Positions 1-64,000 of a DNA stretch of 64,000 bases are shown here, one piece after another. The position numbers were made by a program, and so were the translations under genes. Within the stretch, counting starts at the first letter, position 1. Every line of letters starts with the position of its first letter. Origin of the DNA: a virus (Duplodnaviria > Caudoviricetes). The notes beneath the pieces are model-generated. The model worked only from the letters and a program-made list of their open reading frames with translations, ran no database searches and was not told where the DNA came from. The stretch lies in IMG/VR virus record IMGVR_UViG_3300031760_000002, positions 112,840 to 176,839 of that record; one strand, 5' to 3'.

Positions 1-1
1 C

Positions 2-3000
2 ATCGTCCCTCTTCTGGCCGCGGAACGTGGTTATGCCCCTCGACGCCTCCTCGATCCTCTTGTCGACGTCTATCTTGGACAGCGCGTCCTTCAAAGCCTG
101 GCCGCCGGTCTTGCCGTCGAGCTTCTCACGACCGGACAGTATGTCCTCCATCCTTGACGTGGTCAGGCCGAGCACCCTCCTGACAGGCTCCTCCATTATC
201 GGGTTCGGAACAGGTTCCGGAAGCTCTATCATGGACCATTGGTTTCCGGCCATACCGCCGGTCTTGCCAAGATCGAACAAGCCTCCCTTTACCGGCTCGA
301 AGTCGGAATCAACCATGTCGGAGGACGATATGACACGTCCTCCGGCCATCTTCTCGACATCCTTGTCGGTCTGCGGCATTATCCGGGTTATCGACCCTTT
401 TTCAGTGACATTTATGCCGCCAGCCCTCAACGTGTTCAGGAACTTGTTGTATATGAACGGCACATCGGGCTCCGGCGTCGGAAGCCCCAGCTGCAGCGCC
501 CTCCAATAATCGTCGTTCCTGGTGCCGCGTATGATCTGGGTGTCTTTTATCACCTCCGGCACGTTGTGCGCAAGCATTCCCCACAAGTCCATGCCCGAGC
601 TCTTCTTGGCGCCCTCAAAGCCTCCCTTCGCCGGCTGTTCGTCCTGCGTATAGGCGCCGTCTGCCCCTCGGGCCGACGCCTTCTTCTCGGACAGGTGGTG
701 GAACGCATGCATGTAGATCCATCCGTCGCCGACGTTCTTGATTGTCTTCCCGGACACGGGATCGAACACGTCTGCTGACTCCTTGACACCGGCTTTGTCC
801 ATCTGCGCCTTCGTCCACCTGTACCACCCTTCCGGCGGAGGAAGCTGGGGGATCCGTATCTGCTTTCCGGTGGCCTTCGCCACCTTTCCGAGGGAAATCT
901 CCATGAGCTGGTTTGGCGCCGTCCTCGACAGGAATCCCATCGGGTTGACGAGGACGTCGTACGGTTCGTTCGTGACGGCGTCCCTCGGCATCTTGTCCAT
1001 CGGTATGATGGTGCCGACCACCCCCTTCAGACCGGAGAACGGAGACAGCTTGTCGCCCACCCTAACGGGGGGCTGCGCATGCACGTTCACCTTCGCTCCA
1101 GACGACGTCTTGACAGCGTCGACGACCGTGCCCTCGTAGTCATGCTCCCAGGTCTCCGACCTGTCGGTATAAGAATTGCGAAGCGCCTTGGACAGCTTTC
1201 CAAGCGCCTTGTCGGACGATGTGAGTACCTTTGGCCCGAGCGACAACACGATAGGATCGCCCCTGTGCAGCACGGTCCCCGGCTTGACGATTCCGTTTTC
1301 GTCCAAGGTTGCTATCTGGTCCTTGGTGAACTTTGACGGGAACGCTGATATGTACCTGTTCCTGCCGAGCTGCACTCCGTTCCTGGCCTCGTGGTCGAAA
1401 CTGTACAGCCTGTCCGTGGCGAGCTTCTTCGCCGCGTCCTCGCTGATCGTCCACGCGTCCTCGTAGCTCATGCCGTTCCACGGAAGTATGGCGGCCCTGA
1501 GGTTTTGGCCCATATTCAGTGCCCCGGTCTTCGCGTCCGTGTAGTTGGAATGCGCTATCATGTCGCCGGGCTTCACGCTTTGCCCCTCCTTGACGGACGG
1601 GAAATAGCTTATTGCGGACAGCCTGTTGAACGGTACGTTCTTGGTAAGCTCGACCTTGACGGTCTTGCCGTCGTCGCCCTTGATCGTAACCGTATCGTCG
1701 TCAACCTTCGTGACAACTCCGGAAACGTCGGACTTTAGCGTACCGATTTTCCTGCCGTAGTATTCGGACCACGTCGTCTTTCCGTCAGGCATCAGCGAGT
1801 CGACCAACGGAACCTCTCCGTTCTTCTGCGGAAGGTACTGCGACCAGAACTTCGACCCGTAGAACTGCCTCGTGGACTGGACTCCGGTCGGCATGATGTT
1901 CATGTTCGTGTTCGAGGTTATCATATGGCCGTACGACGGAACGGTGTACCGCACCTCGCTTCGCTTCACCCTCTGCGGTATGCCGTCCTTCATCGCAATG
2001 ACGTACGGCTTTGTCATGTCCTGCCCCGGAAAGGCCACAAGCCCGTCCGACGCAGTCGCTATGTCGACGTATGTAAGCTTCCCGGTTCTGTTGTCTATGA
2101 ACTCGCCGTACAGCTTGTTGTCCTTGCCAAGGAACGTGTTGTAAGCGGCACGGACGTCTACACCCACTTTTTCCGACTCGGGACCCGAGTTCATGTCGAC
2201 GAACCCCAAGTAGTCCCCCTGGACGTCGCGCGCCTCCATCGTGACCGCCTCCGGAGACCCTATGCCTCCCAGTCCGAACTTGGATATCCTGGACATCTGC
2301 TCCAACGTGGAAAGCGGGTTCGCCTCCTCGCCGGGCATGGCGAGCCCAGATCCGTTTATGATCGTATCGACCCACGGGTTAAGGGCGTTCCTCTGGATGG
2401 ATTTAAGATTTCCGTTCCTCCTGGCCTTGTACAGAAGCGTATTGGCCAGGCGTCCGGCGTTCTTCTCGATGCGTTCCTTGAAATAGTCCTCGACGCCGTA
2501 GAACTTGGAAAACCTGGGGCTGTCCCTGTTGTCGGCCTTCTCATCGCCCCTGGAGACGTTCAGAAGCTTCTGCGAGGCCCTGAGGAGGAGCTCCGGCGTA
2601 ACATGGTCGACGCCACGGAGGCCCATGGTCCTCTCGACGACCTCCGGATCCACCTCGTATCCGGCGATGGCGTCGCGAACGAACTGGATCTTGTCATCCT
2701 GCGTGGCGGCCGGATTCGACTTGTACCCGGCCATCCTGGAATAAAGCTTGTTCCACGCCTGAGGGTCCGCCTTTGCGGAGTTTGCCGCGGCAACGTCCGC
2801 GCCCCAGTATTTGACAATGCTCTTGTCGTCTACCCCAAGCCCGCGCAAAACCTGGTACAGCGGTATCTGCCCCTGTCCGGTCTGCAGCGACATGACGCCG
2901 GTCTCCGGGTTCAGCCCGAAATGGAACGCGTGCCCTGTGCCCGGCCTGATGTTGAACTGCGCCTCGTATTCGCCGTTGGACTTCCGCCTTGCATAGACGC

Positions 3001-3370
3001 CAGGACGAAGCCTTGACTGCGAAATGACCGTGTACTCGGACCCGTTGTTTATAATCGTTCCGCGGTCGGTCCAGTACGGAACCTGCATGACGGAATCCTT
3101 GCGCTGGTCCAGCACCTTCCCGGTCTTCTTGTCGGTGAGCCTCCAGGTGCCGACCAGGTTTGTCCTTAGATTCCTGTTCCTCAGGATGGCGTCCTTCTGC
3201 TGCTTCAGCGTGAACTCCTGCGGACCGTCGTATGCGATGTCCACAAGCTCCAGCCTGTAGTTGTCGTCCTCGACTGGAAAACGCTTCTGCATCGCGGAAA
3301 GAACATTGTCGTAAATGTTCCTTCTGGCCGATTTTGCATCGTCGAACGCCCTGAGACCGTCTGGAATCAT
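2..3370 (-). CDS. rpoBC: Phage multisubunit DNA-directed RNA polymerase, beta subunit fused in frame to the beta-prime N-terminus (runs off the left edge)
   Basis: Absent from the ORF track because it has no stop in the window. ATG at 3370 overlaps the upstream TAA. Manual translation gives RpoB motifs in order: VPYWTDRGTIINNGSEYTVISQSRLRPG, KLGLGGIG..EARDVQGDYLGFVD, GQNLRAAILPWNGMSYEDA, VGDKLSPFSGLKGVV, DVLVNPMGFLSR, YMHAFHHLSEKKASAR, QPAKGG, FLNTLRAGGINV. RpoC-like FEPVKGGLFD..WSMIELPEPVPNP follows. Frame checked at 3370, ~2230, ~1040, ~400 and ~10. Confidence 0.93.
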   Translation of the reverse strand, partial: MIPDGLRAFDDAKSARRNIYDNVLSAMQKRFPVEDDNYRLELVDIAYDGPQEFTLKQQKDAILRNRNLRTNLVGTWRLTDKKTGKVLDQRKDSVMQVPYWTDRGTIINNGSEYTVISQSRLRPGVYARRKSNGEYEAQFNIRPGTGHAFHFGLNPETGVMSLQTGQGQIPLYQVLRGLGVDDKSIVKYWGADVAAANSAKADPQAWNKLYSRMAGYKSNPAATQDDKIQFVRDAIAGYEVDPEVVERTMGLRGVDHVTPELLLRASQKLLNVSRGDEKADNRDSPRFSKFYGVEDYFKERIEKNAGRLANTLLYKARRNGNLKSIQRNALNPWVDTIINGSGLAMPGEEANPLSTLEQMSRISKFGLGGIGSPEAVTMEARDVQGDYLGFVDMNSGPESEKVGVDVRAAYNTFLGKDNKLYGEFIDNRTGKLTYVDIATASDGLVAFPGQDMTKPYVIAMKDGIPQRVKRSEVRYTVPSYGHMITSNTNMNIMPTGVQSTRQFYGSKFWSQYLPQKNGEVPLVDSLMPDGKTTWSEYYGRKIGTLKSDVSGVVTKVDDDTVTIKGDDGKTVKVELTKNVPFNRLSAISYFPSVKEGQSVKPGDMIAHSNYTDAKTGALNMGQNLRAAILPWNGMSYEDAWTISEDAAKKLATDRLYSFDHEARNGVQLGRNRYISAFPSKFTKDQIATLDENGIVKPGTVLHRGDPIVLSLGPKVLTSSDKALGKLSKALRNSYTDRSETWEHDYEGTVVDAVKTSSGAKVNVHAQPPVRVGDKLSPFSGLKGVVGTIIPMDKMPRDAVTNEPYDVLVNPMGFLSRTAPNQLMEISLGKVAKATGKQIRIPQLPPPEGWYRWTKAQMDKAGVKESADVFDPVSGKTIKNVGDGWIYMHAFHHLSEKKASARGADGAYTQDEQPAKGGFEGAKKSSGMDLWGMLAHNVPEVIKDTQIIRGTRNDDYWRALQLGLPTPEPDVPFIYNKFLNTLRAGGINVTEKGSITRIMPQTDKDVEKMAGGRVISSSDMVDSDFEPVKGGLFDLGKTGGMAGNQWSMIELPEPVPNPIMEEPVRRVLGLTTSRMEDILSGREKLDGKTGGQALKDALSKIDVDKRIEEASRGITTFRGQKRDD

Positions 3371-4098
3371 TACATGTTCCTCTGGTAGGATCCCGTCTGG
3401 TAGTTCCAGCCATACCTAGGCATGGCCTCCATATACTGTCTTTTCTCGGCGTAGCTTCCTGGCGCGGCCTTTGCATCCGGGTTGAACTGCTGCTGCTGTC
3501 TATAATCGTACAGCTGGCCTCGGAGATAATTGCCGCGTTCGGCCGGAGAAAGCCTGTCCCAGTCGCTCCTGCCCATGTACGCCTCGAGATTGTTGAAATT
3601 GGCATCGTTGTACGCTGCCCGCATTCCCGCCCTGGTAAGGACCGTCTTGCCGACCGGAAGTCCCGTTGCGGCTTGAAGACCGAACCTGCCGGCCCCGTAT
3701 ACCGCCCTTCCGAACCGTGTCGCGTTCAATGCATTTTTGGCGGCGATCGCATTTTTTCCGACCCTGGTCGCCGCCAACGCGCCCTTGGTTCCGGCCAGCG
3801 CACTCCTTATCGCCGTTCCGCCTATTCCGAAAGACAGCAGATCGGCTATGCCGCTTCCTATGCCAAGGCCAAGATTGCCGAGGCCGGACCATATATGCCC
3901 GTTTGCAAGAGACTTTATGCCATCGCCTATAGACAACGCAGAACCGAGTATCGGGGTTGCGTACATTGCGGTCTGGCCGAGTGCGCCTCCAAGACTCTTT
4001 GCTGCCGGAAGAACGGTATCGGCCTCCTTTCGGAGACCGGCCGTCTTCACGATGTAAGAGTCTATCTTTCTTTCAAGCGCGCATGTATTCACCGTCAA
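3370..4098 (-). CDS. Gly/Ala-rich putative virion internal protein with K-x-A motifs
   Basis: 242 aa; N-terminal VKTA and RKEA followed by glycine-zipper-like hydrophobic segments; coupled to both neighbours. Confidence 0.7.
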   Translation of the reverse strand: MTVNTCALERKIDSYIVKTAGLRKEADTVLPAAKSLGGALGQTAMYATPILGSALSIGDGIKSLANGHIWSGLGNLGLGIGSGIADLLSFGIGGTAIRSALAGTKGALAATRVGKNAIAAKNALNATRFGRAVYGAGRFGLQAATGLPVGKTVLTRAGMRAAYNDANFNNLEAYMGRSDWDRLSPAERGNYLRGQLYDYRQQQQFNPDAKAAPGSYAEKRQYMEAMPRYGWNYQTGSYQRNM

Positions 4099-5009
4099 CC
4101 CCCGTTTTCAGAAAGATACTCGTTAAGGGCCTGCCGCATAAGATCCCCCCTCTGCTGCGGCGTCATGGAATTCCAGTCGCCATGGCCTTGCGCCGACTTC
4201 GCGTCATTGGTGATCTTTTCGAAGTTGTTCGGATCGACCTTTTCCGGAATTATATACGGCGATGCAATGGACGCGGCCATATCGGCAGCTATAAGCTTTC
4301 CGCTGTTCCTGGCGGCCCAGCCTATCGGCCCTCCCATGGTCCTCGCACGTTCAAACGGACGTACGACGCCGTTGAACACGCCGCCCGGGAAATGGCGGAG
4401 GAACGGCGTGAACAACGCCGCCCTGCCGAAGTTTACGGCGGCACTTCCGTAATTTCCCTCTCGAATGTTGTCTATGCCCTCCCCGACATCGCCGGCTATG
4501 AACACCGGATCGGCCATGGCCAGGGCCTTGGTACCATACCTCTTCAGCATGGACGCGGATGCAAGCGATCTGTTTCCGAACGCCTGCTGAACGTCCCTCA
4601 ACGTCGAAAGGTTCCTCTCTGCTACGGCGCGATCAGCTCCAGAAAGGCCGCGTGCCCTGCGCTCTCCGGCCTCTATGGCCTTTTCGACCATGTCCTGGCG
4701 ACTCCTGTTGAGGTACGCCGTTTCACCGCCCTTAAGTTCCTTCCTAAGGCCCTTCAGCTCTGAAAACCGGCCTTGATCCATCCTTGGGCCGGCGGACGCG
4801 AACTCGTGCTCAAGCTCCGCAAGCCTCCTGGATTTCATGGCAGCGTCGGCCCTGCTGGCCCTGAACTGGGACGCGAGCTCGGGACTTTCCCTCAGGGCCG
4901 CGCGTATCTTCGACGCATTGGCACTGGACCTCGACAGCCTTCCAGACCTCGAGAAGATCTTCAATATCCTTGAGCCAAGGGACGAAAATGGCAATGCTTC
5001 CTTATACAT
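4095..5009 (-). CDS. Putative virion internal protein (begins MYKEA)
   Basis: 304 aa helical, Ala/Gly/Arg-rich protein; overlaps neighbours. Confidence 0.7.
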   Translation of the reverse strand: MYKEALPFSSLGSRILKIFSRSGRLSRSSANASKIRAALRESPELASQFRASRADAAMKSRRLAELEHEFASAGPRMDQGRFSELKGLRKELKGGETAYLNRSRQDMVEKAIEAGERRARGLSGADRAVAERNLSTLRDVQQAFGNRSLASASMLKRYGTKALAMADPVFIAGDVGEGIDNIREGNYGSAAVNFGRAALFTPFLRHFPGGVFNGVVRPFERARTMGGPIGWAARNSGKLIAADMAASIASPYIIPEKVDPNNFEKITNDAKSAQGHGDWNSMTPQQRGDLMRQALNEYLSENGG

Positions 5010-6723
5010 TTGCGGCCTCTAACGCCTTTGCCAGGCGATCCCTGTACTCTTCCGGTATGACGCCGTCCAGATCTTCGTCGAATTCCACAACAACCTTTTT
5101 GTCTTCCTGCGGCTTGCCCTTTCTCCTTGGCATATCTTCCTTGATCCGGTTTATGGCGTCTATGACTTCCTTGTTGGAATTGTCCTTCACCGTTTTCAGC
5201 CTGGAGGACAGGGCCAGCAGGTCGTTCAACGACGCCGTCTTCTGTACGCCGGAACCGGGAAACGCGGACCCGTCAAGCCTGGTCCAGCCGCCTTTGGAAA
5301 AATCGTATCTTGACAGCATGTCGTTTATCGCCTCCGGGCTTACGCCAAGTTCGCTAAGCATGCTGCCAGCTACCCTTTTCCTTCCGGATGCCGTGTTATT
5401 GGCGTACCACCCGACGATTCGCTTGACTAGAGGTCCTATCAACGGAATGGACGCAAGGGTGGAAAGAAACCCGCTGCCGTTGTGCAGGCCGGCTATCCGC
5501 TCGTCCGCCTTCATCCTGACGAGATCCCTGTTGCGCTCCTGCCCAAGAAGCTCGAACCATTCCTCCGGATTGTTGCGCGCGAGCTGCATGACATGCGACT
5601 TTACAGCGTCCTGGTACATCTCGGGGTTCTTCTGGTACGCGTGCAGGGACGGCCCGTACTTGAACAGGGTCGACATGGGCATCGAAAAATCGCTGTCGTC
5701 CCTCTTCAGGCCCTGTGTCTTCGCATATTGGTCCAGGATGTACTGCTTTCCGCCCTTCGCGTTCGCGATATCGTTCAGGAACCCGTAGTCTATGTCGCTA
5801 CCGGCCATCTTGCTCATCGGAAGCGAGTCCGCTATGCAGTCGCGAAGTATTCCGACCGTGGCCAGCATCTGCTCCGGCTCGATTTCGCGTTCGAACGACC
5901 CGGACTTGAACAGGATCCTCGTCTTCTGCTCCGGCTCCTCCTCCTTCTTGGAGAAACGCTCCTCCAGCAGCTTCTTGACGATGTAGGCCGCGCCGCCCGT
6001 GGCCAGTATGTACGAGGCAAGGGCCGCACCGCCTATGTTCCTCGTCGTCCTTGAAATACCGCCAGGAAGGGACACTATGTCCGTGATTACGCCAGCGGAC
6101 TTCTCGAACTCCTCCACCGAATCGTCCCCGAACATGAAAAGATCGGAAAACGCCTCCGCCGCCTTCAGCCTTCCGCCGCTGAGAAGCTGCACGTATTCGC
6201 GCTGCGCCGCGTCGACCTGCTTCTTCAGCCTCTTCTGCTCGAGTTTTTCGGCTATTTTCGATACGACGACGTACCCGGCGACACCGCCTCCGATGGCGGA
6301 CAGTATGTTGCCCGCCTGGTCCATCGGGCCCGACAGGAACGCCCTTTTCTCGGAGCCCATCGTGGAGTCAAGGCTCGTGTACTGGCCGTTCGTCTTCCTG
6401 GGCTGCCCGAACACCGGCCAGATCTCGCCGTCGACGGAGGATTCAACCTTGCATACCTTGTCGTGGCTGTCGCAGGATTCCTGGCAGGATCCGTCCTCGG
6501 CCGTCTTCCTGTTCTTGCCGATCGTGAGAACGATCGTATTCGGACCGATCTTGTCCGATACGCGCTCCTCCTCCTTCTTCTTCTGCCTCCTGGCTTCCGC
6601 AACCTGCCTTATCAGCGCAACCAGGGCAGCCGCACCGGCGCCTACCGCAAACGCGTCGGCACCATGGTACAGCATGCTCCCCATGTTCTGGCCCTCTTTA
6701 CGCATTGTCGCCATCCTTTCCAT
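5002..6723 (-). CDS. Large putative virion internal/ejection protein with multiple K-x-A motifs and hydrophobic Gly-rich helices
   Basis: 573 aa; RKTA, EKRA, LKAA, EKSA, SKMA and QKTA spaced through the chain; at least three hydrophobic Gly/Ala segments. Confidence 0.75.
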   Translation of the reverse strand: MERMATMRKEGQNMGSMLYHGADAFAVGAGAAALVALIRQVAEARRQKKKEEERVSDKIGPNTIVLTIGKNRKTAEDGSCQESCDSHDKVCKVESSVDGEIWPVFGQPRKTNGQYTSLDSTMGSEKRAFLSGPMDQAGNILSAIGGGVAGYVVVSKIAEKLEQKRLKKQVDAAQREYVQLLSGGRLKAAEAFSDLFMFGDDSVEEFEKSAGVITDIVSLPGGISRTTRNIGGAALASYILATGGAAYIVKKLLEERFSKKEEEPEQKTRILFKSGSFEREIEPEQMLATVGILRDCIADSLPMSKMAGSDIDYGFLNDIANAKGGKQYILDQYAKTQGLKRDDSDFSMPMSTLFKYGPSLHAYQKNPEMYQDAVKSHVMQLARNNPEEWFELLGQERNRDLVRMKADERIAGLHNGSGFLSTLASIPLIGPLVKRIVGWYANNTASGRKRVAGSMLSELGVSPEAINDMLSRYDFSKGGWTRLDGSAFPGSGVQKTASLNDLLALSSRLKTVKDNSNKEVIDAINRIKEDMPRRKGKPQEDKKVVVEFDEDLDGVIPEEYRDRLAKALEAANV

Positions 6724-7078
6724 ACGAATTAGGCACCTTGGTGGTCGTCGACTTCTCGTTCTTCCTGAAATAGAACCACTCCATGTACCTCTTCCATGTA
6801 TCGCCCATTACCTGAAGGTCGTTCCTGCATATGACACACTGCGACGCCTGCACCTTCTTGAAAAGCTCCTGCATCAGCTTCATGTACTCGAGCCTGTCAG
6901 ACGACGAGGACATGTCGAATATGGCCACCTTGTAGTCCGTGACCTCGATGGGATACTTGTCGTACTTGGCCATTTCGACGCCGCGTTCTATCTCGTTCAT
7001 CGGCGGAAACATGCCCGCAACGCCGCCGGACGACATATCGTACCACGGCGGCATGGCGTTCTGGATCGGATTCGTCAT
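6698..7078 (-). CDS. Hypothetical protein
   Basis: 126 aa ORF in the operon with natural composition. Confidence 0.7.
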   Translation of the reverse strand: MTNPIQNAMPPWYDMSSGGVAGMFPPMNEIERGVEMAKYDKYPIEVTDYKVAIFDMSSSSDRLEYMKLMQELFKKVQASQCVICRNDLQVMGDTWKRYMEWFYFRKNEKSTTTKVPNSYGKDGDNA

Positions 7079-7392
7079 CTTACTACCCCCATGGCCCTTG
7101 AACTCTCGGCGGCAACGTCGTTGAAATGGTCAAGCTGCGCCTTCAGCTTCCTGGTCTTCTCCGAATCCTCCTTCAACGACGAGCTCAACGCGTACCATAC
7201 GGCGCCTATCGGAGCCCCTATGAAAACGGCCGTACGAAGCGCCGTTCCCAAAAGGGACAGCGGGCCGGAATCGGCGGCCTCCTTCTGGAAAGTCGTCGGC
7301 GTAAGCCCCTCGGCGGCCAGCTTCTTGATGCCTCCGAGCCTCATTGCCTCCAGCCGTTCGCTTGGAGTAAGGAATTCGTTGATTCTGTACAT
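7075..7392 (-). CDS. Small membrane-helix protein with leader-like N-terminus ending QKEA
   Basis: Start re-called at 7392 (TGATG overlap): MYRINEF...GGIKKLAAEGLTPTTFQKEA, then a hydrophobic helix and coiled coil. Confidence 0.7.
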   Translation of the reverse strand: MYRINEFLTPSERLEAMRLGGIKKLAAEGLTPTTFQKEAADSGPLSLLGTALRTAVFIGAPIGAVWYALSSSLKEDSEKTRKLKAQLDHFNDVAAESSRAMGVVR

Positions 7393-7757
7393 CAGTAACC
7401 TCTCAGTATCAGTCCGGGACCGACCTTCCTGTTGTACGGGTTCGGGTATCGGTCGTTGTACATCTTGTTCCCGTACATGGCGCCTCCGACGGTTGCAACG
7501 CCCCTCCAGAACGGATTCGCCCCCAGGTATTTGGCGGCCTGGTTGCCTATAATGCCGCCTCCAAGGACATAGGGTATCCTGGACGCCGGGGACTTTACGT
7601 CCAGGCCGGCGTTGTTTATCCTGTCGAACGCGGATCTCCGTATGTTCGGATTGGCGTTCAAGTTGGCGTTCCAACTATGCATGAAGTCCCCAACCGTCTG
7701 AACCGGTTGGAGACCCGCGATCTTCAGCAAGCCTGTAAAATCTCGTTTTCCTGTCAT
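7392..7757 (-). CDS. Glycine-zipper protein with LLKIA motif
   Basis: Start re-called at 7757 (TAATG overlap): MTGKRDFTGLLKIA...; two Gly-rich hydrophobic segments. Confidence 0.7.
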   Translation of the reverse strand: MTGKRDFTGLLKIAGLQPVQTVGDFMHSWNANLNANPNIRRSAFDRINNAGLDVKSPASRIPYVLGGGIIGNQAAKYLGANPFWRGVATVGGAMYGNKMYNDRYPNPYNRKVGPGLILRGY

Positions 7758-8230
7758 TAGTCGGTCTTTTTCAAAACTTCCCTGTCCTTGAGGTCCACGG
7801 CTATCCCAAGCCAGTGCTGCAGACCTACGTTGTCTACAAGATACCACTGTTTGGCCGGCGAAGTCAATTCGGGCACGACTACGGTCTCGCCCGGAGAAAC
7901 CAGGTTTATCCGGTCCCCGACGACGAACACGGTTGACTCCGTCCTTCCTCGTCCAATGGACATGCACCCGGACGGAGCAAACGCCGCGGAAGCCGCAAGG
8001 ACGGCGCATATGATGGACCGTCCCTTGGACGAAAGCTCCTTCTCAAGCCTGTCAAGCTGCTTTTTCAATATGGCCACGTCGGTTACCCTCCCTTCCTCCA
8101 ATGCCAGAACCAACCTCTTCTTTGTGTCCTCTATCTGGGACATGATGCGGTCGACCCGGTCCCTCCTCCTGGTGAATATGCCGGATACGAACCTGAGCAG
8201 CTCGGTTAGAAATCCTATCAAAGACGACAT
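7757..8230 (-). CDS. Membrane protein with coiled coil and internal lipobox-like segment (spanin-like?)
   Basis: N-terminal amphipathic helix, coiled coil, then KGRSIICAVLAASAAFAPSG-C. Confidence 0.5.
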   Translation of the reverse strand: MSSLIGFLTELLRFVSGIFTRRRDRVDRIMSQIEDTKKRLVLALEEGRVTDVAILKKQLDRLEKELSSKGRSIICAVLAASAAFAPSGCMSIGRGRTESTVFVVGDRINLVSPGETVVVPELTSPAKQWYLVDNVGLQHWLGIAVDLKDREVLKKTD

Positions 8231-8244
8231 CGAACACCTCCACA

Positions 8245-8739
8245 CTAAATCCCGTACGAAGACGCGCCGTACGATCCGGTCATTCCCCTGAAGAAGCTCG
8301 CAAGGTCTTCGACGCCGGACCCGGACTGGTCCTTCGATTCCGACGGAAGCACGTCGGGGTATTCAACGCGCAGGCCATTGATCAGCTCCACCCGCTGGCT
8401 CAGCATCTCCTTTACCTTGGATACGGGGACTGACCCCTTGGATGCCAGGAACCCGGCGGCCTCCGCCATGGACTGGAACTCCGACTCCGAGCCGTCGGTA
8501 TCGTACACGACGACCTTGGTGCCCGACGCAAGCTTGTCCAGCCCGTCCATCATGCGGCGGAAATCGAACGAAGCCTTCTTCATGTCGGAATGCTTCGTCC
8601 TGGCGAAATGCTCCGCATCCTCGTCCGATATATGCTCGGCGACCTGCCGTATCTTCTTCGGGGCGTGCTTGAGCTTTCCGCGCTTGTACGCGGTTACCAT
8701 TCCGAAAAGGCGCTGCTGCGATGGTGACTTGGCCGGCAT
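8245..8739 (-). CDS. DUF3008-like domain protein
   Basis: MPAKSPSQQRLFGMVTAYKRG...ISDEDAEHFARTKH resembles the DUF3008 pattern; also has MKKAS and LDKLA; GAGG RBS. Confidence 0.65.
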   Translation of the reverse strand: MPAKSPSQQRLFGMVTAYKRGKLKHAPKKIRQVAEHISDEDAEHFARTKHSDMKKASFDFRRMMDGLDKLASGTKVVVYDTDGSESEFQSMAEAAGFLASKGSVPVSKVKEMLSQRVELINGLRVEYPDVLPSESKDQSGSGVEDLASFFRGMTGSYGASSYGI

Positions 8740-8760
8740 TTTGTACCTCTGTTCATGCGC

Positions 8761-8789
8761 ATTATACACAATACGTCACGAAATGTCAT
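8761..8789 (-). promoter_or_regulatory. sigma70-type promoter upstream of the run of genes ending in the RNA polymerase
   Basis: ATGACA-17 nt-TATAAT with extended -10 TG. Confidence 0.65.
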
Positions 8790-9333
8790 TAGATTCGTCG
8801 TTGGAATCGCCGGCGCCGCCGTAAATCCTCGCCGCCCTGATCCGCTCGGCCATTCCCCGGTCCCCGGCAAGCCTTGCATAGTCCTCCGCCGCGGCAAGGT
8901 ATCCTATTGCCTTGGCCTTGTTTGAATCGATGTCCATGCCGGCGCCGGACGCATTGTCCACCAGGGACAGCAGCAAGCCCTCGGCGTCCAGGTTGCAATC
9001 GCCGAACAGCTCTCCTATTGCGACGCGGCACATGTCCGACACCTCGGTGCATTTCAAAGCCTCGGCATGCTCCTTGGCGCACAGCAGGTTTCCAAGGCAT
9101 AGAAGCTTCTCCGCCTGCCTGGATCTGTCCTCGTTGTATTCTACGAACTGCCTGTACGCGGCAGATATATGCTTAGCCAGGCAATTCCAGCATGCCAACG
9201 GGCTCTTCCCATCCCTAAGCTCGACTGGTATGTAGGCGACGTACCTCGGAGCCGGACCTGACGATCCGGCCTCTTCGGAAAACGCCTTCGCCATGCGGGC
9301 TTCGGCCGATTTCTTGGAACAATTGCAAGACAT
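8776..9333 (-). CDS. Helical protein with CxxCxxKH motif
   Basis: Start re-called at MSCNCSKKSA; contains CWNCLAKH. Confidence 0.65.
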   Translation of the reverse strand: MSCNCSKKSAEARMAKAFSEEAGSSGPAPRYVAYIPVELRDGKSPLACWNCLAKHISAAYRQFVEYNEDRSRQAEKLLCLGNLLCAKEHAEALKCTEVSDMCRVAIGELFGDCNLDAEGLLLSLVDNASGAGMDIDSNKAKAIGYLAAAEDYARLAGDRGMAERIRAARIYGGAGDSNDESNDIS

Positions 9334-9337
9334 GTCT

Positions 9338-10315
9338 CTACAAACCAGTTGGAATTGCAACCTGCAGGGATACGAATCCGATCTTTCCTCCAGGAACGTT
9401 AACCCCTACACTTCCAGACCAGTCGTCGCTGGAGCTGCTGATGGTGTATGAACTTGTGACTTCATCGTCGATTCCCGCCTGAAGTCTTACCTGGTAATAC
9501 CACTGCGGGTCATATTCATAATGCCCCGGCGTAGTCCTGGTCCTAGGTATCCAATGCCTATACCTCTCATAGTCTATGCTTTCAACGTTAAGCGATATGC
9601 TGCCAGGTTCGCTCGGCCTTATGGACGCAAAAGCGGAGGCTATGGCCGCGCATCCATGCTGCCTGGATCCGCAATATCCGTACGTAGAATTGTACTTTTG
9701 GTTGCAGGTATGCCATACGCCTCTCAAATCGGCGCCGCATACGGCTTCTGTCGAACCTGAGTCGGGCTCCGGGGCACTGATCACCTTTATAGCCCAGTCG
9801 TATGCATCGTTATAAAGGCCCTCGATGTTGCACTGGGAATCGGAACAAAGCTTCGTGCCGCTTGGAAAATTCGGGGTTGTGTACGGAGGCTTCGGACCGT
9901 TAAACCTCCTTCCGTATCTGCATTCGCAGCCGGAAAGGTCGGACGTACACGCCCACTCCTTGAAAGAATCGGAATTGGACGTAACCAACGGAGAGACGCT
10001 GGAATAGGCACCATTTATACCTACGCACGGAAACTCCAATACGATACCGGACAGCAACCGCGCCTTGCCCATGAAATTGGTAGGCCACCACTCGTAGTCG
10101 TTGTTGTCGACACTCTCCCAATCCCCGGAAGCGTCGCATTCTGGACAATATCCAGACTGGTCACGCGACACGGAATACCCTGAATTTTCGAAATTTAACG
10201 TCTTCTCTATTCCAGACGTTATTCCTAAGTCTATCGGAAGAAAATCCGATTCGGACGGAACCGTCTGGCAGCAGCATCCGGACGATTCGCACGGACTTAT
10301 GATTTTTGTCCTCAT
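9338..10315 (-). CDS. Cys/Ser-rich putative structural protein
   Basis: 325 aa, many Cys, lower GC than flanks, in virion module. Confidence 0.65.
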   Translation of the reverse strand: MRTKIISPCESSGCCCQTVPSESDFLPIDLGITSGIEKTLNFENSGYSVSRDQSGYCPECDASGDWESVDNNDYEWWPTNFMGKARLLSGIVLEFPCVGINGAYSSVSPLVTSNSDSFKEWACTSDLSGCECRYGRRFNGPKPPYTTPNFPSGTKLCSDSQCNIEGLYNDAYDWAIKVISAPEPDSGSTEAVCGADLRGVWHTCNQKYNSTYGYCGSRQHGCAAIASAFASIRPSEPGSISLNVESIDYERYRHWIPRTRTTPGHYEYDPQWYYQVRLQAGIDDEVTSSYTISSSSDDWSGSVGVNVPGGKIGFVSLQVAIPTGL

Positions 10316-10373
10316 CCTAGTGCGTAAACCTTCCCGGCATGAGCGCCGCGACGCTCTGGAACTGGGATGTTGT

Positions 10374-11051
10374 TCATGCTGAAAACTCCGGTGGCTTCAC
10401 GCCGATTGCGGCTGCGGCTTTCACAAACGACGCATGCTCCTTCTTGAGGTCGAGACGGCCGTGTATCACAGACCACCCCGTCGGAAAGTGTATTCCGTGC
10501 TTGCCAGACGGGACATGCTGCGCGAACAAGCATCGAGACGCACGTCCGACCGGCCCCATCATCACGCCGAAGATGTAGTCAGCCTTCCCGTTTCGAGTCC
10601 ACGCATCGCAGTAGTCGAACATCGCACGCCGTGACAAAAGAGCGTAGGCGTGCGACCCCATGAGAACCGAGCCATCCCACTCATCTTCAGATTGATCGTC
10701 GCACGGGAGCCAACCAAGCCGAAGCGCCACGTCGCCTCGATCCCTCGCAGCATCCAGTTCAGCCGGAAGGTCGGCCGCAGCACTATCACACGGAATCGCA
10801 TCGTCCTCAAATACGAGAAGCGAGTCGAACCCGGCTGCAATGGCGTGGCGAACGAGTGCGTACTGTGCGATTGCATTTCCAAGCTGGCCGTACCTGTAAA
10901 TGCCGTCAGATGTCATTCCAGAGTGGAGCGACAGCCCCTTCCATTCCCGCACGGCATCAGACGGCAGGCCGACCGCATCCCATGCCTTGCGGAACTGGGC
11001 AAGGCGGTCTGCATCGATTGACACGACGAATGCTGGTGGAAGGGCTCTCAT
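10374..11051 (-). CDS. Glycosyltransferase family 25-like protein
   Basis: FVVSIDADRL N-terminus, LLVFEDDA motif and GSHAYAL, typical of GT25. Confidence 0.7.
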   Translation of the reverse strand: MRALPPAFVVSIDADRLAQFRKAWDAVGLPSDAVREWKGLSLHSGMTSDGIYRYGQLGNAIAQYALVRHAIAAGFDSLLVFEDDAIPCDSAAADLPAELDAARDRGDVALRLGWLPCDDQSEDEWDGSVLMGSHAYALLSRRAMFDYCDAWTRNGKADYIFGVMMGPVGRASRCLFAQHVPSGKHGIHFPTGWSVIHGRLDLKKEHASFVKAAAAIGVKPPEFSA

Positions 11052-11308
11052 TAGACTTGTGCGAGCACTAGGAATCCGTACGAATTGACGGACATCGAGT
11101 ATTTAGTTCCGTTGATTACAATGTAGGATGCTTCGATAGTGTCTGTCGAGACTTGAACGGATGCGGAGATAGTGTTTGCCGAGACGTTGCTGGCCGAAAC
11201 ATCGTTATATGCGGAGAGGCTATCGCAAGTAACTGCGCCGACGCTTCCGCTCGCGTCCTCCTTGAGCACGCTGTCGCCGAACGTGACGTTCTTGAGTTGT
11301 GTAGACAT
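11051..11308 (-). CDS. Small tail-associated beta-rich protein
   Basis: 85 aa, AAGGAG RBS, Ser/Val/Thr-rich. Confidence 0.65.
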   Translation of the reverse strand: MSTQLKNVTFGDSVLKEDASGSVGAVTCDSLSAYNDVSASNVSANTISASVQVSTDTIEASYIVINGTKYSMSVNSYGFLVLAQV

Positions 11309-11341
11309 TTTTGTCTCCTTTTGTTGTGTTGTTAGTTAGAG

Positions 11342-11998
11342 TTATTTGTCCTGGCCTACGATAAAGTCAGCTCCGCCTTCTTTTCCGTAAAGTTGTCCGT
11401 TCACCTTGTTGTATAGGAAGCCGGTATTTCCCTTGCGAACCGGGATCATATTGAACATCTGGGAAGTGTCGACGGTCAACTTGAACGAGAACAATCTAAC
11501 CGGAAGAGAACAAACATGAAGTACTGAGCCGTCTTCTTCGCAGACGCAGAATAGACCAAAGTTTCTCATTCTGATTTTTTTTTCTGTACCGTATTTGGTC
11601 ATGCCATTCCCGTCGAAATACGCAGTCGCTCGTGCGGTGTTAGCACCAAACGTATGCCTACTAGTATCCTCTGTTCCGAAATTGAAATAACTGGATGGCA
11701 TTCCAACGCCAAACGCAGACGCACCTTGCTCGCTGGTCTGGCCGTTGATGCAAGCATAGAGATATGCTGACGCTGATCCGTAGCTATACGAGTATCCAAA
11801 ACCTTCCAACTGAGTTGTAATGGAACCTCGCAGCGTGTCTAGGTATTGTACATCCAGAGTAAATGACATATGTTTACCTACACCAAAAACATTCACCGGA
11901 AGACGAAGATACGTGCCGGAGTTTGCGGATGTCTCTAGATACTCGACCTCCGCATCAAACAAAAAACTGTCCAGCATGCTGTGATGGGCCGCGATCAC
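11342..11998 (-). CDS. Beta-sandwich (lectin/concanavalin-like) tail-associated protein
   Basis: GTG start at 11998 with AAGGAG RBS and GTGA overlap; DAEVEYLE at the N-terminus and MIPVRKGNTGFLYNKVNGQL at the C-terminus. Confidence 0.55.
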   Translation of the reverse strand: MIAAHHSMLDSFLFDAEVEYLETSANSGTYLRLPVNVFGVGKHMSFTLDVQYLDTLRGSITTQLEGFGYSYSYGSASAYLYACINGQTSEQGASAFGVGMPSSYFNFGTEDTSRHTFGANTARATAYFDGNGMTKYGTEKKIRMRNFGLFCVCEEDGSVLHVCSLPVRLFSFKLTVDTSQMFNMIPVRKGNTGFLYNKVNGQLYGKEGGADFIVGQDK

Positions 11999-13233
11999 GA
12001 TTCCGCTCCTTTCACGCCGACAAGCCAATGATTATCCGAAATCTCTGTGAACAGGACGACGTTGACACCTGCTCTGAGTTCGGAATTGAAATCCGAACCG
12101 ATGTCGATTGTTTCCGTTGCCGGCAGCGTCAGTTCGTAAACAGAACCTGTCCCTGTCACGACGTACCGAACGATGAAGTCACGTGCATAACCATCTACTT
12201 TTGGCGGGAGCAATAGCTTTATAGAACGTCCTGCGCTACCTGTGTCTTTGGAAAAGCTGTTGATTGCCCTGTCTTCAATGTCTACAACATACCCGTTGTC
12301 GTACCGGACTGTTTGCGACACGAGCTTGTACCGAAGGTCGGCAATGTTCGCCTTCCCGGATATGTCGGGTATTTTCTGTACAACAGTCCTCTTCTTGAAG
12401 TGAGAGGCGTCCCACGCGCCAGCCGCATGAGCCGTCGTGCACTCGTAGAGCATTCCGAAGCGCATGCAGAGCGCGCCGACGGCGTAGGCGGTCGTCTCGG
12501 AGAACGGAGCGGCAATCGCGTCTTGAAACGCGAGCGACCGCGTCCAAGACAGGTTCAGCGCCGCGTCGATTGCTTCCTGGATCGTGGCCGTTGTCGGAAG
12601 GCCAAGCTCGTTTCTGATATCGTCTGGCGTGAGGTTGTCCGACATCGTCAGCCCAACGGCTTCCGCAAGGTCGTCCCAGTCCTCGATTGGGCCATCATAA
12701 CCGCCGCCATGCGTGACTTCAACCGTTCCGTCGTTCGTTGCCACGGCGGTTGTGTCCCCGTCCTGCGACACGAGATGGTCGAATGAATCCGGGATCTGGT
12801 CGGTGGTAGCAAGGACCTTCGTATCGTCCCTGGACACCGATATCGAGCCTACAAGAGTAACAGTAGACGTATCAATCGCCACGGACGGAGAATCGGAATC
12901 GAAATTCTCAATGGCAAATCCTACACTGGCCTGGCTTCCTGCGCCGTCTGACACCATCACAAAGTGCGTCCCGTCTAAAATAACATAGTTGAACGTGTAG
13001 CCATACTTCACGACCTCCCAGTTGTACGTATTAACCCTGACGGCATCGTTCTCGAAGTCGACGACAGAGTCTTCTGAGAACGAAACGGCATACGATGTTA
13101 CGGTATTTGTCAAAGACGTACCGGACGCGAAAGTTACAATCGGTCTGGATAGCGGGTTATCAGGGATGACGACGCCACCGCCTCCCTTGGTGATGACCTT
13201 AAAGTCCTCGTTCTGCGCAAGCTTGATGTTCAT
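11995..13233 (-). CDS. Tail fibre-associated protein with a carbohydrate-binding-like module
   Basis: 412 aa; contains FSETTAYAVGALCMRFGMLYECTTAHAAGAWDASHF (CBM5/12-like pattern). Confidence 0.55.
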   Translation of the reverse strand: MNIKLAQNEDFKVITKGGGGVVIPDNPLSRPIVTFASGTSLTNTVTSYAVSFSEDSVVDFENDAVRVNTYNWEVVKYGYTFNYVILDGTHFVMVSDGAGSQASVGFAIENFDSDSPSVAIDTSTVTLVGSISVSRDDTKVLATTDQIPDSFDHLVSQDGDTTAVATNDGTVEVTHGGGYDGPIEDWDDLAEAVGLTMSDNLTPDDIRNELGLPTTATIQEAIDAALNLSWTRSLAFQDAIAAPFSETTAYAVGALCMRFGMLYECTTAHAAGAWDASHFKKRTVVQKIPDISGKANIADLRYKLVSQTVRYDNGYVVDIEDRAINSFSKDTGSAGRSIKLLLPPKVDGYARDFIVRYVVTGTGSVYELTLPATETIDIGSDFNSELRAGVNVVLFTEISDNHWLVGVKGAES

Positions 13234-13478
13234 TCGTCGCTGCCCTCCTCTCGGCCTGGGCGCATTGGCGGCTCTGGCCTAGCCTTCGGGTCCTTCATTC
13301 CGATGGACTCCCAGAACGCGGCACGCTCCTCGGCGGTGAACTCGCGCTCATCGTAGTTGTCGATAGAGTCGCCGACGCCGAGGTCGACGCCGTCGCCCAG
13401 GACAACGTTGTCCGACTTGCGGACGAACATCCTGCCGTCGTCGGCCAGGTAAAGATTCGTTCCCTCTTCGTGCTTCAT
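13230..13478 (-). CDS. Small tail fibre-linked protein
   Basis: 82 aa directly downstream of the fibre gene with GGGAG RBS. Confidence 0.6.
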   Translation of the reverse strand: MKHEEGTNLYLADDGRMFVRKSDNVVLGDGVDLGVGDSIDNYDEREFTAEERAAFWESIGMKDPKARPEPPMRPGREEGSDE

Positions 13479-13487
13479 CGCGTCTCC

Positions 13488-16439
13488 CTAGACTGAGATT
13501 GTTTCGGAGTTCGCCGGCCTGTACTCCGTCCTGAACGTCTGTCCGACCCTGGAGTCCGAGATCGTCTTGTCCGAGACCCCGCTGCATACGACGACGTTCT
13601 GGAAGTACGCCGAGGAGGTCGTCGTTCCGGTTGGGTTCAGATACACGTTTTTGACACCAGGCTCCATCTTGATCCACCTACAGTACGACTTTGTAGCGGA
13701 TGATGTTCCGAACGCGTTGGAGGAGCATTCGCCCATGAACGTGTTGGCGTAACAGCTGCTGCCGAATGTGTTGGAGTAACAGCTGCTGCCGAACGTGTTG
13801 TAGTTGCAGTCGCTGCCGAACGTGTTGGAGGAGCAGTAGCTCCCGAACGTGTTGGAGGAGCAGTAGCCCCCGAACGTGTTGTAGTTGCAGCCGCTCCCGA
13901 ACGTGTTGGAGGAGCAGTTGTTATCGAACGTGTTGGAGGAGCAGTCGCTGCCGAACGTGTTGGAGTAGCATTCGCTGCCGAACGTGTTGGATAAGCAGTT
14001 GTTATCGAACGTGTTGGAGTAGCATTCGCTGCCGAACGTGTTGGATGAGCAGCTGCCGCCTAACGTGTTGGATGAGCAGTTGCTACCGAACGTGTTGGAT
14101 GAGCAGATGCCGCCTAACGTGTTGGATGAGCAGTCGCTTCCGAACGTGTTGTAGGAGCAGTTGCCGCCTAACGTGTTGGAGTAACAATTGATCTCGAACG
14201 TGTTATAGGAGCAGGAGCTATCGAACGTGCTGTAGGAGCAGGAGCCCCCGAACGTGTTTGAGGAGCAGGAGCTCCCGAACGTGTTGTAGTTGCAATAGCT
14301 ACCGAACGTGTTGGAGGAGCAGTTGCTACCGAACGTGTTGTAGTTGCAATAGCTACCGAACGTGTTGGAGGAGCAGTCGCTGCCGAACGTGTTGGAGTAG
14401 CAGTCGCTGCCGAACGTGTTGGAGTAGCAGTTGTTATCGAACGTGTTGGAGTTGCAGCCGCTCCCGATAAACACTATGCCGTTCAACTTCGGCTTAACAG
14501 AATAGTGCCAAGGTCCAATCTTGTTTCCGTACACAGTACTCGATGCGGTCAACGACATGTCGACCGCATTGCCGGACACGATGTCGGAAAACGTGTAGTG
14601 CCACTGGCTCGTTGATGCGTCGACGATCAGCACCGTGCCGTTGACCGATATGTTCGAGCCCTTGTAGGCGAAGCATTTACCTGTTTCCGAATACGAGAAC
14701 GAACTTACGAGCGATGAAACGTCACTTATCTTCGTGCTCGTGACATTTGTTATGGCCCATCGCTTGAACTGGATCCCCTTGAAGTCGTACGGGCAATCGT
14801 TGCCGAACTCGTCTATCAGCCTGTAGACGACGCCTTTTCCGTTCGTGGAATCCGCCCATGCGAACCTGTTCGTGTCGTTGTCCAGGCAATACTTCAGCTC
14901 CCAAGCCTCGAGATTGCAGCCGTCGAAGTACGTGTCTCCGGCATGCCGAATCGCATACGCGTTCTCGTTGAGCTTGTTGGTCGAGTCGGCTCTGACGATG
15001 ATGTCGAAAGGATGGTTTGCAGACTGTGTGTCTGCCTGAACGGTTGTGGCCACATAGTCCGTAATTCGATACTGCTGCCCAGGAACTAGCGTCCCACCGT
15101 CGCGCAACGCCTTTAGCTCAGACCAGGTCTTCTCGACGACCGCCTGTACAAACGACTTGTCGAGGTTCGCAGACGGAATCTTCCCGTTTCCGTCCACGAT
15201 TACCGTATCTCTGTACCTGAACGTATTAGACGTGTTAAGGTTCCCAAGCGTGCTCTCGCCAAGCTGAATGCTGTTCGTACCGGCTGTATCAACGCCGGCC
15301 CTCTTACCTATCGCGATAGACCCAGCCGCAAGCGACTTGGCGAATGTTCCAATAGCTATAGAACTCTCGCCACCGGAGTTTGTTGTATTGCTGTTGTCAC
15401 CCGCGGAAATCGCTATGGACTTAATCCCGGCGGCCCGGGCTTTGTTGCCTATGCCTACAGAAAACGGGGAATTCGCCGTGGCATCATTTCCGGCCGCAAT
15501 TGAGCTACCGCTCTTCCATCGGTTGAACTCGGCCTCCGAGGTGATGTACCCGGCGTCGTTCGTGAACGCGGACACGTTCGTAGGAACCGTCGGAATGTCG
15601 CTCTTGAGCGCGTAGTCACCGGCAGGCTGAAGCGGTTTGTCCGACTGCGAACCAAGTTTGTATGAAGAGCTAAGTTTAGTTCTAGTGGCTGAAAATTCAA
15701 CGCCAGGAGCGCTGTCCATGCCCTGTGCGACTATGGAAGTTCGTGTATCCGTTGGATAATAGAACTCCGCCAATGAGACACTGGGGGCGGATGAAGGATA
15801 GAACTGATAAAAAGTTTTACCAGTCGGGTCAGTTGTAAATCTAACCTTCGCCTCAGTTGTTACCTCGCCATTTGCCCTGACAATCCACTCACTGAATTCA
15901 GCTATCTCCGTCAGCGTCGCATCGGCCTTGGTGGCTAGGTTGTCCAGGACCGTCTGATCGATCTTGGCGGCGGTGACGGCGCCGTCTGGAATCGATATCT
16001 TCGCGTCGTCGTCGATTGAGATCCCCTGCCCTGGCGTGAGCTTCTTCTGGTACGCGGCCTGCGCCTCATCCTTCGTGAGGTACATGTCCATGGACGGGCC
16101 TAGCGGATCCCATACGGGGTCGTCGTTGCTGGTGTGGCCGGCGCATGCCACGTTCATGCCGTCCTCGACGACATTGTACACGTCGCCGACTTCGACTCCG
16201 TCCTTCGGCAGGTCTTCGTACGTAGGTACGGACCCCTTCCACCTGAGTACCTTCCCGAGCCCTGACAGGGCCTCGTCTATCGCGGACCTTATGCCGTCCG
16301 ACGTAACCGGGTTCGACGACCCGGAGACGGGCTCATCGTCGAACGTAAGCAGGTCCTGCTTGGCGGACAGCAGCCCGTCGATCTCCTCGATCGAGTAGAT
16401 CTTCTTTGCAAAGTCGACGAGTCCGAGCTTCTTGGGCAT
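13488..16439 (-). CDS. Tail fibre / receptor-binding protein with YadA-like head repeats and a 9-aa repeat solenoid
   Basis: 983 aa; FDDEPVSGSSNPVTSDGI linker, SIAIG-type repeats, and 28 tandem xxxCxxNTF-type units. Confidence 0.75.
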   Translation of the reverse strand: MPKKLGLVDFAKKIYSIEEIDGLLSAKQDLLTFDDEPVSGSSNPVTSDGIRSAIDEALSGLGKVLRWKGSVPTYEDLPKDGVEVGDVYNVVEDGMNVACAGHTSNDDPVWDPLGPSMDMYLTKDEAQAAYQKKLTPGQGISIDDDAKISIPDGAVTAAKIDQTVLDNLATKADATLTEIAEFSEWIVRANGEVTTEAKVRFTTDPTGKTFYQFYPSSAPSVSLAEFYYPTDTRTSIVAQGMDSAPGVEFSATRTKLSSSYKLGSQSDKPLQPAGDYALKSDIPTVPTNVSAFTNDAGYITSEAEFNRWKSGSSIAAGNDATANSPFSVGIGNKARAAGIKSIAISAGDNSNTTNSGGESSIAIGTFAKSLAAGSIAIGKRAGVDTAGTNSIQLGESTLGNLNTSNTFRYRDTVIVDGNGKIPSANLDKSFVQAVVEKTWSELKALRDGGTLVPGQQYRITDYVATTVQADTQSANHPFDIIVRADSTNKLNENAYAIRHAGDTYFDGCNLEAWELKYCLDNDTNRFAWADSTNGKGVVYRLIDEFGNDCPYDFKGIQFKRWAITNVTSTKISDVSSLVSSFSYSETGKCFAYKGSNISVNGTVLIVDASTSQWHYTFSDIVSGNAVDMSLTASSTVYGNKIGPWHYSVKPKLNGIVFIGSGCNSNTFDNNCYSNTFGSDCYSNTFGSDCSSNTFGSYCNYNTFGSNCSSNTFGSYCNYNTFGSSCSSNTFGGSCSYSTFDSSCSYNTFEINCYSNTLGGNCSYNTFGSDCSSNTLGGICSSNTFGSNCSSNTLGGSCSSNTFGSECYSNTFDNNCLSNTFGSECYSNTFGSDCSSNTFDNNCSSNTFGSGCNYNTFGGYCSSNTFGSYCSSNTFGSDCNYNTFGSSCYSNTFGSSCYANTFMGECSSNAFGTSSATKSYCRWIKMEPGVKNVYLNPTGTTTSSAYFQNVVVCSGVSDKTISDSRVGQTFRTEYRPANSETISV
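13708..14466 (-). repeat. In-frame 27-bp tandem repeat, 28 copies (GSxCxSNTF)
   Basis: Counted from the translation; plus-strand core CCGAACGTGTTGGAG recurs every 27 nt. Confidence 0.95.
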
Positions 16440-16449
16440 CTATGGCCTC

Positions 16450-16902
16450 CTACTTGTCAAGGAACAGGAGATTGGACCTCTTAGATCCGCTCTTGTTCAT
16501 CACGAAGAACAGGACCTTCTTGGCCCTGTCGAACCTGGCGCCGTCCCATCCCTTGTAGCCGTCGTGTATGTTGTCGAACTCGCGGCGCACCCTGTCGACG
16601 GAGCCCCATTCCCAGAATCCGCCGTACCACTCGCCGGACTCCTCGAAGAAGATGCAGTTCCTGGCGTAGGCCTTGTCGTGGGTGTAGCCCCACATCCCGC
16701 CTTGCCCGTTGAACGTTATTGCCTTGTTTGACACCGATCCGGAAACGAGCTTGTACCCGCCGTCCGACGTGTCCTCTTTGGCGGCCGACCCGTTGCATCC
16801 GCCGTACTTCCATTGCAGCCTGGAATAGTCAAACGGCTCCTCCTGTTCGATGTCCAGCCAGCGAAGTATCTTCTTCCAAAGCTTCTTAAGGAACTTCTCC
16901 AT
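16450..16902 (-). CDS. Hypothetical protein with N-terminal amphipathic helix
   Basis: Start re-called at MEKFLKKLWKKILRWL with AAGGAGG RBS. Confidence 0.75.
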   Translation of the reverse strand: MEKFLKKLWKKILRWLDIEQEEPFDYSRLQWKYGGCNGSAAKEDTSDGGYKLVSGSVSNKAITFNGQGGMWGYTHDKAYARNCIFFEESGEWYGGFWEWGSVDRVRREFDNIHDGYKGWDGARFDRAKKVLFFVMNKSGSKRSNLLFLDK

Positions 16903-16962
16903 GTATGCCTCCTTGCCGCACGGGGCCGCGGCATGCGCCGCCGTACTGCCGTGCTGCACGAC

Positions 16963-16991
16963 AGTATACTATTTGGCGGGCCTCTTTGCAA
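16963..16991 (-). promoter_or_regulatory. sigma70-type promoter upstream of the tail fibre block
   Basis: TTGCAA-17 nt-TATACT. Confidence 0.55.
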
Positions 16992-17280
16992 CGGTCGGTA
17001 TGCGTATGCTCTGGCCGGGTCGTATCGCCAGTGCCGACGGCATCCCGTTCTCCGCCATGACGTCGTCCATGGACACGTTGTACTTCCTGGCTATCCCGGA
17101 GAGGACCTCCCCGGGCCTTACCGTGTGCCTCCTGGTCGTGAGCCAGTCCTTGAAGATCTCGGACGCCCTTTGCAGGTTCGGATCACCCGACTCGGCCAGC
17201 TTCATAAGTCCAGAAGCCAGTTGTTCGGGAATGCCGAACGACTGGCATCTGGACATGAATCCGGACTCGTACGGAGTCAT
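16969..17280 (-). CDS. Leader-tagged LysM domain protein
   Basis: Leader MTPYESGFMSRCQSFG..LMKLA, then LysM HTVRPGEVLSGIARKYNVSMDDVMAENG...IRPGQSIRIP. Confidence 0.85.
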   Translation of the reverse strand: MTPYESGFMSRCQSFGIPEQLASGLMKLAESGDPNLQRASEIFKDWLTTRRHTVRPGEVLSGIARKYNVSMDDVMAENGMPSALAIRPGQSIRIPTVAKRPAK

Positions 17281-17281
17281 G

Positions 17282-17749
17282 CTAGTAGGCTGTCCCCGCC
17301 GGAGGCGTTATCCTGGCCGGGGCTTCCGTTTTCGTTCCAACCGGAAGCGCAGGTTTTCCGTTTCCGGCGAGCTGGCTGGCCTCAGGCGCACCGGAAAGCT
17401 TTCCTCCGGCGTACCCCCCGACGCCACCCACAATACGTCCGAGCCCGCCGCCTAGAAGTGCGCCTCCAATAGCGCCAACCGGCCCAAGCACGGCCCCGCC
17501 AAGCGCCCCCGTGGCCGCTCCGATCCCGGTACCCCACTTGCGGCCCGTGCTCTTGTAGCTCTCCATCGACCTGTTTGGATCTTTCCTGTTAAACAGGTGG
17601 GAAATAAGGCCATATGCGCCTATGCTGCCAAGTCCCCCAAGCAGAAATCGGCCTAAGCCGGCCTGTTTCCTCATCAGCTGGACGGCCGTGTCTTCATCGA
17701 CGCCGTACTCGGCGCACTTCGTGAGAAATCCATGTTCGTATGGTGTCAT
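17282..17749 (-). CDS. Leader-tagged glycine-zipper protein
   Basis: Leader MTPYEHGFLTKCAEYG..LMRKQA, then GxxxG runs (GTGIGAATGALGGAVLGPVGAIGG). Confidence 0.85.
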   Translation of the reverse strand: MTPYEHGFLTKCAEYGVDEDTAVQLMRKQAGLGRFLLGGLGSIGAYGLISHLFNRKDPNRSMESYKSTGRKWGTGIGAATGALGGAVLGPVGAIGGALLGGGLGRIVGGVGGYAGGKLSGAPEASQLAGNGKPALPVGTKTEAPARITPPAGTAY

Positions 17750-17761
17750 TTTGTCTCCTTT

Positions 17762-18583
17762 TTACAGTAAAGCAAGAATCGATTTTATGTTTTTTGTCCT
17801 TGCTTCGTTAGACTTCTGTTTTTTCTGAATACTGTTTCCATATCCGTTCGCAATTGACCCGGTAAGGATCGTGGGCAGCGAAAAATACGAAACGGCATTG
17901 GACTGCACCTGGTTTCTATACGTGTCCAGCGCAGCCTCCCTGATTGGATTTCCCTTGCCCAACCCGGCGTTGTCCCATGCCCTGCTCTCCATCCTCACCA
18001 AATGGGAATCGTCTGGATGTGCTATGTACCTGAGCACCTGCTTCAGGTCCCTTGGTTTCGACAGCAACGACTTGATTACGACGTTCCGCCCATGCCTGGC
18101 CACGTCCTCGGCGTGTCCGAGCTCGTGCATGAGCACATAGGGGTTCAGCTCCCCCTTGTTGCCGAGCGAAACGTACGACATGGCCGGATTGTAATGCGGT
18201 CCGTTGAAAACGGGGGACATGATGACCTTGAGCCTGTCGGCCAGCGACGAATTGGACAATATATGTTTTCTTATGATATTGCCGTCCTGGTACACCGGAA
18301 CGGGCCCGCCGAGCCCGTAATTTCCTCCGATCCCCTTGTAGACGGAATCCGCCCATTCGTATTTCGGAAGTGACTTTCCCGTCTCCGCCATGTGCCTTGC
18401 AACGGCCGCGTCGACCTCGGCCCTGCTTCCGAGCATCCCGGCGCTGATGAGCTTCCTCAACCTACGTGCGCGGACGGCTCCACGCAGCGAAAATATAATC
18501 GGAGCGGAAACACCGGCCGCCACCAGTGACCGGCCGATGCTCTTCGCCACATTCGAATTGGTCCTATCTCCTGCCATTGGCAT
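17762..18583 (-). CDS. Membrane-associated zincin-like metallopeptidase
   Basis: VLMHELGH plus downstream MESRAW; hydrophobic segments near both ends. Confidence 0.7.
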   Translation of the reverse strand: MPMAGDRTNSNVAKSIGRSLVAAGVSAPIIFSLRGAVRARRLRKLISAGMLGSRAEVDAAVARHMAETGKSLPKYEWADSVYKGIGGNYGLGGPVPVYQDGNIIRKHILSNSSLADRLKVIMSPVFNGPHYNPAMSYVSLGNKGELNPYVLMHELGHAEDVARHGRNVVIKSLLSKPRDLKQVLRYIAHPDDSHLVRMESRAWDNAGLGKGNPIREAALDTYRNQVQSNAVSYFSLPTILTGSIANGYGNSIQKKQKSNEARTKNIKSILALL

Positions 18584-18588
18584 TTCTT

Positions 18589-18930
18589 CTATACCGATCC
18601 GGCAATGCGTTCCACTTCCGGAGCCATACTCTTCGTACGTCTCAGAAAATGGTCTCCCAGGACGCCTACGCCGAATCCGGCCCCTATGAACGACGGAACC
18701 CTAAGCATCCCGGCCACGTTCGACAGCATGTTCTTTACGCCGGGCTTGGTCGCCTCGCCGCCAAGCCTGGTGACGAACGGCATTATCCTCTGCCCGAACG
18801 GCGAACCGACAAACTTGGTGAAAGCCTGCAGGAACCCCGCCTCCTTGGCGAGGCCGGACGGGTCTACGCCGGCTTCCGCGCATTTGCACAGGAAGCCGGC
18901 GATGTATGCGTCGCACGGATCGGCCTTCAT
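18589..18930 (-). CDS. Leader-tagged amphipathic/Gly-rich protein
   Basis: Leader DAYIAGFLCKCAEAGVD..LAKEA. Confidence 0.8.
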   Translation of the reverse strand: MKADPCDAYIAGFLCKCAEAGVDPSGLAKEAGFLQAFTKFVGSPFGQRIMPFVTRLGGEATKPGVKNMLSNVAGMLRVPSFIGAGFGVGVLGDHFLRRTKSMAPEVERIAGSV

Positions 18931-18932
18931 GG

Positions 18933-19550
18933 CTATCTCTGCCCTATGGCCACCGTGTCAAGGGAAGGATCCTTGCCCTCCCACATCCTGAGCCTTGCGT
19001 TGGCGTCGGCGGTAGCGCCTCCGATAAGCGCGCCTCCGCCGAGACCATAGCCAAGGCCCTTCAACGCCGCTCCTCGCATCATCTTGCCGCCGTATCCGGC
19101 AAGACGCGCCATATGCTTTCCGTTCCCCGCATGGCGCATCATCATGGATGCGAGCCTTGCTCCCTTGCCTCTCGAGAAGAGCGCAAGGGCCACCGCGGCA
19201 GGAACGCCCAGCAGCGCGCCCTTCAATGCGCCGCTTCCTGCGCCCTTGAGATCGTTCACGATCAGGCGCCGCCTCGTGTAGTCGGTATTGTTGTCGAAGT
19301 ACCGCTGGTTCCTGTCCATGTTGTTCGTATTTCCGGAAGCGGCCATGGACGCCGGAAGGTCGGGCATCTTTCCGCCGACCACGTCCGTGTTGAACGCACG
19401 GCTCCCAAGGTATCCGAGGCCAAGCCCTCCGGCCAGCATGGCCGGGATCTTCCAGTTGAGCGCCTTCTTCTCCAGAAGCTTGCTTCCATCTACGCCGTGC
19501 TCGGCGCACTTGGTGAGAAATCCGTTGCTGTACCTGTCCTGAACGGTCAT
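18933..19550 (-). CDS. Leader-tagged multi-glycine-zipper protein
   Basis: Start re-called at 19550 (GGAGG RBS): MTVQDRYSNGFLTKCAEHGVD..LLEKKA; three Gly-rich hydrophobic helices. Confidence 0.85.
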   Translation of the reverse strand: MTVQDRYSNGFLTKCAEHGVDGSKLLEKKALNWKIPAMLAGGLGLGYLGSRAFNTDVVGGKMPDLPASMAASGNTNNMDRNQRYFDNNTDYTRRRLIVNDLKGAGSGALKGALLGVPAAVALALFSRGKGARLASMMMRHAGNGKHMARLAGYGGKMMRGAALKGLGYGLGGGALIGGATADANARLRMWEGKDPSLDTVAIGQR

Positions 19551-19567
19551 TTTGTGTACCTCCGTTG

Positions 19568-20275
19568 TTATTGTATGTAACGTCTTCCGCCCGGCGTGGC
19601 GAACGGGTTGCCGGAAGGCTGCTGAGGCGCCGGCGGCTGAAACTGCTGTCCTCGCATCTGATCTCCGGCCGACGTTCCACGGATAGGCTGCTGCGGCTGC
19701 TGAACCTGGTTGGTGTTCACTACGCCACTTTGTCCACGAACGGGCTGCACGTTCGGATTCCAGTTCGGGGCCGTATACTTGGCAGCCTCGGTCGTCTGCC
19801 ACTGGGTGTTTCCACGGGCGAACCTCTGGTTCGGATCCACGTCCTGGATGCCCTTGACGGTCTCGACCCTGCCGCCGGTATTGAGCCTGTTCACGCCAAG
19901 CGTACGGGCGTTCGCGCGATTCTTCTCCTCCTGCATCCTCTGCATGACTTCCTGCGCGTTCTCGTCGATGCTTCGGCCATACTCCTCCTCCTGCCAGTCC
20001 TTGGAGTGGAAGTTCCTGTTGAACCACCTGCCGAGAGCGGTACCGGCCTTTCCGGAATCCTTCCTGGCCATGAGCTGCTCGAACCTGGCCCTGTCGCCTT
20101 CGCTCATGTTCTGGGTATACTGGCCCATGATGTCCTTCTGCGTACCGGTGATGGACTCGTTCCTATGGCCGTCCGAATCCCAGAAATACGCCCTCTTCAT
20201 TAGAAAATGCGCAACTTCCTCCGGAATGCCGGATTCGGCGCACTTGGTGAGAAATCCCTGTTCGTATGGTGTCAT
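19568..20275 (-). CDS. Leader-tagged Gln-rich protein
   Basis: Leader MTPYEQGFLTKCAESG..LMKRA; AAGGAG RBS. Confidence 0.85.
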   Translation of the reverse strand: MTPYEQGFLTKCAESGIPEEVAHFLMKRAYFWDSDGHRNESITGTQKDIMGQYTQNMSEGDRARFEQLMARKDSGKAGTALGRWFNRNFHSKDWQEEEYGRSIDENAQEVMQRMQEEKNRANARTLGVNRLNTGGRVETVKGIQDVDPNQRFARGNTQWQTTEAAKYTAPNWNPNVQPVRGQSGVVNTNQVQQPQQPIRGTSAGDQMRGQQFQPPAPQQPSGNPFATPGGRRYIQ

Positions 20276-20290
20276 TTTTGTCTCCTTTTT

Positions 20291-20518
20291 CTACGAAATC
20301 CCAAATCTAGCCTTCGCCTCTTCCCAATCGCTGTCCGATTTGTTCGCGAAACACCAGGTATCGTCCACTATCCTGGACATGAACGCCACCGGTTCTCCCC
20401 TGTTGCTGCGAATGACCACGGTCCTTGCCTTGTTCGTGTCAAGCAACGGCCTGTCGAACACGTTGTCCGACAGGACCGTAACATTGCCACGGGCGTAGTC
20501 TGAACTTTGCTCCGACAT
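20291..20518 (-). CDS. Hypothetical protein
   Basis: 75 aa, TAATG-coupled to the upstream gene. Confidence 0.7.
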   Translation of the reverse strand: MSEQSSDYARGNVTVLSDNVFDRPLLDTNKARTVVIRSNRGEPVAFMSRIVDDTWCFANKSDSDWEEAKARFGIS

Positions 20519-21183
20519 TAATTAACACCCGGTGTCCTCAGGCTCTGCTGCAGCTTCTTGCGCCTGAGCGCCTCGACCTTATTGACCGCAGCCTCGAGAT
20601 TAGGATCATTTCCTGGCTGCCCGGGCATTACCAGGCCAGACCTATGAATTACGGTTCGCTGGGCGGTCCTCGGTGCAGGGCTTGTAACGGTCCTTGGAGC
20701 CGGGCTTGTAACGGTCCTTGGAGCCGGGCTTGTAACGGTTCTTGGTGCAGGGCTTGTAACGGTCCTGGGCGCAGCGGGCCTTGGCTGTTGAGCCGGCCTC
20801 GCCGGATATGGCCTAGGCTGCGGAGCTGGCCTTGGTTGCGGAGCCGGTCTAGCCGGGGCTGGCCTCGGCTGTGGAGCCGGTCTAGCCGGGGCTGGCCTCG
20901 GCTGTGGAGCCGGTCTAGCCGGGGCTGGCCTCGGCTGTGGAGCCGGTTGTGGCGTAGGTTGAGAGCCACTTGCAGAACCGGTCGGAACGCCTGGAGCCGG
21001 CAGATCGTCGCCAGGATGCCAGTTCGGATCCATCAGCCTTGCCTTGTTCTGCTGCCATTGGTCATGGGTCATTGACTGGCCGCCTATCTGCAGGTCGGAC
21101 ATCTTCAAAAGACCGAAAGCCACTTCCGGGTGAATCCCGAATGCGGCGCACTTGGTTAGAAATCCCTGTTCGTATGGTGTCAT
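20518..21183 (-). CDS. Leader-tagged Pro-rich repeat protein
   Basis: Leader MTPYEQGFLTKCAAFG..LLKMS; PAPQPRPAPAR and PAPRTVTS repeats. Confidence 0.85.
   Translation of the reverse strand: MTPYEQGFLTKCAAFGIHPEVAFGLLKMSDLQIGGQSMTHDQWQQNKARLMDPNWHPGDDLPAPGVPTGSASGSQPTPQPAPQPRPAPARPAPQPRPAPARPAPQPRPAPARPAPQPRPAPQPRPYPARPAQQPRPAAPRTVTSPAPRTVTSPAPRTVTSPAPRTVTSPAPRTAQRTVIHRSGLVMPGQPGNDPNLEAAVNKVEALRRKKLQQSLRTPGVN
20668..20950 (-). repeat. In-frame 33-bp (x3 plus partial copies) and 24-bp (x4) tandem repeats
   Basis: Plus-strand GGAGCCGGTCTAGCCGGGGCTGGCCTCGGCTGT and GGGCTTGTAACGGT units; boundaries approximate. Confidence 0.85.
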
Positions 21184-22103
21184 CTGAAGATTTTTCCTCC
21201 GAATCCCTTCCCGAATTGTGTCTTTATCGGCGTGTTCGGTTCGCCACGCATTTTTTTATCAAGCTTCGACCACACCTCGGAATAGGTACGGCCTTTGCCA
21301 TAGGATTGTATCAGCTTGTTCGTAAAAATTCCACCTGTCCCTGCTCCGTACGAGTATTCATTCTCCTGCGACGCCGACCAGCACAGCAGCCTCGGACCCG
21401 CCTTTTCGTACCTGTCCAGCGCCTGTTCGACGTACCTGCTCTTCTCGTAGTCCGGAAGCGACATGGCATCGGATTTTGCCCTTGAAAGGTCCAAATCCCT
21501 GTCGAATTCGTACTTGTGTAGGAACCTACGAAACGTAAACGGGTACGGCCCCGTCTTCATGTCTATGGACTCCTTGCGGTCTATCGCACGGTACATCGTA
21601 CCGGAATGGCAGCAATCGAATATGCACATCACCCTGCCCTTCGACTTGCATATTATGGACCATATCCGGTCGTCCAGAATCATTCTGTCGTACGGGCAAA
21701 GATATTCGTTCCTCCCGTCCGTCTCCCCGAACCTGTTCTTGGATTCGTTCTCGTCCCTTCCACCATGACCGGAGTAATAGAATATGCACAGGTCGTGCCC
21801 AACGGCCGCTTCCAACGCCGAAACGACGTTTGCCGCGGTGGCCTGCTGGTTCAGAAGCAACGTTAGGCCGCCGGACGCGTATTGCTTCAACAGCGAAGCC
21901 ATGTTGGACGCGTCAATGCCCGCGCCGGGGCAGTTTCCGGCGAACCTGGACTTCTCGAGGCCGACGCATACCACCGCCGTGTCCTTCGACTCCTCGGACC
22001 TGTCCGAAAGCTTCGACTTTATCCTGCCCCAGTTCGCAAAAAGGGTGAATCCCGCTACCGCGAGCCCCGAGGCTCCGAAAAGAATCTCGCCAAGCATGCG
22101 CAA
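21180..22103 (-). CDS. Caspase-family (C14, meta/orthocaspase-like) peptidase with N-terminal membrane anchor
   Basis: Catalytic dyad motifs FYYSGHGG and IFDCCHSG; EYLCPYD..ILDD; GGIFT; hydrophobic N-terminus. Confidence 0.88.
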   Translation of the reverse strand: MRMLGEILFGASGLAVAGFTLFANWGRIKSKLSDRSEESKDTAVVCVGLEKSRFAGNCPGAGIDASNMASLLKQYASGGLTLLLNQQATAANVVSALEAAVGHDLCIFYYSGHGGRDENESKNRFGETDGRNEYLCPYDRMILDDRIWSIICKSKGRVMCIFDCCHSGTMYRAIDRKESIDMKTGPYPFTFRRFLHKYEFDRDLDLSRAKSDAMSLPDYEKSRYVEQALDRYEKAGPRLLCWSASQENEYSYGAGTGGIFTNKLIQSYGKGRTYSEVWSKLDKKMRGEPNTPIKTQFGKGFGGKIFR

Positions 22104-22113
22104 ACCTCCGTTC

Positions 22114-22335
22114 TCAAAGGATGAAAAACAGCCAAGACAGCATAAGAAATCCCTCCAGCCACAAAATGGACCTCATCATCGACTCGACGACGAAGTCGTA
22201 CCAGTCGTACCGGACGCCCGGTTTCCTGGGAGGATCCCTGGAAACGGCCAGTACGACGAACGACGCCGCCATCACCGACGCGGATACGGACAGCCCTCCG
22301 TAAAGCAAATACCGTATGAAATCCTGTATTGACAT
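22114..22335 (-). CDS. Small two-helix membrane protein (holin-like)
   Basis: Start re-called at 22335 (TAATG overlap with the portal stop); two hydrophobic segments in 73 aa. Confidence 0.55.
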   Translation of the reverse strand: MSIQDFIRYLLYGGLSVSASVMAASFVVLAVSRDPPRKPGVRYDWYDFVVESMMRSILWLEGFLMLSWLFFIL

Positions 22336-24998
22336 TAACCGCCCTGCTGCATCTGCTGGATCATCATTTGCTGTCCTTGCGACGACAGCTGCTGCCTCTG
22401 GTCTTGAAGCTGCCCCTTCACCATGGCCCACAGCGTCGGGTTGGTCTGCTTGATTGACGCGAGGGTCTGCCTTGTATGGGCCGGATTGTTCTCGGCGATC
22501 AGCTGCTGCGCGATCTGCTCGGCCTGCTGCGCAACGTCGCCGGGGGTGGCGCCTACCTGGCCGCCGGGACCGTTCATGCCGCTCCCGCCTCCTCCGCCAC
22601 CGCCTCCGCCGCCTCCCATGGCGCCGTTGGCCTGCTGGGCCTGGGCGTCCGCCATGGCCTTCTCCTGCATCTTCTGGACGTCCTGCTGCTCCTTGATGAT
22701 CCTGCGCTGCTCGTCGAGGTAGTCGATGCCGATCGTCCTGTACGCGGTCTGCTTCGAGATGTCCTGCCCTGCGGCGGCCTGCATCTGGATGCCCTTCTTC
22801 TCGAGGTCGTCGGCGAGCGTGATCGGGGTAAGATGGACTTCGACCGGATCCCACTGCATGTAGTTGGAGATCTCGTCGGTGATCCACTGCAGGATGTTGT
22901 TTATGCCGGAAACGAACGGGTTCCATTCGCGTTCGAACAGCCTGAGCGCAACCGGCGCGGCCTGCAGCGACAGGGTGCCGGCGAACAGCTCCTGGGGGAA
23001 TCCAAGCGAGTTCAGGAGCTCCTGGGTCGCCTCCTGGATCGACTCCTTTGGCGCAAGCTGCTTTGCCTCTCCTCCGATCAGCTCGTACCCGATGGCCCAC
23101 GGTGCCACTTCGATGGAGGTCATGTTCATACGCTTCTTCTCCACCATGGACGACATGGCGGCTATGAAGGTCTGCATGGAAATCTGGGTGAGCGGATCCT
23201 GGCCTCCCGGCGCGTTTCCCTGCGGGTACAGGATGCGGAACGGCACGATGAAGTCCAACGCAATCGCTTCGTCGTAACGACGCATGAGCTGGATGTAGTA
23301 TGCCAGCTTGAAGTAGGGAAGGATCGGCGGGATGCCCCAGCCCTTGATCGGAAGACCGGCGAAAACGGCGTCCCTGAGATGGTATATCTTGTCCGGATCG
23401 AACTCGAAGAGGTGCTCCTCCCCGTCCCCCGTGTGGTCGTCGTTAAGGCAGGTCTCTATGAATCCCCAGGACACGTTGTTGATGTAGAACGGGTCTCCCT
23501 TCCTGACCCTTTCGACGAACTTGGGATCCATCTTGTAGTAGTACTTCAGCTCTCCGGTGATGTCGTTCACCTTCAGCTTTATCCTTTTAGGATCCCAACG
23601 GTTTATCCTTATCTTGGAAGTATCCCTTGAACGCCTGTCCACGCGCTTGAACGGAACCTTGCCATGCTTGCACTTCGGGCATTCGCAAATGAATTCGCCT
23701 TTGGTGGCCGAGAACTCGTATTTTATCTTGGATATATGCACCTGTGCACCGCAGCCGGGGCACTGCAGGTACCTCTCGAACGGAAGATACACGGAGACGA
23801 AGGAGTTTCCGTAGCAGTTTCCCGTCACGAGCCCTCCTTCGAGGGCGAACGTATGCGTTGCCGGTTCTACGCAGCAGAACACCTCCTCCGTACGGTACCT
23901 GCTTCCGATCCTGGTCGGCGAGGTGGCTATCCTGGCCTTCACGGTCTTGGACGTCCTGTACAGGTCCTTCTGGTCCTGGCACAGGAAATCGTCCTCGAGA
24001 AGGCTTGAAATGCGGAACGGCATGTAGTACCGTTCGTAGTCGGACCATATCCTGCGCTTCACGATCGACTTTGGCACAAGCCCCAGCTGTATCATGCCCT
24101 CCCGCACCGCGGAAAGCTTCTTCCTGTCGTTGTGGGTAAGGAAGAACGAATTGGCCTTCGGCTGGAAGAATCCCGATACCGAGGCCATTCCGCCGAAGAA
24201 TCCGTACCAATACGACCGGGACGCGTTCTTTGGCACGTCCTTCATGGAGGCGTCGACCTCCAGACCGTATGCGGACTTGTACTCCTCAAGGAACCTGGAT
24301 TCGTAATAAAGCGGCTTCTCCCTGAGGCCGAAGACTATCCCGTGCAGCCCTCCGGCCACGTAGTCCCGGTTCTTTTCCGGCCTTGGAACCATGACGACCG
24401 GTATCCGGCTGCTCTTCTTGAGCTCGTCCGTCCTGCACTGGACGTAGGCGTGCTCCTCCTTGCCGTTGCACTTCCTGTACCACCTGTGGTCGGCCGTGAC
24501 CCTGCACTCCGTGCCGTTCCCGAAATGGACGTCGACCGTCTTCTGCCTGCCGAACGACTTGAACGACGCGACATGCCACTTTCCGTCTATCGACAGCACC
24601 TTGGCCCTCTTTCCGGCCAGGTCCCTTATCTTGAACACGCCCTTGTCCGTGACAACCCTTGTGCTTCCGCCGAAGCAGAAATAGTCCTTGCCTATGTCCT
24701 GCAGCCTCTGGATGATGTTGATGTCCTTGTCGAACACCTTCTCGTACTTCTCGCGTACGTCGTCGGCCACGTCGTTGATCTCGACATCGGTGAGAAAGTA
24801 CGATACGACCCTGTTTATGACGGCCATGAACGGCGGTATGGTGAGCATCAGGTACTCGGACCACGTGAACGCGTCGTTGATGTTCGTCGGTATGTACGCC
24901 GACGCGATGTCCATGAACGGGTTCGGATACTTGTAGGCGTCCGGAAACCTGCCCCCGTCCCACGGTGTGCCTGAAAACGCGGATGTATTCTGTGTCAT
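22335..24998 (-). CDS. Portal protein containing an intein
   Basis: After removing the intein: KDYFCYGNSFV, DKIYHLR..GWGIPPI and ELLNSLGFPQELF match portal-family patterns; Gln/Gly-rich C-terminal tail. Confidence 0.75.
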   Translation of the reverse strand: MTQNTSAFSGTPWDGGRFPDAYKYPNPFMDIASAYIPTNINDAFTWSEYLMLTIPPFMAVINRVVSYFLTDVEINDVADDVREKYEKVFDKDINIIQRLQDIGKDYFCFGGSTRVVTDKGVFKIRDLAGKRAKVLSIDGKWHVASFKSFGRQKTVDVHFGNGTECRVTADHRWYRKCNGKEEHAYVQCRTDELKKSSRIPVVMVPRPEKNRDYVAGGLHGIVFGLREKPLYYESRFLEEYKSAYGLEVDASMKDVPKNASRSYWYGFFGGMASVSGFFQPKANSFFLTHNDRKKLSAVREGMIQLGLVPKSIVKRRIWSDYERYYMPFRISSLLEDDFLCQDQKDLYRTSKTVKARIATSPTRIGSRYRTEEVFCCVEPATHTFALEGGLVTGNCYGNSFVSVYLPFERYLQCPGCGAQVHISKIKYEFSATKGEFICECPKCKHGKVPFKRVDRRSRDTSKIRINRWDPKRIKLKVNDITGELKYYYKMDPKFVERVRKGDPFYINNVSWGFIETCLNDDHTGDGEEHLFEFDPDKIYHLRDAVFAGLPIKGWGIPPILPYFKLAYYIQLMRRYDEAIALDFIVPFRILYPQGNAPGGQDPLTQISMQTFIAAMSSMVEKKRMNMTSIEVAPWAIGYELIGGEAKQLAPKESIQEATQELLNSLGFPQELFAGTLSLQAAPVALRLFEREWNPFVSGINNILQWITDEISNYMQWDPVEVHLTPITLADDLEKKGIQMQAAAGQDISKQTAYRTIGIDYLDEQRRIIKEQQDVQKMQEKAMADAQAQQANGAMGGGGGGGGGGGSGMNGPGGQVGATPGDVAQQAEQIAQQLIAENNPAHTRQTLASIKQTNPTLWAMVKGQLQDQRQQLSSQGQQMMIQQMQQGG
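23817..24677 (-). mobile_element. Intein (287 aa) with degenerate LAGLIDADG-like endonuclease region
   Basis: Block A CFGGSTRVVT, block B VTADHRW, blocks F/G EEVFCCVEPATHTFALEGGLVTGN followed by +1 Cys; YVAGGLHGIVFG and YGFFGGMASVSG helices. Confidence 0.9.
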
Positions 24999-25103
24999 GT
25001 CGCTATGAAGATGGTTGCGGGTCCAGGAATCGAACCTGGTTCGAGGGATTATGAATCCCACGTGTTTCCGTTACACCAACCCGCGGTTTATGGAATTTGC
25101 ACC

Positions 25104-25133
25104 AATATACGGCAAAAACCGCTTCTATGTCAA
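25104..25133 (-). promoter_or_regulatory. sigma70-type promoter upstream of portal
   Basis: TTGACA-18 nt-TATATT with an A/T-rich upstream tract. Confidence 0.6.
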
Positions 25134-25241
25134 TAAATAAAAAACCGGGCCTGTAGCGAGCCATGTACTCCCCCAAACCAACAACCGCCCTTGGGCCCGG
25201 CAATAGAAGTATCGCATATGCGGCGGAAAGAGTCAACAGAT

Positions 25242-25268
25242 AAAAAAAAACGCCGGCCTAAGCCGGCG
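25242..25268 (-). terminator. Intrinsic terminator
   Basis: CGCCGGC-TTAG-GCCGGCG followed by T9, just after the stop of 25277..25525. Confidence 0.9.
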
Positions 25269-25276
25269 CCGCCCCG

Positions 25277-25525
25277 CTAGGGACTGTCTTTTTTCAAATC
25301 TTTCCGTCTATGCCTTATAGGCACGTCAAGCGATACCCTGAGCAGCCCGCACCTCTTCTTCGTAGCCTCGTCTATCCTTGCAACCAGCCTGTTGGCCTCG
25401 GCCCTGTCAGTGATCTCGAGCTTCGCGCCGTCAAACTCCAGAACCAATACGTCTCCGGTTAGCTTTTTACGTATGTACCTCGACCGAAGTATCCTGCTTA
25501 CCAGCGGCTGACCCTCTATCGTCAT
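25277..25525 (-). CDS. Hypothetical protein
   Basis: 82 aa, ATGA-coupled. Confidence 0.65.
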   Translation of the reverse strand: MTIEGQPLVSRILRSRYIRKKLTGDVLVLEFDGAKLEITDRAEANRLVARIDEATKKRCGLLRVSLDVPIRHRRKDLKKDSP

Positions 25526-25716
25526 TCCTTGTCCGCCTTTTCGTCCTCTTCAATAGCCTTGTTCATCGATTCCATCTTGATCCTGATCTGCTCGATGCTG
25601 GTCTGCGCTTCCTTCATGATCCCCTGGGCCCTGTTTATGCAGGCGGCCGCCGTCTTGATCGCCTCGTCGGAAGCTTCCTTGATCCTGGCCTCCGTGGCCA
25701 CGTTCCTCTTTTCCAT
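25522..25716 (-). CDS. Small coiled-coil protein
   Basis: 64 aa helical ORF. Confidence 0.65.
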   Translation of the reverse strand: MEKRNVATEARIKEASDEAIKTAAACINRAQGIMKEAQTSIEQIRIKMESMNKAIEEDEKADKE

Positions 25717-25720
25717 TTTT

Positions 25721-26305
25721 TTATCCCTTCTGTTTCTTCAGCTCCATTGCGAGCTGGTGTTCGTCTGAAAGCAACGCGCTCATCACGCAATTGGAGACAA
25801 GCGTGTCGCTGAATTCGTTCCTTAGCCTGGCCATGGCCCTGTCTATGCAGTACGCAACCTTGCCGGCCGTGTCCCATCCTTCGCCCTTCAAATTGATCAC
25901 GGATCCTACGGCTGACCGGACCGACCCCCTGGCCAGCTCAAGGTACTTCTTCGCCTTCGGATCGTCCTTCCTTCCCTGCGTGACCCAGATGTCGTACTTC
26001 ATGAAAAGCCGTGCCGCCTCCATCAGGTGGTCGAAGCACTCCTGCACGCTGTCCGGCACCACCCTGGTGGCTTCGGAACATGTGGCCTTCGTCTTCTCAG
26101 TACAGCCCTTTCCCGCGTCCTGCAGACTCTGGATCCGGACTATGATCCCTTTCTTGACGAGGTCGACGACCTTCCTGTGCAGTTCGTTGCGGCCCATTTT
26201 TCCGGCCCTTCTGCACTCAATCCCGCAATCGTTGCAAGCCTTGGCGTACAGCTTCCTGAGCTCGCTAGTCTCGCATTTGTCTAGATCAAGTTCCGTGAAC
26301 GTCAT
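25721..26305 (-). CDS. Hypothetical protein
   Basis: 194 aa helical ORF. Confidence 0.7.
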   Translation of the reverse strand: MTFTELDLDKCETSELRKLYAKACNDCGIECRRAGKMGRNELHRKVVDLVKKGIIVRIQSLQDAGKGCTEKTKATCSEATRVVPDSVQECFDHLMEAARLFMKYDIWVTQGRKDDPKAKKYLELARGSVRSAVGSVINLKGEGWDTAGKVAYCIDRAMARLRNEFSDTLVSNCVMSALLSDEHQLAMELKKQKG

Positions 26306-26434
26306 CTCGAAAATCCGGTTGAATGCCGTCCGCGCGACAGGGTTGTCCGATCTACCTGCATCTCCTGGGCGACTTACCGGACGGCCATGCCCCGTCCGGT
26401 TGTTAGTCTACGCGCGGACCACGTCGTTGCTTCG

Positions 26435-27394
26435 CTACTTCGATTCGAACGAATTGAACTTGAGCCCCTCGACGATCTTGTCGAACCGCTTGGCGATGAG
26501 GTCGTCCCTGTCGCCGCCGATACGGACGTTGAGGTAGGCCGGCTCATAGCTCTGCTTGTCGGCCGGAACGCTCTTGTAGCTCTTCTGGAAGAACTGGACC
26601 TCGTACACGAAGTTTCCGTGCTTCACGTCTACGTGCGACGCCACGAACTTCACGCGGGAGGACGGAACGGCGTACTTGCTGCATTCCAGGACCGTCTTCT
26701 TGAGGTCGTCGATCATCGGGGTGACGCGCTGCTTCTTCACCTTCGGCTTGGCGGTCGGCTTCTTCACCGGCTTCTTGAACTCCTTGCCGCCGTCCTTCGC
26801 CAAGTCCACGGACTCGTCTTTGGTGGGCTTCGGCTTCGCCTTGAGCGGCGGACGCATCACGGTGAACGAGGAAACGGCGGTGTCGAACGCCGCGATCGAG
26901 TCCTCCAGGATTGGGGTGACGCGAACTATGGCGGATTCTGAGCATACCCTGGTGGTCCCGGCGTCGTCCTTTTCGGTCTTTCCGACGGACACGGCGAACG
27001 AGACGGAATTCCCGTCGTCAAGCTCCGGGACACGCCTGCCGGAAACGTCGAACCCGCTGAAATCGAACTTGGACCTCTCCACCATGATGCGGAACATGCG
27101 GTCCGCAGGATCGTACCCTGCGCAGCCGGCCGTCTCCTTGCCTCCTTCGACGACCATGCCGGAAAGGGCCTTGCAGACGTCGGCGCAAGACTGCGCCTCC
27201 CTGGACAGGAACCTCATGACGCCCTCCAGCTTTTTTGCCGCATCGGCGTATTCGCCGGCCTTTCGACGGTTGTCGTCGAACATCTTCCTGACGACAGCGT
27301 CCACGTCGAACGGAACCTTGGCCCCGTCGTGGTCATTCTTGCATACGCAAGCCTTCTTGCAAGCATGCTTGCACGTCTTGTTCTCGTGTTTCAT
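26435..27394 (-). CDS. Hypothetical Lys-rich protein
   Basis: Start re-called at MKHENK, downstream of a consensus-like promoter. Confidence 0.75.
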   Translation of the reverse strand: MKHENKTCKHACKKACVCKNDHDGAKVPFDVDAVVRKMFDDNRRKAGEYADAAKKLEGVMRFLSREAQSCADVCKALSGMVVEGGKETAGCAGYDPADRMFRIMVERSKFDFSGFDVSGRRVPELDDGNSVSFAVSVGKTEKDDAGTTRVCSESAIVRVTPILEDSIAAFDTAVSSFTVMRPPLKAKPKPTKDESVDLAKDGGKEFKKPVKKPTAKPKVKKQRVTPMIDDLKKTVLECSKYAVPSSRVKFVASHVDVKHGNFVYEVQFFQKSYKSVPADKQSYEPAYLNVRIGGDRDDLIAKRFDKIVEGLKFNSFESK

Positions 27395-27430
27395 GTGTGT
27401 TTGTTGTTGGTTGGTGGTCAACGCCCGCAT

Positions 27431-27459
27431 ATCATATGAAAAACTTGGTTCTGTGTCAA
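27431..27459 (-). promoter_or_regulatory. sigma70-type promoter
   Basis: TTGACA-17 nt-TATGAT. Confidence 0.8.
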
Positions 27460-28352
27460 GCCGTTTCGGTGGATTCTTTCTTCTTGTCGACGATGAAGCA
27501 CAGGCCCATTATGCCAAGCTCCTCTATGTCGAAGCTGACCCCGGTGTATATCGTATCGGACACGGAATCCTTGACCCCTATCCTCACATGCGCGCCGGTC
27601 CTCGGCACGAACGTCATGGAGTCGTTGTTCGTAGGGAGTATGACCGTGATCCCGTACAGAGACCTTACAACGGCGACGGCCGACACGTTGAAGGTCGTCT
27701 CCGTCGTGCCGATCTGCACTCTCGTACGGCGCTTCGACCATTCCTCGAACGGGCCAGGCTTGACGACCTCCTTCTCGACGACCTTCTCGACCTCCTTGTA
27801 TACAGGAACCTCCTTCGTGACGTATACGGGCTTCTCCACGACCTTCTCAACGACCTGCGACCGCCTTTTCCTGGCCCCCTGCTTCACCGATGGGGCCTCG
27901 ACGGCCACCTCCTCGGAGACAACTGGAACGGACTCCGTACGAACGGGAACGGGCTCCGTGCGAACGGCCTCGCTCGCGGTTGCGTCGACGGAGGAGACCG
28001 GACCGCCCTGCTCGGGGGCCGGGCCATCCCCGACCTTCATCTTCAGCAGTTCGACCTGCTCCTCGGTGAGCGCCCCGTGCTGCGCGACGTGCATCTTGTT
28101 GTACGGGGAGTTGGACGACGGGTGGTCGTACAGGGCCGGGTCGTTGTCATCGATGCCGCCGGGGATCGGAGGCAACTCGCCGCGTAGCCTCTTGTTCATG
28201 TTCGACGCAGCCTCCATGTAGTCCACGGGCTTCCCGTACGAGATGGCCTTCTTGTTCGGTGGGATGCCGCCCACGCCGAGCTGTATCCCCGAACCGTCGG
28301 TCCTCGGAACCCTGGGAAAATCCTTCAAAGAATCGAATGTGACGTTTTCCAT
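27456..28352 (-). CDS. Hypothetical protein with VEKVVEK low-complexity repeats
   Basis: 298 aa, GGAGG RBS. Confidence 0.75.
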   Translation of the reverse strand: MENVTFDSLKDFPRVPRTDGSGIQLGVGGIPPNKKAISYGKPVDYMEAASNMNKRLRGELPPIPGGIDDNDPALYDHPSSNSPYNKMHVAQHGALTEEQVELLKMKVGDGPAPEQGGPVSSVDATASEAVRTEPVPVRTESVPVVSEEVAVEAPSVKQGARKRRSQVVEKVVEKPVYVTKEVPVYKEVEKVVEKEVVKPGPFEEWSKRRTRVQIGTTETTFNVSAVAVVRSLYGITVILPTNNDSMTFVPRTGAHVRIGVKDSVSDTIYTGVSFDIEELGIMGLCFIVDKKKESTETA

Positions 28353-28362
28353 GCGTTGCCTC

Positions 28363-29127
28363 CTATAGAAATTCCGATTTGAATTCGATGCCGGACATCG
28401 ACGATATCTCCCCGTCGTAATCGCGGCACCTGTTGCGATACCTTCTGTTTATGCCTATCACGTCGACGAAGGGCTCCGGCTTCCCGTCGTCCGACGCCGT
28501 CTTGACCGACTTGGGGAACAGCACCCTGGCGTTGTCGGTGTAGCCGTAGTTGTTGTCGATCAGGTACTGGCATGCCGCGCCATGCGACATGTCGTGGAGC
28601 AGCCCGCCAGGCATGAACTCCGACGGCCTCGCCATGAACGGGCACGTCGGGTCTATGACATGCGGGCAGCACACGTTGTTTGAGCCTATCTGCCAGAAGT
28701 CGTCGGAATACCCGTTGAGCGCGTATCCGCAAATGCCGGTCGCATGGGCCATGACCCATCCGGAAAGCTGCACCATCTTGACGGAGTGGTCGTCCGCAAG
28801 AACCCTCTCGACCTTGGAAAGCCCCATTCGGAAAACGGGCCACCAGAACGGGGGAAGCACGAGGACCGGCCTGTCCTCCTTCACCCGTACGTTCAGGAAG
28901 AACGACTCGACCGTTGCGGCTACGGCGGACGTCGTGTTCATCGCCGAAACGGAGGCCCTCACGAACGGTATGCCGTCCCTCTCCAGCATCCCGGACACGC
29001 GGGACGACCCGGAGATGAAGATCGGCTCGGACGACTCGATCCTGTCGGGAACGGCTGACACGTAGGCCGAGCACATGCTCTCTATGCACGGGATGGACGC
29101 GGACGGAACCGGGATCAGCACTTTCAT
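28363..29127 (-). CDS. Hypothetical protein, possibly glycosyltransferase-related
   Basis: Start re-called at MKVLIPV (ATGA overlap with the GT8 gene). Confidence 0.6.
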   Translation of the reverse strand: MKVLIPVPSASIPCIESMCSAYVSAVPDRIESSEPIFISGSSRVSGMLERDGIPFVRASVSAMNTTSAVAATVESFFLNVRVKEDRPVLVLPPFWWPVFRMGLSKVERVLADDHSVKMVQLSGWVMAHATGICGYALNGYSDDFWQIGSNNVCCPHVIDPTCPFMARPSEFMPGGLLHDMSHGAACQYLIDNNYGYTDNARVLFPKSVKTASDDGKPEPFVDVIGINRRYRNRCRDYDGEISSMSGIEFKSEFL

Positions 29128-31001
29128 TTCGAGCACTCCATCGCGATCCTCCTGTTGAGCAGGAAGGCGGTCGCATAATGCCTCATGGACTCCGGTAGGG
29201 CCGTAAGGTCGAACTTGGTCTTCGCGCCAAGCGTGACGAAATGCACCGCGTACGGAACCTTCCCCGACTTCGACACGTCGTCGCGATACGACGGGAACCA
29301 CAGGTAGTCCGATATGTCGAAGATCTCGTCGTCCCTGGCACACTTTACGGACGAGTAGTCGTCGTTCACATGGCAGCACCTGGACCACATGCTCCTGAAC
29401 AGGAACCTCCTCATGTCGGACTTCGGATTGAACAGGAAGAACCCGCCGAGCGGGAACGCGGACGTGTCGTACATCTCGATTCCGAGGTTCCTCGAGATCC
29501 TGGTCCGCCCGACGATCATGTTCCTGTCGGTGAAGGTGTCGCACAGGGCGAACAGGTCCTCCACGTCCCTGAGCACGTACACGTCCGTGTCCATGAACAG
29601 CACGAAGTCGTCGATGTCCAGCACCGACGAGCACAACTGCGGAAGGTAGCATCCGATGCCGGCCCACCTGTTGTTGAGGTCGAAGCACTCCAGGTCGACC
29701 TTCGACGGGACGTCGTAGAACCTGCACGAATCGTGCCTGCCGAGCTTTTCGCACACGGCGTAGAACGAATCCTCGTTGCGGCCGGAGCATCCGTCCGAGT
29801 CCGTAAGGAAATGGAACGAAAGCGCCGATCCCGTGTGCTCCATGGCGGACATGGCCGTCGGAAGGGCCATCTCCACGAAATGCCCGCGCCCGGTGAACGA
29901 CATCACGACGTTCCTGGCGGAACCGTTCGATCCATGGTACGGCTCCGCGATCCGCTCGACCGACGGGATGTTCCTGTACTCCCTAAACGACGTCTCGCAC
30001 CTCAGCTCGCCGACGGCCCGTATCCTGTCGGCAAGGACGACAGCCGGGTTCACCTTCCTGGCGAAAGGGAACGCGAAAGCGTCCGAATTCCTGTACGCCA
30101 CCTTGTACGAGGTGGTATGGATGAACAGCGTCCTTCCCGGGTTGTCGATCTCTTCCTCTTCGTCCTTCGTGAGCTGCCTTCCCATGAACCCGGAATAGTT
30201 CGGGCGGTTCGAATCCCCGTTGTTGAAGGTGACCGTCAGCGCAAGCAGGGGGTCGAATATGTCGAAGTCCAGGCCTTCGTCTATGAGCAGCATGTTTATC
30301 TCGCTCTGGTCGTGCCATGCCGCCTGTATTTCCGTCTTCGGATCTACCTTGTCAGGGTAGACGTCCCTCCTAACTATGTTCCAGTACGATTTCAGCAGCG
30401 CCCAGTCGTTGTCCCTGAGCATCCTGGTGTTGAACAGGAGGAGCCCCGTGCAGACCTCGAAGTCGATCCCGTTCCTGGAAAGCCTCCTTATCCCGTCCTT
30501 CTTGTGCACATACGGGTCCAGCGTTCCGACGAGCACGTTGGATCCGACGTTCGACAGCCTGTCGACGGACCCACCGTTGGAGAAGACGTCGTTGTCGAAG
30601 CACAGAACCTCGTCGTACTCCGGGAACAGCTCCGCGCAGCACGGCTTGCACAGGGCCATCCTGGCGAACCTGCCGTCGTTCCTGGACCTGGATTCCGACA
30701 CCCTCGCTACGTCGTCCCTGAACCTGGACCGACCGATGTATTCGTATGTGTCCACGACCGACACCGACACGTCCTTCCCGGGGAAGAACACGGGAACCGA
30801 CTTCAGTATGTCCCTGAACCGCCTTGGAACGCCCTTGGCCAGGATCCTGATGTCCAGCGGGACATCCGAGTACATGCACACCGACACGATACTGGTAAGA
30901 AGCATCTGCAGGGGGTCCATCCCGTTCGACGACCTTACGTCCACCGACGCGTCCATTATGTAGAACACGCCGACCCTTCCCATGCTTCCAATCCGTTCCA
31001 T
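29124..31001 (-). CDS. Tandem glycosyltransferase family 8-like protein (two GT-A domains)
   Basis: DxD motifs VLCFDNDV and VLFMDTDV; TGLLLFN and GGFFLFN; HDQSEIN; AVHF. Confidence 0.8.
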   Translation of the reverse strand: MERIGSMGRVGVFYIMDASVDVRSSNGMDPLQMLLTSIVSVCMYSDVPLDIRILAKGVPRRFRDILKSVPVFFPGKDVSVSVVDTYEYIGRSRFRDDVARVSESRSRNDGRFARMALCKPCCAELFPEYDEVLCFDNDVFSNGGSVDRLSNVGSNVLVGTLDPYVHKKDGIRRLSRNGIDFEVCTGLLLFNTRMLRDNDWALLKSYWNIVRRDVYPDKVDPKTEIQAAWHDQSEINMLLIDEGLDFDIFDPLLALTVTFNNGDSNRPNYSGFMGRQLTKDEEEEIDNPGRTLFIHTTSYKVAYRNSDAFAFPFARKVNPAVVLADRIRAVGELRCETSFREYRNIPSVERIAEPYHGSNGSARNVVMSFTGRGHFVEMALPTAMSAMEHTGSALSFHFLTDSDGCSGRNEDSFYAVCEKLGRHDSCRFYDVPSKVDLECFDLNNRWAGIGCYLPQLCSSVLDIDDFVLFMDTDVYVLRDVEDLFALCDTFTDRNMIVGRTRISRNLGIEMYDTSAFPLGGFFLFNPKSDMRRFLFRSMWSRCCHVNDDYSSVKCARDDEIFDISDYLWFPSYRDDVSKSGKVPYAVHFVTLGAKTKFDLTALPESMRHYATAFLLNRRIAMECSK

Positions 31002-31002
31002 G

Positions 31003-31701
31003 CTACTTAGGAACCCCCGGCGCGCCCTTCATGGCCGCCTTCATCCTCTCCCCCTCGACGATCCCCTTCCCAAAGTCCGGCATGCCGGGAGGGACGTCGT
31101 CCTTGTGCGACTGGTACCATTTCGGGTCCGTCGGCACGACGGTCGACCCGGCCACGACACCGGGCTTGTTCGAGATGGGCTTGCCGGACGCCGTGGTCAT
31201 TATGGCCAGGTTGTTCTCGAGAACGGACCTGAGGTCGTCCTTCATGTCCTCGTGGACGACCGGCTTCACGTCCTCGCGCACGGCCTGCGTGACTACCTTG
31301 TCGTTGACCGGATTGCCGGACTCGTCTATGAAGTTCGATTCGGCCTGTATCCTGGCCTCCTTTTCCCTCTCGGCCCGTATGGCCTTGGAGATGGCCGACT
31401 GCCTCTCTATTCTCCTGGACACGATCCTGTCCACGAGCTTGTCGAAACCTCCCCTGGAATCCGCCCTGCACGCCGTGCCGGGCTCGTCCAGAAGCTCCCC
31501 CTCGACCCAGTCCCTCACAATGGACCTAAGGACGCGGAGATCGTTGTCGGACAACCTTACTTTGAACCCCTTGGTGTCCTTCCGTATCCCGTCGTAGGCC
31601 GACACGAATACGTCAAGGTCCCTGGACCTTCCACCGGGAAGTATGGTCTTGTTGGCCAGCTTCGAATACTTCTGCGAGCCGGAATCGTTTATCAGGTACA
31701 T
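31003..31701 (-). CDS. Hypothetical protein
   Basis: 232 aa, GGAGG RBS. Confidence 0.7.
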   Translation of the reverse strand: MYLINDSGSQKYSKLANKTILPGGRSRDLDVFVSAYDGIRKDTKGFKVRLSDNDLRVLRSIVRDWVEGELLDEPGTACRADSRGGFDKLVDRIVSRRIERQSAISKAIRAEREKEARIQAESNFIDESGNPVNDKVVTQAVREDVKPVVHEDMKDDLRSVLENNLAIMTTASGKPISNKPGVVAGSTVVPTDPKWYQSHKDDVPPGMPDFGKGIVEGERMKAAMKGAPGVPK

Positions 31702-31762
31702 TCGTCGTCCTCCGTCTATAGCGGCTGGCCCGCCGGCAGGGGCGGGCCGTTCCGCCGTCCGT

Positions 31763-32026
31763 CTACAGGGAAGCCTGGGCCCTGCACAGGCGCTCCTCGA
31801 GGGCCGCCCTGTACATCGACATCGCCTTGCGCTGCTTCTTCAGCATGCGGAGGTTGCACCTGTCGTCCTTGGTCCTTCCGACCATGGACTCGAGCTTGTC
31901 GATGGCCGCGTCGATCTTCACGAGGCGGTCGATGAGCTGCTTGAGCTCCGCCTGCAGCCTCCTGACGAACGCCGGAAGCTTGGCTACGACCGACGCGACT
32001 CCCTTCTTGCTTGTCTTTTCCTTCAT
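31763..32026 (-). CDS. Small coiled-coil protein
   Basis: Start re-called at MKEKTSKK; QRKAMSMYRAALEERL C-terminus. Confidence 0.65.
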   Translation of the reverse strand: MKEKTSKKGVASVVAKLPAFVRRLQAELKQLIDRLVKIDAAIDKLESMVGRTKDDRCNLRMLKKQRKAMSMYRAALEERLCRAQASL

Positions 32027-32559
32027 TTTTTGTTTTTCCCTTCGGCACCTGCTGTTGCGGACGACGTACGGTGCCGCTCCGTCGCCTCGCACATCGCCAG
32101 AGACAGCCTCCTCCTGTACCTGGATTCGGCCTTCTCCAGCCTCCTTTCGTTCCTTCTGCGGTGGAACCCGCCGTTGCACCGGTGGCCCGATACGCCGTTG
32201 CGCATGTCCTCCATGTACGACCTGTACGACTTCAGGAACAGCTCCCCCTCCTCCGTTATCGTGTAAGCCAGCGCACGGTTGAACCCACGCTTCACCACGG
32301 GTTCGCCCCTTCCGGGAGGCAGCCTCAGCGGCAGCCTCCTTATGAAGGAGTTCCTCTCGGCCGACCGTACGATCCGTTCGCAAAGGTGGGTCGCCTTCCT
32401 TCTTCCAAGCGACAGGGCTCTGCCCTCGCCGAGCACGGCGCAGGTCATTTCCCAGACGGACACCGGCCTCTCCCTGGTGAATATGCCAAGGAGCTCCGAC
32501 ATCCTCCGCTGGACCCTGTGCGCCTGCGGTATGGAGAAAAAGCCCTGTCCCTTCTGCAT
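32023..32559 (-). CDS. Putative winged-helix DNA-binding protein
   Basis: Basic protein with YTITEEGELFL, typical of wHTH wing ends. Confidence 0.45.
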   Translation of the reverse strand: MQKGQGFFSIPQAHRVQRRMSELLGIFTRERPVSVWEMTCAVLGEGRALSLGRRKATHLCERIVRSAERNSFIRRLPLRLPPGRGEPVVKRGFNRALAYTITEEGELFLKSYRSYMEDMRNGVSGHRCNGGFHRRRNERRLEKAESRYRRRLSLAMCEATERHRTSSATAGAEGKNKK

Positions 32560-33329
32560 CAGTAAAGGCCCACGACCTTGACCTGGTCCTTGCGGGCCTC
32601 CTCCGGCGTCACGACGCCCTTCTGGGACATCCCGGCCGGAAGGCCCGACGGAAGAACGATCTTCCTGGCCCTGTCCTCCGCGTCCTTGTTCCTGTCGATC
32701 TCCGGATCCTTGTCGAAATCGGCGTCCTCGACGAGGCCCTTGAACTTATCCAGGGCACCCTTCCGGAACGCTTCGGCCGCCTTCAGCATCGTGCGGTACA
32801 GGGAGACGATGTTCTCCTTGCGCTGCTCCTTCATGGTGTTCACCATCGGGGAAACCGCGGGAACGCCGTCGAACGTGGCGATGACGACGGCACCGTCCAT
32901 CCTGGAGCGCGCGAAGCACTGTGAGGCTGTCTGCTCGAACGCCAGCATGCAGTAGTCGCCGGGGAGCACGAGCTTGGCCAGCGCCTCCATGGCCCCCGGT
33001 ATCGACATGCCCTCGATCTCCGCGCCTCCGACAATGTAGGGGCCTTCCCACCTGGGCTCTCCGTCCTTCGGCGGATCCGACTTCTCCTCGTTCTCGAAGG
33101 AATGGACGGACACCTTGATGCCCTCCATCTCCTCCTTGGACTTCGTCTCGGCCAGCCGTTCCGTGATGCAGTCCATCACTGAGAACACGTCGCGCCCCAC
33201 GATCTTCACCGACCCGTCTCCGGACGACGATTCGAATATGACCTTGGCCATGGTGGACATGACCACCTTCCTCTTGGCCCCTTCGGACCCCTTCGCGGCG
33301 TTCGCCGCATCATTGCTGTTGTCAGCCAT
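32559..33329 (-). CDS. Hypothetical protein
   Basis: 256 aa, coupled. Confidence 0.75.
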   Translation of the reverse strand: MADNSNDAANAAKGSEGAKRKVVMSTMAKVIFESSSGDGSVKIVGRDVFSVMDCITERLAETKSKEEMEGIKVSVHSFENEEKSDPPKDGEPRWEGPYIVGGAEIEGMSIPGAMEALAKLVLPGDYCMLAFEQTASQCFARSRMDGAVVIATFDGVPAVSPMVNTMKEQRKENIVSLYRTMLKAAEAFRKGALDKFKGLVEDADFDKDPEIDRNKDAEDRARKIVLPSGLPAGMSQKGVVTPEEARKDQVKVVGLY

Positions 33330-33702
33330 TTTTCTCTTGCTCCTTTTTCTGTTTTGCGAATACCTTCGCCAAATGCTCGACGTATGCCTTGCCGAGGTCC
33401 GTCATCCACCGCATCGATACGGTAGGCCCGGCCTTCGGGTCCGGGAACCTGAAATTGACGACATAGTCCCTTCCCTCCGTGGGCAGCTCCCTGGCCATCT
33501 TCATGTACACCTCACCGATCTGCATCAGCTGGCCTTGGGTGAACTCGGGCCCCTTCGGCGCACCCTTGACGACTTCGTACATCCTGCCTTCATGCTCGAC
33601 GTACTCGGTCTCTCCGGGGCCTGCCGCGCCGTTCCAGGGCCCATGGGCTCCGTCCATATGTCCCTGGGCACCAACGGTTTGTCCGTCAACGGAATCGGCC
33701 AT
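33322..33702 (-). CDS. Hypothetical protein
   Basis: 126 aa, overlaps the next gene. Confidence 0.7.
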   Translation of the reverse strand: MADSVDGQTVGAQGHMDGAHGPWNGAAGPGETEYVEHEGRMYEVVKGAPKGPEFTQGQLMQIGEVYMKMARELPTEGRDYVVNFRFPDPKAGPTVSMRWMTDLGKAYVEHLAKVFAKQKKEQEKNG

Positions 33703-33703
33703 C

Positions 33704-34174
33704 CTACAGCTCTATGGTTTTCTGGTTGCCGGTCCCCGGGACGCCGTCCGGCCGATCCTGGCTGACGTATGACCGTGGGCCGACGGAAAGGTCATTGGAG
33801 GCCATGACCTGCTTGAACTGCGAATCGCTGCTGACGATGTAGTTCCAGCTGGAGGACAGGTCCTTCATGTCGTCCCCGTCAGGCACGAGGGACATGGACG
33901 AGATGCCGAACGCGGACATGACGCCGCCGATCGACTCTATGGCCGGGTACACCCACTTGGACAGGCCGTCCGGAACGCCGTCGAAGAACTCGGTCTCCGT
34001 GGGCCTGAGGCTGTGGCCCCCCATGGTCTCGAACGAGGAAAGCCTCATCGACCTGATGCCGCACGACTGCATTAGCTGCGACAGGGCCTTGGCTGCCTGC
34101 ATGGACAGGTTAAGCATGGCCTTGCCGTCCTGGTGCGACATTATGGACTGCACCCTGGTGATGTTCATCTTCAT
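33704..34174 (-). CDS. Hypothetical protein
   Basis: 156 aa in operon. Confidence 0.7.
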   Translation of the reverse strand: MKMNITRVQSIMSHQDGKAMLNLSMQAAKALSQLMQSCGIRSMRLSSFETMGGHSLRPTETEFFDGVPDGLSKWVYPAIESIGGVMSAFGISSMSLVPDGDDMKDLSSSWNYIVSSDSQFKQVMASNDLSVGPRSYVSQDRPDGVPGTGNQKTIEL

Positions 34175-34177
34175 GGG

Positions 34178-34438
34178 TTATTCGGCCCTCATGAGCTTGA
34201 GCTCGTTGTCCTTCTTGATCTTGATGCGATACGACGCCTCGACCTTGTTTATTATCAGGTCCCTGCTCTCCTTGTCGGCTACCAGCGTGCCGTTGCACTC
34301 CTCGGCGTCCACGAACTGGATGATCGGTCCGGCGCACTCGCCTCCGAAGTAGGTGGGCTTGAGCGTGATGACGCCGCCTTCCTGCTTCACGATCTCCATG
34401 TCTCCCTGGCTGGGCATGATCAGCTTGATGAGTTTCAT
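34178..34438 (-). CDS. Hypothetical protein
   Basis: 86 aa, GGAG RBS. Confidence 0.7.
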   Translation of the reverse strand: MKLIKLIMPSQGDMEIVKQEGGVITLKPTYFGGECAGPIIQFVDAEECNGTLVADKESRDLIINKVEASYRIKIKKDNELKLMRAE

Positions 34439-34447
34439 TTGGTTCTC

Positions 34448-35356
34448 CTATCGAATTACGTTGTTCCCCTCTTCGGTGCAGCAGTAGACCCCTCCCGGGA
34501 GGTCGAGAACCTCCCTTGCGATGTCCTGGTACAGTGTGGTTTCCAGACCATGCATGTCCGACAGGTTGTCATTCCACAGCTGCACCGTCTCGTTCGCGAA
34601 CGAGATGTACGTGAACGGGCTGCTGCAGCCATCCGGGTTCACGGTGTCCGTATCGAAGAAGACCGGATTGTCGCGGAACGCCGCCCGTAGAAGGGCCTCC
34701 TTCGACGAGTACCCCATCGTCGTAGAGGACATCACGGTGACGTCAAGAACGACATTGCCGAACTCCCTCTTCGTCGGAAGAAGCAGCTTCAACGCCTCGC
34801 GCTTGGACGGGTCGTCCACATACAGGACGAGCCTCATCGTGGACTCGTCGTACGCGATCTTGATCTGGGGATCCTTGCCGAACAGCGCCTTGATCTTGCG
34901 GACGTACGTGTTCCAAGGAGCGGAAAGCTTTAGGGCCTCCTCCTTGGTGATTGGCCTCTGGTAGCCCAGCGTGGCCTGCCCGGATCCTGTCTCCGGGTCT
35001 ACGGCAGTCGTCTCGCCCCAGCTGTCGAGCACGGGACAGGCTTTGTTCGCGAACGGGCAGTCGCCCAGCTGCGGTGGGTACGTGGGATGCACGATTCCCG
35101 TGCACTTTCCGTCCTTGAACTTGTCGCATCCGTCGCGACAGGTCTTGCCATACCAGCACCTACAGTCGTTCTTGCGCTGGGTAACCTTCTCGACGACGTA
35201 TTCACCGTCCGCAAGTTCCCGCTGTGATTTCACTCCTTCCATTTCTATTTTCCTTTCATGTTGTCTTTTGTACTTGCAGTTCCTGCAATCTCCCTCGATA
35301 CAGTTTGCCGTAGGATACGGCCCTGGTTTGTAGGGGCAGTCAACCGGCTTTTTCAT
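34448..35356 (-). CDS. Hypothetical protein with Cys-rich N-terminal modules
   Basis: 302 aa; several Cys clusters, then a globular domain (LSAPWNTY...VQLWNDNLSD..G..TTLYQDIA). Confidence 0.75.
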   Translation of the reverse strand: MKKPVDCPYKPGPYPTANCIEGDCRNCKYKRQHERKIEMEGVKSQRELADGEYVVEKVTQRKNDCRCWYGKTCRDGCDKFKDGKCTGIVHPTYPPQLGDCPFANKACPVLDSWGETTAVDPETGSGQATLGYQRPITKEEALKLSAPWNTYVRKIKALFGKDPQIKIAYDESTMRLVLYVDDPSKREALKLLLPTKREFGNVVLDVTVMSSTTMGYSSKEALLRAAFRDNPVFFDTDTVNPDGCSSPFTYISFANETVQLWNDNLSDMHGLETTLYQDIAREVLDLPGGVYCCTEEGNNVIR

Positions 35357-35920
35357 CCTTCTTGTCTATCTCCATCAGTCTATTTTTCCAACTTTTACAC
35401 ACCTTACCGTTATCCAGCTCATTACACAGTTTCATAAGCGAGGACTCCTTCACGCCCCATAATTCAGATAACGGACCTACAGTATCTTCATTCACCAGGA
35501 CACTGACGCTATTTGGATGTCTCAGTTTCATCCTTCTTCTCCTTGTTTTCCGTCCCTAGACTTAGCTTCGGAGTCGTAAGCACCGCGAACATCGCGAACA
35601 CGGCGGCGAAGTACGGATGGCTGTACAGTACCATGACGACGGCCGCCGCAAGGAACGACAGCATCGGCACCATGCACAGAAGCATGCATAGGATGTTGTA
35701 TACCGCCGTCATACGAATTTCGTCCCAAAGATTAGCACCCTACTAGTTGTCAGCAGGAACCTGATGTCGTGGTTGACCCTAGCCTCGAGATCGTCGCCGC
35801 TGGATCCGTCGTCGCTGTACGACGTCACCGTGTGCCACCTGAACGGAAAGACCCTCTCCTGCAGCTCGTACCTCCGAGTGAGCCCGCTTTCCTTCGACAC
35901 GTACCTTACGATCCTAAGCT

Positions 35921-36289
35921 TCATTCCTTCATTCCATCCTTGTAAAGCTTTGCGACCCTCTCGTCAGCCACCTCCGACGTGCACGCATCAATCACGTCGT
36001 CAGAATCCTCGTCCACGTACAGGACGAACGGAGCCTTGTCTCCATAATACGGCAGTGACCGTATGACGTTGTAGTCCACCCACTCTACTGCGTCCGTATC
36101 CGGATCTTCGGAGTCCCTGAACTCCTTCGAGAACGTCTGCACGAGACGCTCGTAGTCGTAGATGAACCTTCCGGACTCGACGTCGAACGCCACGATGGCC
36201 GGATAGTAGGCCTCGCGCTCATCCTCGTTTCCGATGAGCACGGAGACCGGGCTCGTCTCCGCGATTTTGCCGACTTCCTCCTTGGTCAT
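35921..36289 (-). CDS. Hypothetical phage protein
   Basis: Start re-called at MTKEEV; DAVEWVDYNVIRSLPY motif. Confidence 0.65.
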   Translation of the reverse strand: MTKEEVGKIAETSPVSVLIGNEDEREAYYPAIVAFDVESGRFIYDYERLVQTFSKEFRDSEDPDTDAVEWVDYNVIRSLPYYGDKAPFVLYVDEDSDDVIDACTSEVADERVAKLYKDGMKE

Positions 36290-36921
36290 TTCGTAACCTC
36301 CGAATCGAACTTGGCCTGGATGTCGGCGAAGCAGTCGTACATGCCGTCCACGCACAGCTGCCTTAGGATCTCACGTGCTACCGCACGGATCTCCCACTGG
36401 GCATGCCTGTCCAGTCGAAGCTGCAGGAAGTGACGCCACTCGCGGAAGTTCGCGGTCATGTACAGCGAGGTCTGGTAGCCTTGCGGCATGGCGAACCTGG
36501 CGTCCTCCGGAGGTACGCCTTCGGTGAGCATCGCCCTATAGAGCGCGTACGACTTCTTCATGTGTTCCGTGTACTGAAGCATGAGCGCATCGTCCATCGA
36601 AGCTGAATGAAGCTTTGCCGGAAGAACGAACCCGCATCCATTCTCCGCATCGTACTTCGTGTATCGGTCGCTCTTCTGGCTGAAACTGGCTAGGCGGTGC
36701 CGCACGATCTGGTGGCTACACGCCCTGCTGATTCCTTCGATGAGGAACGTGGCAGACGCGTGCTCCAACGGAGACTCGTGCCCGTTCTTGATGAGCTTCC
36801 TGATGAACTCGGAGTTCACCTTCGGGTCGAACGGCTCGTTCTTCGAGTCGTACGAGATGCGGGCGCAAGTCTCGATGAGCTTCTGCGGTTCCGGCGTATG
36901 TGTAATTCGTGTGACGTGCAT
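36286..36921 (-). CDS. thyX: FAD-dependent thymidylate synthase
   Basis: GHESPLEH; SRACSHQIVRHRLASFSQKSDRY (RHRx7S signature); EDARF; HAQWEIR. Confidence 0.97.
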   Translation of the reverse strand: MHVTRITHTPEPQKLIETCARISYDSKNEPFDPKVNSEFIRKLIKNGHESPLEHASATFLIEGISRACSHQIVRHRLASFSQKSDRYTKYDAENGCGFVLPAKLHSASMDDALMLQYTEHMKKSYALYRAMLTEGVPPEDARFAMPQGYQTSLYMTANFREWRHFLQLRLDRHAQWEIRAVAREILRQLCVDGMYDCFADIQAKFDSEVTK

Positions 36922-37767
36922 TACGACCTCCCTATCAACGAACAGTTCATCACGTCCAAAACAGGCTGCAAGATCGAGGTGCGCTGATTGTAATCCATTT
37001 TTCTGAACTGCTCCTGCGTGTATCCGAATATCCTGGTGTCGTCAATCCTAGGATTTCTCTCCCGGTGATCCTCGTCGAGCAACTGTGCAAGAACGCAGTT
37101 CGCGTCGCCGATCACTTCTAGAAGGTGCTCCTTCATCGCAAGATCGGCGTCCTTCTCCTCCCAGGCCGCGGCCTCTCGATAAAGGTACTTGTGTAGGATC
37201 TTTAGGACTGTCATCGTCCTGTCACTGCTTTTGGCTGCGTTCATTTGCTTTTCCTTTCTATTACACGGATCCGAAACTCGTCGTAGTCGTCCAGGTTCGT
37301 CCCGTTGTGCCTCCAGAAGTGCCACAGCCTTCTGCATGCCCCAAGGAATCCGATGTCGCAGTACTCCCTGGACGAGGATCCGGACGAGTCGGTGCCGGCG
37401 GACTTAATGACTTCGACGATCTTCTTCATTTGCCAGCGTCCTTCCTGAAGACCACGTTGACCACGGCGTTCTACCTCCTGGCAGGGAGGCTGTTCCGCGT
37501 AAACTAAGCCCCGGTTGCGTCGTGTCGTGGTTGAAATTCATTTGTCCAGTTCCCCGTCGAGACCTTCCTTCGGGTAGTCGTCGGTCCAGTTGTCCGCGAA
37601 CCCGGGCCTCCTGTCCATCAGGTTCGTGCGGTTCCTCGAAACCATGTGGAACCCGTTGGCGTCGCAATAGTGCTCGCACTCCTTCTGCGACGTGAAGCCC
37701 ATGACGTACATGCCGCCCTTCGTGACGGCGTACCAGGGATAGCTCCAGTTGCGTTCGGCGAGCTCCA

Positions 37768-38739
37768 TCACTTGATCCCCGGATCGCCAGGGTCCTTCAT
37801 GGTGGCGGACGGAACGATGCTCACGTTGCCGTGGCAGTCCCCGTGCAGGACGTACAGCCTCGGGTCTAGGCCGTGAGAAGCGCAGTACTCCTCGAACAGA
37901 CAGGTCATCTGGTGCATCGTGTCCTCGTCCATCTTCCTGCCCTTGAACGTCTCGGTCAGGTAGTCGATGAACTCCGGCTCGTCCATCTCGGACACCGGCT
38001 TGTAGTAGCCGGTATTGATCCCCTTGAAATGCTCGGCGGTCCTGTGCGCCAGATCGTCCGGCGTCACCTCCGACGACTTGTGGATGCCCTTGAGAGGAAT
38101 CTCGGTCTTCGGCCAGCTGTTCCAGAAGATGAATTCGGCCGCACGGTTGTTGTAGGCCATGACGACCGACTGGACCTTGTTGCCCTTCCTGTCGTATGCG
38201 ACGACGTCGTACATCGGCAGCGGAGCGATAGCGTCGCCGTACCGGCTGTGCAGGTCCGACTCGGCCGAGTAAAGCGCGGACCTGTCCTTGCAGTCCAGGT
38301 CCTCATTGGCCCACGTAAGGCAGTACTGGTACCTGTCCGGATCATGCGTGCGCAGCCACTCGGCGAACCAGATGCCGCCCTTGTGTGCGGAGAACCGGCC
38401 CATCTTGTGGCACTTCGGGCATAGGGCGATCCCGTTCTCCGGGGCGAAGCGCAATGCGGAAAACATCTGCCTCGGCATGATGTGGTGCGCGTTGAGCGGA
38501 GCCTCCTTCGAGTGCTCCTTGCCGCAAATGGCACAGCGGTTGTTGTAGTATGAATGCACGATCGCGGCCCACGTCTTGTAGAGACGCGTCGTGATCGTCT
38601 TCGTCGACTCCTTCTTCGGACGGTGGAGCTTCGGGATGCGGGGCTTCTTGGCCTTTCGCGTCCTCTTCGCCTTGCGTGGCTTCCTGGATGCCCTCTCCTT
38701 GAGGGCTTCAGCGATGACTGGCGTTGGATCGAGCGGCAT
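37768..38739 (-). CDS. HNH endonuclease domain protein
   Basis: Start re-called at MPLDP; RCAICG..LNAHH..ENGIALCPKCH. Confidence 0.85.
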   Translation of the reverse strand: MPLDPTPVIAEALKERASRKPRKAKRTRKAKKPRIPKLHRPKKESTKTITTRLYKTWAAIVHSYYNNRCAICGKEHSKEAPLNAHHIMPRQMFSALRFAPENGIALCPKCHKMGRFSAHKGGIWFAEWLRTHDPDRYQYCLTWANEDLDCKDRSALYSAESDLHSRYGDAIAPLPMYDVVAYDRKGNKVQSVVMAYNNRAAEFIFWNSWPKTEIPLKGIHKSSEVTPDDLAHRTAEHFKGINTGYYKPVSEMDEPEFIDYLTETFKGRKMDEDTMHQMTCLFEEYCASHGLDPRLYVLHGDCHGNVSIVPSATMKDPGDPGIK

Positions 38740-38773
38740 GGTTGGCGGTCCTGGTTGGGTGGAACAGCGCGGG

Positions 38774-38802
38774 AGTCTACTACAATTCCGGTTCTGTGTC
38801 AA
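38774..38802 (-). promoter_or_regulatory. sigma70-type promoter
   Basis: TTGACA-17 nt-TAGACT, directly after a terminator. Confidence 0.75.
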
Positions 38803-38843
38803 GCGGTATCCGTGGATTTTTTTAACTATAGTCCGTGATAGGT

Positions 38844-38890
38844 AAAAAATGGGGGAAGCGACGGCCCTTCGGCCGTACGCCACCCCCATT
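38844..38890 (-). terminator. Intrinsic terminator
   Basis: Long GC hairpin (ATGGGGG...GGCC-GAAG-GGCC...CCCCCAT) followed by a T-run. Confidence 0.75.
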
Positions 38891-38894
38891 GCCG

Positions 38895-39137
38895 CTAGCG
38901 TTCGCGCTTTTCGAACATGCGGGAATACAGCCTCACGGCTGACGCGACCAGGGCGCACGGAAGCAAAACGACGATGCCGAGGACCGCCATCATGCCGCCG
39001 AGGACCGCCAGCTTTCCGAGACCGAACAGTATCGCGACCGGCAGGACGAAGAAGTACTGCAGGATCATCGGCACGCCGATCCTGGCGGACTTGTCGTCGC
39101 ACCAGTCGACCACTTTCCAGATCCCAGACTTGCTCAT
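38895..39137 (-). CDS. Small membrane protein
   Basis: Start re-called at MSKSGIW; long hydrophobic stretch. Confidence 0.6.
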   Translation of the reverse strand: MSKSGIWKVVDWCDDKSARIGVPMILQYFFVLPVAILFGLGKLAVLGGMMAVLGIVVLLPCALVASAVRLYSRMFEKRER

Positions 39138-39496
39138 CTGCCGCCTCCGATGCGGAAACCCCTGTGGTGCGCGGCGTCCGGATCGCTGCCGGGCGAAACG
39201 GAGAACCTTTCGTCGGTGCCCTTCGGCATCTCCGACAAGGCCTCCTTCAGGGCCATGTTGTAGGCATGGCGCCGCTCCGGCCAGGTGTTCATGTCGTCCT
39301 GTATCATGTTGTACATTTTGGTCATGCTGGTTGTTACGTCGCCGTGCGCCGTCTTCACGAACGCCCTCGTCGGGCTGAGGAGGACGACCTCCTTGACCTC
39401 GCCGTGCATCTTCGCCCGGCGGGCCCTGCAGCATTGGGTCCAGGCCCATTTCGCGACCCGTATTGAAGGGTCGGCCTTCGAGAATCTGAAAGACAT
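39134..39496 (-). CDS. Hypothetical protein
   Basis: Start re-called at MSFRFSK with AAGGA RBS. Confidence 0.6.
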   Translation of the reverse strand: MSFRFSKADPSIRVAKWAWTQCCRARRAKMHGEVKEVVLLSPTRAFVKTAHGDVTTSMTKMYNMIQDDMNTWPERRHAYNMALKEALSEMPKGTDERFSVSPGSDPDAAHHRGFRIGGGR

Positions 39497-39584
39497 TTTT
39501 TGTCCTTTTTTTGTCGGTGCGGAGAGTATGAGGACAGGCCCCGGCCGCACCGGCCGGGACCAATCCGTTTTTTTTATGTATCGC

Positions 39585-39869
39585 CTACCCCAGATCGACC
39601 CGTTTCCTTTTTTCGTCCCACGAGCACGCCAGGCTTCCGAGGAACCTGTCGCGCTCGGCAGGGCTAAAAAGGATCGAGTAGGCTTCTGAGAAGGCGGCCA
39701 GCCGGATCCCGTCGTCACGAAGACGTTTGAGCGTCATCCGGTACAACGGGTCCGACTTGGCATGCTGCGGAAGCCGGCTCTTGACCGACTGCAGCATCTT
39801 GAGGAGGCCCCTGGCCTCGTCAACGGTCTCGGAGAACCTCTCCTCGAATTCCGGCCTGTGCTCGTTCAT
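39585..39869 (-). CDS. Hypothetical protein (possibly leaderless)
   Basis: MNEHRPEF start lies 8 nt below TTGAAT-17 nt-TATCAT. Confidence 0.6.
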   Translation of the reverse strand: MNEHRPEFEERFSETVDEARGLLKMLQSVKSRLPQHAKSDPLYRMTLKRLRDDGIRLAAFSEAYSILFSPAERDRFLGSLACSWDEKRKRVDLG

Positions 39870-39910
39870 GCGGGCGCATGATAGCACAGGACGGAATCCG
39901 ATTCAAGGCC

Positions 39911-40726
39911 TTAAAACCGGACGCAGCTCATCATGGGTGCCGTGTTCCGCGGTTTCGGAACGTACAGCTTGACCCAGGATGATAGACATCCGACCCTCCA
40001 TGCCTTCCCGTCCTCCACCTCTTCCGAGTCGAGGATGCCGGAGGTGATCTCCGGCATGATCGACAGGAATGGCGTGGACGAGTAGGGCCACTCCTTCAGC
40101 GAGGGTATCTCGCTGACGGGGCGCAACCCGTACCCAAGGGCCTGTGCGGCTCCCTGGGCGGCGGCCGGTACGGACGGCGAGGGCTCGATGCCGGGTCCGC
40201 CGGCAACGACCATGGGGAATTCGAACTCCCCTGCACCGGAGTCGTTGAAGACCCCGATGGCCTCGTTGGCCAGGGGATCCCTGAGATCCCCAAGCATACC
40301 GTCGAATTCCGCCGACGGTATGTCAATCTTGCTGAGGGTCAGCGGCCCCTCGGCACAGAACGGGCACGTCAGGTGGCTTGTCCCCTTGAAGGGGAACAGG
40401 TCCTGACGTCCGCAGGACTTGCAGGTGTAGTGATACACGTTGCAAGTCCCCATCCCGCAGCCACGGCTGTGGAAGTCCGGGAACCGTTTACGGTCCCAGA
40501 ACTGCGGAGCCTCATAGCGCATGAAGCTCCACAGCACTTTCTTGCCGTCCAGGGTGTACGCAAGGTACCCCAGGATCGGCCAGACCGGGGGTTGGTCTGG
40601 CGAGACCTTCTTCAGGTACTCGTCAGAGCTGTCGAAATCCCGGCGAACGAGCTCCGACGCCGGGATCCCATGTTGTCCGTCTTTTTCTGGGCAGTGACGG
40701 AAAGCTGCCGCTATCCCAATTCTCAT
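39911..40726 (-). CDS. Zinc-ribbon protein
   Basis: Start re-called at MRIGIAAA; CKSC...CPFC. Confidence 0.65.
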   Translation of the reverse strand: MRIGIAAAFRHCPEKDGQHGIPASELVRRDFDSSDEYLKKVSPDQPPVWPILGYLAYTLDGKKVLWSFMRYEAPQFWDRKRFPDFHSRGCGMGTCNVYHYTCKSCGRQDLFPFKGTSHLTCPFCAEGPLTLSKIDIPSAEFDGMLGDLRDPLANEAIGVFNDSGAGEFEFPMVVAGGPGIEPSPSVPAAAQGAAQALGYGLRPVSEIPSLKEWPYSSTPFLSIMPEITSGILDSEEVEDGKAWRVGCLSSWVKLYVPKPRNTAPMMSCVRF

Positions 40727-40841
40727 TTTTTTGAATTGATTGCGTAGGGCTGCGCCTTGCCGAAACGCTCGGCAATGTAAAGCGGATACCCTCCACATTG
40801 TTATAACTCGAATAAGACCCGTTTTCACAACCTCACTTCGA

Positions 40842-41097
40842 AGTGTACACTTCGTGTACACGTAGAAGTGGCCGGTTTCGATTAGTGGTGGTCTCACGCG
40901 CGCGGGACAGGTTTCACCAGGTTCGGATCCTAGCGGATCCGAACCTGGCTCACCTGTCGGAACCTTTCCAAAAATTGCAAGAGACCCCTGAACGAGGTAT
41001 ACGAAGTATACCGAGTGAAGGGGGATCTTGCTACGTGCGCGCGAGGCTCGCCACCTATCAAAACCGGCCACCTTTACGTGTACACGAAGTGTACACT
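40842..41097. repeat. ~63-bp imperfect inverted repeat enclosing a perfect 14-bp hairpin
   Basis: AGTGTACACTTCGTGTACACGTA at 40842 and its reverse complement ending at 41097; inner CCAGGTTCGGATCC-TAGC-GGATCCGAACCTGG at 40917-40948. Confidence 0.9.
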
Positions 41098-41323
41098 ACA
41101 AGGTGCAATCGGAAAGGGTCCGAAGGACCGCCACGTGGATCTATGTTCCGCGGCTATGACGATTCCAATGGACATGCAGACGCATATGGCCCGTAGAAGG
41201 CCCGTAGAGGCCCGTGGAGCGCGTTCTACCCCTAGACCCGGTAAAGTGTACCTTTTTCGAAAGAAATCGATTCTAGGGGCCTTGTAGCCGATTCTAGGGG
41301 CTGTTGATAACTTGTAGATAACT

Positions 41324-41761
41324 TCAATTGTCGATCAGGAGCAGCTGGGCAAGGTCCATCTTGTCTCCGGATCTGGCCTGCCAGGTGACGCCCAGCTTGT
41401 AGGACTCCAATATGCATCTGGCGACAGCCCTGGCCCCCTCCCTGGTAAGCCGTTGCAGGAGCCTCGACGCCAGCCCTAGGCCGGATTCTATCCCGGCCCT
41501 GACCTTCTTCCTTCCGTCCACCGTCTCGTAGAACCCGAAGCAGTCTTCGTCTACCACGAACTTCCTTACGGCCTGCAGGTCTGCATAGAGACCTGCGTTC
41601 GCCTTCCAGTCGTCCTGCGTCCATCCGTCCGATTCGGACATGAGCCTGTCGAGCTCGACGCCGAATTCGGAGAGAAGCCTTTCGGCCCCCATCTGGAGCC
41701 TCTCCCTGACCTTGGTCCTGTTGACCGGCCTTATGAACGAAAACTCCTTGTTGCCCTTCAT
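41324..41761 (-). CDS. Hypothetical protein
   Basis: Start re-called at MKGNKEF (ATGA overlap). Confidence 0.65.
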   Translation of the reverse strand: MKGNKEFSFIRPVNRTKVRERLQMGAERLLSEFGVELDRLMSESDGWTQDDWKANAGLYADLQAVRKFVVDEDCFGFYETVDGRKKVRAGIESGLGLASRLLQRLTREGARAVARCILESYKLGVTWQARSGDKMDLAQLLLIDN

Positions 41762-41979
41762 GCCAGACTCGACAGTGCTATGAGCGCCATGCCGGCCAGC
41801 CCGAGGGACGATACCAGCTTCACCATGGTCAGGAACATCTCCTTCCTGGCCTGCACGAAATCGATCTCCCACCTGTAGTCGAACTGCGTGGTCGACGATC
41901 TCTTCCATACGTACGCCAGGAACGACGTAACGGCACCTACGCACGACAGGATGCCAAGAAGCGAAAGGGCCTCCTTCAT
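41758..41979 (-). CDS. Small two-helix membrane protein
   Basis: Start re-called at MKEALS; two hydrophobic segments. Confidence 0.6.
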   Translation of the reverse strand: MKEALSLLGILSCVGAVTSFLAYVWKRSSTTQFDYRWEIDFVQARKEMFLTMVKLVSSLGLAGMALIALSSLA

Positions 41980-42812
41980 TTCAAGGCCTCCCCGAGCGCC
42001 TTGATCGTGTCGCCGTCGTAGTCGGCCACCTTGAACGCGTAGTACGCGCACACGGGGCAGCCCTTGGCCTTGATGCGCTTCGCCCAATCCCTGACCTTGT
42101 TGGGGTCGCCGTGGTTCTCGAGTCCGCCGCCGATGTTGAGCTCGCGGATGATGAGACCGTGGTCGGACACGACGAACGCGTCCTTGGGGTTTGTGGCCGC
42201 GATCTTGGACGGGTGGACCGCGTAGTATCCCATGCCCGCGATCGGCTTCGTCGGATGTCCGCCGCTGCCGTTGTAGACGAGCTTGAACCCCTTTCCGACG
42301 AGCTTCTGGATGCAGTACTGCTCGAACTTCTTTCCAGCCGCCGTCTGCGTCTCCGCGACCGGCTGGACGAACACTCCGTCCTTTCCGCCGGCCATGACGA
42401 CGTCCACGAGCTTCTGTGCGCAGGAATACGCCTTCTCCAGCGTCGGGCCGGTATCGCCGTACTTGCCCTTGCCCATGTTGTCGTTCACGATGGAAACAAA
42501 CAGCCACAGCTTTCTGGCGCGGCACTCGGACAGGAGCCAGCCGTACCACTCCTTCACCTCGTCGACCCACTTCGAGGTCCACTGCTTGTTCTTGTAGCTG
42601 CCCCAGCCGGACATCTCGATGAGATACCCGGAGCAACCCCTCTTGACGATCTGGTCGAGCTCCTTCTTGAGCACGTCCTTCGAGACTGCCCAGCGGTTAA
42701 CCCTGCCGTACCATCCCTGCGTCTTGCCGATCTTCACCTCGGCATACCTGTCCCTGGCCCTCTTGAGGCCCAGAAGCGCCAGGACCATGTCCCAGAGTTC
42801 CTTGATCTTCAT
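41976..42812 (-). CDS. Putative TIM-barrel (glycoside hydrolase-like) protein
   Basis: 278 aa alternating alpha/beta pattern (LKKELDQI..GCSGYLIE, ECRARKLWLFV, VQPVAE); N-terminal amphipathic helix. Confidence 0.45.
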   Translation of the reverse strand: MKIKELWDMVLALLGLKRARDRYAEVKIGKTQGWYGRVNRWAVSKDVLKKELDQIVKRGCSGYLIEMSGWGSYKNKQWTSKWVDEVKEWYGWLLSECRARKLWLFVSIVNDNMGKGKYGDTGPTLEKAYSCAQKLVDVVMAGGKDGVFVQPVAETQTAAGKKFEQYCIQKLVGKGFKLVYNGSGGHPTKPIAGMGYYAVHPSKIAATNPKDAFVVSDHGLIIRELNIGGGLENHGDPNKVRDWAKRIKAKGCPVCAYYAFKVADYDGDTIKALGEALK

Positions 42813-43155
42813 CGTTGCTTTCGCTCCTTTCCAGGTTGAGCCTGCGTATCGCGCGCAGGCATATCGCCATTACCCTCTCCATACTAAGTTCAGCCGCGCC
42901 TAGATCTCCTTCCGCGTACGCCAGGTACGCCCTGGCCAGCTCGATTCCGACGACGTCCTCCACTGAATCGATGCCGGCTACCTTGAACTCGTCGTACAGG
43001 CGCTCCCTGGCCGAGACCAGCTTTTTCGCGTTATCGGCCGGCCAGTTCGTGAACTTGGACACGAACACCGGGTCGTCCGTGCACATCGCGGCGTATTCCT
43101 CCACGACCGCGGACATCACGCCGTCAGGTATCTCGCTGTTCAGGTCCATCTTGGT

Positions 43156-43239
43156 TGGTGGGGGCGGGGAGGGTCGAACTCCCACGCCTTTCGGCACGGG
43201 ATCCTAAGTCCCGCGTGGCTGCCATTACACCACACCCCC
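43156..43239 (-). tRNA. tRNA-Leu(TAG)
   Basis: Cloverleaf, loop CT-TAG-GA, long variable arm, encoded CCA. Confidence 0.92.
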
Positions 43240-43276
43240 GCGTCCAAGTCAACAACTTTGTGCAAGTCCAAGAATC

Positions 43277-43891
43277 CTACTTACGCCTGCGGCGGCAAAG
43301 CCACAGTATAACAGCCCCTACCAGGGCCAGGCACGCCACGTTCGGCTCCGGTATCGCGCCGTAGAACACGGAAGGCCTCCACGGCGTCTCCGTCGGAGGA
43401 AGCAGCGTTCCGGACTCGTACGTGTGCGGCGACCACAGGTCCCCTAGCGAGGCCGAGGCGTACGCCACTGGTACGAACGACCAGCCGGCGTCCTCGTCCC
43501 AGTACCCGATGTCGAAGTACACCGTCGAACCCTGGTCCGCGATGTCCAGCCGTATCGGCTGCCAGTCCGCCAGCTGTCCGGTCGGTTCGTCGTTGCCGTC
43601 TAGCACCAGGAGCCCGAACTCCGTTATGTCGTCGTCGAAGGACACGGCGGGCGGCTGCATGCCGATCGGGTACTCGTACCCTGCCGGCATGGCTCGGTCG
43701 CCTATCCGTATCCTACCTCCTATGTCCACGGGGCTGCAGGGGAGCGTCGAGAACCAGTCCGCGACGTGTATCCGGTTCCCTCCTATATCCACCACGGCGT
43801 TCCCGTCCATGCCCGCCCACAGTATCCTGGCGGGCAGCGCTACCATCGGCAGAAACGAGATGGCCGTTGAAATGATCGTTTTCAGTTTCAT
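43277..43891 (-). CDS. PEP-CTERM sorting domain protein
   Basis: Signal peptide MKLKTIISTAISFLPMVALPA; C-terminal AIPEPN, hydrophobic helix, RRRRK. Confidence 0.9.
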   Translation of the reverse strand: MKLKTIISTAISFLPMVALPARILWAGMDGNAVVDIGGNRIHVADWFSTLPCSPVDIGGRIRIGDRAMPAGYEYPIGMQPPAVSFDDDITEFGLLVLDGNDEPTGQLADWQPIRLDIADQGSTVYFDIGYWDEDAGWSFVPVAYASASLGDLWSPHTYESGTLLPPTETPWRPSVFYGAIPEPNVACLALVGAVILWLCRRRRK

Positions 43892-43898
43892 GCGCGAA

Positions 43899-43927
43899 AA
43901 TATACCATTTTCGTGCATTTAAGTAAA
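43899..43927 (-). promoter_or_regulatory. Promoter for a probably leaderless PEP-CTERM mRNA
   Basis: TTTACT-17 nt-TATATT with extended -10 TG, 7 nt before the ATG, no RBS. Confidence 0.6.
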
Positions 43928-44011
43928 TGGTGCCATGGGCGGGACTCGAACCCGCACGGGAATCCCGGCGGATTTTGAGTCCGCTGCGTCTGCCTTTCCG
44001 CCACCTATGGC
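43928..44011 (-). tRNA. tRNA-Leu(CAA)
   Basis: Loop CT-CAA-AA, long variable arm, CCA. Confidence 0.92.
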
Positions 44012-44012
44012 A

Positions 44013-44089
44013 TGGTGCACCTGGCGGGGCTCGAACCCGCGCTGAGGGGATTTTAAGTCCCCTGGCTCTGCCGATTGGCCTACAGGGGC
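44013..44089 (-). tRNA. tRNA-Leu(TAA), short variable loop
   Basis: Loop CT-TAA-AA, CCA. Confidence 0.88.
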
Positions 44090-44092
44090 AAA

Positions 44093-44170
44093 TGGTGGAC
44101 CGGGTGGGGCTTGAACCCACAGTCTCAATCTTATAAGGATTTTGCTCGAACCAATCGCAGCTGCCGGTCC
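44093..44170 (-). tRNA. tRNA-Ile(TAT)
   Basis: Loop CT-TAT-AA, GGACCGG/CCGGTCC acceptor stem, CCA. Confidence 0.82.
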
Positions 44171-44235
44171 GTTGTGCGATTGAGTATCCTGATGCAGGTC
44201 GGATTAGCGACCCGGATTGAGACTTACCAAAATCA

Positions 44236-44311
44236 TGGTGCGCCCAGCAGGACTCGAACCTGCAGCCGAGGGATTAGAAATCCCTTGCACAATCCATTAT
44301 GCTATGGGCGC
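44236..44311 (-). tRNA. tRNA-Arg(TCT)
   Basis: Loop TT-TCT-AA, CCA. Confidence 0.92.
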
Positions 44312-44315
44312 AGGT

Positions 44316-44390
44316 TGGAGCCAGCGGCAGGAGTCGAACCTGTAGCCTGCTGATTACAAATCAGCCGCACTGCCATTGTGCTACACTGGC
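44316..44390 (-). tRNA. tRNA-Thr(TGT)
   Basis: Loop TT-TGT-AA, CCA. Confidence 0.92.
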
Positions 44391-44391
44391 A

Positions 44392-44467
44392 TGGTCGGAG
44401 TGGGGCGACTCGAACGCCCGACGGCTTGCTCCCAAAGCAAGTGCGCTACCAACTGCGCTACACTCCG
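44392..44467 (-). tRNA. tRNA-Pro(TGG)
   Basis: Loop TT-TGG-GA, C1-G72, CCA. Confidence 0.94.
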
Positions 44468-44470
44468 AAA

Positions 44471-44547
44471 TGGCGTCGCTGAGAGGATTCGAACCTCCGA
44501 CCCGCAGTTTAGGAAACTGCTGCTCTATCCTGCTGAGCTACAACGAC
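44471..44547 (-). tRNA. tRNA-Arg(CCT)
   Basis: Loop TT-CCT-AA, CCA. Confidence 0.92.
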
Positions 44548-44552
44548 TTAAA

Positions 44553-44628
44553 TGGTGGATGCGGAAGGATTCGAACTTTCACTTGATGGCTTCTGGGACC
44601 ATTGCCTCTGCCGTTGGGCTACGCATCC
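44553..44628 (-). tRNA. tRNA with CAG anticodon (Leu), short variable loop, C33
   Basis: Loop CC-CAG-AA, A discriminator, CCA. Confidence 0.75.
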
Positions 44629-44630
44629 GT

Positions 44631-44716
44631 TGGCGGAAGGAGCAGGACTCGAACCTGCATGTCCTTTCGGACGACGTCTTAGCAAGGCGTTCCTTTGACC
44701 GTTCAGGCATCCTTCC
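44631..44716 (-). tRNA. tRNA-Ser(GCT)
   Basis: Loop TT-GCT-AA, long variable arm, G73, CCA. Confidence 0.9.
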
Positions 44717-44806
44717 TGGCGGAGAGTGCAGGTTCCGACCCTGCGATCCGGCGTTACCGGAAACCGGTTTTCAGGACCGGCGCTTTTGCCATTCAGCCAA
44801 CTCTCC
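44717..44806 (-). tRNA. tRNA-Ser(TGA), C33 and atypical T-loop
   Basis: Loop CC-TGA-AA, long variable arm, G73, CCA. Confidence 0.82.
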
Positions 44807-44892
44807 TGGCGGAGGGGGCAGGATTCGAACCTGCGGGACTTGCGCCCTCCGGTTTTCGGGACCGGTGCCTTAAGCCTCTCGGCTACCCCTCC
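44807..44892 (-). tRNA. tRNA-Ser(CGA), C33
   Basis: Loop CC-CGA-AA, long variable arm, G73, CCA. Confidence 0.88.
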
Positions 44893-44975
44893 CAAACGGA
44901 AAACCGATCCGGCCAGCGACTCGAACGCTAGACCCTCTGTACGGGCCGACAACCACGACGCAGGACCGGCTGAAA

Positions 44976-45049
44976 TGGAGCGACGTACCGGGGTCGAACC
45001 GGTCTAACCAGCTTGGAAGGCTGGGACCCAGCCGCTAGGCCAACGTCGC
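44976..45049 (-). tRNA. tRNA-Gly(TCC)
   Basis: Loop CT-TCC-AA, U73, CCA. Confidence 0.9.
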
Positions 45050-45053
45050 AAAA

Positions 45054-45183
45054 TGGCTTGCCCACCGGGACTTCCACCCGGACCTCCGGTCCCCGGTATT
45101 CTGTTCACCGGGCCTCTGCTAGCATTGACCCGGCATAGCCCCTTACCCCTCGCGATGGGCGTTTGGGCTTATACTATGGGCAA
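45054..45183 (-). ncRNA. Enlarged 130-nt tRNA-like RNA
   Basis: Perfect acceptor stem TTGCCCA/TGGGCAA-G-CCA and T-arm CCGGG-TGGAAGT-CCCGG, with extra hairpins in the D and anticodon regions. Confidence 0.65.
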
Positions 45184-45187
45184 GATG

Positions 45188-45260
45188 TGGAGCCAGTGAG
45201 ACTCGAACTCACGACATTCGGCTTGCAAAGCCGACTCTCTACCGACTGAGCTATGGCCCC
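45188..45260 (-). tRNA. tRNA-Ala(TGC)
   Basis: Loop TT-TGC-AA, G3-U70; CCA not encoded after the discriminator. Confidence 0.92.
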
Positions 45261-45376
45261 ATGAAGGGATGCCAGTCGATCCGGGAATCGCGATCCGCCG
45301 GTGCCTGCCGTAGCGCCTCGTTCGAGGATGCGGTGCTGCTCGTAAACGCGTCGGTCCGTACGGGACTGGCAGTAAA

Positions 45377-45463
45377 TGGTCGTGGGGGCTGGACTCGCAC
45401 CAGCGCTGTTTCGAGTGTCACAGATTTACAGTCTGCTGCCTTCGCTGCTCGGCACACCCCACG
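45377..45463 (-). tRNA. tRNA-Tyr(GTA) with C1-G72
   Basis: Loop CT-GTA-AA, long variable arm, CCA. Confidence 0.85.
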
Positions 45464-45503
45464 TAAAAACCGGCGCTCGTGCCCCCGAGCTGCATGCTTT
45501 CGC

Positions 45504-45561
45504 ACGGAAGGATTCGAACCTCCGCCTCCGGTGTGCCGCGCTCTGCCAATTGAGCTACCGC
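45504..45561 (-). pseudogene. tRNA-like element with collapsed anticodon arm
   Basis: Intact D-arm TAGCTCAATTGGCAGAGCG and T-arm GGAGGTTCGAATCCTT, but only CGG-CACA-CCG between them and no CCA. Confidence 0.55.
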
Positions 45562-45602
45562 TTTCGCGGGCTGGATTCGAACCAGCATACCCGGCTTCAA
45601 AA

Positions 45603-45676
45603 TGGCACGAAGAGCCAGAATCGAACTAGCATCGGCGGATTTGGAGTCCGCGGTCCTACCATTGAACGATCTTCGT
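45603..45676 (-). tRNA. tRNA-Trp(CCA)
   Basis: Loop CT-CCA-AA, G73, CCA. Confidence 0.9.
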
Positions 45677-45677
45677 G

Positions 45678-45757
45678 TGGATACGGAGGCTGGACTCGAA
45701 CCAGCGACGCGGGGCAAAGCTGTAGGGCCCCCGCACTACCATCTGTGCTACTCCGAA
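45678..45757 (-). ncRNA. tRNA-like RNA with 11-nt anticodon loop
   Basis: Normal D- and T-arms and CCA end; anticodon arm GGGGC-CCTACAGCTTT-GCCCC. Confidence 0.65.
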
Positions 45758-45759
45758 AA

Positions 45760-45844
45760 TGGCTCCAGAGACAGGACTCGAACCTGTAGTTGCTTTCGCC
45801 ACGGATTAACAATCCGCTGCCCTACCAATTAGGCTGACTCTGGA
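45760..45844 (-). tRNA. tRNA-Asn(GTT) with enlarged variable region
   Basis: Loop TT-GTT-AA, U1-A72, G73, CCA; 13-nt variable region. Confidence 0.85.
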
Positions 45845-45904
45845 AAACGGAGGGCGCTTTTCGCACGCCCTCGGAAACCGATCCTGCGCATGGCAGGCCG
45901 GAAA

Positions 45905-45981
45905 TGGCGGACCCTGTGGGGATCGAACCCACTACCTCCGAATCGACAGTCCGGCGTTCTAGCCAACTGAACTAAGGGTCC
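45905..45981 (-). tRNA. tRNA-Asp(GTC)
   Basis: Loop CT-GTC-GA, G73, CCA. Confidence 0.93.
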
Positions 45982-45987
45982 TAAAAA

Positions 45988-46345
45988 TGGCTATCTTGCT
46001 GGTAACTACGGGAGGTTCTTCTCCTTTCGTCCCTTCGTGCCTTTCGGCGACGCCGCTGAAGAACGGTAGCCAGCCGAGGTTGCCCACCGAATTTCACAGG
46101 CAGTGCACTACCCCGGAGCCCCACTGCCAGGTTGCTCCGGTGCGTTTCATGCTACTTTACGGCAGCCTTATCGGACTTATTTGGTCGTGCCCTCCCGGTC
46201 GTACTCCCCGCTCCCGAGAACGTGTGCCGGATTCGAACCGGCCAGGTGGTACGATTTGTTCGGTAAGGTAATCCGGTGAGGGCATGCCCCTCTTAGGCGT
46301 CCGGTACACCCCACGGCGGTGAGGAACGCCGTGGAAGTTTCTGGA
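45988..46345 (-). ncRNA. Candidate structured non-coding RNA inside the tRNA operon
   Basis: ~350 nt without a credible ORF; several GNRA-capped hairpins, a T-loop module and a 3' GCCA. Confidence 0.45.
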
Positions 46346-46370
46346 TTCTTGGATTGTCAAAGATCTTGGA

Positions 46371-46446
46371 TGGTTCTCGGGGTGGGACTCGAACCCACGG
46401 TCATTCGGATGTAAACCGAAGGTTTTAGCCGCTAAACTACCCGAGA
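46371..46446 (-). tRNA. tRNA-Val(TAC)
   Basis: Loop TT-TAC-AT, CCA. Confidence 0.9.
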
Positions 46447-46517
46447 GCGGAAAACCGCCACGTACCAGCGGAAGGCTTGATCGGACCGATGATACGTGGC
46501 GGTATTCATGCAGGCGG

Positions 46518-46546
46518 ATTCTATACTAGAACCGTATTTGTGTCAA
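46518..46546 (-). promoter_or_regulatory. sigma70-type promoter of the tRNA array
   Basis: TTGACA-17 nt-TAGAAT about 70 nt upstream of tRNA-Val. Confidence 0.85.
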
Positions 46547-47151
46547 ACGATTTCGCACTGCTGGCTCTGAAGCACCTTCAAAGCCGCCTCGTGAGATTCG
46601 TTCGTCACGTCCGCGCACGCGTCCTTGTGGACCACGATCTTGGCGTCCGGGTACTTGGCCCGAATCAGGACCGCGTTCGCGAGGACGCAGATCGAAGTGC
46701 AAACGCCGCAGATGTGGATCTCCAGTTCGCCGCCCTTCGTTCCGAATGGAAGCGTTACGTCATGCTCGAAGTCCAAGGACTCCCTGATTTCGTAATCGAC
46801 AAGGTCGAGGCTGCCGAACGTGTTCTTCTCCACCGTGCGATAGTGACCGGTCGAATCAAGCGCCTTCTTCACGTCGTCGTGCAGCTCGTGGCCCCATGTG
46901 CCGTAGACACAATGCGGGACCGGCAGCTTCTCCCCCTCCAACGTCTTCTGGTAGTTGCCGAAATGCGTGTCCAGCGTGCAGACGACGGCGTCCCAATTGA
47001 TGCCGACGTCGATCAATTTGCATACTTCGCCGACCACGTCTTTCGTCGCATTGTCGTCATCGTTCTTGTGAACGTAAAGCGATCCGCGCTCGTACACGAA
47101 GTCGTTCTGCATGTCCACTACGACAAGCACCTGTGCGATCCCGTCTTTCAT
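46543..47151 (-). CDS. pncA: Nicotinamidase / isochorismatase-family cysteine hydrolase
   Basis: VVVDMQNDF, DTH, PHCVYGTWG, EKNTFGS, GVCTSICV. Confidence 0.88.
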   Translation of the reverse strand: MKDGIAQVLVVVDMQNDFVYERGSLYVHKNDDDNATKDVVGEVCKLIDVGINWDAVVCTLDTHFGNYQKTLEGEKLPVPHCVYGTWGHELHDDVKKALDSTGHYRTVEKNTFGSLDLVDYEIRESLDFEHDVTLPFGTKGGELEIHICGVCTSICVLANAVLIRAKYPDAKIVVHKDACADVTNESHEAALKVLQSQQCEIV

Positions 47152-48026
47152 TGTTTTTCCTCCTCTTCGACGTCGTTCCAGACGACCAGACTGTGGCCAT
47201 CGAATTTGCCTCTCTGGTACCCGAGCTGCTTCGCCAAGGCGTCCGGATTTCCGTAGGTCTCCGTATACTCCGCTTCAAGACTCACGGCAGTAGTGTACAG
47301 CTTCTCGCCATCCTTGACCTCGTCGGTCCAGGAAATCTTGCAGAAGTGCATCCCCTGCTTCTCGTTCATTTCGTTGATGATCTCGAGCCCGCCGAGGTTT
47401 CTGATCGTCCTGTCCTTCACGGACACTTGCGAGAGCGCGTCGTCCAGCGCATCCTTGATCGAGTAGTATCCCCAACAGGAATCCAGCTCCTCTCCGGATC
47501 CGTCTTCGACGACATATCCATAGATTTCGCCGTCCAGGAACTGCTGGTAGGTCTCGACCTCGCCTTTGAGCCATTCGTAGGCCCTTTCCTTGAGCTTTTC
47601 GTCGTCGCCCTTCAGATCCGGGCAGTCCTTCTCCGCTTGCTCGCGTGTTATAACGGCAATGGCACCGATTCCTGAGTCCCACGGGTCGTTGAACGATCCA
47701 AGCGAAACGGAGATGCCAGAATGGTCCAGCATGTAGATCGGACGGGCGTCCAGGAGATCCGGATTTTGCCGAAGGATCGCGTCGCGGATCGTCTCTCCTT
47801 CTTCGGTTTCTCCATCGAAGATGTCGTCGATCTTGTACCAATGGCGCGTTTTGTAGTCCCTGTCGAACGAGTACTGCCTGTGGTTGCTGTACCATGTCCA
47901 GGCATTGCACCACTCTCTCGGGGACTCCGTGTTGTCGTCCTGCCGGATGTGGATCTTCGCGCTTCCGACGGCGTAGGTCTCCTCGTCGTCGATATCCGTT
48001 TCGATCTTCTTTGGTTCAATCTTCAT
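47148..48026 (-). CDS. Hypothetical phage protein
   Basis: Start re-called at MKIEP; SPREW, YMLDHSG, DPWDSG, GEIYGY, DSCWGYY motifs. Confidence 0.75.
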   Translation of the reverse strand: MKIEPKKIETDIDDEETYAVGSAKIHIRQDDNTESPREWCNAWTWYSNHRQYSFDRDYKTRHWYKIDDIFDGETEEGETIRDAILRQNPDLLDARPIYMLDHSGISVSLGSFNDPWDSGIGAIAVITREQAEKDCPDLKGDDEKLKERAYEWLKGEVETYQQFLDGEIYGYVVEDGSGEELDSCWGYYSIKDALDDALSQVSVKDRTIRNLGGLEIINEMNEKQGMHFCKISWTDEVKDGEKLYTTAVSLEAEYTETYGNPDALAKQLGYQRGKFDGHSLVVWNDVEEEEKQ

Positions 48027-48270
48027 TTTGTGCTTCCTCCAAGTCGATTCCAAGGCTCTTCTTCCAGCAATCGTTGCACAGCCCGGTGATGAACAGCTCC
48101 CGGATCGCCGGTTTGACGTCCGGAAGTATGTTCTGTATCAGTCCGTCGTGCTCCTGGAGCCGGTGTATCTGCAAGGGGGTCAAGCACAGCTTGAACGTGT
48201 TTCCACAGCCCTTGCATCTCAATGTCGCGACGTTGTCGCTGTCTATCTTCACGATCGGATTATTCCACAT
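48016..48270 (-). CDS. Small zinc-binding protein
   Basis: CKGC...RELFITGLCNDCW. Confidence 0.65.
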   Translation of the reverse strand: MWNNPIVKIDSDNVATLRCKGCGNTFKLCLTPLQIHRLQEHDGLIQNILPDVKPAIRELFITGLCNDCWKKSLGIDLEEAQNED

Positions 48271-48682
48271 CTTGCTCCTCCATTCTTGCTTTCACCTTTT
48301 CCCAATACGAAACGGTGCTTTCCTTCTCGTACCCCTTCGGCCCGCCGTTGTGGATCCTGGCCAGGAGCTCGTACGTCACCTCCCGGTCCTTCGGGAGGTA
48401 TCGGTTCCAGTATCCGCACATCACGGCCACCGCGACTTCATCGTCGTCGATGACCTGGCGCAGCGTGTAGTTCGTGCCAAGATGCTCGTTGGCGTCATGC
48501 AGGTACGCCTGCGAGATCTGGTACGGCCCGTGGGACCGGCCGCCGTCCTGGTCCCCGAGGTACCGTCCGTCCGTGCTCTCCACGAAGCGGATGGCCTCGA
48601 AGAACTCCCGCTTCACGAGGAACTCGTCCCCTGAAGCGGAAGCCGCGGCGATCGCCATAGCAACGGAGATCAGGCCCTTCAT
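48260..48682 (-). CDS. Secreted i-type (destabilase-like) lysozyme
   Basis: Signal peptide MKGLISVAMAIAAASA; AIRFVES, GPYQISQAYLHDA, ARIHNGGPKG, YWEKV. Confidence 0.8.
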   Translation of the reverse strand: MKGLISVAMAIAAASASGDEFLVKREFFEAIRFVESTDGRYLGDQDGGRSHGPYQISQAYLHDANEHLGTNYTLRQVIDDDEVAVAVMCGYWNRYLPKDREVTYELLARIHNGGPKGYEKESTVSYWEKVKARMEEQDVE

Positions 48683-48966
48683 TCGGCCTTCTCCTCCTTG
48701 GTCTCCTCGATCTTGTTCCCGACATCGTCGTAGAGCGCGTCGGGCTTCTCGTCGAGCATGCGCTGCATGACCGTGTTCAGCGCCTTCTCGATACCGTCCT
48801 CGAACTCGCGCTTCAGCGTGGCCATGACGCACTCGAAAGTGCTCTGGTCGTTGAATAGCCCTAGGTCGATCGAATGAGAGAACTTGCTGGACCGCTCGAT
48901 CTTCTTGTCATCCTGCCACTCTCCGTTGTTCACGGAGAACGCCACGCTGATGTTCATCGTCTTCAT
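48679..48966 (-). CDS. Hypothetical protein
   Basis: 95 aa, AAGGA RBS. Confidence 0.65.
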   Translation of the reverse strand: MKTMNISVAFSVNNGEWQDDKKIERSSKFSHSIDLGLFNDQSTFECVMATLKREFEDGIEKALNTVMQRMLDEKPDALYDDVGNKIEETKEEKAE

Positions 48967-50115
48967 TTGTTTTCCTTTCTTTCTTTAAGATGAAGGCCCG
49001 GCTATCGAATGTCACGCACGACAAAACAGATTGGGTTTTGTTGTTTTCGATTCCGGGCCGTAAGGCTATGCTTTTTCGTTTTTGCAGGCGCGAATCTCGT
49101 CGAGCTTTTTCTTGTTCACACGAATCTGGTGCCTTACAAAAGACAGTTCATTTTCGTATTTGGTCTTGTACTCCAGATATGTCGCCTTCTGCCCGTAGAG
49201 ATGCGCCAGCTCCTTCAAATACTTGACCTTGTCCATCTTGGAGCGTTCGTTCTGGAGGTTCCTGATCCGGTTGTTGACATCCCTCTGCAGCCAGCTGTTG
49301 CCGGGCAGCTCGCTAGACTTGAGGCGCGAGTACCGTGCTGACAGAACGGCATTGCGATGACGAAGGTCGTCCCCCGCCGACGGTGTCTTCGCGTCGATGA
49401 TCAGTCCAAGCGTCTTGGCGTCGAGCTCCTCCTTCCATCCGAGGTGGTCCATCTTTACGGACGGGCCTCGGGCTCCGCACTTCGGGCACATGTAGAACGA
49501 CACCTTCAGGTGATCGTTCTTTCGATCCATCGGCTCATTGCAGTATTTGCAGCTAGGCATCCTTTTCCTCCTTTTTCTTGAGCTCGTATCCGTGTCTCTC
49601 CTTGAAGTTTTTCCGTACAACCGGGTCTTCCAGCAGCTTCTCGTAGTACTTCTTCGGGGAGAACTTCTCCTTCTTGATCGGCTTCGGAATCAGCCAGTAA
49701 TCCTCGACGACCTCCTCGATGTGTTTGTCGGTCCAGACTGGTTCGACCGTCGTGTCTACCGAGTGCTGATACCAGTCCTTGAGATCGCCTTCTCCGTGAG
49801 CTTCCCTCTTGAGAAATGCGCGCAGCCCAGGGGTGTTCCAGGTGATCCTGTGGTCGCCATCGTCCTCGTACGCCTTGACGAGACTCTCCATCTCGTCACG
49901 CTGCCTGACGCGGTCCCCGGCTCCGTCGAAGTCGTACAGCCCGAGCCTGATCATCATGAGATGCAGCCTCGGGTCGTCGATCTCGATGGCCAGCTGCGCT
50001 AGTTCGCCGAGAAGGGCTCTCGTGATGTTGATCGGGATCTTCAGGATCGCGCAGGTCTGGTTGTTCAACACCTCTTCCAGCAGTCCAGGCAGGTTGCTGT
50101 CGAAGTACAGCTTCT

Positions 50116-50304
50116 TCACGGGACGTCGAACTTCGGCTTGTTTCTTTCGTTCCATGCCTCTATCGCCTCCTCCGGTTTGTCGAAGTACTCCGTGGTATTG
50201 AAGCAGGCGTCGTACGAGCATTCGACGAAATAGCCGAGCCCGTCTTCCACCAGATGCGCTTCGTGCCCGCTGTCGGAGCATCTTTCAAGCTTAGGCTTTT
50301 CCAT
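50116..50304 (-). CDS. Lar-like small zinc-ribbon protein
   Basis: YFVEC...C...EEAIEAWN, as in Lar-family proteins. Confidence 0.5.
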   Translation of the reverse strand: MEKPKLERCSDSGHEAHLVEDGLGYFVECSYDACFNTTEYFDKPEEAIEAWNERNKPKFDVP

Positions 50305-50481
50305 CCTTCTTCTCCTTGTCTTTCTCGTACCACTGCGCTTCGGAGGCCATGATATCGAGCTGTTCTCTTGCTTCTTTCACGAGCGCTCTGTAGTGCCGGT
50401 ACGTTTCCGTGTCCGGGGCCTGAGTTTCGTTAAGAAACTCCAGTCCGTCGGTCACTTTCTTAAAGGTGTCGAAAACGGCGC

Positions 50482-51012
50482 TCATTCCTTCTTCTCCTTG
50501 TCGAGTTCAGGCTTCTTGTACTTCTCGTACCAAAGCTTCAGGCAGGTAGGCTCTCCGTTGGAATCCGTCTTGATCTTGTAAAACTCGCAGCGGTCCATGC
50601 AGCACCCTCCCTGCGCGTCGCAGAACTTGTCGAACTCGGCACCGTACCTGGCGACGATGTGGTTGTCGAGCTCCCTCTGGAAGTCCTTGTCCTTCAGGTC
50701 CTGCATGATGCCGAACCTGTAGTCCGGGCTTGGAGGCCTCTTGCCGACGAGCGGGATCGTGACGTGCCAGCATCCTCCCTCCGTGAGCAGCTGCCCGTAC
50801 CGGTCGATCTCGGCGGTCTCGTCGTCCGTGAGGATCATCACCTTCGGGACGACCTCCTCCTTCTCGTAGACGAACAGGTCGGACTCCTTGCCCTCCTCCT
50901 TCTCGCGGTAGTAGTCCGCGTTGATCTGGTGGTCGAGCTTCTCCAGGGCTTCCCCGTACGAGTCGGCCCGGCACCATTCTCCGTCCGTCATCAGAATGAC
51001 AGTGATCTTCAT
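50482..51012 (-). CDS. Hypothetical protein
   Basis: 176 aa, coupled. Confidence 0.65.
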   Translation of the reverse strand: MKITVILMTDGEWCRADSYGEALEKLDHQINADYYREKEEGKESDLFVYEKEEVVPKVMILTDDETAEIDRYGQLLTEGGCWHVTIPLVGKRPPSPDYRFGIMQDLKDKDFQRELDNHIVARYGAEFDKFCDAQGGCCMDRCEFYKIKTDSNGEPTCLKLWYEKYKKPELDKEKKE

Positions 51013-54000
51013 TACTTGTTCCTCTTGGATTTTAACGCGTCCACTACCACAGCCACGACAAACGACGCAGCCAGTGGCCCCAGGACTACCATCTCGATCA
51101 CCGAGAACGTTGCCAGGCAGCTTCTTGCCCCCTGGCTTTCAAGTGGCCATGCGTAACCGTACAGCCATGCCATGATTCGTCCTGCGAAGTAGATTATCAT
51201 TGCTCTTTCTCCTTTTCTGAGTCGTAGTATCCTTGCAACAGTTTCCTGAATCTGTCAGCGAATTGACCCATGTAGTACGCGACGTATCTGCAGTCGTTGC
51301 TCTCGCTGTCTGCGTAGTTCTTGCTCATGGTATTCATCTGTCCTATGAGCAGCTCGACCTCGGCCCTTTCCGTGTCGTTCAGCCTCATTGCTTTTCCTTT
51401 CTTACGATGACGACCTTGCGGTCATAGGCAAGACGAACGGTAGCTGTGGCCACGGCAAGGGCTAAGCTCATTTCGCTCTTTCCTAGGTCTTTGAGCTCCT
51501 TTGTGTTCTCGAGAGTGTTGGTCACGAGCTTCAGAAACTCATCTTCGCTCAAGGCGTCCACGGTACGGACGCCTTCTTCATCCTTTTCGTCCATTCTTTT
51601 CCGCCTCCCTTTTCATCTTGTCGAACTGATCCCATGCGCGGTTCATCAGAACGTCGTACATATGGCGAACCAGGCGTAGAGCCGTTTCCAACTGCTCGAC
51701 GCCTTCCATGTGCCCCTTGCCCGTCGGAAACGACGAACTGGTCTCGGCTATCAGCCTTGCGGCCCAGTCCAGCCTTGTCATGCCCTCCGTGGCGTAACGC
51801 AGGTTTGTCACCTCTTCGCTGGTCATGCGTGGCTCCGTTTCGACAGACTTTTCTGGACAAGATCCAGAAGCAACTCTCCGTCCGCCTCCCCCGCCTTTTT
51901 GACCTCATCGCCCGTGAGGCCGTTCAGGTACCCGGCGTACTCGTCGGTGAACTCGATCTCGTTGACCAGCCCTCCACGTACGGACTTGAACTTTCCATCA
52001 AGGCTGTTCCGACTGAAATAGCATTTGTGTCCTGCACCATTCATGTGTGGCTCTCCCACCCGTTGTCACGGTAGATGAGGCCTCCGACCATGACGCGGTT
52101 GTTGTCCCGGTCGAACACGCACCAGCTCATCCAGTTCTCCTCGTGCAGGTCATCGTACAGGCGGCAGACGGAGTCCCAGCCCCAGCTGCACAGCACGTTC
52201 ACGAGCCAGTCCGAGAGCTTCATCTTGCCGACGGACACGGGTAGCCTCAGGCATTTCTCGAGGCGCTTCTGCGCCTCCTCGCTTGCACATTCGATCTTAG
52301 CCATTTTTTCCTCCTACACTTCGATTTCCAGGCAGGGGTCCGGATCCCAGAACTCCCAACGGTTCTTCGCGTCGTTCTTCCACGAATCGTCCTTCCTGGC
52401 CTTTTCGATTACGGCCTCGATCCAGTCGTGGAACGAATCGAAGTCGAAGTAATCGACGTCGTCGGCCGCTTCGTGTATGGAATCGATTTGCCCCCACGAT
52501 AGATCGAAACGGAACTTCACGTACGTAGTTTTGTCGTACGCCCTTTCTCCTTCGGGATCAGTGTCGGTGAACTTGATCAGCTTCGTATCGGCGTCTTTGT
52601 TCTGTTTGTACATCATTGTTTCTTCTCCTTGAACCACCTGTTCTTCTCCGCCGTCTTGACGATGCATGACCGCAGCTCCTGCCCGAACCATTCGGACCTC
52701 AGGTAGTATCCGTATACACTGTCCTCAGCCTCGACGTACACCTCGTCAATTGAAAACTCATCCGCCTTCGAATGCGAGTCTTCGTTCACTATGGACATGG
52801 TGTCGTTGACGAACGCGTCCACGATCTTCTTTGCTCTGTCAAGCGTGAACGGGCCCTCGACTGTGACCCTTTCTCCCTCGGAGTCTGGCTCGGTAATGTA
52901 TACCACCAGATACTGCTTCTTATCATCCTTCATCATTCTCTCCTCCCGTACATCAGCCAGTGGACGCCCTTGCTGTGGTGGTCGTCGAACCAATGCCAGA
53001 CGTCCATGACTTTCGTTCCCCTCTTGAACTTGACCCACGGGGTCTCGAACTCCTCGTCGATCACCCAACGGTCCCCGGAGCTGTCGGTCGGGACATCGCC
53101 GAGCGCCTCCCACGCGAGCGCCAGCCATCCGTCGCACAGCTTCAGGTTATTCTGCGGGTCGGCGTCGCGCACCCAGTCGGAGAAGGACATGAAGTCCTCC
53201 GACCCGGTCTTCAGGAACACGGCCATCAGGTATCCGTCAGTTGGAAATTTCATCGCTGTTTTCCTTTCATACTAGTTCGGTGTCTATCTCCACGACAGGC
53301 CAGTCGCCCAGTATCATCCAGTCTCCAGGCTCGAAGCCCGCGTACGCCATCACCCGGCGTATCCATTCGTACACCGGGCAGTCGTTCTCGAACTCGTCGG
53401 AGCCACCTGACAGCATCTCGATCTGGTCGTCGGTTATGTCCTCTCTTAGAGCGATGCGAAACCCGCGAAGCTGCAGCAGCCTTCGGTCGGATCCATCAAG
53501 ATTCGTGTTGAATGTCATTGTCAATCCTCCCAGTCTGTATTTCTCCGTACCCATCTCCGAAGTCCATCGTCATCGTACAGGCGCTCCTTCAGCACCTCCT
53601 TCGCGTCAACGTCCCAGGCGTCCATGACGGACCGGACCTTCATCCATCTCAGATGGCTCCTAAGAGCCTTCTTCGACGGATGTTTCTTTCGCCACTCGTC
53701 GTAGAGACGGAGGGAGGCGCCGGCGTCCCACAGGCAGCCGCCTGGACGGCACCTCGCATAGAGGATTCCGTCCCGTTCGACCCACTCGTAAGGCTCAACA
53801 CCTTGGAACCTGAGAGCCTCTGTTGCCAGTTTTTTGTTCATTGGACGTCTTCCTTCTCCTTCACGATCACGTTGTATACAGTGTCGTCGCTCTCCAGGCT
53901 CCACTCTCCGTCGATGTGCTCGTACGAGCAGTCGTCGACGCAGGAAACCTCGTTCCCGTCGGGATCGAACAGGACTGCCTCGGACCACAGGTTGTGCTGT

Positions 54001-54501
54001 CCGGAGCAGACCTTTACGTCCACTTCATAGCCGTCGTCGAACCTGGCTGTCCTGATGAAGAGAGTGGAGTCTGGCTCGACTTCCTCCCTCTCCATGTCCT
54101 CCTCGTCGTACACGACGTCGAGCAGCCTGTTGAGCCGCTCGATCTCCTTCTTCGGTACGTATACCGACTTGGTGTAGCTTTTCATGGCGAGCGCCTCTTC
54201 TTTTTGTTTCTCTTATGATGGTCGTTGTAGACCTTGTCCTTGAAATGGTCCACGATCCATTCGTTGTCGCTCGGATCATACGCCCCGCTTACGAACACGT
54301 CTCCGGAGGAATCCCTCACGGAATAGTAGTACCCTTCGTATTCGTCGAGATGAATATGCCACCCTCGAAGCATGGACTCGAACGAACCGTAGTAGAACCG
54401 CTTGACGACATCGCTGTCGTAGTCGGAATCCTTCTCACCACAGCTGCAGTCGTACGATTCGGGGTTGTTGATGGTGATCACGTATTTCCAGTCTTTTTTC
54501 A

Positions 54502-54867
54502 TCATCTCTGGTCCCCCGTCATGAGGTTGTAGCCTTCCCCGGACGCGAGCTTATCCAGTCCCTCGTAGCAGTCCTCGGACAGCTGCGGCATGTTCTCTGG
54601 CTTCAGGTCCTCGATCAGCTCCAGGTCGCCGACGGCGCGGTCCAGCGCCTCGAACGGGATGGAGTAGTCGTGGTCTTGCTGCCACTTGATGCGATGGGCA
54701 CGGACCACGAGCGCGAGCTCCTTGGAATATCCTCGGATCTCCTGCGCCGCCTGGTCCAGGTGGCCGACGACGAGGTGCTCGTACGGATATCCGTCATAGC
54801 ATTCCTCGATCAGTACGGCCGCGTTTCCGATGTGCTTGCGAAAGCACTGTAGGCACGGTTGCCTCAT
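54502..54867 (-). CDS. Helical protein with CxxCxxKH motif
   Basis: Start re-called at MRQPCLQCFRKH. Confidence 0.65.
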   Translation of the reverse strand: MRQPCLQCFRKHIGNAAVLIEECYDGYPYEHLVVGHLDQAAQEIRGYSKELALVVRAHRIKWQQDHDYSIPFEALDRAVGDLELIEDLKPENMPQLSEDCYEGLDKLASGEGYNLMTGDQR

Positions 54868-55117
54868 CCCAGCTCCCCCTCCAGAACGAACCCGCTTTCG
54901 TGGGCGATCTTCAGCACGTCGTTGTACCACTCCTCATAGTCTCTTTCATCAGAGGGGTCCGTGACCCAGTCGGGAGGGTCCTCCCGATAGAACCCTCCCT
55001 CCCTGATTTCGACTTTTTTTCCGTCCACGAGCTCGGCATAGGCATGGACGCAACGGTCCTCCTCGTGCCATTCCAATATCAAGTCAGACATTATCTTCAT
55101 AGCTTTGTCCGGGGTTA

Positions 55118-55549
55118 TCACCAGTTCTCGGTAGACTTGATGAAGTTCTTGGTCAGCTCGAACAGCTTGCGGCAATTCACGTTCGCGTCTCCGTCGACGA
55201 CGTACCATTTTCCGTCCATGAAGAGGTAGCCCCACTCGTCGATATCCCCGTGGACAAACTCGTCGACGCCATTGTACTTGATCTGCTCGAAGTCTTCACC
55301 ACGGTCACGGTGGTACGCGACGGTAACTTCCCACTGCGGACGATCGAACGTGTGCGGCTTCTTCGTCGAGACGTGCTTCCCAAGGGACGAGATCGCCCCT
55401 AGATTCACCAGGCTCTTCACCTTGCTGAGCGTCTTGTAGTGGTTCAGCAGAATGGTCCCGTGATGGGACGGATAGCCGTCCCAGTGGGAGTAGATGGAGA
55501 CGACGGAACCGTCTTTCTCCACGTATCCGATTCTAGATCTTGTGCTCAT
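55118..55549 (-). CDS. Phage protein with YxHWDGYP motif
   Basis: MSTRSRIG...SIYSHWDGYP...AYHRDRGE; GGAGG RBS. Confidence 0.75.
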   Translation of the reverse strand: MSTRSRIGYVEKDGSVVSIYSHWDGYPSHHGTILLNHYKTLSKVKSLVNLGAISSLGKHVSTKKPHTFDRPQWEVTVAYHRDRGEDFEQIKYNGVDEFVHGDIDEWGYLFMDGKWYVVDGDANVNCRKLFELTKNFIKSTENW

Positions 55550-56231
55550 ATTGCCCTCCTATTCTCCGTATTTTCCGACCTTTTCCTTCTTGGCCAGTGC
55601 CTTCGTATCGACCCCGATCGCGTTGAGTCGACGAATCGTCACGTTGGTGTAGAACCCTGCGAACGTGGCATGGTCCACCACCTTCCTGCCATGGTCGTCG
55701 TAGTGGCCGTTGGCGATCTCGTGCCCATGTAGGATCAGCTTCCACCAATTCTCCTTCTTGTCCACGACGACGCATGTGTTGCAGCCAGCGAACCATCTGC
55801 CTTGGTCGACCGCGTCCCTTACGTTTTCATCGATGTCCTTCATGACAGCAGATCCTTGTTTTTGTCCAGGAACTCGTTGGCTCTTACGATGAGACCCGGG
55901 TGGTACTCCGACTTTCCAACGGCGTCGACGAATTCCTTAAGAAGCCTTGCGGCCTGCTCGGCCTTCTCCCAGAACTGGACCTTCTCCCGATGCTCCGCTT
56001 CGTTGCTCTGACGCAGGTCGTCGCATTCGTTTCCGATCTGATGGATCTCGTCCTTCAGATCGTGGATCTTCCAGTTCAGAGCCGTCACGGAGTTCTCCCC
56101 GTAGTAGTCGATCAGCTTTTCGCAGGCCTCCTTGTACGACCCGTTCTCCAGAAGGGTCCGGATGTACACGGCGTCCACGTTCGGCAGCGACAAATGCGAG
56201 TCGATCGCGAACCGCTTCACGAACAATGTGC

Positions 56232-56609
56232 TTAGGTCGGTGTCCATAGATGCTCCTTTTTGTTGTAGGTGTTCAATTTTTCCATCATGTATCGGTACAT
56301 TCTTTCGGTCGGGATGAAATTGTGCCTGTGCATCTCCTCGAGACCGAACGTCCATGCCCGGAGCTCGTGTTCGAGGATCGCCATGTCATGGTACCGGTTC
56401 TTCTTCCTTCTGACGTCGACTATGTGGCCGACCTCATGGAAGAAAGCCGCCAGCATGTCGTCGCCTCTGTCGAATTCGCCAAGCCAGATGTGCCTGCGGC
56501 ACTGCCCGCCGTTGTTCCTGCCCGGATTTGGATCCGGGTACAGCAGAACGATCCTGTGCTTCCTGGCGTAGTCGCGGATGCACCATTCAGCGGTTCTCTT
56601 GCTTATCAT
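56232..56609 (-). CDS. Small HExxH metallopeptidase-like protein
   Basis: FFHEVGH...HELRAW. Confidence 0.6.
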   Translation of the reverse strand: MISKRTAEWCIRDYARKHRIVLLYPDPNPGRNNGGQCRRHIWLGEFDRGDDMLAAFFHEVGHIVDVRRKKNRYHDMAILEHELRAWTFGLEEMHRHNFIPTERMYRYMMEKLNTYNKKEHLWTPT

Positions 56610-57391
56610 CCTTGTACTTCCGGCTGCACCGGAACTCGATGTTGATGTCCTCGGCGATCGACATGGCCACCAGGCCGCAGATCCCTCCTCCCAGACAGGC
56701 CGCCACGATTCGTGTGAACTTGTACAGGAAGATGGCGTCCAGCACCGTCGCCACTATAGCACCGACGAAAAGCCCGACCGTGACCAGGAAGACCCAGTCG
56801 AACCACAGGTGCTTCGGATCACTGCTCATTGGGCTTCTCCTTCCTCACGGCGTTCATGGCGTCGGCGAGATCCTGGATCACCTCGACGAGGTTCTCGACG
56901 AAGTACCTCTTGCAAGAGTATCCCGGCACCGAGAATCCCTCCATGGACGCCCGGATCCCGGTCAGCTTGTCGTACGCGGCCTGCGCATCCCGGTATTGCA
57001 GCCCGTGCTTCGTGAACACGTCCGTGATCTCGTCGTAAATCTTCCTGTCGAAGGCGCGCAGCTCCTGCTCGGCCTTCTTCTCCTCTTCGTAGTCGTTCAT
57101 TGGTTCCTCCTTACAGTTCGATGTTGTTCGCCACGCGGCGGACTTCCGCCATGCTTTTCATGTCGTCGTTACGAAGATGGCCGACCGTCTTCTTCATCCG
57201 GTTGACAGCCTTCTCCAGCTCGTCGGCCCAGTCCAGGATAGCCTTGTCGTCGTCCCTTAGGCATTCGGCCGCCTGCCTGACCGTCACGGAGTCGGTAGGA
57301 TTCTCGTACAGTTCTTTTGCGATCTTGGCCGCGTATGAATCCGTGGCGGCCTTGCGCATGTTCGCTATGATCTGCTCAATCGTGTTCATCT

Positions 57392-58900
57392 TTATGTCCT
57401 TTCTATCATGCTGAAGATTTTTTCCATGGCTTCCCTTGACTTCTTCCTTATCTCTGATGCCTTGTCCGTGAACCCCTTCGACGCAAGGGACCGGGCCCTT
57501 TTGTCGTACGATTTCAACTTGCCCAGCGTCTCCGACACGAACTTGGCGTTCTTCCTGCGTTCCTTGAGGATCTTGCGGCCGCCTTCGTTGAACCGGCAGA
57601 AGTGGAAGTCGCTGGCCTTCTTGACGACATCGAAGATCTTGTCGATCTTCGCGTCGTACTCGGCCCACTCCTTGACTGCTTCCGCATTCTGGCGCTTGTC
57701 GTCCGGGTCAGGACGCTTGTGCACAGGCCTTGTAGGCGCGCCTTCGGCAGACATGTTGAGCCTTAGGCATTCCCTGCACGGAAGCGGAGGCGTAAACGAT
57801 TTCATCCCTGCGAAAAGATCGCTTGAAATGAATTTGTCTACGGTCATCCCGTGCTCGTGCGTAGCCAGGTCTATGCAAGGCACGTACAGGTCCAGCGAAC
57901 TAGGCCCATCCATGGCGGAAGCCGGAACCATGAAGTTCGCGCTGTGCCACGACGAGTCGTCGTTCCTTCCGACAAGCGGGGCCTTGCATAGTTCGTCCGC
58001 GGCCATCCATCCCGATATCGACAGAAGAGACGGCATGCATGACCATCTGTTCATTTCGAGCCACGACCTGTCGTTTTCGTTGGGATTTCCCTCCCTGGCA
58101 GACCACGGCTGCGGTTCAAGGTGCACTCCAACAAGCACGGCTATGGTGTCAATGTACGGCCGCATTCCGTTCTGGCCGATCCTTGTCGACAGCCATGGTT
58201 TTCTTATGTTGGTTGACACCACTGCCTTTATTCCTATGGATTCGACATCCGACCTCCTACATGGTTTTCCGTATACGATTTCGTCAGGAGACGGGCACCA
58301 TACGGTAAGACCGTACCTATCCGCTATGGCCATCTCGGCCAGGCATTCCAGAAACCCGTTTCCGTACGCCATTCCGCATCTGCACGCCATGGATCTCGCA
58401 TGCGCCAACACGTGGGCCGCCTCCAGCAGCATGTACCCATTGTCGTCCGCTACCAGGTCTTTTATCCATTTTCCGACCGGTCTAAGGAATTCCCCGTCCC
58501 CGGACGGCCTTCCAACCCTGTTCAGGGACGAGGATATGCTCTTCCAGTCCGGGTTCACGTCGGCGAATGCGGGGATGCTCTTTCTTGTCACGACACGTAT
58601 CTGTCCTTTGGAGTAAGGGCATCCAAACACATGGTCCCATAGTTTTTCACGTTCCTCCGCCGGGCTGTACGCTATGTTGGACCGGTCGTTACCGTCCAGT
58701 TCCAGATGGCGTATCAACGACATCCTTTCGTCGGTGACAGAACCGGGTAGCATGCAGCCTGGCGGTATGTGAAGCCTCTCGGTGTGCTCGTTACCGCAGC
58801 GAATCCTGGAATCCGCCGCGGACTTGACCCTGTCCACCCTGCCGGACAGCGCCTTTTCAAGATCCAGGATGTCGTTCTGCGGCAACGATCTTGTATTCAT
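57392..58900 (-). CDS. Large hypothetical protein
   Basis: 502 aa uninterrupted ORF with GGAG RBS; no motif recognised. Confidence 0.75.
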   Translation of the reverse strand: MNTRSLPQNDILDLEKALSGRVDRVKSAADSRIRCGNEHTERLHIPPGCMLPGSVTDERMSLIRHLELDGNDRSNIAYSPAEEREKLWDHVFGCPYSKGQIRVVTRKSIPAFADVNPDWKSISSSLNRVGRPSGDGEFLRPVGKWIKDLVADDNGYMLLEAAHVLAHARSMACRCGMAYGNGFLECLAEMAIADRYGLTVWCPSPDEIVYGKPCRRSDVESIGIKAVVSTNIRKPWLSTRIGQNGMRPYIDTIAVLVGVHLEPQPWSAREGNPNENDRSWLEMNRWSCMPSLLSISGWMAADELCKAPLVGRNDDSSWHSANFMVPASAMDGPSSLDLYVPCIDLATHEHGMTVDKFISSDLFAGMKSFTPPLPCRECLRLNMSAEGAPTRPVHKRPDPDDKRQNAEAVKEWAEYDAKIDKIFDVVKKASDFHFCRFNEGGRKILKERRKNAKFVSETLGKLKSYDKRARSLASKGFTDKASEIRKKSREAMEKIFSMIERT

Positions 58901-59278
58901 AGTGTGTCTCCGCGCATTTCACCACGATGCATGACGAAGATGTCTTGAACGATCCTTTTTCCGAAGATTCGAACACGTCGTTCAGCATCGATATCGCTTC
59001 GGATTTGCTCTGGAACACGAACGCAGACACCACCATTACGATGTCGCCGAACGAGTTGCATTCCGATTTCACGACTACCCATCGTCTGGTACTCCGTTCT
59101 GCCCGCTTCCTAGTCTTTCCGGTGAATTTCCTGAAATACGATTGCGTAAAGTCTGGGTATCCGTCGAACTTTTCACCGGTCATCGACTGGAAATACTTCC
59201 TGTATTCGTCGTCTGTAACCTTGCCTTTTTCGTACGCGTCGACCAGATCGGCGAATGTCCTGTACACGGGGGCGCCAC

Positions 59279-59803
59279 TCATGACATTGCCTCCATTATC
59301 ATCTCCTCGGACACGGATCTCTGGCATCCTATTCCGTAGAATTTCTCCAGAATCTTTCTAGCATGCGACGTAAGGATGTACGCCCTGGCCTCGCCGGACT
59401 TGTCCACGATTCCGACATGGTCCACTATGTCGTCGGCCACATGGCTCATCTCGTGCACCATGGTAGGTATCGTAGTGCTTTTTTCGTCCCTGTTGTTGAT
59501 CCACACCAATGCCACGACACCCATGTTGACGGACGTTCCGAACGTGGTGTATCCGTTCGCTTCGCTTTGCGGCGTATCCTTTCCCCTGAAAATGAGGTTG
59601 TATATCTTCTTGTATTCCTGGAACGAGCAGTACACGAAAATTATTCCTACTTCGAACGTACCGTCGACCCATACCAGCATGTTGCCGTCGGCGGCAAGGC
59701 GCCTCGGGATGGATTCCTTCAGCGCCTTGACGACGACGGTGTTGCTAGCGGCCTGGTTCGTCGACGATTGTTGCGTCTTCAACGTCGGCTCCGTTTGCGG
59801 CAT
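59279..59803 (-). CDS. Small HExxH metallopeptidase-like protein
   Basis: MVHEMSH...GEARAY. Confidence 0.65.
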   Translation of the reverse strand: MPQTEPTLKTQQSSTNQAASNTVVVKALKESIPRRLAADGNMLVWVDGTFEVGIIFVYCSFQEYKKIYNLIFRGKDTPQSEANGYTTFGTSVNMGVVALVWINNRDEKSTTIPTMVHEMSHVADDIVDHVGIVDKSGEARAYILTSHARKILEKFYGIGCQRSVSEEMIMEAMS

Positions 59804-59959
59804 TTTTCGGCTCCTTGTCCTTGCTGCCTTTCTCCTTCGAATAGCTGTCGCGGATCTTCGACACGACGAACCGGCCTCCGATCACTGCGAGCATCGCGAT
59901 GCTGCACGCAAGGATCCTGACGCCGTCTGCTGCATCCAGGTAGTATTCCTTCGCTGTCT

Positions 59960-60388
59960 TCATTTTTGTTCTCCTTTGTTCTCCTTGTTGTTTTCCTGGT
60001 GTTCCCGCCATTGTCTGGAATCGACCGGCGGACCCCCGTACTTCTCGCAGATATCGCGGACGTACGGGTTGAACTTCTTCCAGTTGTTCTTGTGCCCGAC
60101 CACCTGGTGGCACGAGCGGCACAGCACGATCAGGTTGTCCGGGTCGTTCTTGCGATCGGGGCATGCCAGCTGGCTGATGACATGGTGCCTGTTCAGGTTC
60201 ACGTGTGAACCGCAGAACTTGCACTCGTGCATCGGAAGTTGCTTGTACTGCCACGCGGCCATCGCCGTCCCCTCCGGCACATAGATGTACGCGTCGGACT
60301 TCCTCCTTAGAAGAAGCCACAGGACGTAGGCCACGACACCGAAAGCGGCGATGTCAAGAATCTCTCCGATGCTCATTTGATCCTCCAT
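59960..60388 (-). CDS. HNH endonuclease with N-terminal transmembrane helix
   Basis: CKFCG..LNRHH..DNLIVLCRSCH; hydrophobic IAAFGVVAYVLWLLL. Confidence 0.75.
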   Translation of the reverse strand: MEDQMSIGEILDIAAFGVVAYVLWLLLRRKSDAYIYVPEGTAMAAWQYKQLPMHECKFCGSHVNLNRHHVISQLACPDRKNDPDNLIVLCRSCHQVVGHKNNWKKFNPYVRDICEKYGGPPVDSRQWREHQENNKENKGEQK

Positions 60389-62424
60389 TTTGTGTTCTTC
60401 TTCACGTAGCCGGCGTCACCGATTTTGACGGACGGCCCTTCCGACTCGTCCACCGAGAACTGTGTTCCGTCTTCGCTTTCATAGAACGAAGGCTTCGAAG
60501 CATACTCCTCCTTGATGGAATTGTACATCTCCTTGGCGTCCTTCTTGTCCTCAAACACGGTGACCTGCAGGTCACCGTCCAGTACAACCGCAACGAACGG
60601 CAGCTTGTTATCCTTTCTTGCCGGCATTCCTTTTCTCCTTCTTCAGATACTTGAACCAGTCCTTTGCAACTTCGTACATCCCGGCCTGGACGGTTTCCGT
60701 CGTGTCCTCGTCCATCTTGTAGACGTCTCCTGCGCTCTCGCCTGTGAACCACGAGATGAACCTCCCGAACAGGACCGGTCCGACGTCCTTGTCGAACTGG
60801 AGCTTCGTGAAATTCTCCGGGATCCAATCCACGTGGGTCGCGACGCCGGTGTCGAACACGACGTCCCTGAGGATCTGGACCAGGTAGATGAACCACGCTT
60901 CGTCTATGATCTTCTCGGGCTTGTCGCCGTACCGCATCTTGAAGAACGTGTCGAAGTGCGACTTCAGCGCCTTCGCCCGTTTCGTGCGAAGCCAGGATTT
61001 GTCGTCGACCACGAAGATTTCTTCGTCGGCGACCCGGTTCCATTGGTTTTCGCTAGTCATGCTTCTTCTCCGTGTGCATTCGCCAATCGGCATTCCTCTC
61101 TAGTGGTTTTCTTCGTCATCGAATTTCCTCCCATGCTCTTTCTTGTACTGCTTCCAGTTGTTGTTCGTGTCCTGGATGAAATCCCTGAAGTACTCCGTGC
61201 CGTTGAACATTTCGTACCAATTCTCGAACACATGCTGGGTATCGACGCATGCATCCAGGAACCAGGCCGGGTCCATGCCATCCTCGATTTCGATGTCGTC
61301 GACCAGTTCGTCCAGGAGGAACATGACCTCCTTGACGAACGCAATTTCGGCCGCCATGTTGATGGCGTCGGACTTGTCCATGGATTCCAGCCATTTGGCG
61401 TATGCCGGCTGGAGCGCCTTGTAGAACTCCGTTCCGTTCATTTCTTAGCCTTTCTCTTGGGAAGCTCTTCGTCCAGGAGCTTCTGGATCCTTCGCAGTGC
61501 CGCCGTGGCTCCTGTGAAGTTGCTCTTTCCGAACTTGTCGCGGGCCTCCTCGACCAGGTCCTCGATCTTGTCGATCAGAACCCCTCGCCGCATGCCTGTC
61601 TTCGTGACGTACATGCATCCGTAGTAGTATTCGTTCATGCTTCATCCTCCATTATCCTAAGTGCAGTGTACTCAACATCTCCGTAGTTGATTTTGACTTC
61701 GTTCCCGTAGTCGTATTCGGCAAAGTTGTTATCGATGTCGTAGTCGGCATCCTTGCCTGACTCAAACCCCTCCCGAATGCTATCCTTCATGCGTTCGACT
61801 TCCTTCAGCATGAAGTCTTCGGCCGTTTCTTGGGTTTCGAACCTATCGGGAAACAGGTATGCGTCGCATTCCCCGTCACTGACGTTGTAAAACGCCCTTA
61901 CGACTCTGTAGACTTTCATCGGTTTTCCTCCCTGTCTAGCGGTGCTTTGTTGCACCCGTCGTCGATCATCCAGCACAACTTCTCCGACATCTTCGAGATT
62001 TCCCGGATGTTGCCCCTCTCGGTGGCGGTGCAGTACGGAATCCCATCGATCACCTCCCGGTGGTCGCAGTTCGTACAATTCGGATACCCAGGGTATCCTC
62101 CTTCTACTTCAATTCCGTACATTCATTTTGCCCCTTTCAGTTCCACCGGGATCCGGTCGTTCGGATCGACTTCAGCGTCCTTGTTGATCAGCGACAGGAA
62201 CTTGTTGATCCTGTACGTCTTAGATGACCCCTGGTCGGTCCACGAGTCCTCCGTCTTCCTGTACGAATAGGAGACGAACACGTAGTCCTCCTCCGGATCA
62301 ACGTGGATCTCGTCTACGCCGATATAGTCGTACTCCGGGAACTCCGCCTTAAGGAGCTCGAGAGCCCTCGAGCAGACGTCCCAGTAGACGTCATTCGCGT
62401 GGATCAGATCCTCTTGCGTGATGA

Positions 62425-62829
62425 TCATTTGCATTCCTCCTTGATCATTTCCTTCGGCAGCTTCTCGACGACCTCCTTGTAAAGCCACTCCAGCAGGTAG
62501 CAGCGCACCTCGTCGTCGGACTCGTCCACGTCCCTGTGGCGCAGCAGCTGCAGCACGAAGTGCAGCAGCTCGTGGACCATTACCGACTTCCGGATCGGCG
62601 TCATCGAATAGATGATGGCGTCGCCGTACCAGCCGTACGTCGTGGCGTTCGAGTTCACGTGACGGCTCATCTCGTAGACGCGATCCTTCGGGAACGGCGT
62701 GTTCTCGCAGGCCCACTCCTGGAACTTGCTGAACTCGCCTCCGACGTAGACGTACAGGTTGGCGTTCCAGATCGGAACCCAGATCCAGAAGCTGCGGTGA
62801 TCCGGCTCTTTCTTGTCGATCTTTTTCAT
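62425..62829 (-). CDS. Small HExxH metallopeptidase-like protein
   Basis: MVHELLH...DEVRCY. Confidence 0.65.
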   Translation of the reverse strand: MKKIDKKEPDHRSFWIWVPIWNANLYVYVGGEFSKFQEWACENTPFPKDRVYEMSRHVNSNATTYGWYGDAIIYSMTPIRKSVMVHELLHFVLQLLRHRDVDESDDEVRCYLLEWLYKEVVEKLPKEMIKEECK

Positions 62830-64000
62830 TTGATCAGTTTCTTTTCGTGTTTTCTGCGCGCACGCCGCAGCGCAAATTTTTCATGTGCCCGGCCGTAGCA
62901 TCCTCTGGCCCACGGCACGAGATCGAGGTAGTGGTCCATGTTGTCGTGATCGTACGCGAGCGCCATCTCGTCGATTTCACGACGCTCGTTGTCGATGCAC
63001 GACGCAAGCTTCGGGTGCGTCTTGCGGTATACTTCAATGTCAAACTGGCCTCCTGGAGGCGGTTCCGGTAAGCTCATTTGTTCTCCTTTCCTTTATTTGA
63101 TCATCCCTTCCTCGAAGCACCATCTCACGAAGTCGGTCTTCTCGTCTTTCGAAATGATGAACTCGCTCTCGAACCACGCGGCCAGCGTCAGATCGTCTTC
63201 CAGGAAGACGAGGCTCCCGTCGCTGACCCTCGTAAAGTACTTCGAGTGCTGCTGGAACGCACACAGACTCATCGGTTCGATCCTCGTCGTGACCATGTCC
63301 TTCCAGTGAACCGTGCTCCAGTGCTTCGACTGGAACGCCTCCTCGAATGCGTCCCAGTTCGTGATGCCTTCGCGGAGCGCGTTGTCCTCGAAGTCGTCGA
63401 TCAGAAAAATCGGTTCGCACCCCTGGTTGATCGATTCGAGGTATTCCTGCCCGTACAATACTAGAAGACGTTCGAACTCGGCCACGTGATCTTTTCCTTC
63501 GTCGTCCGTGACTATCGCGGTCGACAGGATATCCGTATGCGACTTGATGTATTCCGGACGCCTGATTTCGATTTCAAGACTCATTTTGTATTCCCTTCTA
63601 ATTCACTAGGCACTTTGGATCGTGATCTTCACCTTGACGGGATGGACCTTAGCCTTTTCTGTGATGCACCGGAGTGGCTTTCCGTCCTTCCCAACGTGGT
63701 TCTGCAGGTACATGTGTCGAAGGCCGTTCCACTTCTTTGCGATCTCCTCGGCCTGCCATTTGGTGTCCGTATTGATAGGCATGTACCCGCTAATTCCATC
63801 GTAGCCGAATCCGCCGAGGCGGAGGTCCTTGAACTCGACGTTTGGATTGCCTCGGTAGAGCAGCGATCCGTCGTCGGTCGCCAGGACCCATCCGATCAGG
63901 GTCCTTTCGTCGTATTTCGGTCTCATTTCTTCTTCCTTTCCGTAGGAATCTTGACGACCTTGTACATGACCGGATACGGTTCGCCGTACTGCAGCCAAGA

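Follow-up and report, generated by a model that had tools for sequence, protein, structure and literature searches.

A phage RNA polymerase with beta fused in frame to the N-terminal half of beta-prime

The window, a 64,000-nucleotide stretch of a virus record, comes from an uncultured phage with a genome of ~180 kb, and its assignment to a phage is supported. At its left edge lies a fused polymerase gene (window 2-3370, minus strand), a single open frame of 1123 codons with its ATG at 3370. The gene as a whole has 1456 codons and continues past the window edge to G000:C1:111839 (whole-record ORF L002:11839-16209(-), equivalent to G000:C1:111839-116209), so that the window contains its first 1123. 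Residues 1-988 (407..3370, minus strand) form a compact beta module without the SI1 and SI2 inserts of E. coli, as delimited by the family profile and Pfam, in agreement with the ~990 aa estimated in a sequence-only reading of this DNA. The C-terminal strand of beta, FLNTLRAGGINV (residues 977-988, window 442-407), is followed in the same frame by TEKGSITRIMPQTDKDVEKMAGGRV...KGGLFD...WSMIELPEPVPNP, and the strings quoted in that reading are present in the ORF. Across the junction, the FLNTLRAGGINV strand leads into a connector of five residues (TEKGS), and this into the N-terminal region of beta-prime as far as GGLFD. The first part of the beta-prime-N module (residues 989-1123) occupies 2..406 on the minus strand. 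Its N-terminal zinc ribbon is deleted, with 19 residues lacking Cys in place of ~51 residues in E. coli, and the only Cys of the fused chain are residues 1272 and 1354.

Upstream of the polymerase gene are three genes of 242, 304 and 573 aa (3370..6723, minus strand), whose stops and starts overlap mutually and with the polymerase gene. None of the three matches a Pfam or PHROG family above threshold, and the same searches yielded nothing usable for ten neighbouring genes. Further upstream, a 908-aa protein (22335..25061, minus strand) is a homologue of the portal protein gp204 of phage Arash (tblastn, E 1e-70).

The open frame through the junction, and the Pfam domains of both subunits in one protein, bear out the proposed in-frame fusion. 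Rpb2_6 matches residues 549-916 (9.5e-40), Rpb2_2 and Rpb2_3 also match the beta module, and Rpb1_1 and Rpb1_2 match residues 1131-1386. With the family profile, Salmonella RpoB is matched at 50-228, 420-933, 1049-1147 and 1179-1340 of 1342, so that residue 1340 is aligned right before the junction, and RpoC 160-551 follows after it. In the beta active-site motif GDKLSPFSGLKG (residues 772-783; 1022..1057, minus strand) both lysines are kept and the usual R-H of GDKxxxRHGxKG is replaced, as had been noticed from the sequence. The lysines of GDK...KG (D-K and K-G) are at least 95% conserved in the family alignment, while the R/H positions vary (GDKITGRHGNKG in P0267, GLHGNKG in Arash); Arash retains the His of the pair, and this phage does not. 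At the position of E. coli beta H1237 the His is likewise replaced in this phage lineage; these replacements, which may affect catalysis, count against the preferred reading given below. The catalytic loop of beta-prime, which the sequence-only reading had proposed to look for downstream as NADFDGD, is present as TADFDGD at residues 1362-1368, outside the window, and D.DGD is invariant across the family alignment. Because TADFDGD lies on the fused ORF, both catalytic barrels are on one chain. These sequence features are those of a bacterial-type multisubunit RNA polymerase core with conserved catalytic residues.

The junction block (residues 977-1033; 272..442, minus strand) was characterized by family alignment, structure prediction and substitution rates. 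In those members of the family alignment (55 sequences) that were displayed, it contains only short indels (1-5 residues) and several conserved residues. The AlphaFold2 model of residues 700-1456 (mean pLDDT 84.4, pTM 0.71) has an ordered junction, with pLDDT of 72-93 in 10-residue blocks, most of them at ~88-93, and in Foldseek it matches cyanobacterial gamma and bacterial beta-prime best. By the dN/dS relative to an 89% relative (0.067 overall, 0.032 at the junction), purifying selection is acting on the junction.

The fused ORF stops ~88 residues after DFDGD, at approximately residue 551-571 of the E. coli/Salmonella beta-prime. The remainder of beta-prime comes from the adjoining gene (619 aa). 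Its ATG and the stop of the fused gene share one base (TAATG), and the two genes are translationally coupled. The 619-aa chain carries the bridge helix, a second zinc site (Cys 225, 282, 289 and 292) and the trigger-loop M-K-H; its residues 129-331 align to beta-prime 718-938 (bridge helix/trigger loop), and it matches Pfam Rpb1_5 (6e-11). Since the fused ORF ends after DFDGD and a second gene encodes the C-terminal half of beta-prime, the enzyme has two chains, with ~2075 residues in total and no lineage-specific inserts. The earlier description of a single-chain two-barrel polymerase is therefore right as to the two barrels, which share the first chain, and wrong as to the single chain. Of 102 related loci, 94 have a stop at the same split site. 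The two polymerase genes are 0.9-4.8 kb apart in most relatives, which argues that the split is real and rejects programmed frameshifting or read-through at this site.

The genome encodes a single polymerase set, with one Rpb2_6 locus and one Rpb1_2 locus. Searches of the complete record for alpha (PF01000) and omega (PF01192) gave no match, whereas all 14 control genomes matched; with one Pfam model each, such a search would miss a very divergent substitute. The genome's one sigma-70-family factor (G000:C1:77912-78772(-)) matches Sigma70_r3 (49.5 bits) and Sigma70_r4 (28.5 bits) above the Pfam cut-offs, as well as SigA region 2-3, and is homologous to the Arash virion sigma gp10. A crude k-mer enrichment over 69 upstream gaps recovered only the Shine-Dalgarno/ribosome-binding site and no promoter motif, a point against the preferred reading given below.

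Complex prediction for beta-prime-N with the phage sigma scored 0.70 (best of three controls, 0.00); 58 of 80 solved complexes attain this mark, as do 2 of 110 mismatched pairs. At least 30% of contacts agree between runs, the partner pLDDT is 64, and the predicted interface places residues 1159-1203 (clamp helices) against sigma 51-89. As beta-prime-N and sigma are a textbook pair, the pass shows likeness to solved holoenzymes and not binding.

We give a probability of roughly 70% to the reading in which a two-chain phage polymerase, with beta fused to beta-prime-N, is the only core of the phage and works as follows. Chain 1 (1456 aa) comprises a compact whole beta together with the beta-prime clamp, clamp helices and Mg-binding DFDGD barrel, and would pair with chain 2 (619 aa), which carries the bridge helix, the four-Cys zinc site and the trigger loop. 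The covalent link between beta and beta-prime may stand in for the assembly platform provided by the alpha dimer. The phage sigma would dock on the clamp helices, directing the core to phage promoters. Core and sigma would be late products that enter the virion and reach the cell together with the DNA, so that early transcription would not need the host polymerase. The enzyme is thus probably a sigma-dependent phage polymerase carried in the virion.

Packaging is proposed by analogy with one relative, Arash, with ~30% identity and only 11 of 225 ORFs in common, whose virion proteome suggests host-independent early transcription. Only for Arash have the chains been detected in virions, by mass spectrometry: the fusion protein Gp206 gave the most spectra of any virion protein, with 100% coverage, and Gp216 and the sigma Gp10 were likewise detected in the particle (PMC10585845). 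The polymerase genes of this phage share a minus-strand block, flanked by homologues of the portal and of structural proteins of Arash. An unlikely alternative is that the same two-chain polymerase is left unpackaged and is made during infection for middle and late genes, with the host polymerase beginning the infection. It draws on the single polymerase set of this phage and on the remark of the Arash authors that abundantly expressed enzymes might carry over into purified particles (PMC10585845). The rank of Gp206 at the top of the spectral counts with Gp216 and sigma alongside, the position of the polymerase genes inside a virion-gene block, and the LysM and tail-lysozyme domains on sister-clade chains argue against it.

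Less likely still is that the phage sigma redirects the host polymerase while the phage core, like phiKZ-type enzymes, starts without a sigma. The general view of phage sigma factors, according to a review, is that they act on the host core, and the complex prediction cannot distinguish phage core from host core; the sigma could serve the host polymerase instead, or also. This is countered by the clamp helices, which are conserved in the phage chain and form the predicted interface, by the co-packaging of the Arash sigma with the polymerase (PMC10585845), and by the co-occurrence of sigma and polymerase on the same contigs across the family, with sigma homologues on contigs that match in size seven contigs bearing the fused polymerase.

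The fused polymerase belongs to a large family. Relatives are encoded on at least 588 IMG/VR contigs and fall into more than 150 clusters at 50% identity. The exact fused protein was found on two independently assembled contigs, and the 89% relative, with an identical 1456 + 619 aa layout, on eight contigs, the four listed places being four different assemblies. The gene of this phage is also present in the ENA assembly ERZ27256908. In 20 other loci a single open tblastn segment runs across the junction, and Rpb2_6 and Rpb1_2 occur together in one protein in all of the 120 best homologues. The 150 best 50%-identity representatives all have E < 1e-140, most of them with the match at the C-terminal end and a protein length above 1400 aa, and a minority being shorter. 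The fused chain is ~30% identical to bacterial enzymes and the family forms its own clade, consistent with the divergent lineage previously suggested. An origin of the fusion by misassembly or frameshift, or by the mis-joining of part of a bacterial rpoBC to a phage contig, is effectively refuted by the same ORF in independent assemblies and hundreds of relatives, by the peptides covering 100% of the Arash fusion protein (PMC10585845), and by the low identity to bacterial enzymes and separate clade.

Some relatives reach 2000-3000 aa and were considered as hidden single-chain enzymes, but beta-prime-C was found in 0 of 268, the extra length being accounted for by inteins and added domains. In a sister clade the same chain has a pyrophosphatase at its N-terminus, joined in some members by LysM and phage tail lysozyme domains; the pyrophosphatase domain is absent from the genome of this phage. 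As for the host, a single-protein scan of bacterial and archaeal genomes gave no match, and an alignment scan found family contigs binned in MAGs of many unrelated phyla, a placement that we attribute to mis-binning rather than to the host.

Most of what is known of phage multisubunit polymerases comes from phiKZ-like jumbo phages, whose enzymes have four or five chains and no recognisable sigma. The family described here is bacterial-like and minimal, with no alpha and no omega, and is paired with a recognisable sigma-70-family factor in a common group of phages. It offers a natural experiment on the need for the alpha platform and omega and, being compact, is a candidate for structural studies and experiments in vitro. 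Such an enzyme may also be the means by which many phages of ~160-230 kb escape dependence on the host polymerase, and Arash, cultured on Salmonella Typhimurium, makes these ideas directly testable. More tentatively, and at slightly less than even odds, the particle may hold a complete, self-sufficient holoenzyme, consisting of the two-chain core and its own sigma-70-type factor, without alpha or omega and with the covalent link replacing the alpha platform. If true, this would constitute a third and very widespread route to host-independent early transcription, beside the N4-type single-subunit and phiKZ-type split virion polymerases, and the first case of a virion polymerase working with a canonical sigma factor.

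Helicobacter and Wolbachia likewise have rpoB and rpoC fused in frame, the C-terminus of beta leading into the N-terminus of beta-prime, but theirs are cellular enzymes in which beta-prime is complete and alpha2 and omega are present. The comparison with them drawn in the sequence-only reading stands as an analogy but not as membership: there the whole beta-prime is fused to beta, whereas the phage beta-prime is cut after the catalytic barrel, the ORF stopping at the ~551-571 equivalent, and neither alpha nor omega is detectable. A cut after the DFDGD barrel is also found in the gamma (RpoC1)/beta-prime (RpoC2) pair of cyanobacteria and plastids. The gamma chains are the best Foldseek matches by target coverage; however, gamma is not fused to beta, and the phage cut lies ~65 residues earlier than the gamma split, as extrapolated from phmmer coordinates.

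Polymerases of the phiKZ/AR9 type are likewise phage-encoded, without alpha or omega, with beta-prime split after the catalytic barrel and one form packaged in the virion (PMC7598289). They are far more divergent, and differ in that beta is split too (four or five chains) and that two paralogous sets are present with no recognisable sigma, whereas in this phage beta is whole and fused, and one set is accompanied by a sigma-70-family factor. The mReC phages (Weinheimer and Aylward 2020, PMC7481178) are another group of large phages known without culture, and their beta and beta-prime are bacterial-like and branch deeply. Among the contigs examined in the supplement, beta (~1000-1380 aa) and unsplit beta-prime (~900-1010 aa) are separate genes, some contigs having two sets, and the 1456 + 619 pattern does not occur, which speaks against membership. 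For the T4-type Gp23 capsid (PF07068) there was no match in the genome, in a search that matched no control genome either.

We found no paper describing the layout of beta::beta-prime-N plus beta-prime-C that is common to hundreds of phages. The same beta::beta-prime-N fusion is nevertheless encoded by Arash (Gp206 and Gp216, with sigma Gp10; OQ632216; PMC10585845) and by the Vibrio phages D69, D148 and D181. The Arash paper names the proteins 'beta' and 'beta-prime', and the fusion is unmentioned (PMC10585845). The Arash fusion protein (1525 aa) aligns in one segment at 30% identity over 99% of the query, and Arash is split at the same site, has beta-prime-C (606 aa) as a protein of its own and encodes a homologous sigma; its two polymerase genes are 4.8 kb apart, whereas those of this phage overlap by one base. 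Finally, the metagenomic single-chain relatives P0423-P0431 (~1994-2066 aa) are colinear end to end with the two phage chains at 30-33% identity and have the same four Cys, but have no stop at the split site and carry the whole beta-prime on one chain, as do 4 of the 102 loci.

The polymerase belongs to a record rated complete by CheckV (176,839 bp), of which the window covers bases 112840-176839. The gene for its first chain lies on the minus strand, starts with an ATG at window position 3370 and stays open through window 2-3370 and past the window edge, giving 1456 codons in the whole record (L002:11839-16209, minus strand). Its product contains Rpb2_6 (Pfam, the beta catalytic region, residues 549-916) and, in the same protein, Rpb1_1 and Rpb1_2 (the beta-prime N-terminal and catalytic regions, residues 1131-1386), confirming the in-frame fusion of beta to beta-prime proposed in the sequence-only reading. 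A family profile built from 55 members matches Salmonella RpoB in four blocks (50-228, 420-933, 1049-1147 and 1179-1340 of 1342), after which RpoC 160-551 is aligned. Since the RpoB blocks, with their gaps, extend to residue 1340, the beta module is complete to its last residues but without the enterobacterial inserts SI1 and SI2. In the sequence itself, the C-terminal strand of beta, FLNTLRAGGINV, is followed by the 5-residue connector TEKGS, and then by 40 residues colinear with beta-prime ~19-58, ending at GGLFD. In place of the beta-prime zinc ribbon, which in E. coli spans about 51 residues and has four Cys, there are 19 residues, none of them Cys. The downstream beta-prime catalytic motif that such a fusion calls for is found beyond the window, as TADFDGD at residues 1362-1368.

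The same reading took the enzyme to be a single-chain polymerase and is thus partly supported: the fusion stands, while the single chain gives way to two. The first chain stops 88 residues past the catalytic loop, its stop codon sharing a base with the ATG that opens a second gene (TAATG), and the remainder of beta-prime is encoded by this second gene (619 aa, Rpb1_5 by Pfam). In the second chain, residues 129-331 align with beta-prime 718-938, a span that takes in the bridge helix, the second zinc site with its four Cys, and the M-K-H of the trigger loop; residues 388-486 align with beta-prime 1188-1285, and the insert SI3 is absent. The second-chain N-terminus MATTVGQ resembles TTVGR at beta-prime 572, which together with the end of the first chain places the cut at about beta-prime 551-571, past the catalytic barrel. 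The one-base overlap of the two genes is also seen in the closest relatives, and in most two-chain relatives (IMG/VR loci L066-L128) about 0.9-1.0 kb, roughly one gene, separates them.

Several lines agree that the junction and split layout are real. The identical first-chain protein is present in two assemblies, and a relative with 89% identity and the same 1456 + 619 aa pair is encoded by 8 contigs; the four whose locations are listed belong to four different assemblies. Against that relative, the whole protein has a dN/dS of 0.067 and the junction one of 0.032. Both Pfam families are found in one protein in 120/120 of the best homologues. In a search with the C-terminal end of beta plus beta-prime-N, each of the best 150 representatives at 50% identity has an E-value below 1e-140, and in most of these the query is matched at the C-terminal end of a protein of >1400 aa; a minority of rows are shorter. 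Relatives are encoded on at least 588 IMG/VR contigs, and most of the large ones measure 160-230 kb. The same split site is used as a stop in 94 of the 102 loci in the census, and in four the frame stays open into beta-prime-C. Single-chain proteins colinear with the two chains, about 2000-2066 aa long, also exist (30-33% identity). Among the sequences shown in the family alignment, the junction block contains only short indels and several conserved residues. An AlphaFold2 model of residues 700-1456 is confident (pLDDT 84.4, pTM 0.71) and has an ordered junction; its structural matches are cyanobacterial gamma chains and beta-prime chains of bacteria.

D.DGD and both lysines of GDK...KG are conserved throughout the family alignment, which also bears out the replaced R-H between these lysines. 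The R-H is canonical in the related protein P0267, the His is kept in Salmonella phage Arash, and both residues are lost in the clade of this phage, a pattern that identifies the loss as a lineage-specific substitution and not a trait of the whole family.

Rpb2_6 and Rpb1_2 each occur at a single locus in the whole record, which therefore has no second polymerase. Pfam models for alpha and omega give no match in the whole record (14/14 control genomes match). A sigma-70-family factor (G000:C1:77912-78772, minus strand) exceeds the Pfam cut-offs in regions 3 and 4 and also aligns with regions 2-3 of SigA, and sigma homologues occur on contigs equal in size to seven contigs bearing the fused polymerase. 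The polymerase genes are the last two in a run of overlapping minus-strand genes, whose other members have no assigned function, between homologues of Arash structural proteins and a portal homologue (window 22335-25061, minus strand; 908 aa vs 579 aa in Arash). The tblastn match of the latter is in two pieces about 855 bp apart (window ~23811-24665) within one open frame, which looks like an in-frame inserted domain or intein; a Pfam search of the portal homologue gave no match. A 983-aa protein (window 13488-16439, minus strand) has a YadA-head repeat match just under the Pfam cut-off (24.6 vs 25 bits), and may be an adhesin-like fibre. An identical polymerase gene is also present on a 188,259-bp contig (ENA assembly ERZ27256908); our record, at 176,839 bp, is classed 'linear', and may be short of about 11 kb, or the longer ENA contig may have a terminal repeat.

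The alignments show a division of labor in which both catalytic barrels lie on the first chain, with the bridge helix and trigger loop supplied by the second. The beta/beta-prime tether would stand in for the alpha platform, and E. coli RNA polymerase with tethered subunits is functional. The clamp helices are conserved in the phage chain, and sigma region 2 is docked on them by complex prediction at a score of 0.70 (best of 3 controls 0.00), a mark reached by 58/80 solved complexes and 2/110 mismatched pairs; contact agreement between runs is at least 30%, and partner pLDDT is 64. Because sigma-core complexes have been solved many times over, this prediction shows likeness and not binding.

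The nearest annotated relatives are from Arash (Gp206, 1525 aa; Gp216, 606 aa) and Vibrio phages D69, D148 and D181. Only 11/225 ORFs have Arash homologues, the polymerase being the best conserved of these. Gp206 has the most spectra of all Arash virion proteins, with 100% coverage, and the particles also contain Gp216 and the sigma factor Gp10; the Arash paper labels the two proteins beta and beta-prime, and the fusion goes unmentioned (PMC10585845). Sister-clade chains (P0062 and P0086, about 60% identity) have an inorganic pyrophosphatase domain at the start (residues 37-169; PF18823), followed in some members, ahead of the beta module, by LysM and a phage tail lysozyme at residues 217-380. 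The pyrophosphatase domain was sought in this genome and is absent. From the Arash proteome, the gene context and these N-terminal domains, we infer that core and sigma would be carried in the virion.

Many relatives have inteins or LAGLIDADG endonucleases within either polymerase chain (P0021, P0392-P0420), for example directly past the catalytic barrel in P0021, and a homing endonuclease gene interrupts the polymerase gene in Vibrio phages D181 and D148. Family contigs (up to 199 kb; L016-L034) are binned in MAGs of Gemmataceae, Nanopelagicales, Aquaspirillum, Moraxellaceae, Thermoguttaceae, Methylococcales and others, probably through mis-binning, such that these MAGs contain phage DNA.

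A quick tree built on beta-prime-N groups all family members, fused or single-chain, in one clade (SH-aLRT 99) that excludes the seven bacteria sampled as well as Rhizobium phage Y65 and Vibrio phage Va2, whose beta-prime is unsplit; with this small bacterial sample, the basal order is not resolved. The phage enzyme belongs to a large family of phage polymerases that have two chains and are paired with a sigma factor, a family essentially undescribed in the literature. The fused two-chain architecture was not found described in a jumbo-phage polymerase review (PMC7598289), a comparative jumbo-phage paper, a 2026 review or other literature searched, nor was it found in the mReC paper by Weinheimer and Aylward (PMC7481178). 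In the portion of its supplement that was covered, mReC phages have separate beta and unsplit beta-prime genes, whereas here the former is fused and the latter split. Cyanobacterial and phiKZ-type polymerases have their beta-prime split in the same region as this phage, whose cut lies about 65 residues before the end of cyanobacterial gamma as extrapolated from alignment coordinates.

What the first reader, a model, noticed from the sequence alone, without database searches (positions are those of the whole stretch)
16969..21183. Array of six unrelated cargo genes sharing one ~30-aa N-terminal leader: candidate capsid-targeting / cargo delivery system
Seen: six genes start with the same leader, Y-x-x-GF-x-x-K/R-C-x-x-x-G-(I/V)...L-x(1-2)-K-x-A/S. 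The copies are 21183 MTPYEQGFLTKCAAFG..LLKMS, 20275 MTPYEQGFLTKCAESG..LMKRA, 19550 ..YSNGFLTKCAEHG..LLEKKA, 18930 ..YIAGFLCKCAEAG..LAKEA, 17749 MTPYEHGFLTKCAEYG..LMRKQA and 17280 MTPYESGFMSRCQSFG..LMKLA. Similarity stops at K-x-A/S, and the bodies are unrelated (Pro-rich repeat, Gln-rich, glycine zippers, LysM). The array lies between the portal and tail fibre genes. Known: T4 internal proteins use a short cleaved N-terminal capsid-targeting sequence. Inference: a modular address tag loads interchangeable proteins into the prohead and is clipped off for delivery into the host or its envelope.
Basis: partly seen in the sequence, partly recalled or inferred. Interest (0 to 1): 0.88.

Follow-up and report, generated by a model that had tools for sequence, protein, structure and literature searches.

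The report
Shared cleavable head-loading leader on phage cargo
A 177-kb uncultured phage and its relatives put the same 30-residue helical hairpin on the front of many unrelated small proteins; sequence statistics indicate that it is a removable tag that loads them into the virus head, like phage T4's capsid-targeting sequence but a different, larger tag.

Summary
The six genes share a roughly 29-residue N-terminal module, MT(P/R)YEQGFLTKCAEYG(V/I)..[LM]xKx[AS]. Four more copies lie elsewhere in this 176,839-bp phage genome. The profile finds 596 protein clusters in metagenomes, nearly all with the module at residue 1, on unrelated bodies. Five complete relatives carry 4-12 matches each, some always just after the portal gene.

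AlphaFold2 folds the module as a helix-turn-helix hairpin (pLDDT 92-96). No Pfam, PHROG, NCBIfam or PDB family covers it.

The genome encodes a prohead protease with the T4 gp21 fold (Z 12.2). The motif that ends the leader, hydrophobic-x-K-x-A/S/G, behaves in three ways:
- It is enriched twofold in scaffold, protease and other head-block proteins only (z 7.1).
- It sits near the N-terminus of the major capsid protein (MCP), the scaffold and the protease.
- It is depleted twofold in the bodies of 174 leader proteins (z -6.3), while Arg and reversed controls are enriched.

This is the pattern expected for proteins exposed to a site-specific maturation protease and clipped once.

Packaging, cleavage and ejection are inferred, not shown. 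The neighbouring caspase-like peptidase is not the leader peptidase. Other first-stage notes on this same genome raised the same idea. Verdict: a new variant of T4-type capsid-targeting propeptides.

The parts
20518..21183 (-). Leader gene 1 (221 aa). The leader is residues 1-29 (window 21097-21183) and ends in LLKMS. The body is a Pro-rich PAPQPR/PRTVTS repeat.
   Evidence: HMM E 1.6e-19; weak compositional resemblance to the TonB spacer
19568..20275 (-). Leader gene 2 (235 aa). The leader is residues 1-29 (window 20189-20275) and ends in LMKRA. The body is Gln/Asn-rich.
   Evidence: E 1.8e-20
18933..19550 (-). Leader gene 3 (205 aa, ATG at 19550 behind GGAGG). The leader is residues 1-30 (window 19461-19550) and ends in LEKKA. 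The body has glycine-zipper, weakly hydrophobic segments.
   Evidence: (E 5e-16); the same 205-aa call is in the database (P0027)
18589..18930 (-). Leader gene 4 (113 aa). The leader is residues 1-31 (window 18838-18930), has a 5-residue N-terminal extension and ends in LAKEA.
   Evidence: E 4.6e-15
17282..17749 (-). Leader gene 5 (155 aa). The leader is residues 1-30 (window 17660-17749) and ends in MRKQA. The body is a glycine zipper.
   Evidence: E 3e-22; PHROG and NCBIfam glycine-zipper-type weak hits
16969..17280 (-). Leader gene 6 (103 aa). The leader is residues 1-29 (window 17194-17280) and ends in LMKLA. The body is a LysM domain with no signal peptide.
   Evidence: Pfam LysM E 6e-13. 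The AF2 model has leader helices 3-14 and 19-31 with pLDDT 92-96.
22335..25061 (-). Portal protein (908 aa) with an intein-like insert at residues 129-415 (window 23817-24677).
   Evidence: 31-34% identity to the Arash portal and Vibrio phage D181 on either side of the insert. The insert matches a stretch annotated as ribonucleotide reductase in Thermobifida phage P318. PHROG portal E 4e-6. Boundaries C...GN|C. A portal followed by leader genes is seen in five of five relatives.
21180..22103 (-). Caspase-family (C14) peptidase with a His/Cys dyad and a hydrophobic N-terminus. Its stop overlaps the start of leader gene 1. It is not part of the conserved system.
   Evidence: Pfam Peptidase_C14 E 1e-18; NCBIfam caspase E 7e-10; present in only 3 of 5 leader-bearing relatives, and in one of them (G002) about 60 kb from the main leader array
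20291..20518 (-). 75-aa gene without a leader, inside the array. It is conserved in relatives.
   Evidence: tblastn hits in L017, L005 and L006
17762..18583 (-). 273-aa HExxH (MHELGH) protein without a leader, inside the array. It is a candidate zinc peptidase cargo or helper.
   Evidence: a 36% identical homologue lies directly after two leader genes in L004; no family hit
13488..16439 (-). 983-aa repeat protein (about two dozen C-x-x-N-T-F-G units). It is a probable fibre or adhesin and bounds the array downstream.
   Evidence: YadA_head E 3e-5, below the curated cut-off

Best explanation
The ~29-residue module is an N-terminal propeptide that folds as a helix-turn-helix hairpin. It probably works as a portable prohead-loading tag. 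It brings otherwise unrelated proteins into the assembling head core. There the phage's gp21-type prohead protease cuts at the hydrophobic-x-K-x-A/S site that closes the hairpin, and probably also at the invariant L-T-K-C-A inside it. The body is thereby freed inside the capsid. The bodies are glycine-zipper membrane segments, LysM, Pro-rich rods and many orphans, and they have no secretion signals. They are then most likely ejected with the DNA and the virion RNA polymerase and act in the host envelope.

Shown: the tag, its fold prediction, its spread, the protease fold and the motif statistics.

Inferred: binding to the core, cleavage, packaging and ejection.
For: (1) There are ten N-terminal copies in this genome. 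The profile finds 596 clusters at E<=1e-3 in 1.84 billion proteins, almost all starting at residue 1. Five of five complete relatives (143-211 kb) have 4-12 matches each.

(2) Selection acts on the peptide. Copies 6, 8 and 9 differ at half or more of third codon positions, and the upstream DNA is unrelated.

(3) AF2 gives helices 3-14 and 19-31 with pLDDT 92-96.

(4) The bodies are diverse. 187 bodies fall into 135 BLAST clusters, 109 of them singletons. Recurrent features are glycine zippers and LysM.

(5) The genes lie next to the portal or inside the head block that also holds the RNA polymerase genes. The Arash homologues of those polymerase subunits are the most abundant virion proteins by mass spectrometry (PMC10585845).

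(6) The 469-aa protein at genome 97325-98734 has the T4 gp21 protease fold (VIA Z 12.2, rmsd 3.0, 148 residues), with herpes assemblins next at Z 5-6.6. It is 27% identical to a Gordonia phage 'capsid maturation protease'.

(7) Phi-x-K-x-[ASG] occurs 104 times against 51.8 expected in head-region proteins (z 7.1). In the rest of the genome it is 136 against 137. Arg, Glu, Gln, Asp, reversed and re-spaced controls are flat.

(8) The motif lies within the first 34 residues of 22 of 56 genes in the head and portal regions, including MCP, scaffold and protease, against 7 of 142 elsewhere (Fisher 9e-9).

(9) The sites are conserved. Protease sites 29, 285 and 325 are kept in 49-53 of 54 homologues. 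KKA is kept in all five MCPs, and the scaffold sites are invariant. The invariant LKVAS sits in the disordered linker after the protease domain.

(10) The same enrichment is seen in four relatives and in cultured Salmonella phage Arash.

(11) The bodies of 174 leader proteins avoid the motif: 58 against 122 expected (z -6.3). K-x-A-[ASG] is 13 against 58 (z -6.5). The Arg version is enriched (197 against 142) and so is the reversed motif. The depletion survives local shuffles and exclusion of this genome.

(12) T4 gives the precedent: short N-terminal capsid-targeting sequences on diverse internal proteins, removed by gp21 (PMC9026906).
Against: - There is no proteomic or experimental evidence for any tagged protein, and no cultured phage carries the tag.
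- The motif statistics show selection that fits protease exposure, but not the cut itself or its exact bond.
- K-x-A lies in the last turn of a confidently predicted helix, which is not an ideal protease substrate unless it unfolds.
- 14 of 195 hits carry 2-3 copies, some internal. A pure N-terminal signal does not need this, although polyprotein processing would explain it.
- The Arash virion table lists 100% coverage for several motif-bearing head proteins. Taken at face value this argues against N-terminal trimming there, but that table also lists 116 'virion' proteins.
- The binding partner is unknown.
Confidence: 0.65

Rival explanations
1. The hairpin is a permanent docking or oligomerisation domain. 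It stays on the mature proteins and anchors them to a virion component (capsid interior, portal, tail or surface) or to each other, without being cleaved.
For: The hairpin is predicted with high confidence as a folded unit. Tandem and internal copies would raise avidity. Invariant small and hydrophobic residues (G7, F8, C12, A13, G16) suggest a tight packing interface. Leader genes always lie just after the portal gene.
Against: It does not explain three things. The module ends exactly at a motif that is enriched in scaffold and protease. The bodies are twofold depleted of that motif while the Arg and reversed versions are enriched. The module itself holds two copies of the motif.
Confidence: 0.15
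2. The leader is a removable safety or solubility propeptide. It keeps membrane-active or wall-binding bodies harmless in the producing cell and is cut off in the head, but it is not itself the address. Loading would happen by other means.
For: Many bodies are glycine-zipper or weakly hydrophobic (64 of 187). The cleavage signature is the same as for the main reading.
Against: The bodies share nothing else that could serve as an address. One identical hairpin is unlikely to mask such different bodies. Hydrophilic bodies (Gln-rich, Pro-rich, LysM) carry it too.
Confidence: 0.1
3. The array is a set of non-virion effectors (lysis, envelope remodelling or anti-defence). They are processed by the adjacent membrane-anchored caspase-like peptidase, which cuts after the conserved Lys.
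For: The C14 peptidase has an intact dyad and is translationally coupled to leader gene 1. Metacaspase-type enzymes cut after Lys or Arg (established knowledge).
Against: Caspase homologues are absent from two complete relatives that have 6-8 leader matches, and lie about 60 kb from the main array in another. The motif pattern follows the head block and a gp21-fold protease instead. It also holds in Arash.
Confidence: 0.05
4. The similarity is mainly a DNA-level cassette (ribosome-binding site plus the first codons) that serves recombination and has no role as a peptide.
For: Copies 1, 2 and 5 share 41-44 of the first 48 coding bases and 11-14 of 16 third positions. Copies 2 and 5 also share the AAAAAGGAGACAAA ribosome-binding stretch.
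Against: Copies 6, 8 and 9 keep the peptide with half or more of third positions changed, and upstream DNA is otherwise unrelated. Hundreds of distant homologues keep the peptide. Recent copying between three genes fits cassette shuffling of a functional tag.
Confidence: 0.03

Closest known systems
Phage T4 capsid-targeting sequences (CTS) of internal proteins IPI-III and Alt, removed by prohead protease gp21
   Same: Both are N-terminal tags shared by otherwise divergent proteins. Both end at the prohead protease's motif. The protease here has the gp21 fold. In T4 the cargo genes are variable between relatives and the cargo is delivered with the DNA (PMC9026906).
   Different: The T4 CTS is 10-19 residues, loosely conserved and cut at L/I-x-E. 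Here the tag is a ~29-residue, very highly conserved predicted helical hairpin with an invariant Cys, and the inferred site is Phi-x-K-x-A. There are 4-12 matches per genome and more than 100 unrelated bodies. No experiment exists.
phiKZ/SPN3US giant-phage head maturation (gp175/gp245 protease, N-terminal propeptides, ejection proteins, virion RNA polymerase)
   Same: Many head proteins lose N-terminal propeptides, and propeptides can hold several motif copies. The virion carries a multisubunit RNA polymerase and ejected proteins (PMC10052503; Arash mass spectrometry).
   Different: In SPN3US a shared propeptide sequence across unrelated proteins is not described, and propeptide function there is still open. 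The inferred motif here has Lys at P3 and Ala or Ser at P1.
Herpesvirus assemblin maturation and release sites (Ala|Ser)
   Same: The protease fold is related (Z 5-6.6). The invariant L-K-V-A-S in a disordered linker after the protease domain recalls the assemblin release site with Ala at P1 and Ser at P1' (own knowledge).
   Different: The relation is distant. No cargo-tag system is known there.
P22 scaffolding protein C-terminal helix-loop-helix coat-binding domain, and encapsulin cargo-loading peptides
   Same: Each is a small helical or peptide module that suffices to load a fused protein into an HK97-fold shell (own knowledge).
   Different: Those modules are C-terminal and not cleaved, and each sits on one protein family. 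No sequence relation is known. The partner of the present hairpin is unknown.

Membership tests
T4-type capsid-targeting propeptide system | The same tag sits at the extreme N-terminus of several otherwise unrelated phage proteins | tested here: met
   Ten copies in the genome, and 181 of 195 database hits carry a single copy, almost always at residue 1. Bodies are unrelated.
T4-type capsid-targeting propeptide system | The phage encodes a gp21/assemblin-fold prohead protease | tested here: met
   AF2 model against 5jbl_C: Z 12.2, rmsd 3.0, 148 of 166 residues; Foldseek's top three hits are gp21.
T4-type capsid-targeting propeptide system | The tag ends at the protease's cleavage motif, which is also used in scaffold, MCP and protease | tested here: inconclusive
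   The statistics fit: enrichment z 7.1 in head proteins, N-terminal placement (Fisher 9e-9), depletion z -6.3 in bodies. No cleavage has been observed.
T4-type capsid-targeting propeptide system | Tagged proteins are in the virion with the tag removed, and the tag suffices for packaging | not testable with these tools
   No cultured carrier of the tag. The co-fold job gave no answer (see Tried and rejected).
T4-type capsid-targeting propeptide system | Sequence homology to the T4 CTS | not tested
   Length (29 against 10-19 residues) and inferred cut motif (K-x-A against L-x-E) differ. This is an analogue, not a homologue.
Any curated protein family covering the leader (Pfam, PHROGs, NCBIfam, PDB) | A profile hit over residues 1-30 | tested here: not met
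   No hit over the leader in Pfam, PHROGs or NCBIfam. The PDB profile search gave a best E of 0.62.
SPN3US/phiKZ propeptide processing | The gp245/gp175 cleavage logo described in that paper, with Ser at P1' | tested here: not met
   The Glu-centred control motif Phi-x-E-x-[ASG] is not enriched in head proteins (46 against 45.6), whereas the Lys motif is. The comparison rests.
Sec, Tat or lipoprotein signal peptides | A hydrophobic core of 7-15 residues after a basic N-region; a lipobox for lipoproteins | tested here: not met
   The sequence shows charged residues throughout (E5, K11, E14, D18, K27) and a predicted helical hairpin. No dedicated signal-peptide predictor was run.
Caspase-processed substrates of the neighbouring C14 peptidase | The peptidase co-occurs with the leader family | tested here: not met
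   The peptidase is absent from 2 of 5 complete leader-bearing relatives.

The most novel reading that the evidence does not exclude
The hairpin is a self-sufficient, transferable head-loading tag for a whole clade of 140-210-kb uncultured phages. It has a built-in release code: two protease sites that chop it up. It defines a fast-evolving 'cargo-ome' of more than 100 unrelated, mostly envelope-active proteins that these phages inject. Fusing the 29 residues to any protein that lacks Phi-x-K-x-A would then package and deliver it.
Probability: 0.4. Interest if true: 0.78.

Novelty: new variant of a known kind. Interest (0 to 1): 0.68.

Why it matters
If the reading holds, one short profile lists the injected or internal proteins of an entire uncultured phage clade. 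These proteins are otherwise orphans and are usually the hardest virion components to recognise. The reading also gives a predicted specificity, Phi-x-K-x-A/S/G, for a Pfam-less branch of gp21/assemblin-type prohead proteases. That branch reaches cultured phages such as Salmonella phage Arash, where the prediction can be tested at once.

The contrast between motif enrichment in scaffold proteins and motif avoidance in cargo bodies is a general, purely computational way to detect capsid-internal proteins and protease codes in metagenomic phages. A structured, highly conserved tag with a defined release site would also be a natural handle for packaging foreign proteins in phage heads.

Tried and rejected
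- **Co-fold of scaffold, MCP and leader:** verdict 'no answer', ipSAE 0.03. This is neither evidence for nor against binding. The three-chain design was also unlike the tool's calibration.
- **Searches for the leader in cultured phages and curated families:** tblastn of the leader against 50,697 GenBank phage records found nothing at E<=1. Pfam, PHROGs and NCBIfam gave no hit over the leader. A PDB profile search gave no hit better than E 0.62.
- **Bodies of copies 7 and 10 against phage records:** no match.
- **Sequence searches for the protease and MCP:** Pfam and PDB found nothing. Only the fold search, tblastn and Atlas features identified them.
- **Caspase-like peptidase as the leader peptidase:** rejected, because its distribution is patchy.
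- **Homology between the leader and the N-terminus of the conserved 128-aa head protein:** both have K-x-A-E-Y at residues 11-15, but hhalign aligns only 7 columns (E 0.065, probability 0.85%), so this is not supported.
- **Weak internal leader-like stretch in the 425-aa DUF6582 protein:** HMM E 0.03. I treat it as a lead only.
- **Whole-record search of L004 and L005:** the records are not held.
- **Arash proteome table:** it gives coverage only, with no N-terminal peptides, and 116 of 272 proteins are called virion proteins. It cannot settle cleavage.
- **Paper search for the motif string:** no hits.
- **RiPP-type leader peptides:** considered and set aside. The bodies are 31-620 residues, no modifying enzyme is nearby, and the motif pattern follows the head genes.


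Full report
**Setting.** The window is the last 64 kb of a single-contig phage genome of 176,839 bp. Almost all genes are on the minus strand. The nearest cultured relatives are distant: Salmonella phage Arash and Vibrio phages D181, D148 and D69. The portal is 31-34% identical to theirs, the MCP 27% and the protease about 40%. There is no nucleotide-level match in GenBank phages.

**The observation.** The six ORFs are as described. They align only over the first ~30 residues. Their bodies show no pairwise similarity (best BLASTP E 0.098).

An HMM of the six leaders, run on all six-frame ORFs of the genome, recovers them at E 1e-15 to 1e-22. It also finds four more N-terminal copies, at genome 48442-49377, 102382-103176, 106937-107341 and 109348-109830. 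In addition there is a weak internal look-alike in a 425-aa DUF6582 protein. The array is therefore part of a genome-wide set of at least ten tagged genes.

The conservation is on the peptide. Copies 6, 8 and 9 differ from the others at half or more of third codon positions, and the upstream DNA is unrelated apart from ribosome-binding sites. Copies 1, 2 and 5 share 41-44 of the first 48 bases, so some copying between genes is recent.

**Spread.** A profile of the ten leaders finds 596 clusters (50% identity representatives) at E<=1e-3 among 1.84 billion proteins. A word-indexed search finds 197 proteins of 78-515 residues, many on contigs of 120-207 kb. None carries a Pfam domain over the leader.

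In 190 hits the consensus is M-T-R-Y-E-Q-G-F-L-T-K-C-A-E-Y-G-V-D-x-x-x-A-x-x-L-L-K-x-A. G7, F8, K11, C12, A13 and G16 are 98-100% conserved. Information content drops to background after residue ~29. [LM]-x-K-x-[AS] closes the module in 94% of hits, against about 9% expected by chance.

Fourteen of 195 hits carry two or three copies. Five complete IMG/VR relatives (143-211 kb) have 4-12 matches each, in clusters, and in all five some lie just after the portal gene.

The 187 bodies fall into 135 BLAST clusters, 109 of them singletons. A third have GxxxGxxxG. The only recurrent Pfam families are glycine zippers, LysM, collagen and an NMB0315 domain.

**Structure.** With a 105-sequence alignment, AlphaFold2 folds gene 6 with helices at residues 3-14 and 19-31 and a pLDDT of 92-96 over residues 1-30. 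This is a helix-turn-helix hairpin. Y4, F8, C12 and Y15 would lie on one face, and A22, L25, L26 and A29 on the other helix (inference from the helical periodicity). No curated family or solved structure matches it.

**The head machinery.**
- Gene at genome 94077-95069 is the MCP. Atlas features score 0.98 against 'major capsid protein' clusters. It is 26.6% identical over 95% of its length to the annotated Arash MCP.
- The 469-aa protein at 97325-98734 has no sequence-family hit. Its AF2 model (54 sequences, pLDDT 83) has an N-terminal domain (residues 1-207) that matches T4 gp21 at Z 12.2 (rmsd 3.0, 148 residues), with herpesvirus assemblins next at Z 5-6.6. It is also 27% identical to a Gordonia phage 'capsid maturation protease'.
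- A disordered linker (207-233) with an invariant L-K-V-A-S separates the protease domain from a helical C-domain.
- Between protease and MCP lies a 416-aa acidic, Ala/Glu/Gln-rich scaffold-like protein.
- Three tagged genes sit in this block, among large orphan proteins and the RNA polymerase genes. The Arash homologues of those polymerase subunits are the most abundant virion proteins by mass spectrometry (PMC10585845).

**The motif test.** The motif was taken from the leader ends, [LMFIVY]-x-K-x-[ASG], and tested on other proteins against composition-preserving shuffles.

*Enrichment in head proteins.* Head-region proteins hold 104 copies against 51.8 expected (z 7.1). The rest of the genome holds 136 against 137. 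The Arg, Glu, Gln and Asp versions, the reversed motif and the re-spaced variants are flat. The top proteins are:
- scaffold, 9 against 1.9;
- protease, 10 against 2.4;
- a 463-aa protein, 10 against 2.9;
- a 128-aa protein, 4 against 0.7.

*N-terminal placement.* The motif lies within the first 34 residues of 22 of 56 genes in the head and portal regions, against 7 of 142 elsewhere (Fisher 9e-9). These include MCP (FVKKA, 31), scaffold (YVKEA, 15) and protease (LHKQA, 29).

*Conservation.* Protease sites 29, 285 and 325 are kept in 49-53 of 54 homologues. KKA is kept in all five MCPs. LAKIA and LTKRAG are invariant in scaffolds down to 30% identity. The enrichment recurs in four relatives (protease 12-13 against 2.3). 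It also recurs in cultured Arash: gp220 has 10 against 1.7, gp223 has 8 against 1.2, and N-terminal IVKVAS, LLKAAG, LTKQAA and MTKQAS lie at residues 19-30.

*Depletion in cargo bodies.* The bodies of 174 tagged proteins (25,658 residues) hold 58 copies against 122 expected (z -6.3). K-x-A-[ASG] is 13 against 58 (z -6.5). The Arg version is enriched (197 against 142) and so is the reversed motif (155 against 122). The depletion survives shuffling within 15- and 8-residue windows and exclusion of this genome.

This pattern fits a site-specific maturation protease:
- The motif is enriched where proteins are to be degraded or trimmed.
- It is placed at the end of the shared tag.
- It is avoided in the parts that must survive.

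The leader itself holds a second copy, the invariant L-T-K-C-A at residues 9-13. The tag may therefore be cut into two small pieces.

**Mechanism (inferred).** This follows the T4 model, in which 10-19-residue N-terminal sequences give internal proteins affinity for the scaffold core and are then removed by gp21 (PMC9026906). Here the hairpin would dock cargo to a core component, and the gp21-fold protease would release the bodies inside the head.

LysM without any export signal can reach peptidoglycan only from outside. This, together with the glycine-zipper bodies, points to ejection into the envelope. That step is the least supported. The partner of the hairpin is unknown.

**What does not fit or is open.**
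- Tandem and internal copies exist.
- K-x-A lies at the end of a predicted helix.
- The Arash coverage table is uninformative.
- The caspase-like peptidase next to the array is not part of the system: it is in 3 of 5 relatives and about 60 kb from the main array in one. Its role and that of the HExxH protein are unknown.
- In relative G001 the LysM orthologue has lost helix 1 of the tag but keeps L-A-K-L-A-E.

**Comparison and novelty.** The system works like T4's capsid-targeting sequences and like propeptide processing in giant phages. It is not a sequence member of either. The tag is longer, structured and far more conserved, with an invariant Cys. The inferred cut site has Lys at P3 and Ala or Ser at P1, closer to assemblin sites than to L-x-E or the SPN3US logo. 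No paper in the library mentions the motif, and no curated family covers it. I rate it a new variant of a known kind.

Other first-stage notes on overlapping windows of this genome proposed the same tag and the K-x-A code. Two of their quoted strings led me to the protease and MCP genes. All claims above rest on tests made here.

Noticed in passing
window 23817-24677 (portal residues 129-415): The portal gene carries a 287-residue insert. It begins with Cys and ends in G-N followed by Cys, and it is absent from the Arash and Vibrio portals. It is 31.5% identical to a stretch annotated as ribonucleotide reductase in Thermobifida phage P318, so it is a probable intein. Relatives G001, G002 and G005 keep it. 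G003 lacks it (664-aa frame). G004 has a different, longer frame.
   Followed up: partly
L003 (Salmonella phage Arash 144-149 kb: gp220-gp223): Cultured phage Arash lacks the GFLTKCAE tag. It shares the protease (about 40% identity) and the same hydrophobic-x-K-x-A enrichment and N-terminal placement in its mass-spectrometry-confirmed head proteins. It is therefore a ready model for testing the protease code.
   Followed up: partly
window 21180-22103: A caspase-family peptidase has an intact His/Cys dyad and a hydrophobic N-terminus, and overlaps the first tagged gene. Its distribution among relatives is patchy (3 of 5). NCBIfam places it nearest the 'EACC1-associated' caspases. Its function in a phage is unexplained.
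   Followed up: partly
window 17762-18583; L004 11006-12025: An HExxH (MHELGH) protein without the tag sits inside the array. A 36% identical homologue sits directly behind two tagged genes in another phage. No family hit.
   Followed up: no
genome 95682-96068 (L018:11683-12069, minus): A conserved 128-aa head protein lies between scaffold and MCP. It starts MDTDYDTLAEKVAEYIG, with K-x-A-E-Y at exactly the leader's residues 11-15, and has four motif copies. The profile comparison is not significant, so a common origin with the tag is only a hint.
   Followed up: yes
genome 52248-53525 (L001:8249-9526, minus): A 425-aa DUF6582 protein has an internal RIFTKCAEYGIQP stretch and eight motif copies (z 3.4). 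It may be a further core or scaffold-like protein or a decayed tag.
   Followed up: partly
window 8245-8769; hits P0041, P0125; L015 1200-1640: A DUF3008 gene lies in the window. In two metagenomic proteins a DUF3008 domain is fused in front of the leader, the only recurrent case where the tag is not N-terminal.
   Followed up: no
L015 986-1282 (relative G001): The orthologue of the LysM cargo (59% identical body) has only a 16-residue N-terminal peptide. It keeps L-A-K-L-A-E but has lost the GFxxKCAE helix.
   Followed up: partly
window 17702-17749, 20228-20275, 21136-21183: Leader copies 1, 2 and 5 are nearly identical in DNA over the first 48 bases (41-44 of 48). Copies 2 and 5 also share the AAAAAGGAGACAAA stretch upstream. 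This points to recent copying or gene conversion between tagged genes.
   Followed up: yes
window 13488-16439: The 983-aa protein contains about two dozen tandem units of C-x-x-N-T-F-G, probably a beta-helical fibre, and a weak YadA-head repeat hit.
   Followed up: no
window 2-3370 and genome 109980-116209; L005 4198-8616: RNA polymerase beta and the N-terminal part of beta' are fused in one 1456-aa protein, followed by a separate 619-aa beta' C-terminal part. A relative has the same layout, with Pfam Rpb2_6 plus Rpb1 domains on one 1472-aa product. Both genes lie inside the head block.
   Followed up: partly
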